Shown here piece after piece: positions 1-64,000 of a DNA stretch of 64,000 nucleotides (within the stretch, counting starts at the first letter, position 1; each line of letters starts with the position of its first letter). The stretch covers positions 11,475,403-11,539,402 of the forward strand of contig CM082587.2 in assembly GCA_040954595.2 (NCBI GenBank), in the 5' to 3' direction. The DNA is from Balanoglossus misakiensis. Its lineage: Eukaryota; Animalia; Hemichordata. The notes beneath the pieces were generated by a model, which did not search any database, was not told the DNA's origin, and saw only the letters and a list, made by a program, of their open reading frames with translations. A program made the translations under genes and the position numbers.

Positions 1-219
1 TAGCAGGCTACTCACTTCTGGCGGGTTGCCGTAGTCCTTGGAAAATCGGCTGAAATACGTAAACAGACCAGTGATTATTTTCCACGGAATGAATTTTGGG
101 ATAACACATTATCCGAGTTCAGGCTGTGTTAGGGCGTTTTATTGAATTACGCTGAGTTTGTTAGCTGTTGCCGTTCAAATGTTTCTATCTAGACCTGGCT
201 ACACTGGTGAGGTATTTAA

Positions 220-328
220 GGGTGTCGAAAAGACAAGAGTGAGGGGCCAAAGTGCGGGACACGCACAGTGCAATAAATGGCACTCTGCGGGAATTCACGC
301 ACAATGCAATATATTCGACTCTGCGGGA
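220..328 (+). repeat. left terminal inverted repeat (109 bp)
   Basis: GGGTGTCGAAAAGACAAGAGTG...ACTCTGCGGGA, identical to the reverse complement of 16624-16732. Contains two GCGGGA-n-CGCACANTGCAATA modules. Confidence 0.95.
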
Positions 329-431
329 CTCTTGGCGCCCTCAACGATATGAAATGAAACGTTTAAATAGCGTTACGTCATGCATATAGTTTGGCAGTAC
401 TTCGTTATTATAGATTACATTTCAATAGAGA

Positions 432-3400
432 ATGGATCGCAAACAACGTCGTCGATTTTTTGAATCCCATCCATCGAATGTGCGAAGAAAGAAGCGGCCA
501 CACCAGGAGATCGTTAAAAGCGTAAAGCGCCAACGTTTTGAGTAAGTATATATTAGAGTTGCACTGTTTGTAACACATAGCGTGCAGTATCATGTGATCG
601 TGAAGGAGACAAAGGCCGGTATTAATTTGCCCTTTTCAGGTACGAAAGTCGCTCATTAAATGTCGGACAACAGGCGTTGATAGGTGTCATTAATTTAATT
701 CTTTTAATAGTTTGATTGATTTATCCCGGCGGGGTGATCGTGTCCTCCCTTCCCTCTCAGGGCAAAACTGTATTAACCGCCATCTTGAAAACCGCATTGC
801 ATTGTGGGACGACTGGGGGGAAGTACCTGAAGACCTGTGTTTTCAGCAACTACTATTTTATTTCAAACCAAAAAAATCCTGCCAATGAATACTCTGTAAG
901 GGTAATCAGTCATAGCAGGGGAATTGATCTCTGGCACTCGATCACCAAGACTGGAGACCATAGACTGGAGTTAGGCCTTCTAACTAGGGTTTTAGTTTTA
1001 TTTTTAACAAAGAAAAGCACAAAAAAATGTGATATCAGGATTTAATAGAAGTTGTACACAAACATTTATGTGTTATAAAAATTGAGTCCCAAATTTCAAA
1101 TCAATCAGAGAAAAAAATGATTTAAGACCAAAAACGGCCAAAATTGCCCCAAGAACACAAATATGGAAATTTCACTGATTTTTACAACAGCTTACTTTGG
1201 TTATGTATCCCTACTTTAAATTTGGCATGTTATCAGCAAACACCTGATAGGAAGCCAGGTTTATGGGGGACTTATCTGCCGTGTGTGTACATTACTTGAG
1301 ATAAAAATGGGGGGGGGGGGGGGGAGGTTAGCTGCTGGTAATGTAATGGTTTGTATATCATTTTAGTCAAATATCAATTTCTCTAGCACTGCCTCTCTAA
1401 AATTGCCATCACACATGACACTTTATTGGCCTATTGTTAATTTCTTTTTACATTTCTGTGTTTAAATATGGTTAGGTCAGATCTGCTTTTTTAATTAGTA
1501 TCATATGTGTTGAGTACAATGAAAATTTATTTAGTTATTGATATGCTCTTTCAAAACAATAGATACTTTTTTAGAGGAATCAGTGAACATAAATGTTTAT
1601 ATGTGACCAAGTTTTGTTTGTTTCTCTTCAGAATATCTTCAGTAGTTGGTACAATTGGCAATAACGCAAGGGAAGAATACCTGCATCAGTTACAAGCCCA
1701 GAACAGAAAGTGGGAGCTATCATCTGGCAATACATATGTATTGTCAGATTGTGAAATTGAGACTGGGCAGTTGATATCACAGCACGTTATTGTCAAACGT
1801 AACCTGCGATTTTACAGTGTGCAGAGTACGTCTCAGGAGTTCCTGTATACATGTTCATGTCAGGATGGGTTAATCCAAGCAGCCAGATTATCCTCATCTC
1901 AGCGTGGGATACCAGAAAACTTTGATGAGTTCATCACAACTGAAAAAAATAAATACTGTCTTCATGCCTGGGCAGCAAGTGAACTTTTTCCTGATGTACC
2001 TGTTGAAGTGGACCCCAACTCTGCAGACACATCAGTCATTGTTGATTGCCTGTCATTGAATCCGTTCCTGACTAGTGTTACCATAGGTGAAGACACACAT
2101 ATAATATCTCTGAGGAACAAACATGTTGGTAAAAAACTTACCTGTGAGACCTGCGCATATGGTAGAACCACATGTGACCATGTTGAAGAATACCGAATAT
2201 GGTGTGGACAAAATGAGGTTGAGATTCAAGAAACTGAACGCACTTTGAAAGAAAGTACTTTCCCAAGCGTGTCATTTAAGCCAATCTCATACCCTCTTGA
2301 TGACTCTCTGAAGGTCAAGTTTCAACAACAACAAAGTGGAGAACAGCCTGTACAGCATAATCTAATTCCCGAGATACCAAGTGCTGGCCCCCATTCTACC
2401 TGTCAACATGGACATGCATGGGATGTTGATGACCCTGTACAACAACATTGGCTTGTTGGAGATGCCATTGTGTATTATGAGACACATTCACTTCAGCATG
2501 TTTATGTAGAAGGAGAGGAACAAACTATCAAGGGTAAGTTAACCTTATTTACTGTACCATTGGTTTAAGGTTGCATTGGATCACTGCCATTTTTCCATTA
2601 AAATGTTTGATTGATACAAGACACCGTGAATATTATTCTACATATGGCTATATAGTGAATCACCGTTCGACCACACGCAACTTCCATCCCACTTATCTAA
2701 TGATCTCCTACATGTATTGGTAATTATATTAACATAGTCATTATTTTCCTTGCAGTGTACTATCGTCCAAGTGTTGGTCCATGTATGTGCAGGTTGCATT
2801 ATGATGGGCATGGAGATTTGATGTTTAATCTGAACAACAAGGACATTATTCACTACAGTTTATTACTCTCCTACCTTCATTTGATGGTAGAGTCCAGAAA
2901 TCCGTTGGCATCTTTCCATAGGTAAGTACATATACTTTGTATTTCTAAAAATATAATCATTGACTAGGGAACTTATGTATTTGGTAGCTCAGCAAGGAAA
3001 GATCAATACTGAAATTACCCATTAATACTTGAACGAAGGGGTGGTAAGCAAAATTTTTGTCTAAATATTCTCTAGGGAAGGCTGTTACCCATATAGTCAG
3101 TCATCAAATTTCAAAAGTTCATTGTTGCTTTTACCAGTCCGATAATTGTTTAGACCTGTCACATGCTCAAGAGCGCCATTTTTCCCATGATATAATTTAC
3201 AGGGTGATTAGGAAGCCCACCAAAAACACATTTCTTGATGTACCAGGTTGTATTCTTTTCACCCCCACCCCCCATTAATTTGGGGGCTCTTATCAGAGAA
3301 GGTACAGTATAAAAATGTTACAACAGATAAACATTATAAACTTTCTTTCACTCCTGGCAATCACCTGACATTAATCTTTCTTTCTGTTCTTAAATAGGGC

Positions 3401-5789
3401 CTACTCTGAAAAACATGCTATGTTATCAGAGTCTGTTTCTTTGAAATACCACAAACTTAGGAATGCCTGGAATGCATTTGCAAGGCTATTGGACATAAAT
3501 TATGGCACTGTATACCAATGCCCTATATGTGAGCTGCAGCCTTCTGTTCTGATATGTGATGGTACGAGTGTAGGACTGAACAAACGCCTCTTGCAAGAAC
3601 TTCCAGACCCAGAGAGGGCATCACGTGACCAAGGCCAGCCTTTGGATATTGGTACACGTCACTGTGACCGAGTGTATATACCAAATGCCAAGGTCAGGAA
3701 ACTGTTATTACAGTTTTGTAGTACCAACAAGCCAGCTGAGAAACCACTTACACCCCTTGAGTACACAGTGATGATTAATTTGATGAGAAAGTACAGTCAC
3801 CTCCATTCGCTTATGGAATTTCTCCAACTCGTCAGTGGACACGGAAGAAATCTGCTAGCCCCAAAGGAGTTCTGCCAATTTCTTCAAGATTTGTCAAAAA
3901 ACTCGCCTGCAAGTGCTCTTCTGCAATTGACCCCAGATTCACAGGCTAAACATGTCATCAAGAAAATAATACACGGACTCGATATATTTGACAGCAGACA
4001 TCAAGGGGAACTTGAAATTGTACAGCAAGATGCTCCTCTTATTTTCAAATTGCTGTCACATTTCGGGCACAATCCTCATGGTATCCCAAGAGAAGTGCGT
4101 CGCCTTCTTAGAGATGTGTTGTTACGAGTGAGGAGCTCATACAAAGTATGTAACCAGGGACCTGATAGTACTGTGCAATATCCAGATCCAATAGAAGACC
4201 CTGTAGCTTGCTTCCCTTGCCTACCAAAGCTTCATGGGTAAGGATATCTCACTGTAACTTGAAAGTTAATTGAAGTCTGTCTTAAGCCTCTAGAGCTGCC
4301 ACTTTTTGCATTATTTTCATTACTTTTGTGAATTTTCATTTCCCACTTAGACATACCTTTCTGTATACATGTTTATATGTATTCAAAATGGAAGTTTATG
4401 TACCCATGTGCTATGCATGCCATTGCCATTCTCTTAGTTATCATGCTTTCACTTTTCATTTAATAGGAAACCTCTGTACCGGCAAGACAAAGACAGACTT
4501 GCACATGGTGATGACACTTGCCAAAAGATCTCCAACAAACACCCTACGTTATCACCTGGCATTTTCACTGTGTTCTGTCAACATGGGTTCTGCTATGGCT
4601 TCCAGGCTATGAGGCAAGTGGAGTCACCCGAAGTGCCATTCAACATTATGACAACAAGACTAAGACAACCTCCAGCCATTGTCATATATGACAATGCATG
4701 TCGGCTGCATCAGTACTGTTTAAATCGGTAAGTCTTATTTCAACCTTGATATACTGTTTTGTATGTTAATGTGATTACCACACTTCTGTTAAACTTAAGA
4801 GAAGGGTGGCTAAGCTTTATTTTATGCTCAATTATGCTTGCCCACCCTTGCCTTTAACTCAATTTTTTTTGCGATATGATCCAAGATGGTGGTCTGGCAG
4901 CCACTTTGTTACAATTTTTTCATATTGAGATGTCAGCTTGTCATATGGTTAATTTTGTGTTTTACCCCCCCCCCAAAAAAAAAAAAAAAAAATCAAGAAT
5001 TTGATGAATTGACGTTGCTTACTCCTTTCAGCAAGAATATAAAGATTAGAACTAATGAAGTGATTTTTTGTCTTTCTTCAGAGAACCAAACTATTTCATG
5101 AAGACAGTTTTCTTAGTGGATCGTCTCCATTGGAAAAACCACATTGGGTGAGTATCAGATTAAAAAGCTCAAAAGAATATTTTTCAAATCATCTATGTTT
5201 GGCAATTGCAGAGCTTAGTTGACTGGAACAGCTAAGAAGTATACGACCAGTTAACCACATCATATTTGGAGTCAGTTAGGAGGTAGGAGACAGGGAAAGG
5301 ATTTTGCTCTGATAAAATCAAATTTCACAATGGCAATCACCGATTGGTCAATTCTATTATTCCACTCAGAGACATAACCCGGACTGGTGACATAAACAGG
5401 TTTGCTCAAATTACAACTTCTGACTGGCTCATAAGCTCTGTTAATCAGGTATCTGAAATGTATTCAGGGCATGTGTGTCAATTTTCTAAGGAACGATATC
5501 AATTTGTCTGAAAAAAATTGTTTATGTTTTATACTGTTAAAATTTTCACAGAAGAATCTTCTTTTATATTTTACTGATCAGTTGTTCATCAGGTTATAGC
5601 CTGCAACAGTACAAGGACAACAGAAGTTTGGCCAACATAAATACCCAGATCTGTGAGCAGAGCAATGCAGCATTACAGAAAATTAAGGCACAAGTATCTT
5701 ATATGACCCCAGATAATTTCATCTTCCATGTCAGACTGTTCCTTGCAATCTGGAATCAAAAGAAGAAAAGTCACCTGAACTACTTGTAG
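432..5789 (+). CDS. KDZ (Kyakuja-Dileera-Zisupton / HMGXB3-C-terminus-like) DDE transposase, 7 exons, ~850 aa
   Basis: Exons 432-541, 1632-2533, 2756-2921, 3398-4237, 4467-4727, 5082-5147, 5582-5789. All introns are GT-AG and phase-compatible; total 2553 nt with no internal stop. Basic N-terminus (MDRKQRRRF..RRKKRP). SWIM-like CxC..CxH (YTCSC..YCLH; CETC..CDH). Core motifs CPIC..LICDGTS, TLSPGIFTVFCQHGFCYGF, ESP, IYDNACRLHQYCLNREP, VDRLHWKNHIGC and NTQICEQSN give a complete D-D-E triad. Confidence 0.88.
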
Positions 5790-7749
5790 TTCAAGGTTTT
5801 AAAATAGATAAGTTTGTTTTTCCGATTTTTCTATTTAATTGAACAGAAAGCAATGACTGATATAAAGTATAAGGTCTTTTGTTTGTTCTGAAAACCGCAC
5901 TTTAACTGTCTAGCTCGGACATTTTTTCAAATGAGTTATAGCTGAAACCATCTGGATTTATATTGATTTAGGACCATTCTTGCTTTCATTGTGGTCAACT
6001 TACATTACACAGAATACTATTAATTAATTCTCTGACTGTTTCAGTTGATTGTGTGACTGCAGCATTAGACACTTCAAGAAAACAAAAACTATATTTTTCC
6101 AGATTTATGAACGGTAGACCATCATCACAGTCACTCCCCATGACTGCCGTCATATAAAGTCTGTCTGTTATTTTGTTTCAGTTTTTGAGAAGTACTGACA
6201 AACTGTCCATAATGAAGAGGGCAAATCCATGGATGATGTGTTACACGAGGTAACAAGATGACCCATATTCCCAAAGACATGAGATGCTTGGAATCATGCG
6301 ATTTTATAACTGTGCTGATGAAAACGGTAAAAGATAACTTTAACATGATGCTTTATCATCTGTATCAGTAAAATTCTTGCTGCATGGTTTTACATTGCTG
6401 CTGTGCTGACAAAACAAAACAAGATGCATAAGAGAAAGTGGTGTTTTACAGTTTATTGTATTTGTTACTGACGTGTCGAATTTCCATTTTGTTATCAGAA
6501 TGAGAATGTAGACCAGCCATATACATCTATGGGGAGATGGAATGTATAGGAGGTGTGTTCGCAGGGTACTAAAGAAGAAATTCAGTCATCAGAGGACAAC
6601 TATGGAGGTGTTTTCATGGAAGTTTTTTAGCGTCTCAGAGACGTATGCTCTGCATACACATACCAAACGGCCCTTCTCAGGGCCACCACATCCTTAAAAA
6701 AGAGAACTACCGTACACCGATAAACTTGTTAATAAAGAAGAAATGCACAAATCATTACACAGGCACACATGTATATAAAATTGAATAAAGAAGTACACCA
6801 CACACCCGAGGTGGACTTTAGTGTTATTTTAATATACCGTTCATATTTGTCAAAAACAATCACTACTCAAAGATAACTGTCAAAAACAGCGTCAAGGACA
6901 CTGGTCCCATTTAGGGATTAATCAAGAAAAAGTCTACACTGAAGTACATAGACAGACAGACACACACACACATAGAGAGAGATCAATGGGCAAACACTGA
7001 CCCATAAGCTGCTAATGGCACGTGTACTGTACATACACCAAATAGAACAGCCAAATTCCGAAATACCTACGATTTGATTCCATTACAATTTTAAAGAACC
7101 CCATCCCATTAACTCACAACTTAAATTCTAAAGTACATTTGTAATCAGCCCAACACTTTGAGAAATATAGTTTTTTCAAATCAAAATTGGAAAGTATGCA
7201 CCATAAATACAAGATATTGCCCCCACAAAATATTGACACTTTCATCATAGATTTTGTAAATCATTATGAGAACACACCTGGTAACCTGCAAATCAAATTT
7301 AAAAGCAATGGGGGTAGAGGGTTCTGAGAGTTTGGACCAAAAATGGCAAAAATCACCCCAAAATATACTATTGAATTCTTACCATGATTCAAAAAAAAAA
7401 AAAAATGAAAAACCTCTACACACCCTCAAATGATTTTTGTTATGAATTTGAAAAGTTTTTTTGTAAAAGAAGATTTTGGGAAAAAGATAAAAAATTCACC
7501 AAAATTAGTCATTTTATGATATCACCACAAAAAAATCTATATGATGTCTCAATAAAGTACACACCACTTTGCAAAGCAATCTGACCAATAATTAAGTTAC
7601 CGAGTTTTGACCAAATTCCCATTTTCCCAGCTAAAAAGACAAAATCCCGCAGAATACAACAGATTGATAACTGCGTTTTGAAATGTACATTAATTAACAC
7701 AGAAAGACAAGAATGGGAAAAAGAGTTAAAAGACAATGAAAATATCAAC

Positions 7750-10700
7750 TCATAAGTTGAGTTTTTGACAAATTAAGCCCAAAACTTGTTCTGCATGATC
7801 GATTTGCAGGTTCTTGAACTGTTTTATGTGCTGGTGCATGAACTGGAGAACCACATTCACACTAACTTCTGATGCTTCAAATGCAGTTAATAATCTGTTG
7901 TACTCAGTGGGATTTTGTCTTTTTAGGGCCACTAGATGGAATGGGTTTGTCCGACGCTTTTTTTTTGGAATTGGGCAACTGAGCACCAGGTCAAGAAGGT
8001 CCCCTGATTTCTTCATTTGGTGGAGTTTCTTCAGGGTTGCCAGCTCTTGTTGCAGTTCTTCATCATCTTGAACTTTTCTGGTCTTCCTTCCTGACCGTTG
8101 ACTGCGGCGTGGCGGTAGTGATGCTGGTTGTTGGGTTTGTGCTGCTGGTGGTGATTCTGGCTGTTGGATTTGTGCTGCTGGTGGTGATTCTGGCTGTTGG
8201 ATTTGTGCTGCTGGTGGTGATTCTGGCTGTTGGATTTGTGCTGCTGGTGGTGATTCTGGCTGTTGGATTTGTGCTGCTGGTGGTGATTCTGGCTGTTGGA
8301 TTTGTGCTGCTGGTGGTGATTCTGGCTGTTGGATTTGTGCTGCTGGCTGTTGCTGTGGTAGTGTGTAAGACACTGGTGATAATTCTGCACTTGTGTTGAT
8401 GGAACTGTTGGCTGATGGAGTTGCTGGCTGGGGTGATGGGTGAATGGGATGTGAACCTGAAAAGAAAATGAAATATAGAAGTGTATTGGTTGACATTATT
8501 CAATAGTTTTACTTAAGTCATCAGAACACAGGTAAAACATAAAAATTAAAAACCTATTGACTACATAATGGCTTTTACCCCTTTTTACAGACACATAGCA
8601 AAATTTGGTATTTTTTAACACTGAGGTATCCCTCTCTCAATACAAGAAGTACATGAAACAACCACTGAACAAAGGTTAAACTATAATAATTGTCCTAGTC
8701 ACATTTAAATGACTATGTGTATTCAAATACAAAATCATTAACACCATTATTATTAAATAATTATTATATTATACCGTATATTGATGGTGTAAATCACGCT
8801 ATTTGATTGGTCGAGACACGACACGTGACCGTGATATATTAGCCATATACCACAGTCATATATCATAGTCAAAGAAAATGCCTTTTTAAAATGTTATATG
8901 CAAAGTTTCAATATACTGGCATAATATAATAGCAATAAAACACCCCAGCCATGGTATACCACTCGATTTTGACCAGTTCAACTCCATATACGCACTCGCT
9001 ATCGCTCGTGCGTATATGTCGTGAACTGGTCAAAAATCTCGTGGTATACCATGGCTGGGGGTGTTTTATTGCTTAAGTAATTGCAAAATTCATAATGACA
9101 ATGATAGCAATCAAACTGACCAGAGTGGAACAAACTGCTTGTAACAGGAGAGATAAATACTGAATGGACAGATAAAGAGTGATTGTTTTGATTAAAGGAT
9201 TGTAAGCAAGAAATTCAGTCTGTATCTCTCCAGTTACAACCCGTTTTCCCCTGTTGGTTGGCTTGTTGTTTAAGTATATTTAAGTATATTTAAGTTTGCT
9301 AAGACATATTAAATCACGATCACTCCACCACATGGTCGAGGTTAAACATAGAACTTGGAGAGGTTTCACTGTGATAAAGAAAGTAATACATTGTAATAGG
9401 GATATTTCTTACCAAGATCCTCAAAATTTATTGTACTCAGATCTTGTGTGAGGTAGTGAGGATCTGATTCATGCTGTATGAATGATAGCACTGCTCCAAC
9501 TTCTGTGTTTGTGCCTTTATAGAGAAAAGATGAAAATGACCTTTGTAAATATTGTAGAACTAAATTGGGTAAATGTACACATACACATGACTGAAAATGC
9601 CAAACGTTAAAAACACAAAATCCACACTGACGGCTCAAGAGGTCAGTACACCACGTATCGTCTAGTATTGAAAGTTGTTGTTTAAGTACAGTCTACTTTA
9701 ACGTTTTAGACGATACTAGACTCTAGTATCGATAGTATCGATACTATCGGATATTTTTGAGGTCCGACATAGTCGGGAAGCAGGCAAAGTTGTTGTTAAA
9801 GTGCAGTCTACTTTAACGTTTTAGACGATACTAGACTCTAGTATCGATAGTATCGATACTATCGGATATTTTTGAGGTCCGACATAGTCGGGAAGCAGGC
9901 AAAGTTGTTGTTAAAGTACAGTCTAGTTTAATGTTTTAGACGATACTAGACGATAAATATCCGATATCGTATAAATGTGCAATGTCGCGCTGTCCTCTAT
10001 TTTTGCGCTGTTACTTTTCTCGGAGCACACTCAATATAAAATTGTCACGTATCGTATGGTGCATTCAAATGTATTAGATCCTGAAAATTGCCAGCGGAAT
10101 CATATAAACCTACAAAATGATGTCAGTTGGCTTATACACAGTTCCTCCACAAACATAACTAACATATCGGGAAAATCATAGATAGTAGGGCGACTGCCGC
10201 TTGCTTCCAAGGGGAAAAAACGCAACTCTAAGGTGGTCACGTGACCATAATGCGCATCCTACAGCTAATCCCCTCATTCGCACGTCCGAACAATGGGCGA
10301 TTCCCGACCGTCTTTCTTGAGGGACTGTGGCTTATAAATTTGACATAGGTGAATTCGACACGACAAACCCAAGTCCAAACTCCCGACAGTGTCTCACATG
10401 ACACGTACGATGCATCGCAAACAGCAAAAAAAAAAAAAAACAAAAAAAAACAAGAAAAGCGCAACAAGTGATGATATCGAGGAATTTACTTCGAATTTGA
10501 ATCTGCACGAATAATTTTACTGTATGATGCGAATAGAACAAAAATGTATGTACTGGACCCTGGTGTATGATTTTTACATTTTCTTTTTTACAGTCAAGGC
10601 TAAAAACATTTACCTTGTAGACTATGACTCTTCACGATCTACATTATAGTTGCAATAAAAGACACGCTTACCTATAATAGAATGCCCAGCAATATCGTTT

Positions 10701-11707
10701 TCAGGTTGTGGATATTGGGTTGCACCCTCACCAGTCGGACAATCAGTTGGCCTACTGACTTCATTATTGCCTGAGAAAAATTGGGCAATATCGCTTTCAA
10801 GTTGTGGGTCTCGGGTAACCGCTGCACCCTCACCAGTCGGACAATCAGTAGGCCTACTGTCTTCATCATCGCCTGTGAAAAAGTGAGAACAAGTTTAGTA
10901 AGCCAAAATATTCTCACTGTTTTGCAGAGAAGTACTTACCAAGAGACCAGCTGAACAAAATTAAAAACCACTTTTAACAAAAAAACGTCATTTTCGGTAC
11001 TGTGGTTAATTAAACTTTGTCAGTCGATGTTCGTTTTCAAGGCCTTCATCTCAAAAGAATGTATAGCTCGTGTAAAACGGATGATTTTGTTTATTGCTGA
11101 ATCTATACATTCTCAGGAGTAATGTCTAGCAAACTTTCACCATTCTAATTAAATAACCGTTTAAATGGTACGTACCTGTCAACTCGACCTGTCCATAATA
11201 CTGGTAACATGACTTAGCAACGTCTTTCATGCGCGTGACCCACGAAGACGTTGAAGCAACCACTTTACCGGGCCGACTGGGGTTGCAGTACGGTGTTTCG
11301 GCTGGCCACCATACTGGCTTCATGTCTGGTCTGTCCCACAAAGGTTGGGCACGATTTGTGGTGCATTTTACCAATGCTGGTAAAAGTTCTCTTACATCAT
11401 AGTAAGTGAACGAAGAGAGCTTCTTCTTATGGTGGTTTCTTAGATCTGGCAGTACGCTTTCTGGGGGTTGTTGATCATTATCATCACTAGGATGCGCTGG
11501 TACAGTCAGAAATGTTGAAACGTTTGCTTCAAGGGTTCTGGCAAGTGGCTGGGTGCCATGGATGACAAAAATCCGTTTCTTGGTGACGGGATCGAAAAAC
11601 GTTGCAACAACTGCAGCTTCAATCTGTGTTTTCGTGTGAAATTTGTCAAAGTGTGCAGTCAGTGACTGCCACTGTTGCCTTTGGTACTTCTTTGGGAACT
11701 GCATCAT
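7750..11707 (-). CDS. NRF1/EWG/P3A2-family DNA-binding-domain protein (divergent), 4 exons, ~513 aa, low-complexity Q/P-rich C-terminal half
   Basis: Minus-strand exons 11707-11176, 10872-10672, 9514-9413, 8456-7750, joined by phase-1 GT-AG introns; 1542 nt open. Exon 1 reads KKYQRQQW..EAAVVATF..FVIHGTQPL..LPDL..VRELLPALVKCTTNRAQPLWDRPDMKPVWWPAETPY..SWVTRMKDVAKSCYQYYG. This is collinear with the NRF1 DBD as recalled (KPGWGKESCKPIWWPEDIPW..SWTQALRTIVKNCY). The start codon is tentative. Confidence 0.8.
8124..8351 (-). repeat. coding 33-bp minisatellite (AAQIQQPESPP) x ~6.5
   Basis: Near-perfect unit ctggctgttggatttgtgctgctggtggtgatt in the last exon of the NRF1-like gene. It explains the overlapping repetitive ORFs 8031/8037/8063. 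Confidence 0.95.
8770..9075. mobile_element. small non-autonomous element ending in a ~143-bp hairpin (Crypton-like), in intron 3 of the NRF1-like gene
   Basis: 8931-9073 is a long imperfect palindrome (agcaataaaacaccccagccatggtataccac...gtggtataccatggctggggtgttttattgct) with a cgctatcg apex. Upstream lies gattggtcgag..cacgtgac. The family assignment is by recalled resemblance only. Confidence 0.45.
9671..9952. repeat. 115-bp tandem repeat x ~2.4 rich in short palindromes
   Basis: aaagttgttg restarts at 9671, 9786 and 9901. The unit contains cgatactagactctagtatcg and cgatagtatcgatactatcg. Intronic. Confidence 0.9.
10689..10875 (-). repeat. ~96-bp tandem duplication inside exon 2 of the NRF1-like gene
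   Basis: Two copies encoding SRPTDCPTGEGA..PQ.E.DIA. The inner copy is preceded by an acceptor-like ttttctcag. Confidence 0.85.
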
Positions 11708-11875
11708 GACATAGAGAAGATCGGACAGCCCGGACAAGTGAAAAATAAAAGTCTTTTGTCCGACGGGCAAGTGACCTTTACCCTGTACTAAACGTGCGAG
11801 AACAGGTGTGTTTAACACTAATTGTATGCAAATTGCCGCGTAGAATGGTGTTTTATACCAAAACGCGCTCCCCAC

Positions 11876-12105
11876 TAAAATATCTCACAGAAAAGTTCTA
11901 GGTCGACGCTTCGTGTCTGTTGATGAGCTACAGACGGTCCTCAACGAAATCGAGGCTACCCTAAACGATCGTCCCTCACCCATCTTTCGTCAGATTCCGA
12001 GGATCTTCCACCTTTGACCCCTTATTACATCGCCGTCCTATCACCACATTACCATACTACACCGTTGATGATAGCGAGCTAAATGACCCAACTTTCGGCA
12101 ATAAG
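11876..12105 (+). pseudogene. degraded BEL/Pao integrase fragment
   Basis: Reads RKVLGRRFVSVDELQTVLNEIEATLNDRP / SSDSEDLPPLTP / LHRRPITTLPYYTVDDSELNDPTF with frameshifts. Same integrase region as the ORF at 37021-37938 (FDELATVVTEIEAVLNDRPL..LTP..LHGRTLTSLPY). Confidence 0.8.
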
Positions 12106-13927
12106 AACGCGAACTGGCAAGACTAACATACCAGACCTATTATAAAACTATATCATTTGAGTGCTGCACTGAACGAACGTACGATATTTCGGTACATTGG
12201 CCTATAATTATGAATATGTGTGAGTTGTTGTAACCACGAACTTAATCAATTTCTGATAACTTTAAGTCTCGCCCGACATCACGGCCTTGAATGGCGTTAC
12301 GGTGTACAAGTCTGTGTGCTGGTCACCGGGTGACGACCTTATCGGTAGGAAGTTGTTCGAGAAAAAACTGCAAAATGAATATCATATATGGAGTAGGCCT
12401 ACAACTTGGGAAAGCAAAAGGTTGTCAACTAAGATGTCAGTCAACAAGGTTTTAAAATTTGTTTCTGTTGAGCGCTATAACAGAGTTCACAAATGTAGGC
12501 AATAATGATCTCCACAAGTTCTTCAGTCAACACGCTACTCTCATGGAATAAAACCACAGAAAAATACTAGTAGTCAAATTGTCTGTGATAAAACGAACAA
12601 GGCAATAACTGAAAACAGGTGTAAATGTTGTTCGTTTTTCTCACTCCGATTATCGAGCTATTAGTGCTTTTAACCATTCTACTCGGGAGGAAATACCACC
12701 GTGAGATATAACTTCCACAGTATTTGTCCACAGTGATTATTTATGTTTTAACTCGGTCGAATGTGACGATGAAGTCTTAGTTGAACTTAAATTTCTGTGC
12801 CAGTAGGTATACTTTTAGCATAAGTATTGCATCCGATGGGTCATCATTCTAAATGAGACTGCTTATAAAATGAAACGGTCTTATAAGTTTATTTTCCCTT
12901 CTACCGACTCATCCTACATGTCAACCCGATCATAGAGAAATATTAGTTGAGTGGCGCAGATTGCCTTGCGCAAAATGAGCGTACCGATGAACCCCGCCCA
13001 GACCGATTCACATAGAGCATCTTAGCATCACGTAGACATGAAGGAAAACCCTTATCAGTAAAACAAAATGAACCCAAAGAATACAACACATAATAAAAAT
13101 CTCACAAAAAGGGTCAAATAATCGCGGTTTTATCACGTGAGCCCAAAAACATTTCAAGATTAGGCACAAATGCAAACGTATACACGAAGAAAACGGCATT
13201 TCAAACGAGATTAAAAGCAGAAGCGAACGTAATACAGTACGAAGTATGTACATGTGTAGGCATCGGGGGCACCCCAAATAAGATAATAAATAAACGACAA
13301 ACACTATTGGATATGTTAGGTTTTTATTGGTACAACCTTGAAAAAAATAATTGTCGCAATATGATTGACAGGATCACAGTCACTCCAGGATGAACGACAA
13401 AATGATGCAACACCATTAACATTTTTATCAGCAAACATTTTATTTTAGTCCCGGTGTTGTGCCGAATTCGGCACCATGCCGAATACGTCCCCGCGCATGC
13501 CTTGACAAACAAACCATGGCTTCTAAGGGATAAGATCGGCAGGTAAACCTGCCGATTTCAGCCCCGTTGCCGATTAAGACCCCAACTAAAGTCATGTTAA
13601 CTATTGAAAGCTAAAAGTGATGGTTTCGGCCTAAATGGGTGAATATCTGCCCATGGCCCTGATTTGTTGGTGGAATGAAATTAAATCCTTGCGGTAATGC
13701 AATGTCCAAGTTTACAGTGCAGTACAATGTACATTCATGCACAGCCTTACATGCACGTTGGATGGCAAAACTTTCACACAAGAAAATGCAATATTTCAGA
13801 CACATGTTACTGATGACCCGAGCTTTTACTCTTACATAAGTTTGCGTGCATGAACCATGTTTTGGTTTGCAGTGGAAATTCTAGTCGAAACTACTGCCAA
13901 CTTAGGGGAGGCATCGGCCGCGCGGTA

Positions 13928-14058
13928 AGGGCCTGGTCAGAATTAACAAGGGGGGAGGGCCGGTGCGATTGGGGGGAGGGTCACCATTTCTCATGCAACG
14001 GTTTGGGGGAGGGCCGCTACGTTTTGGGCACTTGTCAAGGGGAGGGTCATTAATTTTT
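13928..14058. repeat. G-rich end of a probable non-autonomous repeat (4 x GGGGAGGG)
   Basis: Four spaced ggggaggg motifs after aagggcctggtcagaatt; no partner end found. Confidence 0.35.
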
Positions 14059-14231
14059 GTGCAAGGATGACACCGATAATGTCAAAAATTTGAAGTGTTA
14101 CAGAGAAATCCTGAAAAGAGACTTGCGCTCATATAGGCACTCCTGTATGGATGTATTGACATCCCTTGTACTACAAAATACATCACACAACTCACAAAAC
14201 ATACACATGTACCAGTATGTGATCTTAAACC

Positions 14232-14261
14232 CCCTAACCCTAACCCTAACCCTAATTAGGG
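14232..14261. repeat. short telomere-type tract (CCCTAA)4 followed by TTAGGG
   Basis: Read directly: ccctaaccctaaccctaaccctaattaggg. Confidence 0.85.
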
Positions 14262-16364
14262 TCCAACGGGCATTAGGGGACCTGAGATTTCGGGCTCTAA
14301 CCCTACTGCCTTGCCAATGTTTTTTTTACCCCTCCTTTTGATACAATGTAGGTAAACATGTAAACAACAACAACAAAAAATATCAACAAAAACAAGTCAA
14401 CCCTTCCATGTTTTTTAAGGTCGAGTCCCCCAATGCCCAACTTATGTCTTGTTTGGCCAAAAAAAGAGGGTTAGAAAAAATTGTTTGGATTTATTTTGTT
14501 ATCTTTTAGGTTGTTGTTATTGATTTTGGTCCCCTGTCTAACCCCAGCCTTTAAAAAAAAACATTTTTAGAAAGGCCAAAAAAATGCCTTGGTGGGTATA
14601 TGCAAGTTGCTCCAGACGGCAAGTCCAAATTGTGCATGGACGGATTTCTTGGTAGGTACTTTTAAATTTTACATAAACCATAACAAACTATATATTTTCA
14701 GAAAGGTCTCGGCGAGTTTTATAACATACTAAAATTTGACCAACTTTGAACTTGACCTTGAAAAGTTATTGCGGAAAAACCTATTGAAAAAAACATACTT
14801 TTTAGGGTACGCGGTGTCACCCCCTTAATATAGTTGGAAACCACTGAAAATTACAGGATAGATTGATAATAAGTTGTTTTAATGTGGTGTGGTGAAAAAA
14901 TTTTGAAATTCGAAGGTCAAGGTCAACTTCGCCATTGCTTATAGTTGTTGGTTTACCTATGTCGGATTTCATTATCCTTTGACCTTTGACCTCGAAATTT
15001 GGTACACAAGTAGAGTGTCTATCTATAAACTCTTGACAAAAGTTACATTTAAATATTTTAACATAAAAGCACTTTTTTGACCAAAAAGCAAACTTCTGTA
15101 AATTAGCTGTAAATTAGCTTTTTTTTAATATACACTTTGCTTTTTTAAGATTATTTTTTTATTTTAAGCATTTCAAAGATGAAACTTTCCAGAAACCATC
15201 ATGAGATGTTCTAGAATATAAAAAAGTTTACACTTTTGAGATTGGACGCCATTAAGTATTCCAAATGTTGTTGCAAAATAGACTGAAATAATGCCCATAG
15301 ACTTAACATGTATAAAAACAAAAGAATAATTTTTTTGGACACTTGGAAATTTTTTTTTAATGTATTTGTTTTGTCTTTTATATATGATATAGAGTAGTAA
15401 TTGCTCTATTCAAAACACTATTTGGTTTAAAGATCTGATTTCATTTAGTCTTTTATTTTAATTTATTCTATTGTAATTATGCATGTTCAAGTATAGGGAA
15501 AATATTCAGTTTTGAGGTTAAGTTTGCATTACTTTTAACACACTTAAAATCGACGGTCCCAGACCTCGGACCACAGGTGCTCGTGGACTTGTGCTGTCAC
15601 AGGGGAGATATTCAGAATACTAGCAACAAATGCCAAACTAGCAACACCGGCTTTCTTTGAGGGGGCAACCGGCTTTCTTTGAGGGGGCCTACACGTTATC
15701 TCTAAAATTGAACGTATATGTACAAGAGAGGTTTAATAGCGATGCCAAGAAGAAGAAAAATACCAAGACAAGAGCATGACAACAGAAGTTTCAATAGTTT
15801 ATTTGGCACATAAAAGGCGAAAATTGCGTGCACACTGTACAGACATCGCATATAAAATAACAACACATTTTGATGAGTTTTACCGTGTGTTTTCGGAACG
15901 CGAATGCATATAGCAAGGAGAAGACACGGAACGTGCACACGTACATACGCATGGCCTTTGTTTCTAGCTCGTGTTCATGAAGCTGCAGCCTGTCATATGG
16001 GTGATGGCACATACATGCTCTGCAGACATCACGTTTTTTGCAGTGCATTCATCCTGTGAACATGTCATAGTCCTGCCCGGAAAATCGTTTGCGTGGATTT
16101 TGATTTGCAAACGCGTCGCACGTCAACAGTGCGATCTTGTATCAATGAATGACCTTGACGTCATAACACGGGTTTTCCGGAACAAGCATAGACGGGATAA
16201 CTCACTTCCCGCTCGAATTAGAACGCAAAGATGTGCATATGGCGTGAGTGCAGCGACAGTCTCCAGCGAAATTGTTGCGCGATGGGATGTGATCCGACAC
16301 GCAGGGAACGGACCTTGCTCTGTTGGTCATTGGGTTTACCACTTACGAATGCAACATCAGGACA

Positions 16365-16578
16365 GTAGAAAATGTCGATTGTGGGTGGTTGATCGCCCGA
16401 TCATTTATTATTTTCAACGCCCGAATGTCGTCGGACATCGTCAAAAACACGATCGACCTCCTCGAAATGCAACATGAAAGTAGAAAATGTCGATCGTGGG
16501 TGGTTGATCGCCCGATCATTCGCCCGAATGTCGTCGGACGTTGTCAAAAACACGATCGAACTCCTCGAAATTCAAATG
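16365..16578. repeat. ~115-bp tandem duplication subterminal to the right TIR
   Basis: agtagaaaatgtcgat.gtgggtggttgatcgcccgatcatt...cgcccgaatgtcgtcggac..tcaaaaacacgatcga.ctcctcgaaat occurs twice. Confidence 0.9.
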
Positions 16579-16623
16579 TAATCAAAGCCAAGGGTCCTCC
16601 CACATCTTGTGCAGTGTGCGTAT

Positions 16624-16732
16624 TCCCGCAGAGTCGAATATATTGCATTGTGCGTGAATTCCCGCAGAGTGCCATTTATTGCACTGTGCGTGTCCCGCAC
16701 TTTGGCCCCTCACTCTTGTCTTTTCGACACCC
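16624..16732 (-). repeat. right terminal inverted repeat (109 bp)
   Basis: Exact reverse complement of 220-328. One extra CGCACACTGCAC module lies just inside it (~16609-16620). Confidence 0.95.
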
Positions 16733-17118
16733 TTAAATACCTGCACTGGTTAACATTCAATGTATTGCGGCAGCAGACCAATGATTTTCTTGCACGAAGG
16801 GAGTATGGTACCAGCAATAATCAGAGATCAGGCTTCTTTGCCGTTCAACAGTTCCTACTTCAGTCGTGACGTTGCAACTGAACGTTCAGTATGGGGGTTG
16901 GCCCGCAGGTGGCCGTGGGGGTTATCAGATCGCCCGTAATGGCACGCAGCTTCATGCAGCTGTATGGGACCAAAATAATACGCCCGATTCGGGGGTCACC
17001 TGTGACACCTGCGTAACTCAATTATGTGCATGCGTAATTGTGGGGTCAATGAAAGGGATGCTAGTGTGGTATTTGTTGCAAATGGATCAATATGAAGTCC
17101 GATTTTCCTGTCAAGTTA

Positions 17119-17628
17119 GGCTGCATTCACAAACACCTCAGGAGGGGGGGGGGGGCAGGAGAATTGAGGCGGGGATTTGAAATAATTTTGGGACTGAAAG
17201 GGCGGGGACTTGAAAACTTTGACGACTAAATATTTATTTTGAGTCCACAAAAATGCAGTTTCGCGCCCTTTATTTTACAAAATTTTCTAATTAAATGCAG
17301 CTTTGAGCTCTGTATTTTATAAAATTGTCTTACGTGCACCCCCTCCCAAACCCACCCCCTTCAATTCTCGGTTTACAATGTCTCCCAACACAGGATACAA
17401 ATACTTAAAAAATGGGAGCGCTGTTTTTCTTTTTTTACAAGATAGATACTAGGTGATGTGTTTTGCTCTGTGAAAGAAAATGGGGAGGGGGGATTTCAAA
17501 ATTTTGGCAGTTCGGAAGGGGGGGATTTGAAATTTTTCTGGTTGTGTACGGGGGGCATGTGAAAATTAGCGGTAAAACAAATTGAATTCTCCCCCCCCCC
17601 CCCTCAATAGGTGTTTGTGAATGCAGCC
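17119..17628. mobile_element. PIF/Harbinger-type MITE (510 bp), TTA TSD
   Basis: TIR GGCTGCATTCACAAACACCT...AGGTGTTTGTGAATGCAGCC with internal poly-G/poly-C. TTA at 17116-17118 and 17629-17631. Confidence 0.88.
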
Positions 17629-17813
17629 TTATGGGCGATCTTATGTGACATTTCACCTACTTTTGCTTAGTGAGCATCCACAGCAGATGCATGCAGCTTT
17701 GGCGTGGGGGGGGGGGGGGCATATACGGATGGGACCATAAAGATATACCAAAGGCGGGGTCACCTGTTGCACCTGCCTAAGTCATTGATTTTGTACATTT
17801 AATTGGACACTAA

Positions 17814-18621
17814 GGCTGCATTCACAAACACCTCTGGAGGGGGGGGGCAGGAGAATTCAATTTTTTTTACCGTTAATTTTCACATGCCCCCCTCAACAAC
17901 CCGAAATATTTTCAAATCCCCCCCTTCCGAACTGCTAAAATTTTCAAATCCCCCCCCCCCAATTTTCTTTCACACAGCAAAACACATCACCTATCTATCT
18001 TGTAAAAAAGAAAAACAGCGCTCTCATGAAAAGAATTTGAAACTGATGTTTCCCCTTATCAGTGGGTATTAAAACTGAACATAATTGTTTCTATTTTTTT
18101 TAACTTAGTATTCTGTGTTGGGAGACATTGTAAATCGAGAAGTGAAGGGGGTGGGTTTGGGAGGGGGTGTCCCCCTCCCACGTACGAAAATTTTATAAAA
18201 TACAGAGTTCACAACTGCATTTTAATGAACCCGGCAAAAGCAAATTAACTCAACTACCGGTATGTTGGGGAGGACAAATTTAACCGTCGCTGCTCAAAGT
18301 TATCATGGGGTGGGGGCAAGTCCCCTGACCTGGGACACTAGATAAAACAGTCAATGATTTAAAGGTGCTGATGAATGACGGGGGTGGGTGTGGGAGGGGG
18401 TGTTCCCCTCCCACATTAGAAAATGTTGTATTATGAAGGGTTCAAAACTGCATTTTTGTGGACTCAAAATAAATATTTAGTCCTCAAAGTTTTCAAGCCC
18501 CCCCCCTTTACAGTCCCAAAATTATTTCAAATCCCCCCCTTACATACCCTAAATTTTTTCAAATCCCCCCCCTCAATTCTCCTGCCCCCCCCCCCCTCCA
18601 GAGGTGTTTGTGAATGCAGCC
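17814..18621. mobile_element. PIF/Harbinger-type MITE (808 bp), TAA TSD; same family as 17119-17628 in opposite orientation
   Basis: Same TIRs. TAA at 17811-17813 and 18622-18624. The interior is reverse-complementary to the first copy with ~300 bp extra. Confidence 0.88.
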
Positions 18622-19377
18622 TAACCAACAGGGCAATAGGTGTGGTTTTTGTTCCACAGGGACGAATGTAAGTGTCAGTTTGTTTTTGCCCAAATGTATA
18701 AGTTGATTTGGATGACCTCTGTCGTACAGTGCCATATCTCAGCCCGTTGTACAAGTGCAGCTTTGGTATTCCGAGCGAAACTATCATGAAATGCCAAATA
18801 CAGGCGGATACCTGCGACACCTGCTTGATTCATGTATTACGTGCATACCTAATGGTAGGCTAAGTGAAAGGGCTGCAAATGTAGGATTTCTTGCACATGA
18901 CATAAACAGGAATGAACATTTTTGTCAAATTTTTGGGTGACATCAGGTGTCCATTGACCTGCTTTCCATATGTTAGCATGCACATCATGTATAGCCAGGT
19001 GTTTGGAGGGGTAGGGTAGGACCCTCTGCGTCATGAAATGCTAAATTTTAGGGGCTACCTGTAACTTACTTGCGTAACTCATTATTATGGCCATATCTAA
19101 TTTGACAAACCCAAACAGCGAGGATTTTCCGTTGTCTTGAATATGAACCAAATAAGAATCCTAATTTTTGGCCCAATTTTTGGATACCCTCAGCTGACCT
19201 TTGAAGTAACTGAAGTACTTACAACGTAGAAGTTCACCTTTGGTAGTTGTGTTTGTACTTGTAAGACATCCATTTCGGGTGGTTGCCTACTTCCCCATAT
19301 CTCCACATCCAGAGCAAATACAGCCTACGCATTTGAATGGTACAACCCTGAATGGAGTCTAATGGTTATTAACTCTA

Positions 19378-19412
19378 TGCTTGGGCCCCTTCAACGCTGC
19401 TTGCAGCTTTAA
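19378..19412 (+). mobile_element. Helentron/DINE-like 3' terminus abutting the satellite array
   Basis: tgcttgggccccttcaacGCTGCttGCAGCtttaa: a short terminal hairpin running into a T tract of the satellite unit. No matching 5' end found. Confidence 0.35.
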
Positions 19413-22189
19413 TTTTTCTTGAATTCCGTCAATATCTCTGCATTTTTGGAGTGGTCGAAAGTTTTAACATACAATCAACATATCATATATGATCAGGGCA
19501 CCAAATTCGAAGAACGAAGGTTTTTTTATTTTATTTTTCTAAAAATGACATTTTCAAGGAAAATTTGGTAAAACGCAATTTTGTCTGCAGTGAGCCAAAT
19601 TAGACGGTCTTTTGTGGAATTTGTATCGATATATATATACGAAGAGCATTCTATACTCCATCAGATTTCCGAAAATGTAGAAAACAGGTATTTTTTGTAA
19701 TTTTCAAAAATTTACCATTTTGACCAAATTGTGGTTAAAATTGTTATTTTCGTGTTGAATGCCGCCAGTGTCACTGCTTTTAAAAGTCATAAAAACTTTT
19801 AACATGCAAGCAATTGCTTATATATGATCAGGTCACCGAATTAAAAAAATAAAGAATGTTTTGCCTAAAAATGACCTTTTTGGTGCAAAAACGAATAAAA
19901 CGCAATTTTGTATTAAATCAGCTCATTCAGAGTGCATTTTTTATAATCAGCACCATTTTTACATATATTGGAAATTTCATACATCATCAGATATCCAAAT
20001 ATGAAAAGATGATTTACATTTTAGATGATTGTCCAAAATTAGCTGATATCTGATAAATGTAGTATTTAACCGTTCTGTTCCCCCCCCCCTACATTATATG
20101 CGGTACGCTGATGTCAGCTTACCCGGCAGTACTGCAGGCCGTGCCCCCAACTAACGTCGGTGTTTGAAACGCCCTGGTTAAATTCGGGCTTTCTTTATAT
20201 AAATTGACAGGCAATAAAGCAGTCCTACCGGAACAAATGTCGAGTGTTGACCCGCTGTGACTTTCCCTGTTCGGTTTGCCCGACTTAGCCAACGTCTTTG
20301 TACTAGAGTGTCGGGTCTTTTGCAGAGCCAGGCCGAAGGAAATCCGACTTGATCACCGTTGCTAACGAACGCTAGTGTCTGTCATGGTGTGCCGGGGTTT
20401 TAGTCGAGCCAGGCCGTAGGAGATCTGACTTGATCATCGTGGTCAATGTACGCGTGTTTCCGCTCTAAAGTGCCGGGGCTTCAGCTAAACCAGGCCGTAG
20501 GAAATCCGACGTAATCACCGTTGATAACTTACGCCAGTGTGTGTCATATAGAGCCGGTGCACCAGCCGAGTCACGCCGTAGGAAATCTGACTTGATCAAC
20601 GTGGTCAATGTACGCCTGTTTCTGCTCTAGAGTGCCGGGGCTTCAGCTGAGCCATGCCGTAGGAAATCTGACTTGATCAACGTTGCTAACGAACGCTAGT
20701 GTCTGTCATAGTGTGCCGGGGTTTTAGTCGAGCCAAGCCGTAGGAGATCAGACTTGATCAACGTGGTCTCTGTACGCGTGTTTCTGCTCTAGAGTGCCGG
20801 GGCTTTATCCAACCCATGCCGTTGAAAATCTGACTTGATCACCGTTGCTAACGTACGCTAGTGTCTGTCATATTGTGACGAGATTTATCCGTGCCAGGCC
20901 GTAGAAAAATCGACTTGTTCAACGTTATCAGTGTGCAACTGTTTCTGCTCTAGAGTGTCAGGGTTTTAGCCGACTTATGCTGTAGGAAATCTGAGTTGAT
21001 AAACGGGAATTCAATGTTAGAAAACCCGTGTGGAAAGTATCTCTACCCGTTTGAAACTAAGAAAAGAATTTATTCTTATTTATTTTGTAAAAAAGACAAT
21101 TTTTCGAAAACAAGTCGAAAATGGTAATTTTGTCTTGGGTGATTCAAATTATACCACATTTTCTGGAATTTGCAGCACTTTTTACAAGAGAACGACACTT
21201 CATGCTCCATAATATTTCCGAAAATGAAGAAAAGAGTTTATTTTTTATGATTTTTTAAAAATGTACCATTTTGTCAAAATATGGCCAAAATGGCTATTTT
21301 TTCTTGAATTCCGTCAATATCTCTGCATTTTTGGAGTGGTCGAAAGTTTTAACATACAATCAACATATCATATATGATCAGGGCACCAAATTCGAAGAAC
21401 GAAGGTTTTTTTATTTTATTTTTCTAAAAATGACATTTTCAAGGAAAATTTGGTAAAACGCAATTTTGTCTGCAGTGAGCCAAATTAGACGGTCTTTTGT
21501 GGAATTTGTATCGATATATATATACGAAGAGCATTCTATACTCCATCAGATTTCCGAAAATGTAGAAAACAGGTATTTTTTGTAATTTTCAAAAATTTAC
21601 CATTTTGACCAAATTGTGGTTAAAATTGTTATTTTCGTGTTGAATGCCGCCAGTGTCACTGCTTTTAAAAGTCATAAAAACTTTTAACATGCAAGCAATT
21701 GCTTATATATGATCAGGTCACCGAATTAAAAAAATAAAGAATGTTTTGCCTAAAAATGACCTTTTTGGTGCAAAAACGAATAAAACGCAATTTTGTATTA
21801 AATCAGCTCATTCAGAGTGCATTTTTTATAATCAGCACCATTTTTACATATATTGGAAATTTCATACATCATCAGATATCCAAATATGAAAAGATGATTT
21901 ACATTTTAGATGATTGTCCAAAATTAGCTGATATCTGATAAATGTAGTATTTAACCGTTCTGTTCCCCCCCCCCCCCCTACATTATATGCGGTACGCTGA
22001 TGTCAGCTTACCCGGCAGTACTGCAGGCCGTGCCCCCAACTAACGTCGGTGTTTGAAACGCCCTGGTTAAATTCGGGCTTTCTCTATAAATTGACAGGCA
22101 ATAATGCAGTCCTACCGGAACAAATGTCGAGTGTTGACCCGCTGTGACTTTCCCTGTTCGGTTTGCCCGACTTAGCCAACGTCTTTGTA

Positions 22190-23055
22190 CTAGAGTGTCG
22201 GGTCTTTTGCAGAGCCAGGCCGAAGGAAATCCGACTTGATCACCGTTGCTAACGAACGCTAGTGTCTGTCATGGTGTGCCGGGGTTTTAGTCGAGCCAGG
22301 CCGTAGGAGATCTGACTTGATCATCGTGGTCAATGTACGCGTGTTTCCGCTCTAAAGTGCCGGGGTTTCAGCTAAACCAGGCCGTAGGAAATCCGACGTA
22401 ATCACCGTTGATAACTTACGCCAGTCTGTGTCATATAGAGCCGGTGCACCAGCCGAGTCACGCCGTAGGAAATCTGACTTGATCAACGTGGTCAATGTAC
22501 GCCTGTTTCTGCTCTAGAGTGCCGGGGCTTCAGCTGAGCCAGGCCGTAGGAAACCCGACGTGATTACCGTTGTTAACTTACGCCAGTCTGTGTCCTATAT
22601 ATAGTGCCGGGGCATCAGCCGTGCCAGGCCGAAGGAAATGTGAGTAGATCAACGTGGTCTCTGTACGCGTGTTTCTGCTCTAGAGTGTCAGGGCTTTAGC
22701 AAAGCCATGCCGTAGGAAATCTGACTTGATCAACGTTGCTAACGAACGCTAGTGTCTGCCATAGTGTGCCGGGGTTTTAGTCGAGCCAAGCCGTAGGAGA
22801 TCAGACTTGATCAACGTGGTCTCTGTACGCGTGTTTCTGCTCTAGAGTGCCGGGGCTTTATCCAACCCATGCCGTTGAAAATCTGACTTGATCACCGTTG
22901 CTAACGTACGATAGTGTCTGTCATATTGTGACGGAGATTTAGCCGAGCCAGGCCGTAGAAAAATCGACTTGTTCAACGTTACCAGTGTGCAACTGTTTCT
23001 GCTCTAAAGTCTCAGGGTTTTAGCCGACTTATGCTGTAGGAAATCTGAGTTGATG
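22190..23055 (+). repeat. representative block of 81-bp subrepeats within a macrosatellite unit
   Basis: ggccgtaggaaatctgacttgatcaacgt... has period 81 (e.g. 20331, 20412, 20493, 20574 in unit 1). Two subtypes alternate, giving a 162-bp dimer. Confidence 0.93.
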
Positions 23056-26000
23056 AACGGGAATTCAATGTTAGAAAACCCGTGTGGAAAGTATCTCTAC
23101 CCGTTTGAAACTAAGAAAAGAATTAATTCTTATTTATTTTGTAAAAAAGACAATTTTTCGAAAAAAAGTCGAAAATGGTAATTTTGTCTTGGGTGATTCA
23201 AATTATACCGCCTTTTCTGGAATTTGCAGCACTTTTTACAAGAGAACGACACTTCATGCTCCATAATATTTCCGAAAATGAAGAAAAGAGTTAATTTTTT
23301 ATGATTTTTTAAAAATTTACCATTTTTGTCAAAATATGGCCAAAATGGCTATTTTTTCTTGAATTCCGTCAATATCTCTGCATTTTTGGAGTGGTCGAAA
23401 GTTTTAACATACAATCAACATGTCATATATGATCAGGGCACCAAATTCGAAGATAAAAGGTTTTTTTATTTTTTTTTTCTAAAAATGACATTTTCAAGGA
23501 AAATTTTGTAAAACGCAATTTTGTCTGCAGTGAGCCAAATTAGACGGTCTTTTGTGGAATTTGTATCGATATATACGTACGAAGAGCATTCTATACTCCA
23601 TCAGATTTCCGAAAATGTAGAAAACAGGTATTTTTTGTAATTTTCAAAAATTTACCATTTTGACCAAATTGTGGCTAAAATTGTTATTTTCGTGTTGAAT
23701 GCCGCCAGTGTCACTGCTTTTAAAAGTCATAAAAACTTTTAACATACAAGCAATTGTTTATATATGATCAGGTCACCGAATTAAAAAAATAAAGAATGTT
23801 TTGCCTAAAAATGACCTTTTTGGTGCAAAAACGAATAAAACGCAATTTTGCATTAAATCAGCTCATTTAGAGTGCATTTTTATAATCAGCACCATTTTTA
23901 CATATAATGGAAATGTCATACATCATCAGATATCCAAATATGAAAAGATGATTTACATTTTAGATGATTGTCCAAAATTAGCTGATATCTGATAAATGTA
24001 GTATTTAACCGTTCTGTCCCCCCCCCCCCTACATTATATGCGGTACGCTGATGTCAGCTTACCCGGCAGTACTGCAGGCCGTGCCCCCAACTAACGTCGG
24101 TGTTTGAAACGCCCTGGTTAAATTCGGGCTTTCTCTATAAATTGACAGGCAATAATGCAGTCCTACCGGAACAAATGTCGAGTGTTGACCCGCTGTGACT
24201 TTCCCTGTTCGGTTTGCCCGACTTAGCCAACGTCTTTGTACTAGAGTGTCGGGTCTTTTACAGAGCCAGGCCGAAGGAAATCCGACTTGATCACCGTTGC
24301 TAACGAACGCTAATGTCTGTCATGGTGTGCCGGGGTTTTAGTCGAGCCAGGCCGTAGGAGATCTGACTTGATCATCGTGGTCAATGTACGCGTGTTTCCG
24401 CTCTAAAGTGCCGGGGCTTCAGCTAAACCAGGCCGTAGGAAATCCGACGTAATCACCGTTGATAACTTACGCCAGTCTGTGTCATATAGAGCCGGTGCAC
24501 CAGCCGAGTCACGCCGTAGGAAATCTGACTTGATCAACGTGGTCAATGTACGCCTGTTTCTGCTCTAGAGTGCCGGGGCTTCAGCTGAGCCAGGCCGTAG
24601 GAAACCCGACGTGATTACCGTTGTTAACTTACGCCAGTCTGTGTCCTATATATAGTGCCGGGGCATCAGCCGTGCCAGGCCGAAGGAAATGTGAGTAGAT
24701 CAACGTGGTCTCTGTACGCGTGTTTCTGCTCTAGAGTGTCAGGGCTTTAGCAAAGCCATGCCGTAGGAAATCTGACTTGATCAACGTTGCTAACGAACGC
24801 TAGTGTCTGTCATAGTGTGCCGGGGTTTTAGTCGAGCCAAGCCGTAGGAGATCAGACTTGATCAACGTGGTCTCTGTACGCGTGTTTCTGCTCTAGAGTG
24901 CCGGGGCTTTATCCAACCCATGCCGTTGAAAATCTGACTTGATCACCGTTGCTAACGTACGATAGTGTCTGTCATATTGTGACGGAGATTTAGCCGAGCC
25001 AGGCCGTAGAAAAATCGACTTGTTCAACGTTACCAGTGTGCAACTGTTTCTGCTCTAAAGTCTCAGGGTTTTAGCCGACTTATGCTGTAGGCAATCTGAG
25101 TTGATGAACGGGAATTCAATGTTAGAAAACCCGTGTGGAAAGTATCTCTACCCGTTTGAAACTAAGAAAAGAATTAATTCTTATTTATTTTGTAAAAAAG
25201 ACAATTTTTCGAAAAAAAGTCGAAAATGGTAATTTTGTCTTGGGTGATTCAGATTATACCGCCTTTTCTGGAATTTGCAGCACTTTTTACAAGAGAACGA
25301 CACTTCATGCTCCATAATATTTCCGAAAATGAAGAAAAGAGTTAATTTTTTATGATTTTTTAAAAATTTACCATTTTTGTCAAAATATGGCCAAAATGGC
25401 TATTTTTTCTTGAATTCCGTCAATATCTCTGCATTTTTGGAAAGTTTTAACATACAATCAACATGTCATATATGATCAGGGCACCAAATTCGAAGATAAA
25501 AGGTTTTTTTATTTTTTTTTTCTAAAAATGACATTTTCAAGGAAAATTTTGTAAAACGCAATTTTGTCTGCAGTGAGCCAAATTAGACGGTCTTTTGTGG
25601 AATTTGTATCGATATATACATACGAAGAGCATTCTATACTCCATCAGATTTCCGAAAATGTAGAAAACAGGTATTTTTTGTAATTTTCAAAAATTTACCA
25701 TTTTGACCAAATTGTGGCTAAAATTGTTATTTTCGTGTTGAATGCCGCCAGTGTCACTGCTTTTAAAAGTCACAAAAACTTTTAACATACAAGCAATTGT
25801 TTATATATGATCAGGTCACCGATTTAAAAAAATAAAGAATGTTTTGCCTAAAAATGACCTTTTTGGTGCAAAAACGAATAAAACGCAATTTTGCATTAAA
25901 TCAGCTCATTCAGAGTGCATTTTTATAATCAGCACCATTTTTACATATAATGGAAATGTCATACATCATCAGATATCCAAATATGAAAAGATGATTTACA

Positions 26001-26413
26001 TTTTAGATGATTGTCCAAAATTAGCTGATATCTGATAAATGTAGTATTTAACCGTTCTGTTCCCCCCCCCCCCCCCTACATTATATGCGGTACGCTGATG
26101 TCAGCTTACCCGGCAGTACTGCAGGCCGTGCCCCCAACTAACGTCGGTGTTTGAAACGCCCTGGTTAAATTTGGGCTTTCTCTATAAATTGACAGGCAAT
26201 AATGCAGTCCTACCGGAACAAATGTCGAGTGTTGACCCGCTGTGACTTTTTTTTTTTTTTTTTTTTTTTAATACTTTTTATTGGGAACACAAACAGTCAT
26301 TTTGATACATAAGTAGATTTAAAAAAAAAAAAAAAAAAAAAATTGACAATTATTTTTTGGAAGCATAACTTAATGGAAAGAAGAGAAAAAAAAAAAAAAA
26401 CAATCTGGTATTC

Positions 26414-29400
26414 TCAGTTTGTTATATACCTCATAAGTGATGACCATTTTTTAAGATGAAAGTACATTTTATGATTTGCAGTTGCAATCTTAAGTTCAAT
26501 TTCATGTATGTTTTTGAGCTGAACAATAAACCCAGTGATATTCGGAATTCGATTATTTAATTTACAGTAGTAAATGTACATTCTAACTTGCATTGCTATA
26601 AAATTGACTATAAAAGTCTCGTTTGGGTCACCCAAAACCATACATAACACTGATGGTGGTTTTTTCAATTTAAGAGGGATACCCAACGTAAACAGTAGGT
26701 CCCTCCAGAGAGCAGTAGTACAATTGCAACTATGAAATAAATGGTCGATGGACTCTGTTTCCACTTTACATAAATCACAAAGAGCAGTTGGAAATTTCTG
26801 TGGATTGTACCTGTTTAGCTGTTTGTTTGTATACAAAATATTGTGAAGTAATTTAAATTGAAAAGCTCTAGCCTTACAATGTATTGATAACTTGTAAGTG
26901 AAGTCATACATTTTTTCCCAGTTTAGATTAAATATATTCAACATTTTTTCCAGTGTTGCTTGACTTTTTGGAGTCTCTATAATACGGTCGTTCAAATTAC
27001 ATTTCAAACTCTTTTTCGTTAAAGTGTCTAAATTACAGATTGTGCCATTCAATGAAATACAAAGCTTATGTACACTATGTGCTTTGGTACAATTTTTTAA
27101 CTTGTTTGGAACAGAAAGTGTCAATCCTAACCACTTCAATTTCTGATTTAAATTCAGGCCTTTCTGCTCAAATACAGACCATGATACTCTATTAAAACCT
27201 GTAAACATGTCAGGGATGAAATTAAAGCCAGCGTCAGAAAAAGCCTTATAAAATACCGACTTTCCTCCAACGAGGACGTTTCTGTTGTTCCAAATCACCT
27301 GGTCTGTAGTATTTGGAATTATGTTGATTTCTGACCATGTGACAAGACAATTATTTATAAAACTGGAAACTTGGACAGGCAAAAGATTGGTGCGGAAGTT
27401 ACATTTAAAAAGTAATTTTCCACCGACTTTCTCTAAACTGTGTAAGACAATGTGTTTCCAAGGGTGTTTACATTCCTCATTCAACAGGCGTTTAATCAGT
27501 AATACTTGCTTTGTTTTTATCATCACATCTAAATTGGGCATTTTTAAGCCTCCTTGGCCCACCTCCCCTATCATTACATTCCTGCGAACCCGGTCTTGTC
27601 CATTCCAGAGAAAATTATAAATTAACTTATGAACCCGACCTATTACTTCATTAGGAAAAATTACGTGTGTAAGCACATATGTTAATTTGGAAATTGCCAA
27701 TGACTTAATAACTTGAACTTTCCCAATGATGGTCAAATTCCTAGTTTTCCACATATTGAGGACCTTTTTTAGATTTTCGACTGGGGTAACAATATTTTTT
27801 TCCTGGGCAATTTTTTCATTATAAGAAAAATGAATCCCCACAATCTTGATAGTAGGGGTGGGCCACTTTACCCCGAACGCCTCATCTTTTCGAAGTCTCC
27901 ATTTCCCAAGCCAAACAGCTTCTGTCTTATCTTTGTTGACTTTCAAACCAGAAGCATTATAAAAGGAAGTTAACATTTCAAAAACAATTCTTACAGAGTT
28001 TTCATTTGATAAAAAACAGGTCATATCGTCGGCGAACGCCGACTCCTTAATTTCAACACTGCCAATATTGATACCACTAATTTGCCGGTTATTTCTTATT
28101 GAATGCAAGAGTGTTTCTAAAACCAGAATAAATAACATAGGTGACAAAGGGTCGCCTTGGCGCACTCCCTTCTCAAGCTTAAAATAGCCAGTCCCAAACC
28201 CATTGTTCATTACAGTGCTTTCAATGTTAAAATATAAGGCTTTAACCCAGTTGATGAAGGACACTCCAAAATTAAAGGATGACAATGTATTGTAGAGATA
28301 ATCCCAACTTACAGTGTCAAAAGCTTTTTCGAAATCTATGGCTAATAAAATTGCTGGAATATCAGCATTACAGGTGTGATGAAAAATCTCATCTATCAAA
28401 CGGATATAATCACCAATGTTTCTCCCCCGGACAAAGGCCGCTTGGGAGTCACCAATTAAGCAGGGCAAAACTTTCTCAATACGTTTAACAAGGCATTTTG
28501 AAGCAAGCTTCATGTCAACATTCATAAGGGAGATTGGTCTCCAATTTTTCAGATAGAGTTGATCCTTCCCAGGTTTATCAATCAGAGTTATGACACTCTG
28601 TTTCTGTGAATTTGAAAATTCCCCCGTTCTGTAACCATAATTGAGAGAATTCAAAACTAAATTCCCCACCTGTGGCCAAAACGCCACGTAAAATTCTTTT
28701 GTAAGGCCATCATTGCCGGGGCTTTTGTTGTCTGGAAGGGAGAGAAGAACAGAGAAAACTTCCCCAGGGGTCAAAGGACCCTCACACAAAACTTTATCAT
28801 TCTCTGACAACATTGGTAAATTTGCATCCAGGAAATAATGCACATCGTTGGAGTTTGTGGCGCACCTTGAGTAAAGCTTGGCATAAAACTGCTTAATTTC
28901 ACACAAAATATTCTTTGGGTTGTCTATAATTGTATACTCATCTTTCTTCAAATTGCTGATACTCGAGTTGCGTTTATTTACCTTTTCCAAACCTAAAAAG
29001 AACTTGTTACATTTTTCACCTTTCTCGTACCAATTAATCCTGGATCTTACGACCGCTCCTTCTGTAATATAATCATAAACTTTCTCCAAATCACTCTTTG
29101 CTGACTCGAGCATCTCGTAATTTTGCACTGTAGGATGATTAGAACAAAGACCCTCAAGAAAATTCACCGACAGTTCAAGATTCTGTAAATTCTGTCTACG
29201 TTTTTTCGCCACTGTTTTGCTGTAGTCAATCACAAAACCTCTAATCTTAAATTTTATGAAGTCCCAACGAACCCCATCATTTAACCTAGTGGATTCACTA
29301 ATCCACTCGTCAATATTATCGTGCAGAATGGTTTTGAAAGTACTGTCGTAAATTAAACTAGAATTAAACTTCCAGTAGCCAGGACCCCGCTCGTTTTGGC

Positions 29401-30127
29401 AAGATTTATACACCAAAGAGACAGCTGAATGGTCGGAATCCACTCCAGGAATAATCTGAACGCTACTGATTTGTTGCTGTAAATCGCTAGAAATGAAAAA
29501 ATAATCAAGTCTACTCTGAGTGATATAAGGCCTGCGCCTTCTCCAGGTAAAACCTCTCTTTTCTTCATGACGCACCCTCCATATATCAATCAAATTGAAG
29601 ACGTCAGATATCCTATCTAAAAGAGCAATGGACTTTCCCCATGGTTTAGGATTGCCTCCTGAGCGATCAAGGGCAATATTATAGGTGAAATTTAAATCCC
29701 CTCCTAAAATGACAATTGTGTTGGGATCGGTTACATATTTGACCAGCAAAAAATACATTTCTTCTAGAAAAATTACATGCTCTTTCTCTATATTGGGTGC
29801 ATATACATTAAGTAGTATACAAGGCGTATTGTCTAAATTTACATCAATAAGAATAAATCTACCCATATCGTCAGTTACAGAATTGTTAACTATAATATTT
29901 GGGTTATTGATAATTGTTATTACACCTCTACTATTGTTTGTTCCATGCGAAAACCAACAGCGACCATTAAATTGAGTTGACCAAAAGTGAACATCGTCTT
30001 TTACACTGTGGGTTTCTTGTAAGAAAGTAAATGTGGGGTTCTTACTATTTAACCAACATCCAAGTTTTTTCCTTTTTTTGAAACTACGGAGCCCTCTTGT
30101 ATTAAACGTCAAAACTGAAAAATCCAT
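26414..30127 (-). CDS. Tx1/L1 ORF2: APE endonuclease + reverse transcriptase + C-terminal CCHC
   Basis: 1237 aa with LTFNTRGL, LQETH, GGDLN, SRLDYFF, SDHSAV, GYWKFNSSL, KSPGNDG, NWRPISL, DFEKAFD, GVRQGDPLSP, FADD and CDLC..HLFHSC. Confidence 0.96.
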   Translation of the reverse strand: MDFSVLTFNTRGLRSFKKRKKLGCWLNSKNPTFTFLQETHSVKDDVHFWSTQFNGRCWFSHGTNNSRGVITIINNPNIIVNNSVTDDMGRFILIDVNLDNTPCILLNVYAPNIEKEHVIFLEEMYFLLVKYVTDPNTIVILGGDLNFTYNIALDRSGGNPKPWGKSIALLDRISDVFNLIDIWRVRHEEKRGFTWRRRRPYITQSRLDYFFISSDLQQQISSVQIIPGVDSDHSAVSLVYKSCQNERGPGYWKFNSSLIYDSTFKTILHDNIDEWISESTRLNDGVRWDFIKFKIRGFVIDYSKTVAKKRRQNLQNLELSVNFLEGLCSNHPTVQNYEMLESAKSDLEKVYDYITEGAVVRSRINWYEKGEKCNKFFLGLEKVNKRNSSISNLKKDEYTIIDNPKNILCEIKQFYAKLYSRCATNSNDVHYFLDANLPMLSENDKVLCEGPLTPGEVFSVLLSLPDNKSPGNDGLTKEFYVAFWPQVGNLVLNSLNYGYRTGEFSNSQKQSVITLIDKPGKDQLYLKNWRPISLMNVDMKLASKCLVKRIEKVLPCLIGDSQAAFVRGRNIGDYIRLIDEIFHHTCNADIPAILLAIDFEKAFDTVSWDYLYNTLSSFNFGVSFINWVKALYFNIESTVMNNGFGTGYFKLEKGVRQGDPLSPMLFILVLETLLHSIRNNRQISGINIGSVEIKESAFADDMTCFLSNENSVRIVFEMLTSFYNASGLKVNKDKTEAVWLGKWRLRKDEAFGVKWPTPTIKIVGIHFSYNEKIAQEKNIVTPVENLKKVLNMWKTRNLTIIGKVQVIKSLAISKLTYVLTHVIFPNEVIGRVHKLIYNFLWNGQDRVRRNVMIGEVGQGGLKMPNLDVMIKTKQVLLIKRLLNEECKHPWKHIVLHSLEKVGGKLLFKCNFRTNLLPVQVSSFINNCLVTWSEINIIPNTTDQVIWNNRNVLVGGKSVFYKAFSDAGFNFIPDMFTGFNRVSWSVFEQKGLNLNQKLKWLGLTLSVPNKLKNCTKAHSVHKLCISLNGTICNLDTLTKKSLKCNLNDRIIETPKSQATLEKMLNIFNLNWEKMYDFTYKLSIHCKARAFQFKLLHNILYTNKQLNRYNPQKFPTALCDLCKVETESIDHLFHSCNCTTALWRDLLFTLGIPLKLKKPPSVLCMVLGDPNETFIVNFIAMQVRMYIYYCKLNNRIPNITGFIVQLKNIHEIELKIATANHKMYFHLKKWSSLMRYITN

Positions 30128-30587
30128 TTCAAATTGTCATGAAATGTGTTGTGTCGACTGCTTCCAAAAACATTTCTGAAAATTGACTGATGTGTCCCGC
30201 TTTGAAATAAACCCATCAAGAAACAACAAACAAACAAGACAAACACACCCTAAGGGCCGACAGAGGCGAGAGAGAAAAACCCAAAGGGCCAAAAAAAGAG
30301 AAGACTGAGAAGAGACGAAACTCCCTTCCCCGGAGGAAAAAAACAAACAGGGAAAGGGGGCAAGACGAAAAGGAGAAGAAATACAAAAAGAACAAAAAAG
30401 AAGGGCAAGAAAAAAAAAACCTACTCTGCTCGAGTGCCACACCTTCTCTGTGTCGGAGGTGTATTGAGATCTTTAAAATCAATGGCCGACAACGTTACCG
30501 TTATTCTATGAATACTGTGTTTGGTAATTCAAAGTCGTACGCTACTATCCAGTTTACATTTACAATTTTCATTTACATTTACAAATG

Positions 30588-30874
30588 TCATTTTTCTGGA
30601 ATGTCATTTACCGTGAGTTCCTTTTTGACACCATTAGCGTACTTGATTACGAGTGTTGCCGGCACTTTCCAAGCTATGTAGCAGCTTTTCGTCGACGCTT
30701 CTCTCTTTATCTTGCTTGCATACTGTAGTAGCCTCTTCCGTTCCGCGTATACTTTCTTGCTTACATCGTCAGACACATAAATCTGGTTTCCTTTCAACTT
30801 GTTTCCTTTCAGGCATCCAGGGGCCGCAAATAAAATCTGTCTGGCTTCGTTGGCGTTACCGAAGACCACCATAA
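30588..30874 (-). pseudogene. C-terminal fragment of L1/Tx1 ORF1 (RRM end/CTD)
   Basis: VVFGNANEARQIL..LKG..IYVSDDVSKKVYAERKRL resembles the L1-type ORF1 C-terminus and is cut off at the TSD. Confidence 0.75.
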
Positions 30875-33800
30875 TGACCCGCTGTGACTTTCCCTGTTCG
30901 GTTTGCCCGACTTAGCCAACGTCTTTGTACTAGAGTGTCGGGTCTTTTGCAGAGCCAGGCCGAAGGAAATCCGACTTGATCACCGTTGCTAACGAACGCT
31001 AGTGTCTGTCATGGTGTGCCGGGGTTTTAGTCGAGCCAGGCCGTAGGAGATCTGACTTGATCATCGTGGTCAATGTACGCGTGTTTCCGCTCTAAAGTGC
31101 CGGGGCTTCAGCTAAACCTGGCCGTAGGAAATCCGACGTAGTCACCGTTGATAACTTACGCCAGTCTGTGTCATATAGAGCCGGTGCACCAGCCGAGTCA
31201 CGCCGTAGGAAATCTGACTTGATCAACGTGGTCAATGTACGCCTGTTTCTGCTCTAGAGTGCCGGGGCTTCAGCTGAGCCAGGCCGTAGGAAACCCGACG
31301 TGATTACCGTTGTTAACTTACGCCAGTCTGTGTCCTATATATAGTGCCGGGGCATCAGCCGTGCCAGGCCGAAGGAAATGTGAGTAGATCAACGTGGTCT
31401 CTGTACGCGTGTTTCTGCTCTAGAGTGCCAGGGCTTTAGCCAAGCCATGCCGTAGGAAATCTGACTTGATCAACGTTGCTAACGAACGCTAGTGTCTGTC
31501 ATAGTGTGCCGGGGTTTTAGTCGAGCCAAGCCGTAGGAGATCAGACTTGATCAACGTGGTCTCTGTACGCGTGTTTCTGCTCTAGAGTGCCGGGGCTTTA
31601 TCTAAGCCATGCCGTAGAAAATCTGACTTGATCACCGTTGCTAACGTACGCTAGTGTCTGTCATATTGTGACGGAGATTTAGCCGAGCCAGGCCATAGAA
31701 AAATCGACTTGTTCAACGTTACCAGTGTGCAACTGTTTCTGCTCTAGAGTGTCAGGGTTTTAGCCGACTTATGCTGTAGGAAATCTGAGTTGATGAACGG
31801 GAATTCAATGTTAGAAAACCCTTGTGGAAAGTATCTCTACCCGTTTGAAACTAAGAAAAGAATTTATTCTTATTTATTTTGTAAAAAAGACAATTTTTCG
31901 AAAAAAAGTCGAAAATGGTAATTTTGTCTTGGGTGATTCAAATTATACCGCCTTTTCTGGAATTCGCTGCACTTCTTACAAGAGAACGACACTTCATGCT
32001 CCATAATATTTCGGAAAATGAAGAAAAGAGTAATTTTTTTATGATTTTTTAAAAATTTACCATTTTTGTCAAAATATGGCCAAAATGGCTATTTTTTCTT
32101 GAATTCCGTCAATATATCTGCATTTTTGGAGTGGTCGAAAGTTTTAACATACAATCAACATGTCATATATGATCAGGGCACCAAATTCGAAGAACAAAGG
32201 TTTTTTTATTTTTTTTTCTTCTAAAAGTGACATTTTCAAGGAAAATTTGGTAAAACGCAATTTTGCCTGCAGTGAGCCAAATTAGACGGTCTTTTTTTTT
32301 AGAATTTGTATCGATATATACATACGAAGAGCATTCTATACTCCATCAGATTTCCGAAAATGTAGAAAACAGGTATTTTTTTGTAATTTTTAAAAATTTA
32401 CCATTTTGACCAAATTGTGGCTAAAATTGTTATTTTCGTGTTGAATGCCGCCAGTGTCACTGCTTTTAAAAGTCATAAAAACTTTTAACATACAAGCAAT
32501 TGTTTATATATGATCAGGTCACCGAATTAAAAAAATAAAGAATGTTTTGCCTAAAAATGACCTTTTTGGTGCAAAAACGAATAAAACGCAATTTTGTATT
32601 AAATCAGCTCATTCAGAGTGCATTTTTATAATCAGCACCATTTTTACATATAATGGAAATTTCATACATCATCAGATATCCAAATATGAAAAAATGAATT
32701 AGATTTAAGATGATTGTCCAAAATTAGCTGATATCTGATAAATGTAGTATTAAACCGTTCTGTTTCCCCCCCCCCCCCCTACATTACATGCGGTACGCCG
32801 ATGTCAGCTTACCCGGCAGTACTGCAGGCCGTGCCCCCAACTAACGTCGGTGTTTGAAACGCCCTGGTTAAATTCGAGCTTTCTCTATAAATTGACAGGC
32901 AATAATGCAGTCCTACCCGAACAAATGTCGAGTGTTGACCCGCTGTGACTTTCCCTCTTCGGTTTGCCCGACTTAGCCAACGTCTTTGTACTAGAGTGTC
33001 GGGTCTTTTGCAGAGCCAGGCCGAAGGAAATCAGACTTGATCACCGTTGCTAACGAACGCTAGTGTCTGTCATGGTGTGCCGGGGTTTTAGTCGAGCCAG
33101 GCCGTAGGAGATCTGAATTGATCATCGTGGTCAATGTACGCGTGTTTCCGCTCTAAAGTGCCGGGGCTTCAGCTAAACCAGGCCGTAGGAAATCCGACGT
33201 AATCACCGTTGATAACTTACGCTAGTCTGTGTCATATAGAGCCGGTGCACCTGCCGAGTCACGCCGTAGGAAATCTGACTTGATCAACGTGGTCAATGTA
33301 CGCCTGTTTCTGCTCTAGAGTGCCGGGGCTTCAGCTGAGCCAGGCCGTAGGAAACCCGACGTGATTACCGTTGTTAACTTACGCCAGTCTGTGTCCTATA
33401 TATAGTGCCGGGGCATCAGCCGTGCCAGGCCGAAGGAAATGTGAGTAGATCAACGTGGTCTCTGTACGCGTGTTTCTGCTCTATAGTGCCAGGGCTTTAG
33501 CCAAGCCATGCCGTAGGAAATCTGACTTGATCAACGTTGCTTACTAACGCTAGTGTCTGTCATAGTGTGCCGGGGTTTTAGTCGAGCCAAGCCGTAGGAG
33601 ATCAGACTTGATCAACGTGCTCTCTGTACGCGTGTTTCTGCTCTAGAGTGCCGGGGCTTTATCCAAGCCATGCCGTAGAAAATCTGACTTTATCACCGTT
33701 GCTAACGTACGCTAGTGTCTGTCATATTGTGACGGAGATTTAGCCGAGCCAGGCAGTAGAAAAATCGACTTGTTCAACGTTACCAGTGTGCAACTGTTTC

Positions 33801-36512
33801 TGCTCTAGAGTGTCAGGGTTTTAGCCGACTTATGCTGTAGGAAATCTGAGTTGATGAACGGGAATTCAATGTTAGAAAACCCGTGTGGAAAGTATCTCTA
33901 CCCGTTTGAAACTAAGAAAAGAATTTATTCTTATTTATTTTGTAAAAAAGACAATTTTTCGAAAACAAGTCGAAAATGGTAATTTTGTCTTGGGTGATTT
34001 AAATTATACCGCCTTTTCTGGAATTTGCAGCACTTTTTACAAGAGAACGACACTTCATGCTCCATAATATTTCCGAAAAAATAAGAAAAGAGTTATTTTT
34101 TATGATTTTTTAAAAATTTACCATTTTGTCAAAATATGGCCAAAATGGCTATTTTTTCTTGAATTCCGTCAATATCTCTGCATTTTTGGAGTGGTCGAAA
34201 GTCTTAACATACAATCAACATGTCATATATGATCAGGGCACCAAATTCGAAGAACAAAGGTTTTTTTATTTTTTTTTTCTAAAAATGACATTTTCAAGGA
34301 AAATTTGGTAAAACGCAATTTTGTCTGCAGTGAGCCAAATTAGACGGTCTTTTGTGGAATTTGTATCGATATATACATACGAAGAGCATTCTATACTCCA
34401 TCAGATTTCCGAAAATGTAGAAAACAGGTATTTTTTGTAATTTTCAAAAATTTACCATTTTGACCAAATTGTGGCTAAAATTTTTATTTTCGTGTTGAAT
34501 GCCGCCAGTGTCATTGCTTTTAAAAGTCATAAAAACTTTTAACATACAAGCAATTGTTTATATATGATCAGGTCACCGAATTAATAAAATAAAGAATGTT
34601 TTGCCTAAAAATGACCTTTTTGGTGCAAAAACGAATAAAACGCAATTTTGTATTAAATCAGCTCATTCAGAGTGCATTTTTTATAATCAGCACCATGTTT
34701 ACAAATAATGGAAATTTCATACATCATCAGATATCCAAATATGAAAAAATGATTTAGATTTTAGATGATTGTCCAAAATTAGCTGATATCTAATAAATGT
34801 AGTATTGAACCGTTCTGTTCCCCCCCCCTACATTATATGCGGTACGCCGATGTGAACTTACCCGGCAGTACTGCAGGCCGTGCCCCCAACTAACGTCGGT
34901 GTTTGAAGCGCCCTGGTTAAATTCGGGCTTTCTCTATAAATTGACAGGCAATAATGCAGTCCTACCCGAACAAATGTCGAGTGTTGACCCGCTGTGACTT
35001 TCCCTCTTCGGTTTGCCCGACTTAGCCAACGTCTTTGTACTAGAGTGTCGGGTCTTTTGCAGAGCCAGGCCGAAGGAAATCCGACTTGATCACCGTTGCT
35101 AACGAACGCTAGTGTCTGTCATGGTGTGCCGGGGTTTTAGTCGAGCCAGGCCGTAGGAGATCTGACTTGATCATCGTGGTCAATGTACGCGTGTTTCCGC
35201 TCTAAAGTGCCGGGGCTTCAGCTAAACCAGGCCGTAGGAAATCCGACGTAATCACCATTGATAACTTACGCCAGTCTGTGTCATATAGAGCCGGTGCACC
35301 AGCCGAGTCACGCCATAGGAAATCTGACTTGATCAACGTGGTCAATGTACGCATGATTCTGCTCTAGAGTGCCGGGGCTTCAGCTGAGCCAGGCCGTAGG
35401 AAACCCGACGTGATTACCGTTGTTAACTTACGCCAGTCTGTGTCCTATATATAGTGCCGGGGCATCAGCCGTGCCAGGCCGAAGGAAATGTGAGTAGATC
35501 AACGTGGTCTCTGTACGCGTGTTTCTGCTCTAGAGTGCCAGGGCCAAGCCATGCCGTAGGAAATCTGACTTATCAACGTTGCTAACGAACGCTAGTGTCT
35601 GTCATAGTGTGCCGGGGTTTCAGTCGAGCCAAGCCGTAGGAGATCAGACTTGATCAACGTGGTCTCTGTACGCGTTTTTCTGCTCTAGAGTGCCGGGGCT
35701 TTATCCAAGCCATGCCGTAGAAAATCTGACTTGATCACCGTTGCTAACGTACGCTAGTGTCTGTCATATTGTGACGGACATTTAGCGGAGCCAGGCCGTA
35801 GAAAAATCGACTTGTTCAACGTTACCAGTGTGCAACTGTTTCTGCTCTAGAGTGTCAGGGTTTTAGCCGACTTATGCTGTAGGAAATCTGAGTTGATGAA
35901 CGGGAATTCAATGTTAGAAAACCCGTGTGGAAAGTATCTCTACCCGTTTGAAACTAAGAAAAGAATTTATTCTTATTTATTTTGTAAAAAAGACAATTTT
36001 TCGAAAAAAAGTTGAAAATGGTAATTTTGTCTTGGGTGATTCAAATTATACCGCCTTTTCTGGAATTTGCAGCACTTTTTGCAAGAGAACGACACTTCAT
36101 GCTCCATAATATTTCCGAAAATGAAGAAAAGAGTTAATTTTTTATGATTTTTTAAAAATTTGCCATTTTTGTCAAAATATGGTCAAAATGGCTATTTTTT
36201 CTTGAATTCCGTCAATATATCTGCATTTTTGGAGTGGTCGAAAGTTTTAACATACAATCAACATGTCATATATGATCAGGGCACCAAATTCGAAGAACAA
36301 CGGTTTTTTTATTTATTTTTTCTAAAAATGACATTTTCAAGGAAAATTTGGTAAAACGCAATTTTGTCTGCAGTGAGCCAAATAAGACGGTCTTTTGTGG
36401 AATTTGTATCGATATATACATACGAAGAGCATTCTATACTCCATCAGATTTCCGAAAATGTAGAAAACAGGTATTTTTTGTAATTTTCAAAAATTTACAA
36501 TTTTGACCAAAT

Positions 36513-36848
36513 TGTGGGGAAGTATCGTGGCAGTGATCAATACTCCCGGGAGGGGGTTCGAGTATACTGACGTCGGAAAAGAAGCGAACGATTCAGTGCT
36601 AGGTAAAACACTGGTTTATTACCATCTGACTCCAACAACAAAGTAACACCACAGAGCTCCTTAGAAAATGCTGCCCGAAAGCGCCAAAACTGGGTTATAT
36701 ATAAGTCCCACGAACGCCGGAGCAAACACTCAAAAATTACAATAAATCTGCTACAAGTATAAAGTTTGGCGGGAAACAAAGTCAACTCTGATAGGGTAAG
36801 AGTTTCCGTCACGTGATCCTTCTGGAGTAAATCTCTCACTTCTCCATA
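36513..36848 (-). repeat. BEL/Pao 3' LTR (336 bp)
   Basis: Starts TATGGAGAAGT (probably mutated TG) after the PPT and ends ACTTCCCCACA; the termini are imperfect inverted repeats. Confidence 0.8.
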
Positions 36849-37020
36849 TTCTCCCCCGCGCAAAGGAAAGTCTCGAAAATCGTCAGAAAAAAAAACATCA
36901 AATAACATGAAATATGATTAAAGTCACCTAAAGTGTTCAAGGATAATAAACTAATGTTCATTGTGTCAGTAAACATGATAACAGTCACAATGCGATCGAA
37001 ATTGTTTTCCAATTTCAAAG

Positions 37021-37950
37021 TCAAATAGAGAGATCCGCTATTCGTACTCGAGCGGCAACTGCAGAGTCTCTGACAGGTCGTCTCGGGGGTACAACATCCG
37101 CCTTCACCGAGGAATCTTCAGAGGCTCCAGCTGTGTCGACTGTTTCAGTATTCGTGTTGGAATCTGCTCCAATACCTGTATTATCTCCAGACACAGTTGA
37201 CAGCTCCTTGGAAACAACTTCCAATGGGTACAATTTATGGATAGGTCGGTTTGTAGGACCACCTGCGGTGTTCAACTCCGCAGATCGTACCAGTTTATCA
37301 TTACCGAAGATCAACCTTGTTACAGTTCCTAAATGCCATTTCGGACGTTTGTCAGTGTCACTGTGTATTATCACGACATCTCCGACCTTGATGACATTAT
37401 CACGAGTTCCTTTGGTGGGATGTCGTTCACGTAGGGCAGTCAGATAATCGGACGACCATCTTCGCCAAAATTGATCGTGTAATCTTGATAGATGTTCATA
37501 TCTTTTGTTGATTTCACGATTATCACAGTAAGATGGGTCAATCACCTCTTCGTCGGTGATCTCGATGTACGGCAATGATGTCAGTGTCCTGCCATGTAGC
37601 AAGTGATTTGGGGTCAATCCAATGTTGTCGTTTATACTGGATGACACGTACGTTAACGGCCTGTCGTTTAAAACGGCTTCAATTTCAGTCACAACTGTTG
37701 CGAGTTCATCAAAGGTTAGGTTAGCTCGACCGAGAGTTTTCCTAATAGCGTTCTTTGTCAAAGCAATCAGCCTCTCCCAGAAGCCACCAAACCAGGTCGC
37801 GCGCTTCGGTATAAACGTCCATTGTACACGATGTGCGGCGAGAAAGTCATTTACTTCTGGCGTATCAAACAGTGTTTTGATTTCATTGGCAGCCGATAAA
37901 TAAGTCGATGCGTTGTCTGACAGCATCCTACTCGGCAAAGAACGTCTCGC
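37021..37950 (-). pseudogene. BEL/Pao integrase core and DUF5641-like C-terminus, 5'-truncated
   Basis: SDNASTY, WTFIP..WFGGFWERLI, EIEAVLNDRPL, LTPNHLL, FWRRWSSDYL, KVGDVVII, RPIHKLYPLE. Confidence 0.9.
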
Positions 37951-39716
37951 TCTAAAGTGCCGGGGCTTCAGCTAAACCAGGCCGTAGGAAATCCGACGTA
38001 ATCACCGTTGATAACTTACGCCAGTCTGTGTCATATAGAGCCGGTGCACCAGCCGAGTCACGCCGTAGGAAATCTGACTTGATCAACGTGGTCAATGTAC
38101 GCCTGTTTCTGCTCTAGAGTGCCGGGGCTTCAGCTGAGCCAGGCCGTAGGAAACCCGACGTGATTACCGTTGTTAACTTACGCCAGTCTGTGTCCTATAT
38201 ATAGTGCCGGGGCATCAGCCGTGCCAGGCCGAAGGAAATGTGAGTAGATCAACGTGGTCTCTGTACGCGTGTTTCTGCTCTAGAGTGCCAGGGCTTTAGC
38301 CAAGCCATGCCGTAGGAAATCTGACTTGATCAACGTTGCTAACGAACGCTAGTGTCTGTCATAGTGTGCCGGGGTTTTAGTCGAGCCAAGCCGTAGGAGA
38401 TCAGACTTGATCAACGTGATCTCTGTACGCGTGTTTCTGCTCTAGAGTGCCGGGGTTTTAGCCGACTTATGCTGTAGGAAATCTGAGTTGATGAACGGGA
38501 ATTCAATGTAAGAAAACCCGTGTGGAAAGTATCTCTACCCGTTTGAAACTAAGAAAAGAATTTATTCTTATTTATTTTGTAAAAAAGACAATTTTTCGAA
38601 AAAAAGTCGAAAATGGTAATTTTGTCTTGGGTGATTCAATTTATACCGCGTTTTCTGGAATTTGCAGCACTTTTTACAAGAGAACGACACTTCATTATCC
38701 ATAATATTTCCGAAAATGAAGAAAAGAGTTAATTTTTTATGATTTTTTAAAAATTTACCATTTTTGTCAAAATATGGCCAAAATGGCTATTTTTTCTTGA
38801 ATTCCGTCAATATCTCTGCATTTTTGGAGTGGTCGAAAGTTTTAACATATAATCAACATGTCATATATGATCAGGGCACCAAATTCGAAAAACAAAGGTT
38901 TTTTTATTTTTTTTTCTAAAAATGACATTTTCAAGGAAAATTTGGTAAAACGCAATTTTGTCTGCAGTGAGCCAAATTAGCCGTTTTTTGTGGAATTTGT
39001 ATCGATATATATATACGAAGAGCATTCTATACTCCATCAGATTTCCAAAAATGTAGAAAACAGGTATTTTTGTAATTTTCAAAAATTTACCATTTTGACC
39101 AAATTGTGGCTAAAATTGTTATTTTCGTGTTGAATGCCGCCAGTGTCACTGCTTTTAAAAGTCATAAAAACTTTTAACATACAAGCAATTGTTTATATAT
39201 GATCAGGTCACCGAATTAAAAAAATAAAGAATGTTTTGCCTAAAAATGACCTTTTTGGTGCAAAAACGAATAAAACGCAATTTTGTATTAAATCAGCTCA
39301 TTCAGAGTGCATTTTTTATAATCAGCACCATTTTTACATATAATGGAAATTTCATACATCATCAGATAACCAAATATGAAAAAATGATTTAGATTTTAGA
39401 TGATTGTCCAAAATTAGCTGATATCTAATAAATGTAGTATTGAACCGTTCTGTCCCCCCCCCCCCCCTACATTATATGCGGTACGCCGATGTCAGCTTAC
39501 CCGGCAGTACTGCAGGCCGTGCCCCCAACTAACGTCGGTGTTTATTATTATTATTATTATTATTATGCTTTATTTAAAGTGGGTAGTCTGTGTTACAAAG
39601 TAGAATTGTAATATACAACAGAGCCCTCAAAGGCAAAATGAGAATGAATACAACAAGGAAAAAAAAAACACTGAAAAAATCAAATCAAGTCGCAATGGCG
39701 GAAACATTCATGAAAT

Positions 39717-42700
39717 CTAATCAAGTGATGAACCTTCATTTATAAATTTAGTGTGAAAAAAGTTACGTAGTTGTGACTTGAACTGTGACAGACTGTATAT
39801 GCTTCTTATAGACAGGGGAATATTGTTCCAGATATTTGTTGCTCGATACATAAAAGACCTTTGCCCAGTTGCTGTTTTAAAAGTGGGCACATACAAATTA
39901 GCGTTGCTGACAGATCTAGTGGTAAAATTGTACATCTCAGAAACATAGGAAAATTCATTTAAATAATCAGGCGCCAGGCCATGTAGTATCTTGAAAGTTT
40001 GAACAGCAATGAAATACTCAATTCTAATATCAATGGGCAACCAATGAAGAGTTGTCAGAAGAGAACGAGAAGGAAATGTAATGTCTACTCCTAAAATTAC
40101 TCTGCCGGCTCTTTTCTGAAGTTTATAAATTCTCTGTAGATTGGTTTTTGATGTGTTGCCCCAAACAGTGCAACAGTAATCAATTATAGAAAGGAAAATA
40201 GCATTATAAACCAACATAAGAGTATGCCTTGGGGTCAAAGGTCGCAATTTCCTCAGTACCCCAATCCGCATTGACAATTTTCTACTTAAGTTATCTATAT
40301 GAGTATCCCATGTTAAAGCATTGTCAATCTCTATTCCAAGAAGTGTGTGAGAAGAAACACAAGAAATGCAAGTATTATTGATCCTAATATTGGGAGTGAC
40401 ACTGTGCTCGGACACATTATTAACCTTTGGGCGAGAGGCAACAATCATCCATTTTGTCTTGGTGGTGTTAATTGACATGGCATTATTTGAAACCCATGTG
40501 GAAATTGGTAAAACGTCCTCTTGAAGTTTTGTACCAACCTCATTAATAGAGATGCCAGAGACACAAAGTGTTTGATCATCAGCAAACATATCAATGTTGC
40601 CCATGCTGAGACTCAAAGGTAAATCATTAATGAAAATTAAAAACAAAAGAGGTCCTAAAATGGAACCTTGTGGAACACCACAAACAACAGGTAAAGTCTT
40701 TGATTCCTCACCCATGTAACTGACAAATTGACATCTATTCGAGAGATATGAACGAAACCATTTTAAAGATACATCATTAACACCGTAAATGGACAATTTC
40801 CTTAAAAGAATATCATGATCGACCAAGTCAAAGGCCTTACATAAGTCAAGATACATTAGGCCATTGTACAGACCATTATCAATATTTCTTAAAAGTTGAT
40901 CTGTAAGCTTCAGCAATGCGGTATTACATGAATGAAAGCGTCTGAAACCCGACTGCGAACTCATAATTAACTTATTATTCTGTAGATAAGTGTACAGACT
41001 GTTATAAACGTGTCTCTCAAGTATCTTTGATAAAGCAGGCAAGATTGATATGGGCCTGTAATTACTAATAACATGTTTCGGCCCGTTCTTATGTATGGGT
41101 ACAACTCTGGCACATTTAAAGCAATCAGGGAAAGTACCATTCGTTATTGACAAATTGAACATATTAGTAATGCGACCCGCTATACTATTTGCCTCGATTT
41201 TAAGAAGTTTGGGGGAGACATTGTCAAAACCATGAGATTTGGTAGCATCTAACGATGCTAGTTGCTCCATCACAAAATTAAATGGGATTTGGGGCAGCTG
41301 AAAAGAAGGTAAATTTGGGCTCATTTGTGAATTAACCCACGTTTTCGTGATTGCCAAATCTGAGTGGCCAGGAAGACTTTGGCGGTACTCAACAACAATA
41401 CTGGTGAAATAATCATTGAAGGCATCTGCAATGTCTTTGTGATTCGACAGTGTTCTGTTATTGGAAGTGATGCGAGGACTTTGCGAACAGGCGTTATCAT
41501 TTGAAAGAATGTCATGTACAGTACGCCATACAACAGTTGGATTACTGGAATTTGCAGAAAAAATACTTCTATAGTAGCGACGCTTCTCGGTGGTTATAAA
41601 GTGAACTACCTTATTTCTTAGTGTTCTATACATACTCCAGTCATCATGCGAGTTGGAACGCACGGCTTTATCGAGATGAAAGTCTCTAACATGAATTAGC
41701 TCCAAAATCTCCGAAGAAAACCATGGTGGTTGTCGTAGCCGCTTCACCCTTCGAACAACTCTTGGTGCATGCGTATTGCAGATGTCATTAAAAAAAGTTG
41801 CCCAGTCCATAAACGCAGTATTTACATCGTCTGTATGACAATAAGACTCAAAAGCAGAGTTTAAGTCATCGATAAAGCTGTTTGCATGAAAGTTTCGAAA
41901 ATGCCTACTGGTAACATAAATATGTGAGCCCGTATTACAATTGTTGGCATGGTAACGTCGTATAACACAAACAGGATAGTGGTCGGAAAGACCAACCTTA
42001 GGGATACAGGTTCTCGAAATGTTACTAGGACTATTTACATAAATGTGATCAAGCAAGGTTCCCGATATGGGGCGAGTTACAGTGGTGACGAGTTGACTAA
42101 AATTCATAGATTCCATACACTTATACAGATAGCTATTCCTCCCATTTGGACTCAGGAGGTTGAAGTTAAAATCACCCAATACAATCATTTCTTTGTTTTC
42201 TAAATAAACAGATTCGATAATACTCTCAATAACTTTGTCAACAGAAAGAGTTGAACTAGGTGGTCTATAAATACCAATTACAAAGATTGGACGGGCGTAA
42301 TTAATAGACAGTTCAATTATGATGACCTCGGTATTACAGTTTTCAAGATCATGCCTGCGTTTGAAGGTGAAATTCGAGTTAACATAAGCGAGAAGGCCAC
42401 CACCAGGTCCAGTTGACCTGTCTTTTCTGCATGATTCGTACCCATTAATGATAAAATCTGCATCACAATGAAGGTCACTGAGAAATGTTTCACTCAAAAT
42501 AAGAACATCGAAAGGTTTAATGTTATTGTTCAATTTTAAGCGCAATTCATCAATCTTGTTGGTTAAATGTTGAATGTTCCAAAAACCAATACGTATACCT
42601 TTTGAAGTAGTGAGATCATGAAATGGGTGACTACTGGAGTTCGCAGTAGGATCAACATGTGGTTTCGGTGAAGTTGATGTGATGTCACCATGAGTAGTAG

Positions 42701-42731
42701 TATTTTCGGCACACTCATCATGGCCGGCTTC
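39717..42731 (-). CDS. L2/CR1-group ORF2: APE endonuclease + reverse transcriptase; open from the ORF1 stop, no upstream ATG
   Basis: GIRIGFWNI, LSETFL, GGGLLAYV, IYRPP, GDFN, LLDHI, SDHYPV, NYRPISIL, QSGFR, DLCKAFD, GVPQGSILGP, FADD. The frame is open from 42731; the ORF track start at 42545 is a TTG. Confidence 0.93.
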   Translation of the reverse strand, partial: EAGHDECAENTTTHGDITSTSPKPHVDPTANSSSHPFHDLTTSKGIRIGFWNIQHLTNKIDELRLKLNNNIKPFDVLILSETFLSDLHCDADFIINGYESCRKDRSTGPGGGLLAYVNSNFTFKRRHDLENCNTEVIIIELSINYARPIFVIGIYRPPSSTLSVDKVIESIIESVYLENKEMIVLGDFNFNLLSPNGRNSYLYKCMESMNFSQLVTTVTRPISGTLLDHIYVNSPSNISRTCIPKVGLSDHYPVCVIRRYHANNCNTGSHIYVTSRHFRNFHANSFIDDLNSAFESYCHTDDVNTAFMDWATFFNDICNTHAPRVVRRVKRLRQPPWFSSEILELIHVRDFHLDKAVRSNSHDDWSMYRTLRNKVVHFITTEKRRYYRSIFSANSSNPTVVWRTVHDILSNDNACSQSPRITSNNRTLSNHKDIADAFNDYFTSIVVEYRQSLPGHSDLAITKTWVNSQMSPNLPSFQLPQIPFNFVMEQLASLDATKSHGFDNVSPKLLKIEANSIAGRITNMFNLSITNGTFPDCFKCARVVPIHKNGPKHVISNYRPISILPALSKILERHVYNSLYTYLQNNKLIMSSQSGFRRFHSCNTALLKLTDQLLRNIDNGLYNGLMYLDLCKAFDLVDHDILLRKLSIYGVNDVSLKWFRSYLSNRCQFVSYMGEESKTLPVVCGVPQGSILGPLLFLIFINDLPLSLSMGNIDMFADDQTLCVSGISINEVGTKLQEDVLPISTWVSNNAMSINTTKTKWMIVASRPKVNNVSEHSVTPNIRINNTCISCVSSHTLLGIEIDNALTWDTHIDNLSRKLSMRIGVLRKLRPLTPRHTLMLVYNAIFLSIIDYCCTVWGNTSKTNLQRIYKLQKRAGRVILGVDITFPSRSLLTTLHWLPIDIRIEYFIAVQTFKILHGLAPDYLNEFSYVSEMYNFTTRSVSNANLYVPTFKTATGQRSFMYRATNIWNNIPLSIRSIYSLSQFKSQLRNFFHTKFINEGSSLD

Positions 42732-44573
42732 TCAGGCGCGGGTACAGTTCTTTGACTTGTGCCCTTGAGTGCCACATGACCAGCAAGTTACCGCTGCACC
42801 ATGTCGACAAACACGACTCACGTGACCATCCTCTCCGCAGTTGAAACATTTGACATTTGTTGCGGGTTGCGAGAAGTTACGCTGCGAGAACATACGACCG
42901 GCGTTTGGGTTTCTGTTGGTTACGACATGTTGTTCCGGTCTTCTGCTGAGAAAAGTGTTTTCGTATCTTTGCCGTTGAACTGCTGGCCCAGGGCGAGTAA
43001 ACGATTGGTTATCCCATCTTCGACGTTGAAATTCGTCCGGGCGAGTAAACGATTGGTTATCCCATCTTCGACGTTGAAATTCGTCCGGGCGAGTAGACGA
43101 TTGGTTATCCCATCTTCGACGTTGAAATTTGCCCGGTGTGAACAGTTGTTCGAGACCAGCATTCGTCAACATAATACGAATGCCTTTGACACTTAGGTGA
43201 ATGCCGTCTCGATAGAGTGTAGACGCATCAATTGTGTTATTACGGAATTTGAAGGTACCATCGTTGTCAATGAAATTGACGTTTTCCCGTTGGCACAGCA
43301 AAGCAAGCTCATTGTTAACTTCATCTATTTTTGGTTGAACATCAGTAGTGTCTGTCCGAGGCGGAATGCTGAGAACGATGACTCGATCATTTGACAAGGT
43401 TTTGGCGAGTTTTATCAAATCCAGGTAGCTTGCTATGATATCACCCGTTGGAATCATCTTACTGATGTCATTTGTTCCTACTTGGAGATATATTTCCCTG
43501 TATTTGTCGTTGCATTTAGCAGACAGGTTAGCATGAATGTCATTAATCGTAGCACCTGGAATAGCTTCCACTGTAGCATTGTGATTTACTGGGGATATGA
43601 AACGAAGTAACGAGTCCCCAACGAATAATGTTTGGTCTTGTGTACGCTGCTCTCTGACATGAGACTCATCTGTCTGGATCATATCATCACTAGTTTGTGT
43701 ACCTAGAGATCTTACCTCCGGACGGTTACTTTGTTTAGTCAGTTCCGTATGTAGTCTCATTTTCAGGTCGGCATTTACGTCACGGAGCTTGAGAAGTTCC
43801 TCCTTTAATTCAGCGTTTTCTTTCGTAGCGGATGAGTATATATCCCGTAGGTATTCATTGGTGTCCTTAAATTCAGAAATTTGATTATTCAGTGCAGTGA
43901 CGGAATGTGACAGACGTCTACAGTCATGGCATGGCCAGAAATAGCGGTTCAGTTCCTCATTTTCAACATTTATGCACTTTAGGTGAAACCAGCTATAACA
44001 CAAGCTGCACCGAATCATTTCACCATTACCCGATCTATCAAGTTTGCAGTTTTCAGTACAGTAACATTCAGTGCCGGGTGATTTTTGTTGACGATTCTTT
44101 TCCGCTTGACGCTTTTTCTTTGACTTGCGTGGGGTTTTCTTACCAGCTTTTGGTGGTCGCTGGGTTGATTCAACATTGTCGGATTCCAGGGTAATATCAG
44201 ACGAATCAACTTCGGAGTTGCTGTGACTAAAGCTTCTCACTAGCGACTTTATAGGAGAGGTAACCATGTCAATGACATAGTTGGCAGAAGGCGGTGACGA
44301 TGGACGGCTTACCTCTGCCAGGCGCTGTTGGACACGGTTATTCAAGGCGTTTCCGATGTAGTGGCATACCTTTTTAATGGGATCGGCTTCAACATTAGGT
44401 AGCAGGAGCGTCATTTCGGCATTTAACTCTTTGACAAGTGGCCATTTGCTGAATGATTTCAGTTCTTGTGGAGACATGTCGTTTACTCGATCCAGGTACT
44501 TTGCTTTCATCTGTCGCTCAATGTCTAATGGAACTGTGGATTCACCGGTGACAGATTTCCTTTGTGTTGCCAT
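42732..44573 (-). CDS. LINE ORF1: PHD finger + coiled coil + SGNH esterase + two CCHC zinc knuckles
   Basis: PHD CYC..CSLC..HLKC..WPCHDC. SGNH blocks GDS, PGAT, GTND, DGIH. Knuckles CFNCGEDGHVSRVC and CWSCGTQGHKSKNC. First ATG at 44573 (MATQRK). Confidence 0.9.
   Translation of the reverse strand: MATQRKSVTGESTVPLDIERQMKAKYLDRVNDMSPQELKSFSKWPLVKELNAEMTLLLPNVEADPIKKVCHYIGNALNNRVQQRLAEVSRPSSPPSANYVIDMVTSPIKSLVRSFSHSNSEVDSSDITLESDNVESTQRPPKAGKKTPRKSKKKRQAEKNRQQKSPGTECYCTENCKLDRSGNGEMIRCSLCYSWFHLKCINVENEELNRYFWPCHDCRRLSHSVTALNNQISEFKDTNEYLRDIYSSATKENAELKEELLKLRDVNADLKMRLHTELTKQSNRPEVRSLGTQTSDDMIQTDESHVREQRTQDQTLFVGDSLLRFISPVNHNATVEAIPGATINDIHANLSAKCNDKYREIYLQVGTNDISKMIPTGDIIASYLDLIKLAKTLSNDRVIVLSIPPRTDTTDVQPKIDEVNNELALLCQRENVNFIDNDGTFKFRNNTIDASTLYRDGIHLSVKGIRIMLTNAGLEQLFTPGKFQRRRWDNQSSTRPDEFQRRRWDNQSFTRPDEFQRRRWDNQSFTRPGPAVQRQRYENTFLSRRPEQHVVTNRNPNAGRMFSQRNFSQPATNVKCFNCGEDGHVSRVCRHGAAVTCWSCGTQGHKSKNCTRA
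42989..43133 (-). repeat. 48-bp coding tandem repeat x3 (FQRRRWDNQSxTRP) in ORF1
   Basis: Three near-identical in-frame copies. Confidence 0.92.
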
Positions 44574-45602
44574 CTTGATTTGCAATGCAAATTTTTGGAA
44601 GACAATACAGTTATTTGGATGACAATACAAATTTCCCGCCACTCCAGAGAGATTGTACAGTGCAGTCCTTCAATACACATATGGTGAAGAAGAAAAACCG
44701 AATGGCGAAATCCAGATGAACAGTGCACACTTACATTTCAAACAAGGTTCTAGGTATTAAGAACAGTTTCATGTTCCAGTCCTTGTGCCGTACAAGTCAT
44801 AAGCATCAGATCTAAGGCAAAAAACTAGCAATTTTCAGGAGCCGTAATCACTAAGCTGCGACCAGTAAAACAGCGCCACCACCACATGACCTCGGTATTA
44901 CAGTTTTCAAGATCATGCCTGGAAACGCCCTGGTTAAATTCGGGCTCTCTCTATAAATTGACAGGCAATAATGCAGTCCTACCCGAACAAATGTCGAGTG
45001 TTGACCCGCTGTGACTTTCCCTCTTCGTTTTCCCCGACTTAGCCAACGTCTTTGTACCAGAGTGTCGGGTCTTTTGCAGAGCCAGGCCGAAGGAAATCCG
45101 ACTTGATCACCGTTGCTAACGAACGCTAGTGTCTGTCATGGTGTGCCGGGGTTTTAGTCGAGCCAGGCCGTAGGAGATCTGACTTGATCATCGTGGTCAA
45201 TATACGCGTGTTTCCGCTCTAAAGTGCCGGGGCTTCAGCTAAACCAGGCCGTAGGAAATCCGACGTAATCACCGTTGATAACTTACGCCAGTCTGTGTCA
45301 TATAGAGCCGGTGCACCAGCCGAGTCACGCCATAGGAAATCTGACTTGATCAACGTGGTCAATGTACGCATGTTTCTGCTCTAGAGTGCCGGGGCTTCAG
45401 CTGAGCCAGGCCGTAGGAAACCCGACGTGATTACCGTTGTTAACTTACGCCAGTCTGTGTCCTATATATAGTGCCGGGGCATCAGCCGTGCCAGGCCGAA
45501 GGAAATGTGAGTAGATCAACGTGGTCTCTGTACGCGTGTTTCTGCTCTAGAGTGCCAGGGCTTTAGCCAAGCCATGCCGTAGGAAATCTGACTTGATCAA
45601 CG

Positions 45603-45753
45603 TTGTCTTTTTTACAAAATAAATAAGAATAAATTCTTTTCTTAGTTTCAAACGGGTAGAGATACTTTCCACACGGGAGACCACGTTGATCTACTAACAT
45701 TTCCTTCGGCCTGGCACGGCTGATGCCCCGGCACTATATATAGGACACAGACT
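45603..45753 (-). other. two inverted templated snippets of satellite sequence replacing one 81-mer
   Basis: 45603-45677 is the reverse complement of ~46025-46099; 45677-45753 is the reverse complement of ~45453-45528. Microhomologies ttg and cagact at the outer junctions. Confidence 0.9.
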
Positions 45754-47986
45754 TGATCAACGTGGTCTCTGTACGCGTGTTTCTGCTCTAGAGTGCCGGG
45801 GCTTTATCCAAGCCATGCCGTAGAAAATCTGACTTGATCACCGTTGCTAACGTACGCTAGTGTCTGTCATATTTTGACGGAGATTTAGCCGAGCCAGGCC
45901 GTAGAAAAATCGACTTGTTCAACGTTACCAGTGTGCAACTGTTTCTGCTCTAGAGTGTCAGGGTTTTAGCCGACTTATGCTGTAGGAAATCTGAGTTGAT
46001 GAACGGGAATTCAATGTTAGAAAACCCGTGTGGAAAGTATCTCTACCCGTTTGAAACTAAGAAAAGAATTTATTCTTATTTATTTTGTAAAAAAGACAAT
46101 TTTTCGGAAAATGTCGAAAATGGTAATTTTGACTTGGGTGATTCAAATTATACCGCCTTTTCTGGAATTTGCAGCACTTTTTACAAGAGAACGACACTTC
46201 ATGCTCCATAATATTTCCGAAAATGAAGAAAAGATTTAATTTTTTTAGATTTTTTTAAAATTTACCATTTTTGTCTAAATATGGCCAAAATGGCTATTTT
46301 TTCTTGAATTCCGTCAATATCTCTGCATTTTTGGAGTGGTCGAAAGTTTTAACATACAATCAACATGTCATATATGATCAGGGCACCAAATTCGAAGAAC
46401 AAAGGTTTTTTTTATTTTTTTTCTAAAAATGACATTTTCAAGGAAAATTTGGTAAAACGCAATTTGTCTGCAGTGAGCCAAATTAGACGGTCTTTTGTGG
46501 AATTTGTATCGATATATATAGATACGAAGAGCATTCTATACTCCATCAGATTTCCGAAAATGTAGAAAACAGGTATTTTTTGTAATTTTCAAAAATTTAC
46601 CATTTTGACCAAATTGTGGCTAAAATTGTTATTTTCGTGTTGAATGCCGCCAGTGTCACTGCTTTTAAAAGTCAGAAAAACTTTTAACATACAAGCAATT
46701 GTTTATATATGATCAGGTCACCGAATTAAAAAATAAAGAATGTTTTGCCTAAAAATGACCTTTTTGGTGCAAAAACGAATAAAACGCAATTTTGTATTAA
46801 ATCAGCTCATTCAGAGTGCATTTTTATAATCAGCACCATTTTTACATATAATGGAAATTTCATACATCATCAGATATGCAAATATGAAAAAATGATTTAG
46901 ATTTTAGATGATTGTCCAAAATTAGCTGATATCTGATAAATGTAGCATTGAACCGTTCTGTTTCCCTCCCCCCCCCCCCTACATTACATGCGGTACGCCG
47001 ATGTCAGCTTACCCGGCAGTACTGCAGGCCGTGCCCCCAACTAACGTCGGTGTTTGAAACGCCCTGGTTAAATTCGGGCTTTCTCTATAAATTGACAGGC
47101 AATAATGCAGTCCTACCCGAACAAATGTCGAGTGTTGACCCGCTGTGACTTTCCCTCTTCGGTTTGCCCGACTTAGCCAACGTCTTTGTACTAGAGTGTC
47201 AGGTCTTTTGCAGAGCCAGGCCGAAGGAAATCCGACTTGATCACCGTTGCTAACGAACGCTAGTGTCTGTCATGGTGTGCCGGGGTTTTAGTCGAGCCAG
47301 GCCATAGGAGATCTGACTTGATCATCGTGGTCAATGTACGCGTGTTTCCGCTCTAAAGTGCCGGGGCTTCAGCTAAACCAGGCCGTAGGAAATCCGACGT
47401 AATCACCGTTGATAACTTACGCCAGTCTGTGTCATATAGAGCCGGTGCACCAGCCGAGTCACGCCGTAGGAAATCTGACTTGATCAACGTGGTCAATGTA
47501 CGCCTGTTTCTGCTCTAGAGTGCCGGGGCTTCAGCTGAGCCAGGCCGTAGGAAACCCGACGTGATTACCGTTGTTAACTTACGCCAGTCTGTGTCCTATA
47601 TATAGTGCCGGGGCATCAGCCGTGCCAGGCCGAAGGAAATGTGAGTAGATCAACGTGGTCTCTGTACGCGTGTTTCTGCTCTACAGTGCCAGGGCTTTAG
47701 CCAAGCCATGCCGTAGGAAATCTGACTTGATCAACGTTGCTAACGAACGCTAGTGTCTGTCATAGTGTGCCAGGGTTTCAGTCGAGCCAAGCCGTAGGAG
47801 ATCAGACTTGATCAACGTGGTCTCTGTACGCGTGTTTCTGCTCTAGAGTGCCGGGGCTTTATCCAAGCCATGCCGTAGAAAATCTGACTTGATCACCGTT
47901 GCTAACATACGCTAGTGTCTGTCATATTGTGACGGAGATTTAGCCGAGCCAGGCCCTAGAAAAATCGACTTGTTCAACGTTACCAG

Positions 47987-48373
47987 TGTAGTAACCTCGA
48001 TGTGTCGTCTCAAATGGCGCCCAAATTCACATCAAAGGCCACAGGGTTCTATAGTATTTGCCGTTAACTAACTGGAGCTCACCATCGCCGACGAACATTC
48101 CTTGTCAGATGTCACAGAAAACGCTGCTCGGAACTTTACACGAACATTTAATGACTGAACATACAACACTGGCACTGGATGATGCGTCGCGGTGGTTGAA
48201 GTTTCCGTAGAAAACTGGCAAAAATCCCCAGGCTAACTGTGCAAAAGTCCTCACATGTGCGCCATGGAATTTTCCAGATATTTTCTAAACAAAAGCGCAT
48301 GCGCTAATGTACTCACAGCGCGAGGGCGCTAGACTAAATATTTCAGTTTCTCTAAGAACTGGGCGTCCTTACA
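47987..48373 (-). repeat. BEL/Pao 3' LTR (387 bp), left arm
   Basis: TGTA...TACA ends; PPT complement ccagccccc at 48374-48382. Confidence 0.9.
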
Positions 48374-51029
48374 CCAGCCCCCAAATTGTTCATGAAAAAA
48401 CATTAACAATTTCCATCCTAGCAAATTCAAAACGCCAACATCCATATGTGCCGAAATTACATATCAAATAGAAATTACAAAACAATATCTATAAATATCT
48501 CGAAACGCGAAGTCGAAAGTTTTTCAGGAAACGCGAATACAAGAATCCTTTTCTTCATGAATGTGATGATACATCCTAGACCATGCCCAGACCTCGTCCG
48601 GTCAATCATGCTGCCAAGCATGATATCCAACACATCTGTACTTCAAAGATGAGATCAAACGCTGGACGTAGTGGATAGACTGGCCACTACTTGAGATCGT
48701 TGTTATTACAGCTGCTGGTAACTGCAACCATACCAATACCACTAAGTCTGTGCTTCCAGCAATGTGCACAACTTATCATATGGTCTTTCTAAAACACTGG
48801 ATCTGGTCTTCACCAATACTCGTCTCACCACCCCTTTCCGATCAGGCATAACTTTGACGATTACACCCAAGGCCACGCATTTGTGGAGGTGTTCTCATCC
48901 TTTTCCAATACAAATCTGACAGATACTGCACTTGCTTCCATCTGTGTACAGCATACAAGTCGTTCTTCTCCGTCACACCAGGGGGTGTTGCTGCTCCCTT
49001 CATAGTAAGCAACATACTGGGTGTCAATGCTTTTAAGTCTCTAACGTCGTCCGACGATACTGTAATCTCATGCGGTCCATCTGTACGACGACTTTTGTTC
49101 TTGGCACATCTCAACAATGTGTCACCCACTTTACGTATCCAGGCCACTGCTTTCTTCAGTTTATACCAACTGGAGTAGTGGTCTATCATTTTCTGAACCG
49201 TCTCCTCCGCATTAACGGACATGGATCGATCCGCCCCTTTGTCAGGCGTCTGTCGTTCTCCCGAAACAACAGGTACTGTTCCCAACACAACGGGTACAGT
49301 TTCTTCTTCCGACCTCAAGGCTATTCTATGCACTAGTGCAGATTTCTTCACCTCTGGATCTTCTGGATCTAGCTGTGTATTGTAGCTATCACTTGGCCAT
49401 TTGTCTTGTGTCTTCCGCAAGAAATCAGGACCACCTATCCATCTTTCGTTCTTCAGAAAAGCATCTATTTTCTGACCTCTAGAGCACTCATCTGCCGGGT
49501 TGTCACTGGTATTAATGTAGCGCCAGTTCGCTGGGTCTGATCCTCCTCGAATCACTGCTAGTCTATTCGCCACGAAGGTATGAAATATTGTGGTTTTGTT
49601 GTTTATGTACCGCAGCACGGTTTTGCTATCCGTCCAAAACACGGATTCATTGATTGGCAAATCCACCTCATTTCTGAGAAGTTTGTCAAGCCTCACTGCT
49701 ACAGTAGCTGCAGTTAATTCCATTCGTGGGATCGATATTTGCTTCAATGGAGCCACTCTTGCTTTGGCCATCATCAAAGTGCTGTGGATGTTTCCGCTTT
49801 TGTCGATCAACCTAAGATATGATACAGCGCCATATCCATTTTCGCTGGCATCAGCAAAGTGATGTAGCTGAGCTGTGTCTACTTCACCAAAGTGCTCGGG
49901 CTTTATACATCTGGGTACTGCGAAACACTCTTCTAATTTCGGTAGATCCCTCAACCAATTCTCCCACACTTTGCGTTGTTTTCCAGGAATATCATCATCC
50001 CAGCCTAGTTTTGCTTTACACAGCTGCTGCAAAAGCATCTTGGGTGGCAGAAGCGCTGGTGCTGCCATGCCCAGTGGGTCGTATAATGAACTAACCACTC
50101 CCAGAATTCCTCGTCTGGTCGCTGGTTTCTCTTTAGTACGATTTCTGAATCCGAATTCGTCAGATTCCACGTTCCACTGCATACCGAGTGCATGCTCCAT
50201 TGGCAAGTCATCTCGCTCCAAGTCTAAGTTCTTCACCTCTATCGCCCTTTGTTCTTCAGGTATTGCTTCCAAAACTGGACGCGTATTGCTGATCCACTTT
50301 GTGAGCTTGAACCCTGATTTCTTACAGGTGTCTGTCAGCCCTTCAGCCAAAGACTTTCCTTCCATCACTGTTGATGCTGCCTTCAACATGTCATCAACGT
50401 AGAAGTTTCTAGATATGGTGTTCTTGACACTCAGATCAGAAGTATTGTCTGGAGCTTTCTTCAACGCGAAGTTTGCACAACTGGGTGACGATGTAGCCCC
50501 GAAGATGTGCACTGTCATTCGGTACTCGACAGGAGGTTCCTCTACATTACCATTAGGCCACCACAGAAAACGCTGGAAATCTCGGTTTTCTTGCGACACG
50601 CCAACTTGAGAGAACATAGCCTCTATATCTGACATCAGTGCTATCCGCTCTTCACGAAAACGTATAAGCACTCCTACAAGTGAACTGGTCAGATCCGGTC
50701 CTTGCATTAATTCCTTGTTCAAAGAAGTTCCCTTGTATTCTGCACCACAGTCGAAGACTACCCGGATTTTCTGTTTCTGTGGATGGTATACGCCATGATG
50801 GGGAAGATACCATTTCTTTCCAGGATTGCCTTCCAATTCTTCCTGTGGCACCCTTTCAGCATAGCCTTTGTCTATAATACTTTCCATGAAGGTAGTATAT
50901 TCTTGACGATAGTCATCGTTGTTTCTAAATTTCTTTCCCAACTGAGAAAGCCGATATTCTACTGCCACTTTGTTGTTTGGCATCGTAACACCGTCATCAC
51001 GAAACGGTAATGGCACCTGGTAATGACCA
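47987..51029 (-). mobile_element. BEL/Pao retrotransposon, inverted partial copy (left arm of fold-back): RT, RNase H, deleted integrase, 3' LTR
   Basis: Reverse complement of 51688-54704 apart from scattered SNPs, a 27-bp indel and a 1-bp indel. ORF 48842-51127 has YLPHHGV, RVVFDC, FGATSSP, FYVDD, FADAS and NPADECSRG. Confidence 0.95.
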
Positions 51030-53949
51030 AGGTCAAATGTAGATCGAGTGGTCTTAGTGTACAAACGTACGCCTTTATTGACAACGGCAGTGACACAGTA
51101 TTCTGTACGGAAACACTTCGCCGACAACTGAACGTCGGTGGTAAGAAAACAAAGATTATGCTGAACACTATCACTGGAAGTAAATCAGCTGATAGTCGTG
51201 TTATCAAGGGTCCAGAAGTTTCAGATCTTGATGAGCATTACATCATCAAACTTCCAGCTACATATACGCAAGAGAAAATTCCTGCTTCGAAAGATCTCAT
51301 CGTTACACAAGATGACATTGGCAAGTATCCTTATTTGCGTAAGGTACGCCTGCCTGAGATAGATGCGGAAATAGGCCTACTCATCGGTGGTAACGTTCCT
51401 GAAGCGTTTGAACCATGGGAAGTGATAAACAGTAATGGAGATGGACCATTTGCCGTAGGTACCCGTTTAGGCTGGTTCGTAAATGGTTTCCTTACGGGGG
51501 CTGGCGTGTCAGAAAATGAAACTGCCGCAACAGTCTGTAGAATACAAGTTGGACCGGCGATTGATCAGCAGTTAATCAACCTCTTCAATCACGAGTTCAG
51601 CGAGCGCATCATAGATGACAAACCCGAAGATTCGGTTGAAGATAGAAAGTTCATGAAGATTGCGTACGAACAAACGCAGTTTGTTGATGGTCATTACCAG
51701 GTGCCATTACCGTTTCGTGATGACGGTGTTACGATGCCAAACAACAAAGTGGCAGTAGAATATCGGCTTTCTCAGTTGGGAAAGAAATTTAGAAACAACG
51801 ATGACTATCGTCAAGAATATACTACCTTCATGGAAAGTATTATAGACAAAGGCTATGCTGAAAGGGTGCCACAGGAAGAATTGGAAGGCAATCCTGGAAA
51901 GAAATGGTATCTTCCCCATCATGGAGTATACCATCCACAGAAACAGAAAATCCGGGTAGTCTTCGACTGTGGTGCAGAATACAAGGGAACTTCTTTGAAC
52001 AAGGAATTAATGCAAGGACCGGATCTGACCAGTTCACTTGTAGGAGTGCTTATACGTTTTCGTGAAGAGCGGATAGCACTGATGTCAGATATAGAGGCTA
52101 TGTTCTCTCAAGTTGGCGTGTCGCAAGAAAACCGAGATTTCCAGCGTTTTCTGTGGTGGCCTAATGGTAATGTAGAGGAACCTCCTGTCGAGTACCGAAT
52201 GACAGTGCACATCTTCGGGGCTACATCGTCACCCAGTTGTGCAAACTTCGCGTTGAAGAATGCTTCAGACAATACTTCTGATCTGAGTGTCAAGAACACC
52301 ATATCTAGAAACTTCTACGTTGATGACATGTTGAAGGCAGCATCAACAGTGATGGAAGGAAAGTCTTTGGCTGAAGGGCTGACAGACACCTGTAAGAAAT
52401 CAGGGTTCAAGCTCACAAAGTGGATCAGCAATACGCGTCCAGTTTTGGAAGCAATACCTGAAGAACAAAGGGCGATAGAGGTGAAGAACTTAGACTTGGA
52501 GCGAGATGACTTGCCAATGGAGCATGCACTCGGTATGCAGTGGAACGTGGAATCTGACGAATTCGGATTCAGAAATCGTACTAAAGAGAAACCAGCGACC
52601 AGACGAGGAATTCTAGGAGTGGTTAGTTCATTATACGACCCACTGGGCATGGCAGCACCAGCGCTTCTGCCACCCAAGATGCTTTTGCAGCAGCTGTGTA
52701 AAGCAAAACTAGGCTGGGATGATGATATTCCTGGAAAACAACGCAAAGTGTGGGAGAATTGGTTGAGGGATCTACCGAAATTAGAAGAGTGTTTCGCAGT
52801 ACCCAGATGTATAAAGCCCGAGCACTTTGGTGAAGTAGACACAGCTCAGCTACATCACTTTGCTGATGCCAGCGAAAATGGATATGGCGCTGTATCATAT
52901 CTTAGGTTGATCGACAAAAGCGGAAACATCCACAGCACTTTGATGATGGCCAAAGCAAGAGTGGCTCCATTGAAGCAAATATCGATCCCACGAATGGAAT
53001 TAACTGCAGCTACTGTAGCAATGAGGCTTGACAAACTTCTCAGAAAGGAGATGGATTTGCCAATCAATGAATCCGTGTTTTGGACGGATAGCAAAACCGT
53101 GCTGCGGTACATAAACAACGAAACCACAAGATTTCATACCTTCGTGGCGAATAGACTAGCAGTGATTCGAGGAGGATCAGACCCAGCGAACTGGCGCTAC
53201 ATTAATACCAGTGACAACCCGGCAGATGCTTTTCTGAAGAACGAAAGATGGATAGGTGGTCCTGATTTCTTGCGGAAGACACAAGACAAATGGCCAAGTG
53301 ATAGCTACAATACACAGCTAGATCCAGAAGATCCAGAGGTGAAGAAATCTGCACTAGTGCATAGAATAGCCTTGAGGTCGGAAGAAGAAACTGTACCCGT
53401 TGTGTTGGGAACAGTACCTGTTGTTTCGGGAGAACGACAGACGCCTGACAAAGGGGCGGATCGATCCATGTCCGTTAATGCGGAGGAGACGGTTCAGAAA
53501 ATGATAGACCACTACTCCAGTTGGTATAAACTGAAGAAAGCAGTGGCCTGGATACGTAAAGTGGGTGACACATTGTTGAGATGTGCCAAGAACAAAAGTC
53601 GTCGTACAGATGGACCGCATGAGATTACAGTATCGTCGGACGACGTTAGAGACTTAAAAGCATTGACACCCAGTATGTTGCTTACTATGAAGGGAGCAGC
53701 AACACCCCCTGGTGTGACGGAGAAGAACGACTTGTATGCTGTACACAGATGGAAGCAAGTGCAGTATCTGTCAGATTTGTATTGGAAAAGGATGAGAACA
53801 CCTCCAGAAATGCGTGGCCTTTGGGTGTAATCGTCAAAGTTATGCCTGATCGGAAAGGGGTGGTGAGACGAGTATTGGTGAAGACCAGATCCAGTGTTTT
53901 AGAAAGACCATATGATAAGTTGTGCACATTGCTGGAAGCACAGACTTAG
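51023..53949 (+). pseudogene. BEL/Pao pol: protease, RT, RNase H; integrase core deleted, C-terminus frameshifted
   Basis: AFIDNGSD protease site, FYVDD, FADAS, WTDS. The ORF jumps from the post-RNase H region straight to LTPSMLL..RWKQVQYL. The C-terminus (DENTSRNAWPLG..ERPYDKLC) is in another frame (53749-53949). Confidence 0.92.
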
Positions 53950-54704
53950 TGGTATTGGTATGGTTGCAGTTACCAGCAGCTGTAATAACAACGATCTCAA
54001 GTAGTGGCCAGTCTATCCACTACGTCCAGCGTTTGATCTCATCTTTGAAGTACAGATGTGTTGGATATCATGCTTGGCAGCATGATTGACCGGACGAGGT
54101 CTGGGCATGGTCAAGGATGTATCATCACATTCATGAAGAAAAGGATTCTTGTATTCGCGTTTCCTGAAAAACTTTCGACTTCGCGTTTCGAGATATTTAT
54201 AGATATTGTTTTGTAATTTCTATTTGATATGTAATTTCGGCACATATGGATGTTGGCGTTTTGAATTTGCTAGGATGGAAATTGTTAATGTTTTTTCATG
54301 AACAATTTGGGGGCTGGTGTAAGGACGCCCAGTTCTTAGAGAAACTGAAATATTTAGTCTAGCGCCCTCGCGCTGTGAGTACATTAGCGCATGCGCTTTT
54401 GTTTAGAAAATATCTGGAAAATTCCATGGCGCACATGTGAGGACTTTTGCACAGTTAGCCTGGGGATTTTTGCCAGTTTTCTACGGAAACTTCAACCACC
54501 GCGACGCATCATCCAGTGCCAGTGTTGTATGTTCAGTCATTAAATGTTCGTGTAAAGTTCCGAGCAGCGTTTTCTGTGACATCTGACAAGGAATGTTCGT
54601 CGGCGATGGTGAGCTCCAGTTAGTTAACGGCAAATACTATAGAACCCTGTGGCCTTTGATGTGAATTAGGGCGCCATTTGAGACGGCACATCGAGGTTAC
54701 TACA
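51030..54704 (+). mobile_element. BEL/Pao retrotransposon, 5'-truncated at the fold-back junction (right arm plus 658-bp spacer)
   Basis: Begins in the protease region. PPT gggggctgg at 54309-54317, then the LTR. No gag or 5' LTR. Confidence 0.95.
54318..54704 (+). repeat. BEL/Pao 3' LTR (387 bp), right arm
   Basis: TGTAAGGACG...GGTTACTACA, joined to the satellite at the same unit position as the left LTR. Confidence 0.9.
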
Positions 54705-57700
54705 CTGGTAACGTTGAACAAGTCGATTTTTCTAGGGCCTGGCTCGGCTAAATCTCCGTCACAATATGACAGACACTAGCGTACGTTAGCAACGGTGATC
54801 AAGTCAGATTTTCTACGGCATGGCTTGGATAAAGCCCCGGCACTCTAGAGCAGAAACACGCGTACAGAGACCACGTTGATCTACTCACATTTCCTTCGGC
54901 CTGGCACGGCTGATGCCCCGGCACTATATATAGGACACAGACTGGCGTAAGTTAACAACGGTAATCACGTCGGGTTTCCTACGGCCTGGCTCAGATGAAG
55001 CCCCGGCACTCTAGAGCAGAAACAGGCGTACAGTGACCACGTTGATCAAGTCAGATTTCCTACGGCGTGACTCGGCTGGTGCACCGGCTCTATATGACAC
55101 AGACTGGCGTAAGTTATCAACGGTGATTACGTCGGATTTCCTACGGCATGGTTTAGCTGAAGCCCCGGCACTTCAGAGCGGAAACACGCGTACATTGACC
55201 ACGATGATCAAGTCAGATCTCCTACGGCCTGGCTCGACTAAAACCCCGGCACACCATGACAGACACTAGCGTTCGTTAGCAACGGTGATCAAGTCGGATT
55301 TCCTTCGGCCTGGCTCTGCAAAAGACCCGACACATTAGTACAGAGACGTTGGCTAAGTCGGGCAAACCGAAGAGGGAAAGTCACAGCGGGTCAACACTCG
55401 ACATTTGTTCGGGTAGGACTGCATTATTGCCTGTCAATTTATAGAGAAAGCCCGAATTTAACCAGGGCGTTTCAAACACCGACGTTATTTGGGGGCACGG
55501 CCTGCAGTACTGCCGGGTAAGCTGACATCGGCGTACCGCATATAATGTAGGGGGGGGGGGGGGGGACAGAACGATTCAATACTACATTTATTAGATATCA
55601 GCTAATTTTAGACAATCATCTAAAATCTAAATCAGTTTTTCATATTTGGATATCTGATGATGTATGAAATTTCCAATATATGTAAAAATGGTGCTGATTA
55701 TAAAAAATGCACTCTGAATGAGCTGATTTAATACAAAAATTGCGTTTTATTCGTTTTTGCACCAAAAAGGTCATTTTTAGGCAAAACATTCTTTATTTTT
55801 TTAATTCGGTGGCCTGATCATATATAAGCAATTGCTTGCATGTTAAAAGTTTTTATGACTTTTAAAAGCAGTGACACTGGCGGCATTCAACACGAAAATA
55901 ACAATTTTAACCACAATTTGGTCAAAATGGTAAATTTTTGAAAATTACAAAAAATACCTGTTTTCTACATTTTCGGAAATCTGATGGAGTATAGAATGCT
56001 CTTCGTATATATATATCGATACAAATTCCACAAAAGACCGTCTAATTTGGCTTACTGCATACAAAATTGCGTTTTACCAAATTTTCCTTGAAAATGTCAT
56101 TTTTAGAAAAATAAAATAAAAAAACCTTCGTTCTTCGAATTTGGTGCCCTGATCATATATGACATGTTGATTGTATGTTAAAACTTTCCACCACTCCAAA
56201 AATGCAGAGATATTGACGGAATTCAAGAAAAAATAGCCATTTTGGCCATATTTTGACAAAATGGTACATTTTTAAAAAATCATAAAAAATAAACTCTTTT
56301 CTTCATTTTCGGAAATATTATGGAGCATGAAGTGTCGTTCTCTTGTAAAAAGTGCTGCAAATTCCAGAAAATGTGGTATAATTTGAATCACCCAAGACAA
56401 AATTACCATTTTCGACTTGTTTTCGAAAAATTGTCTTTTTTAAAAAATAAATAAGAATAAATTCTTTTCTTAGTTTCAAACGGGTAGAGATACTTTCCAC
56501 ACGGGTTTCCTAACATTGAATTCCCGTTCATCAACTCAGATTTCCTACAGCATAAGTCGGCTAAAACCCTGACACTCTAGAGCAGAAACAGTTGCACACT
56601 GATAACGCTGAACAAGTCGATTTTACTACGGCCTGGCTCGGCTAAATCTCGTCACAATATGACAGACACTAGCGTACGTTAGCAACGGTGATCAAGTCAG
56701 ATTTTCAACGGCATGGGTTGGATAAAGCCCCGGCACTCTAGAGCAGAAACACGCGTACAGAGACCACGTTGATCAAGTCTGATCTCCTACGGCTTGGCTC
56801 GACTAAAACCCCGGCACACTATGACAGACACTAGCGTTCGTTAGCAACGTTGATCAAGTCAGATTTCCTACGGCATGGCTTTGCTAAAGCCCTGACACTC
56901 TAGAGCAGAAACACGCGTACAGAGACCACGTTGATCTACTCACATTTCCTTCGGCCTGGCACGGCTGATGCCCCGGCACTATATATAGGACACAGACTGG
57001 CGTAAGTTAACAACGGTAATCACGTCGGGTTTCCTACGGCCTGGCTCAGCTGAAGCCCCGGCACTCTAGAGCAGAAACAGGCGTACATTGACCACGTTGA
57101 TCAAGTCAGATTTCCTACGGCGTGACTCGGCTGGTGCACCGGCTCTATATGACACAGACTGGCGTAAGTTATCAACGGTGATTACGTCGGATTTCCTACG
57201 GCCTGGTTTAGCTGAAGCCCCGGCACTTTAGAGCGGAAACACGCGTACATTGACCACGATGATCAAGTCAGATCTCCTACGGCCTGGCTCGACTAAAACC
57301 CCGGCACACCATGACAGACACTAGCGTTCGTTAGCAACGGTGATCAAGTCGGATTTCCTTCGGCCTGGCTCTGCAAAAGACCCGACACTCTAGTACAAAG
57401 ACGTTGGCTAAGTCGGGCAAACCGAAGAGGGAAAGTCACAGCGGGTCAACACTCGACATTTGGTCGGGTAGGACTGCATTATTGCCTGTCAATTTATAGA
57501 GAAAGCCCGAATTTAACCAGGGCGTTCCAAACACCGACGTTAGTTGGGGGCACGGCCTGCAGTACTGCCGGGTAAGCTGACATCGGCGTACCGCATATAA
57601 TGTAAGGGGGGGGGGACAGAACGGTTCAATACTACATTTATTAGATATCAGCTAATTTTGGACAATCATCTAAAATCTAAATCATTTTTTCATATTTGGA

Positions 57701-60700
57701 TATCTGATGATGTATGAAATTTCCATTATATGTAAAAATGGTGCTTATTATAAAACATGCACTCTGAATGAACTGATTTAATACAAGATTGCGTTTTATT
57801 CGTTTTTGCACCAAAAAGGTCATTTTTAGGCAAAACATTCTTTATATTTTTAATTCGGTGACCTGATCATATATAAACAATTGCTTGTATGTTAAAAGTT
57901 TTTATGACTTTTAAAAGCAGTGACACTGGCGGCATTCATCACGAAAATAACAATTTTAGCCACAATTTGGTCAAAATGGTAAATTTTTGAAAATTACAAA
58001 AAATACCTGTTTTCTACATTTTCGGAAATCTGATGGAGTATAGAATGCTCTTCGTATGTATATATCGATACAAATTCCACAAAAGACCGTCTAATTTGGC
58101 TCACTGCAGACAAAATTGCGTTTTACCAAATTTTCCTTGAAAATGTCATTTTTAGAAAAAAAAATAAAAAAACCTTTGTTCTTCGAATTTGGTGCCCTGA
58201 TCATATATGACATGTTGATTGTATGTTAAAACTCTCGACCACTCCAAAAATGCAGAGATATTGACGGAATTCAAGAAAAATAGCCATTTTGGCCATATTT
58301 TGACAAAAATGGTAATTTTTTGAAAAATCATAAAAAATTAACTCTTTTCTTCATTTTCGGAAATATTATGGAGCATGAAGTGTCGTTCTCTTGCAAAAAG
58401 TGCTGCAAATTCCAGAAAAGGCGGTATAATTTGAATCACCCAAGACAAAATTACCATTTTCAACTTTTTTTCGAAAAATTGTCTTTTTTTACAAAATAAA
58501 TAAGAATAAATTCTTTTCTTAGTTTCAAACGGGTAGAGATACTTTCCACACGGGTTTTCTAACATTGAATTCCCGTTCATCAACTCAGATTTCCTACAGC
58601 ATAAGTCGGCTAAAACCCTGACACTCTAGAGCAGAAACAGTTGCACACTGGTAACGTTGAACAAGTCAATTTTTCTACGACCTGGCTCGGCTAAATCTCC
58701 GTCACAATATGACAGACACTAGCGTACGTTAGCAACGGTGATCAAGTCAGATTTTCTACGGCATGGCTTGGATAAAGCCCCGGCACTCTAGAGCAGAAAC
58801 ACGCGTACAGAGACCACGTTGATCAAGTCTGATCTCCTACGGCTTGGCTCGACTAAAACCCCGGCACACTATGACAGACACTAGCGTTCGTTAGCAACTT
58901 TGATCAAGTCAGATTTCCTACGGCATGGCTTAACTAAAGCCCTGGCACTCTAGAGCAGAAACACGCGTACAGAGACCACGTTGATCTTCTCACATTTCCT
59001 TCGGCCTGGCACGGCTGATGCCCCGGCACTATATATAGGACACAGACTGGCGTAAGTTAACAACGGTAATCACGTCGGGTTTTCTTACGGCCTGGCTCAG
59101 CTGAAGCCCCGGCACTCTAGAGCAGAAACAGGCGTACATTGACCACGTTGATCAAGTCAGATTTCCTACGGCGTGACTCGGCTGGTGCACCGGCTCTATA
59201 TGACACATACTGGCGTAAGTTATCAACGGTGATTACGTCGGATTTCCTACGGCCTGGTTTAGCTGAAGCCCCGGCACTTTAGAGCGGAAACACGCGTACA
59301 TTGACCACGATGATCAAGTCAGATCTCCTACGGCCTGGCTCGACTAAAACCCCGGCACACCATGACAGACACTAGCGTTCGTTAGCAACGGTGATCAAGT
59401 CGGATTTCCTTCGGCCTGGCTCTGTAAAAGACCCGACACTCTAGTACAAAGACGTTGGCTAAGTCGGGCAAACCGAACAGGGAAAGTCACAGCGGGTCAA
59501 CACTCGACATTTGTTCCGGTAGGACTGCATTATTGCCTGTCAATTTATAGAGAAAGCCCGAATTTAACCAGGGCGTTTCAAACACCGACGTTAGTTGGGG
59601 GCACGGCCTGCAGTACTGCCGGGTAAGCTGACATCAGCGTACCGCATATAATGTAGGGGGGGGGGAACAGAACGGTTAAATACTACATTTATCAGATATC
59701 AGCTAATTTTGGACAATCATCTAAAATGTAAATCATCTTTTCATATTTGGATATCTGATGATGTATGACATTTCCATTATATGTAAAAATGGTGCTGATT
59801 ATAAAAATGCACTCTGAATGAGCTGATTTAATGCAAAATTGCGTTTTATTCGTTTTTGCACCAAAAAGGTCATTTTTAGGCAAAACATTCTTTATTTTTT
59901 TAATTCGGTGACCTGATCATATATAAACAATTGCTTGTATGTTAAAAGTTTTTATGACTTTTAAAAGCAGTGACACTGGCGGCATTCAACACGAAAATAA
60001 CAATTTTAGCCACAATTTGGTCAAAATGGTAAATTTTTGAAAATTACAAAAAATACCTGTTTTCTACATTTTCGGAAATCTGATGGAGTATAGAATGCTC
60101 TTCGTACGTATATATCGATACAAATTCCACAAAAGACCGTCTAATTTGGCTCACTGCAGACAAAATTGCGTTTTACAAAATTTTCCTTGAAAATGTCATT
60201 TTTAGAAAAAAAAAATAAAAAAACCTTTTATCTTCGAATTTGGTGCCCTGATCATATATGACATGTTGATTGTATGTTAAAACTTTCGACCACTCCAAAA
60301 ATGCAGAGATATTGACGGAATTCAAGAAAAAATAGCCATTTTGGCCATATTTTGACAAAAATGGTAAATTTTTAAAAAATCATAAAAAATTAACTCTTTT
60401 CTTCATTTTCGGAAATATTATGGAGCATGAAGTGTCGTTCTCTTGTAAAAAGTGCTGCAAATTCCAGAAAAGGCGGTATAATTTGAATCACCCAAGACAA
60501 AATTACCATTTTCGACTTTTTTTCGAAAAATTGTCTTTTTTACAAAATAAATAAGAATTAATTCTTTTCTTAGTTTCAAACGGGTAGAGATACTTTCCAC
60601 ACGGGTTTTCTAACATTGAATTCCCGTTCATCAACTCAGATTTCCTACAGCATAAGTCGGCTAAAACCCTGAAACTTTAGAGCAGAAACAGTTGCACACT

Positions 60701-63700
60701 GGTAACGTTGAACAAGTCGATTTTTCTACGGCCTGGCTCGGCTAAATCTCTGTCACAATATGACAGACACTATCGTACGTTAGCAACGGTGATCAAGTCA
60801 GATTTTCAACGGCATGGGTTGGATAAAGCCCCGGCACTCTAGAGCAGAAACACGCGTACAGAGACCACGTTGATCAAGTCTGATCTCCTACGGCTTGGCT
60901 CGACTAAAACCCCGGCACACTATGACAGACACTAGCGTTCGTTAGCAACGTTGATCAAGTCAGATTTCCTACGGCATGGCTTTGCTAAAGCCCTGACACT
61001 CTAGAGCAGAAACACGCGTACAGAGACCACGTTGATCTACTCACATTTCCTTCGGCCTGGCACGGCTGATGCCCCGGCACTATATATAGGACACAGACTG
61101 GCGTAAGTTAACAACGGTAATCACGTCGGGTTTCCTACGGCCTGGCTCAGCTGAAGCCCCGGCACTCTAGAGCAGAAACAGGCGTACATTGACCACGTTG
61201 ATCAAGTCAGATTTCCTACGGCGTGACTCGGCTGGTGCACCGGCTCTATATGACACAGACTGGCGTAAGTTATCAACGGTGATTACGTCGGATTTCCTAC
61301 GGCCTGGTTTAGCTGAAGCCCCGGCACTTTAGAGCGGAAACACGCGTACATTGACCACGATGATCAAGTCAGATCTCCTACGGCCTGGCTCGACTAAAAC
61401 CCCGGCACACCATGACAGACACTAGCGTTCGTTAGCAACGGTGATCAAGTCGGATTTCCTTCGGCCTGGCTCTGCAAAAGACCCGACACTCTAGTACAAA
61501 GACGTTGGCTAAGTCGGGCAAACCGAACAGGGAAAGTCACAGCGGGTCAACACTCGACATTTGTTCCGGTAGGACTGCATTATTGCCTGTCAATTTATAG
61601 AGAAAGCCCGAATTTAACCAGGGCGTTTAAAACACCGACGTTAGTTGGGGGCACGGCCTGCAGTACTGCCGGGTAAGCTGACATCAGCGTACCGCATATA
61701 ATGTAGGGGGGGGGGGAACAGAACGGTTAAATACTACATTTATCAGATATCAGCTAATTTTGGACAATCATCTAAAATGTAAATCATCTTTTCATATTTG
61801 GATATCTGATGATGTATGAAATTTCCAATATATGTAAAAATGGTGCTGATTATAAAAAATGCACTCTGAATGAGCTGATTTAATACAAAATTGCGTTTTA
61901 TTCGTTTTTGCACCAAAAATGTCATTTTTAGGCAAAACATTCTTTATTTTTTTAATTCGGTGACCTGATCATATATAAGCAATTGCTTGCATGTTAAAAG
62001 TTTTTATGACTTTTAAAAGCAGTGACACTGGCGGCATTCAACACGAAAATAACAATTTTAACCACAATTTGGTCAAAATGGTAAATTTTTGAAAATTACA
62101 AAAAATACCTGTTTTCTACATTTTCGGAAATCTGATGGAGTATAGAATGCTCTTCGTATATATATATCGATACAAATTCCACAAAAGACCGTCTAATTTG
62201 GCTCACTGCAGACAAAATTGCGTTTTACCAAATTTTCCTTGAAAATGTCATTTTTAGAAAAATAAAATAAAAAAACCTTCGTTCTTCGAATTTGGTGCCC
62301 TGATCATATATGATATGTTGATTGTATGTTAAAACTTTCGACCACTCCAAAAATGCAGAGATATTGACGGAATTCAAGAAAAAATAGCCATTTTGGCCAT
62401 ATTTTGACAAAATGGTACATTTTTAAAAAATCATAAAAAATAAACTCTTTTCTTCATTTTCGGAAATATTATGGAGCATGAAGTGTCGTTCTCTTGTAAA
62501 AAGTGCTGCAAATTCCAGAAAATGTGGTATAATTTGAATCACCCAAGACAAAATTACCATTTTCGACTTGTTTTCGAAAAATTGTCTTTTTTACAAAATA
62601 AATAAGAATAAATTCTTTTCTTAGTTTCAAACGGGTAGAGATACTTTCCACACGGGTTTTCTAACATTGAATTCCCGTTTATCAACTCAGATTTCCTACA
62701 GCATAAGTCGGCTAAAACCCTGACACTCTAGAGCAGAAACAGTTGCACACTGATAACGTTGAACAAGTCGATTTTTCTACGGCCTGGCACGGCTAAATCT
62801 CGTCACAATATGACAGACACTAGCGTACGTTAGCAACGGTGATCAAGTCAGATTTTCAACGGCATGGGTTGGATAAAGCCCCGGCACTCTAGAGCAGAAA
62901 CACGCGTACAGAGACCACGTTGATCAAGTCTGATCTCCTACGGCTTGGCTCGACTAAAACCCCGGCACACTATGACAGACACTAGCGTTCGTTAGCAACG
63001 TTGATCAAGTCAGATTTCCTACGGCATGGCTCAGCTGAAGCCCCGGCACTCTAGAGCAGAAACAGGCGTACATTGACCACGTTGATCAAGTCAGATTTCC
63101 TACGGCGTGACTCGGCTGGTGCACCGGCTCTATATGACACAGACTGGCGTAAGTTATCAACGGTGATTACGTCGGATTTCCTACGGCCTGGTTTAGCTGA
63201 AGCCCCGGCACTTTAGAGCGGAAACACGCGTACATTGACCACGATGATCAAGTCAGATCTCCTACGGCCTGGCTCGACTAAAACCCCGGCACACCATGAC
63301 AGACACTAGCGTTCGTTAGCAACGGTGATCAAGTCGGATTTCCTTCGGCCTGGCTCTGCAAAAGACCCGACACTCTAGTACAAAGACGTTGGCTAAGTCG
63401 GGCAAACCGAACAGGGAAAGTCACAGCGGGTCAACACTCGACATTTGTTCCGGTAGGACTGCTTTATTGCCTGTCAATTTATAGAGAAAGCCCGAATTTA
63501 ACCAGGGCGTTTCAAACACCGACGTTATTTGGGGGCACGGCCTGCAGTACTGCCGGGTAAGCTGACATCGGCGTACCGCATATAATGTAGGGGGGGGGGG
63601 GGGAACAGAACGGTTAAATACTACATTTATCAGATATCAGCTAATTTTGGACAATCATCTAAAATGTAAATCATCTTTTCATATTTGGATATCTGATGAT

Positions 63701-64000
63701 GTATGAAATTTCCAATATATGTAAAAATGGTGCTGATTATAAAAAATGCACTCTGAATGAGCTGATTTAATACAAAATTGCGTTTTATTCGTTTTTGCAC
63801 CAAAAAGGTCATTTTTAGGCAAAACATTCTTTATTTTTTTAATTCGGTGACCTGATCATATATAAGCAATTGCTTGCATGTTAAAAGTTGTTATGACTTT
63901 TAAAAGCAGTGACACTGGCGGCATTCAACACGAAAATAACAATTTTAACCACAATTTGGTCAAAATGGTAAATTTTTGAAAATTACAAAAAATACCTGTT
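54705..64000 (-). repeat. ~2.05-kb macrosatellite array, inverted right arm (~4.7 units, runs off the window)
   Basis: Reverse-complement units with landmarks at 56500, ~58549, 60600 and 62651; no retroelement insertions. Confidence 0.97.

Follow-up and report, generated by a model that had tools for sequence, protein, structure and literature searches.

The window analysed here is a repeat-dense stretch of 64,000 nucleotides from the acorn worm Balanoglossus misakiensis. Close to its left end lies a unit bounded by long terminal inverted repeats (TIRs) and flanked by two copies of a target-site duplication (TSD), within which two genes are predicted: a transposase gene (gene 1) and a gene encoding an NRF1-like protein (gene 2). 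The features of this unit are listed in Table 1.

Table 1. Features of the KDZ element and its flanks, in window positions
Feature	Position	Strand	Description
Left TSD copy	202..208	+	CACTGGT, 7 bp; exact duplicate; empty-site contigs
Whole element	209..16743	.	16,535 bp; termini 5'-GAGG ... CCTG-3'; terminal base pair mismatched
Left TIR	210..328	+	119 bp; contains a 36-bp subrepeat (260-328), TGCG/CGCA-rich
Predicted transposase gene (gene 1)	432..5789	+	7 exons encoding 850 aa; two Cys/His clusters near the N terminus, CxC4, KDZ core
Predicted NRF1-like gene (gene 2)	7750..11707	-	4 exons encoding 513 aa; exon 1 (11176-11707) holds the dimerisation and DNA-binding domains
Hairpin repeat	8931..9073	.	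Lies in the third intron of gene 2; present in very many copies elsewhere in the genome
Degraded integrase scrap, presumably BEL/Pao-type	11828..12096	+	Within the element, directly upstream of gene 2; tblastn with ORF 37021-37971, E 4e-12
Right-hand part, fused in other contigs to base 295 of the left end	16292..16743	+	Joint 16292/16657; loose end at 295
Right TIR	16624..16742	-	119 bp; identical to left; subrepeat array reaches inward to about 16610
Right TSD copy	16744..16750	+	CACTGGT, 7 bp; exact duplicate; empty-site contigs

The TIRs are 100% complementary along their entire length, and a single G stands between each CACTGGT copy and the adjoining TIR. The sequence-only reading had correctly described the TIRs as identical, but placed them at 220-16732 with a length of 109 bp, missing the outer 10 bp. 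In a comparison of contigs, those representing empty sites ran from position 208 straight into the sequence at 16751; the TSD length is read from one insertion, and the empty sites come from further copies of the repeat that hosts the insertion. A TSD of 8 bp was rejected, as either way of reading it requires a mismatch and asymmetric ends, and contradicts the empty-site contigs. There are no further copies of the TIR elsewhere within the 64-kb window. The CACTGGT-flanked unit is almost certainly a real, young element, in agreement with the youth proposed for the family from sequence alone; long contigs differ from the window by 0-1 letters.

The exons of gene 1 (432-541, 1632-2533, 2756-2921, 3398-4237, 4467-4727, 5082-5147 and 5582-5789), which begin 103 bp from the end of the left TIR, are separated by six introns, all GT-AG, and contain no internal stop in 850 aa; the splicing of both genes is predicted from sequence and homology. 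The predicted product is a CxC4-KDZ transposase that can be aligned over nearly its whole length (residues 18-847, 36-37% identity) with lancelet (Branchiostoma) proteins of 879 and 881 aa. It shows three features of KDZ transposons: a KDZ domain, a CxCn cluster N-terminal to the core and a conserved acidic triad. The KDZ domain (PF18758) was matched on the exon 5 fragment alone with an E value of 3.9e-4 and 20.6 bits, below the 26.6 cut-off, and with 34.3 bits in a homologue (P0003) that is 45% identical; the Atlas clusters ranking highest for another homologue (P0007) were KDZ/CxC4 clusters (0.96-0.97). The Pfam CxC4 match has an E value of 0.0023 on the exon 3 fragment, and the full-length homologues P0007, P0009 and P0165 score 26.9-34.4 bits. 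The core carries D447, D748, H776 and E807, which we take to be the catalytic residues; in the alignment of homologues, the triad is conserved in all covering rows (D447 in 7/7, D748 in 11/11 and E807 in 10/10). The N-terminal Cys/His clusters (residues 111-148 and 208-220) are SWIM-like by pattern, and exon 2 had no Pfam match at E<=1. No SAP or ULP/SUMO protease domain was detected in exons 2, 3, 4, 5 and 7, all except the short exons 1 and 6 (37 and 22 codons), and no separate DNA-binding domain was found in the transposase. None of 42 pattern matches in viral contigs was a transposase relative, and the only one among 17 in metagenomes, a 2.9-kb contig without an NRF1-like match, is uninformative on gene pairing because it ends within the transposase.

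Gene 2 converges on gene 1, with 1.96 kb from stop to stop. Its exons (11707-11176, 10872-10672, 9514-9413 and 8456-7750) are joined by three introns, all GT-AG; with both frames uninterrupted, the original proposal of two intact, tail-to-tail genes is borne out, their splicing being predicted. The NRF1 DNA-binding domain attributed to gene 2 was likewise recovered with Pfam (PF10491, E 2.6e-14); the match scores 53.9 bits where the cut-off is 23.5, and covers positions 32-208 of a 213-position profile. The structure predicted for this domain has a model pLDDT of 89, and only three of 462 Foldseek matches had E<=0.001, all of them NRF1-DNA structures (8K4L/8K3D); the modelled protein has an NRF1 fold, with dimerisation and DNA-binding domains. 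The base-reading residues of NRF1 are R206, N242 and R244 (PMC10810270), of which the first two are kept in gene 2 (R106 and N142) and the third is replaced by S144; equivalents of R206 and N242 are present in 8/9 and 9/9, respectively, of the divergent NRF1-like sequences checked. Besides these domains, the gene encodes a low-complexity, Q/P-rich linker, has a 33-bp coding tandem repeat (8118-8346), and specifies a basic C-terminal motif common to relatives and a tail of about 100 aa absent from them. Exon 1 matches relatives by tblastn, and short motifs of exons 3 and 4 recur in them by eye; tblastn and reading of the alignment revealed no counterpart motif for exon 2. No third gene was found: another 18 ORFs or fragments, from the element and its surroundings, had no Pfam match below E 0.018. 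Bin depth rises to 55,000-105,000 at 8401-9600, a region spanning the hairpin repeat. The joining of the right-hand part to base 295 in other contigs implies that a non-autonomous deletion derivative of about 0.54 kb exists elsewhere in the genome.

In run X1, contig depth was 199-217 across gene 1 and the spacer and about 233 across exon 1 of gene 2, with 237-242 upstream of that exon; two unique TIR-end contigs had depths of 23 and 26. In X2, the values were 1100-1199 for gene 1 and 1237 for exon 1 of gene 2. Depth is therefore similar over the two genes, at about 4-10 times that of unique contigs, bearing in mind that contig depth is not copy number and that X1 and X2 are one sample, possibly the window's own source. 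This similarity makes it likely that both genes were co-amplified in one genome. Other insertion junctions of the element are present in contigs. Runs X3 and X4 cover just scattered repeats of it. The element is likely to be multi-copy, and gene 2 is probably carried by most of its full copies. Across species, the single transposases retrieved from Ptychodera and from Glandiceps (on contigs of 0.38 Mb and 35.9 Mb) share no contig with the five Ptychodera (among which XP_070542580 and XP_070537888) and eight Glandiceps NRF1-like loci listed, which is a weak test of linkage because the transposase search was shallow (10 matches out of 22 candidates).

In a FastTree phylogeny of 93 columns, in which the root cannot be placed, gene 2 groups with a Ptychodera sequence (P0011; 0.95) inside a hemichordate clade (0.83), apart from canonical sequences. 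As judged from sequence, gene 2 thus sits in a divergent clade, the named members of which are all hemichordate; this placement, together with the Ser at the R244 position, rules out a host NRF1 orthologue. Its nearest relative is 48% identical. One Glandiceps relative occupies six loci on six contigs (LOC144452195, LOC144437617, LOC144436769, LOC144440348 and two other identical copies) that are 99.4-100% identical, and behaves like a mobile gene, whereas the Glandiceps transposase cluster has a single member. Further diverged paralogues of gene 2 are found in Glandiceps and Ptychodera, the two genera that supply the nearest relatives of both genes. Lancelet transposases have the architecture of the acorn-worm one, and no lancelet appears among the 20 named NRF1-like clusters (about 130 further matches are unnamed). 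With gene 2 exon 1 as query, a word-based search among longer proteins retained none of 818 candidates, and an alignment search gave five matches out of 7992 scored.

The element ends are rich in candidate binding sites. Five of the six occurrences of TGCG-N(5-8)-CGCA in the window are at the ends of the element, and none lies within its 16.3-kb interior. None of 5000 shuffled TIRs reached two occurrences, a figure that is too favourable because the pattern was picked post hoc and the copies derive from one tandem unit. Host NRF1 reads adjacent GCGCA/TGCGC halves (PMC10810270), of which the pattern counted in the TIR is the reverse arrangement; a host consensus site was rejected, there being no TGCGC or GCGCA in the TIR. 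When exons 2 and 4 of the transposase were modelled as a complex with exon 1 of gene 2, without alignments, the score was 0.00, which is no verdict either way. We tentatively propose that the NRF1-like protein is an accessory factor that binds the end repeats, and we assign a probability of about 0.45 to the overall reading of the locus as a young, multi-copy KDZ transposon with such a protein. Under this model, an acorn-worm KDZ lineage would have taken up a copy of host NRF1/EWG, which retained its dimerisation and DNA-binding domains, shed its N-terminal region and diverged. The gene 2 protein would dimerise like NRF1 and read the TGCG-type half-sites of the 36-bp subrepeats, with a specificity shifted because of the Ser at the R244 position. 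Once on both ends, it would assist in transposase loading or pairing; from the left end, which lies 100 bp from the transposase promoter, it could also modulate that promoter. The transposase would cut and paste by DDE chemistry with a 7-bp stagger, mobilising short derivatives in trans.

The leading rival, though improbable, makes gene 2 a passenger from a hemichordate NRF1-like family that either another element or duplication has spread; the KDZ family would have acquired it recently and would copy it unused. The separate contigs of the listed KDZ and NRF1-like accessions would fit this, as would the junk also borne by the element (the Pao scrap and high-copy repeats), the slightly greater X1 depth of the right half compared with the transposase, and an NRF1-like variant that is diverged and has no listed transposase counterpart (8/10 listed codon changes non-synonymous, at 12 selected sites only; X1 depth 46). 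Against a passenger stand the intact four-exon frame, the fold and residues conserved despite only 48% identity to the nearest relative, the independent amplification of the Glandiceps relative as near-identical dispersed copies, and the nearest relatives of both genes in the same two genera. By analogy with fungal KDZ elements, gene 2 might instead be selected cargo, a transcription or anti-silencing factor keeping the element expressed, which we consider unlikely. The TET/JBP cargo of those elements has been proposed to aid escape from silencing (PMC12730594). A retained transcription-factor architecture (Q/P-rich linker and basic C-terminal motif) is consistent with such a role, as is the occurrence of the transposase family in lancelets, where the partner was not detected, whereas the concentration of CG-rich half-sites in the TIR subrepeats speaks for the ends as the target. 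Cargo and end-binding roles are compatible, given that the transposase promoter directly adjoins the left TIR.

It is very improbable that gene 2 is part of another element nested in this one, or that the arrangement of two genes is an isolated case or a chimera of the assembly. The surroundings are repeat-dense and none of the listed contigs covers the entire element, but depth is similar from one end of it to the other, both genes included, the outer ends have a matching TSD, and gene 2 is bracketed by no TIR-like pair above 14-15 bp. Hardly to be credited is the derivation of host NRF1/EWG, by domestication, from an ancient transposon component. Divergent NRF1-like lineages do occur in bivalves, an annelid and an insect, and the clusters listed by the Atlas include a mostly molluscan unnamed one (0.90) and, as a lead only, fungal PF11001 (0.79). 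Against this, no KDZ-NRF1 fusion was found in 25 scanned long or divergent NRF1-like matches, and the 93-column tree, with its unplaceable root, gives such an origin no anchor. The sequence-only reading had left both capture and origin open; origin is disfavoured because the named members of the clade are all hemichordate and canonical NRF1 is widespread, and capture of gene 2 from the host NRF1 family is more likely. The end-binding accessory factor can be extended to a doubtful, broader proposal: a hemichordate-wide KDZ lineage with 7-bp TSDs and long TIRs, predating the split between Ptychodera, Glandiceps and B. misakiensis, in which a captured, re-specified NRF1 protein would be a required end-recognition subunit and scattered acorn-worm (perhaps also bivalve and annelid) 'NRF1-like' genes would be transposon genes. 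If true, this lineage would represent a system of two components with the NRF1 fold as its basis.

Fish-type Zisupton proteins carry SAP and ULP/SUMO protease domains, unlike the acorn-worm transposase in the exons scanned. Zisupton elements (SWIM-CxC4-KDZ) likewise have TIRs and a multi-exon transposase with CxC4 and KDZ, but their TSD is given as 8 bp, rather than 7 bp, in PMC12730594. According to the same paper, the fungal TET+ Kyakuja families share with the acorn-worm element a 7-bp TSD, a 3' end in TG and a second gene, but have no TIRs, a CA start and TET/JBP cargo, in place of 119-bp TIRs, a GA start and NRF1-like cargo. Extra genes inside KDZ elements have already been described in fungi (PMC11343200; PMC12730594); KDZx1 of Cryptococcus deneoformans, compared here with the Zisupton clade, contains an additional ORF without an assigned function, where the acorn-worm element has an NRF1-like gene, and no detected TIRs (PMC11343200). 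The combination of a 7-bp TSD and long TIRs fits neither Zisupton nor Kyakuja as described. KDZ transposition chemistry has been little studied, and this near-uniform family is directly testable, with its defined ends, TSD, natural 0.54-kb substrate and two open frames.

The Myb/SANT mechanism of Harbinger elements and TnpA of CACTA elements provide examples of comparable second proteins. Pairing of a transposase with a separate DNA-binding protein, and repeated end motifs, are common to Harbinger/Nuwa (PMC12730594) and the acorn-worm element. The transposases of Harbinger/Nuwa and CACTA are unrelated to the KDZ one, and their DNA-binding folds are unrelated to that of gene 2, for which an accessory role is putative. 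NRF1/EWG is usually regarded as a single conserved host regulator. Host NRF1/EWG/P3A2 (8K4L, 8K3D) and gene 2 have in common the dimerisation and DNA-binding domains, the predicted fold and equivalents of R206 and N242, but gene 2 is only about 25% identical to host NRF1, begins directly at the domain, has an NPxR/K instead of an NVR motif (Ser at R244) and, unlike its host counterpart, is multi-copy inside a transposon. A search of papers found no description of a KDZ/NRF1 pairing; the element points to a case, probably unrecorded so far, in which a transposon recruited the domain of a host transcription factor. The element would account for unannotated multi-copy 'Ewg-like' genes in hemichordate genomes and, as an intact and likely recently mobile animal KDZ element, would provide a concrete case of a transposon recruiting the NRF1 fold.

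The KDZ transposon in this window is real and probably recently active, and its second gene is intact, NRF1-like and belongs to a hemichordate clade for which Glandiceps, a second species, also gives signs of mobility. Positions 210–328 pair with 16624–16742 as a perfect 119-bp inverted repeat (inverted-repeat search), and this TIR holds a 36-bp subrepeat. The sequence-only reading had recognized a TIR-bounded element, which stands, with coordinates 10 bp short at the outer side of each end. CACTGGT lies outside both ends, separated from the TIR by one G. Five contigs from sequencing run X2 track the left flank to 208 and then run on in sequence that nearly matches the stretch beginning at 16751. 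The element is inserted in a high-copy host repeat (150–208 and 16751 onward; depth in the thousands), and these contigs represent further copies of that repeat with the site empty. Two further junction contigs, whose flanks differ, match from 209 or 208 as well. Read most simply, and from one filled site, the element spans 209–16743, its terminal base is mismatched and its TSD is 7 bp long; an 8-bp TSD, which would need a mutation and asymmetric ends, was rejected.

Gene 1, the predicted transposase gene, has seven exons, all GT-AG, and encodes 850 aa with no stop in frame. An exon-by-exon Pfam scan gave weak matches to PF18758 (exon 5) and CxC4 (exon 3); exon 2 had no Pfam match, SWIM included, and two Cys/His clusters are SWIM-like in appearance. 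The homologues from Branchiostoma and Glandiceps carry CxC4 and KDZ matches. With its exons joined, the model aligns from residue 18 to 847 with Branchiostoma proteins at 36–37% identity, and identity reaches 45% with a Glandiceps protein and 64% with a Ptychodera protein; these relatives suggest an acorn-worm host. The alignment shows D447, D748, H776 and E807, which we take to be the catalytic residues, to be kept across homologues. Compared with the collapsed X1 and X2 contigs, the copy in the window has three differences, at 514, 753 and 2141, two of them conservative residue changes.

Gene 2 has four predicted exons, all GT-AG, encoding 513 aa. The claim that an NRF1-type DNA-binding protein lies beside the transposase was borne out by Pfam (exon 1 against PF10491, E 2.6e-14), and exon 1 also matches the NRF1 chain of 8K4L over residues 6–176 (E 4.9e-14). 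Its structure model (pLDDT 89), from a folding alignment that took in canonical NRF1 sequences, gave 462 Foldseek matches, of which only three, all NRF1 chains, reached E<=0.001. Three base-reading residues of NRF1 (R206, N242 and R244) are named in the available portion of PMC10810270; equivalents of the first two are kept in gene 2, and the R244 position is Ser. Of the 150 hits in a full HMMER scan, the best four include three from Ptychodera and Glandiceps (39–48%). The best relatives begin at the domain, as the gene 2 protein does, and a basic motif near the end of most of them recurs in exon 4. The relatives lack the C-terminal tail of gene 2, which is possibly a small element turned exon: the second arm of a 48-bp inverted repeat (88%; 7631–7678 and 7879–7926) lies within it. 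In a midpoint-rooted FastTree phylogeny (81 sequences chosen from 152, 93 columns; fragments and redundant canonical NRF1 sequences left out), the closest partner of gene 2 is Ptychodera P0011 (0.95), and the two fall within a clade (0.83) whose named members are hemichordate throughout and which stands apart from canonical NRF1; gene 2 is therefore not the host NRF1 orthologue. The Ptychodera paralogue P0017 is placed elsewhere, and deep branches are without resolution. Five related proteins (P0113, P0153, P0117, P0127 and P0098) are long, with a divergent NRF1-like domain, and come from bivalves and annelids (P0153 is not named); two are fusions to CXXC fingers.

X1 and X2 derive from a single sample, which may be the one that gave the window. 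In X1, long contigs have depths of 199–217 from gene 1 to where gene 2 ends, rising to about 233 at gene 2 exon 1 and 237–242 further right, with 202 at the left end, 444 for the shared inner TIR, 23 and 26 for two unique TIR-bearing contigs and 46–58 for a diverged NRF1-like variant. In X2, depth is 1100–1237 over both genes versus 156–180 for the variant, and is lower (442–718) at some non-coding contigs. This similar depth across both genes suggests roughly 4–10 near-identical copies carrying both, contig depth being, by the tool's own caution, distinct from copy number. A contig joint from 295 to 16292 (depths 283 and 1283) implies that a deletion derivative of ~0.54 kb exists elsewhere in the genome. 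Among 12 listed differences in the variant, 8 of 10 codons changed non-synonymously (a small, selected sample), consistent with decay of that copy.

Six Glandiceps loci on six contigs carry a gene 2 relative at 99.4–100% identity, the pattern expected of a recently mobile gene, though segmental duplication could also produce it; the transposase cluster of this species, by contrast, comprises a single protein. One transposase each was retrieved from Ptychodera and Glandiceps, and neither shares a contig with any of the 13 NRF1-like loci listed for the two species. This speaks against linkage there, but weakly, the transposase search having found 10 proteins among 22 candidates, and the two genes may still be linked. 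No lancelet protein occurs among 20 named NRF1-like clusters, though lancelets have the same transposase.

We tentatively favor gene 2 as an end-binding accessory factor (probability about 0.45), whose product would bind the TIRs with a specificity altered from that of host NRF1. The motif TGCG-N(5-8)-CGCA, chosen after inspection and in copies of common origin, occurs six times in the window, five of them at the element ends and none in its interior, and none of 5000 TIR shuffles reached two. No host NRF1 site was found in the TIR, and NRF1 reads adjacent GCGCA/TGCGC halves (PMC10810270, available portion), so TIR binding needs a changed specificity, which the R244-to-Ser change may allow. 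That gene 2 is a passenger is unlikely, and a role in expression or anti-silencing slightly more so. A nested gene 2, or a chimeric layout, is very improbable: the repeat search found no pair longer than 14–15 bp bracketing gene 2, as its own TIRs would. A transposon origin of NRF1 itself seems the most far-fetched.

Features of the window to the right of the element (LINE types presumed, by eye)
Feature	Position	Strand	Details
Cluster of nested inverted repeats	17100-18000		arms of 155 bp, a pattern usual for high-copy MITE-like elements
Higher-order repeat, ~2 kb	18000-64000	both	81-bp unit, broken up by retroelements
Open endonuclease/reverse-transcriptase frame	26414-30136	-	1240 aa; presumably L1/Tx1 type
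BEL/Pao-type LTR retrotransposon fragments	37021-37971, 48842-53830		pair at 48.8-53.8 kb is an inverted duplication
Two open frames	39717-44669	-	645 aa (PHD-like, esterase-like, zinc-knuckle motifs) and 1004 aa (endonuclease/RT); presumably CR1/L2-type LINE
Near-palindrome	47753-54938		

An NRF1-like partner in a KDZ element appears to be new. Literature searches gave no match for NRF1 combined with transposase, DNA-binding domain and terminal inverted repeats, or for NRF1 with Zisupton (a repeat-database entry may exist); Nrf1_DNA-bind/PF10491 did not occur in the top-ranked matches of the transposon literature, matches for erect wing/P3A2 were unrelated, judged by title and abstract start, and NRF1 is absent from the main texts of PMC12730594, PMC12062965, PMC5753468 and PMC11175523. 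The impression that this pairing was undescribed agrees with these searches. Multi-gene KDZ elements as such are already known, KDZ1 and KDZx1 carrying extra genes of unknown function (PMC11343200, in part). According to the accessible parts of the published descriptions, Zisupton and Dileera have 8-bp TSDs, Kyakuja has 7-bp TSDs and CA..TG ends without TIRs (PMC12730594), and SWIM-CxC4-KDZ is the Zisupton architecture (PMC11343200). By these criteria, the element resembles Zisupton in its domains and TIRs but differs in its TSD (7 bp rather than 8 bp), and resembles Kyakuja in its 7-bp TSD but differs in having TIRs; it is a KDZ element that misses one defining feature of each.
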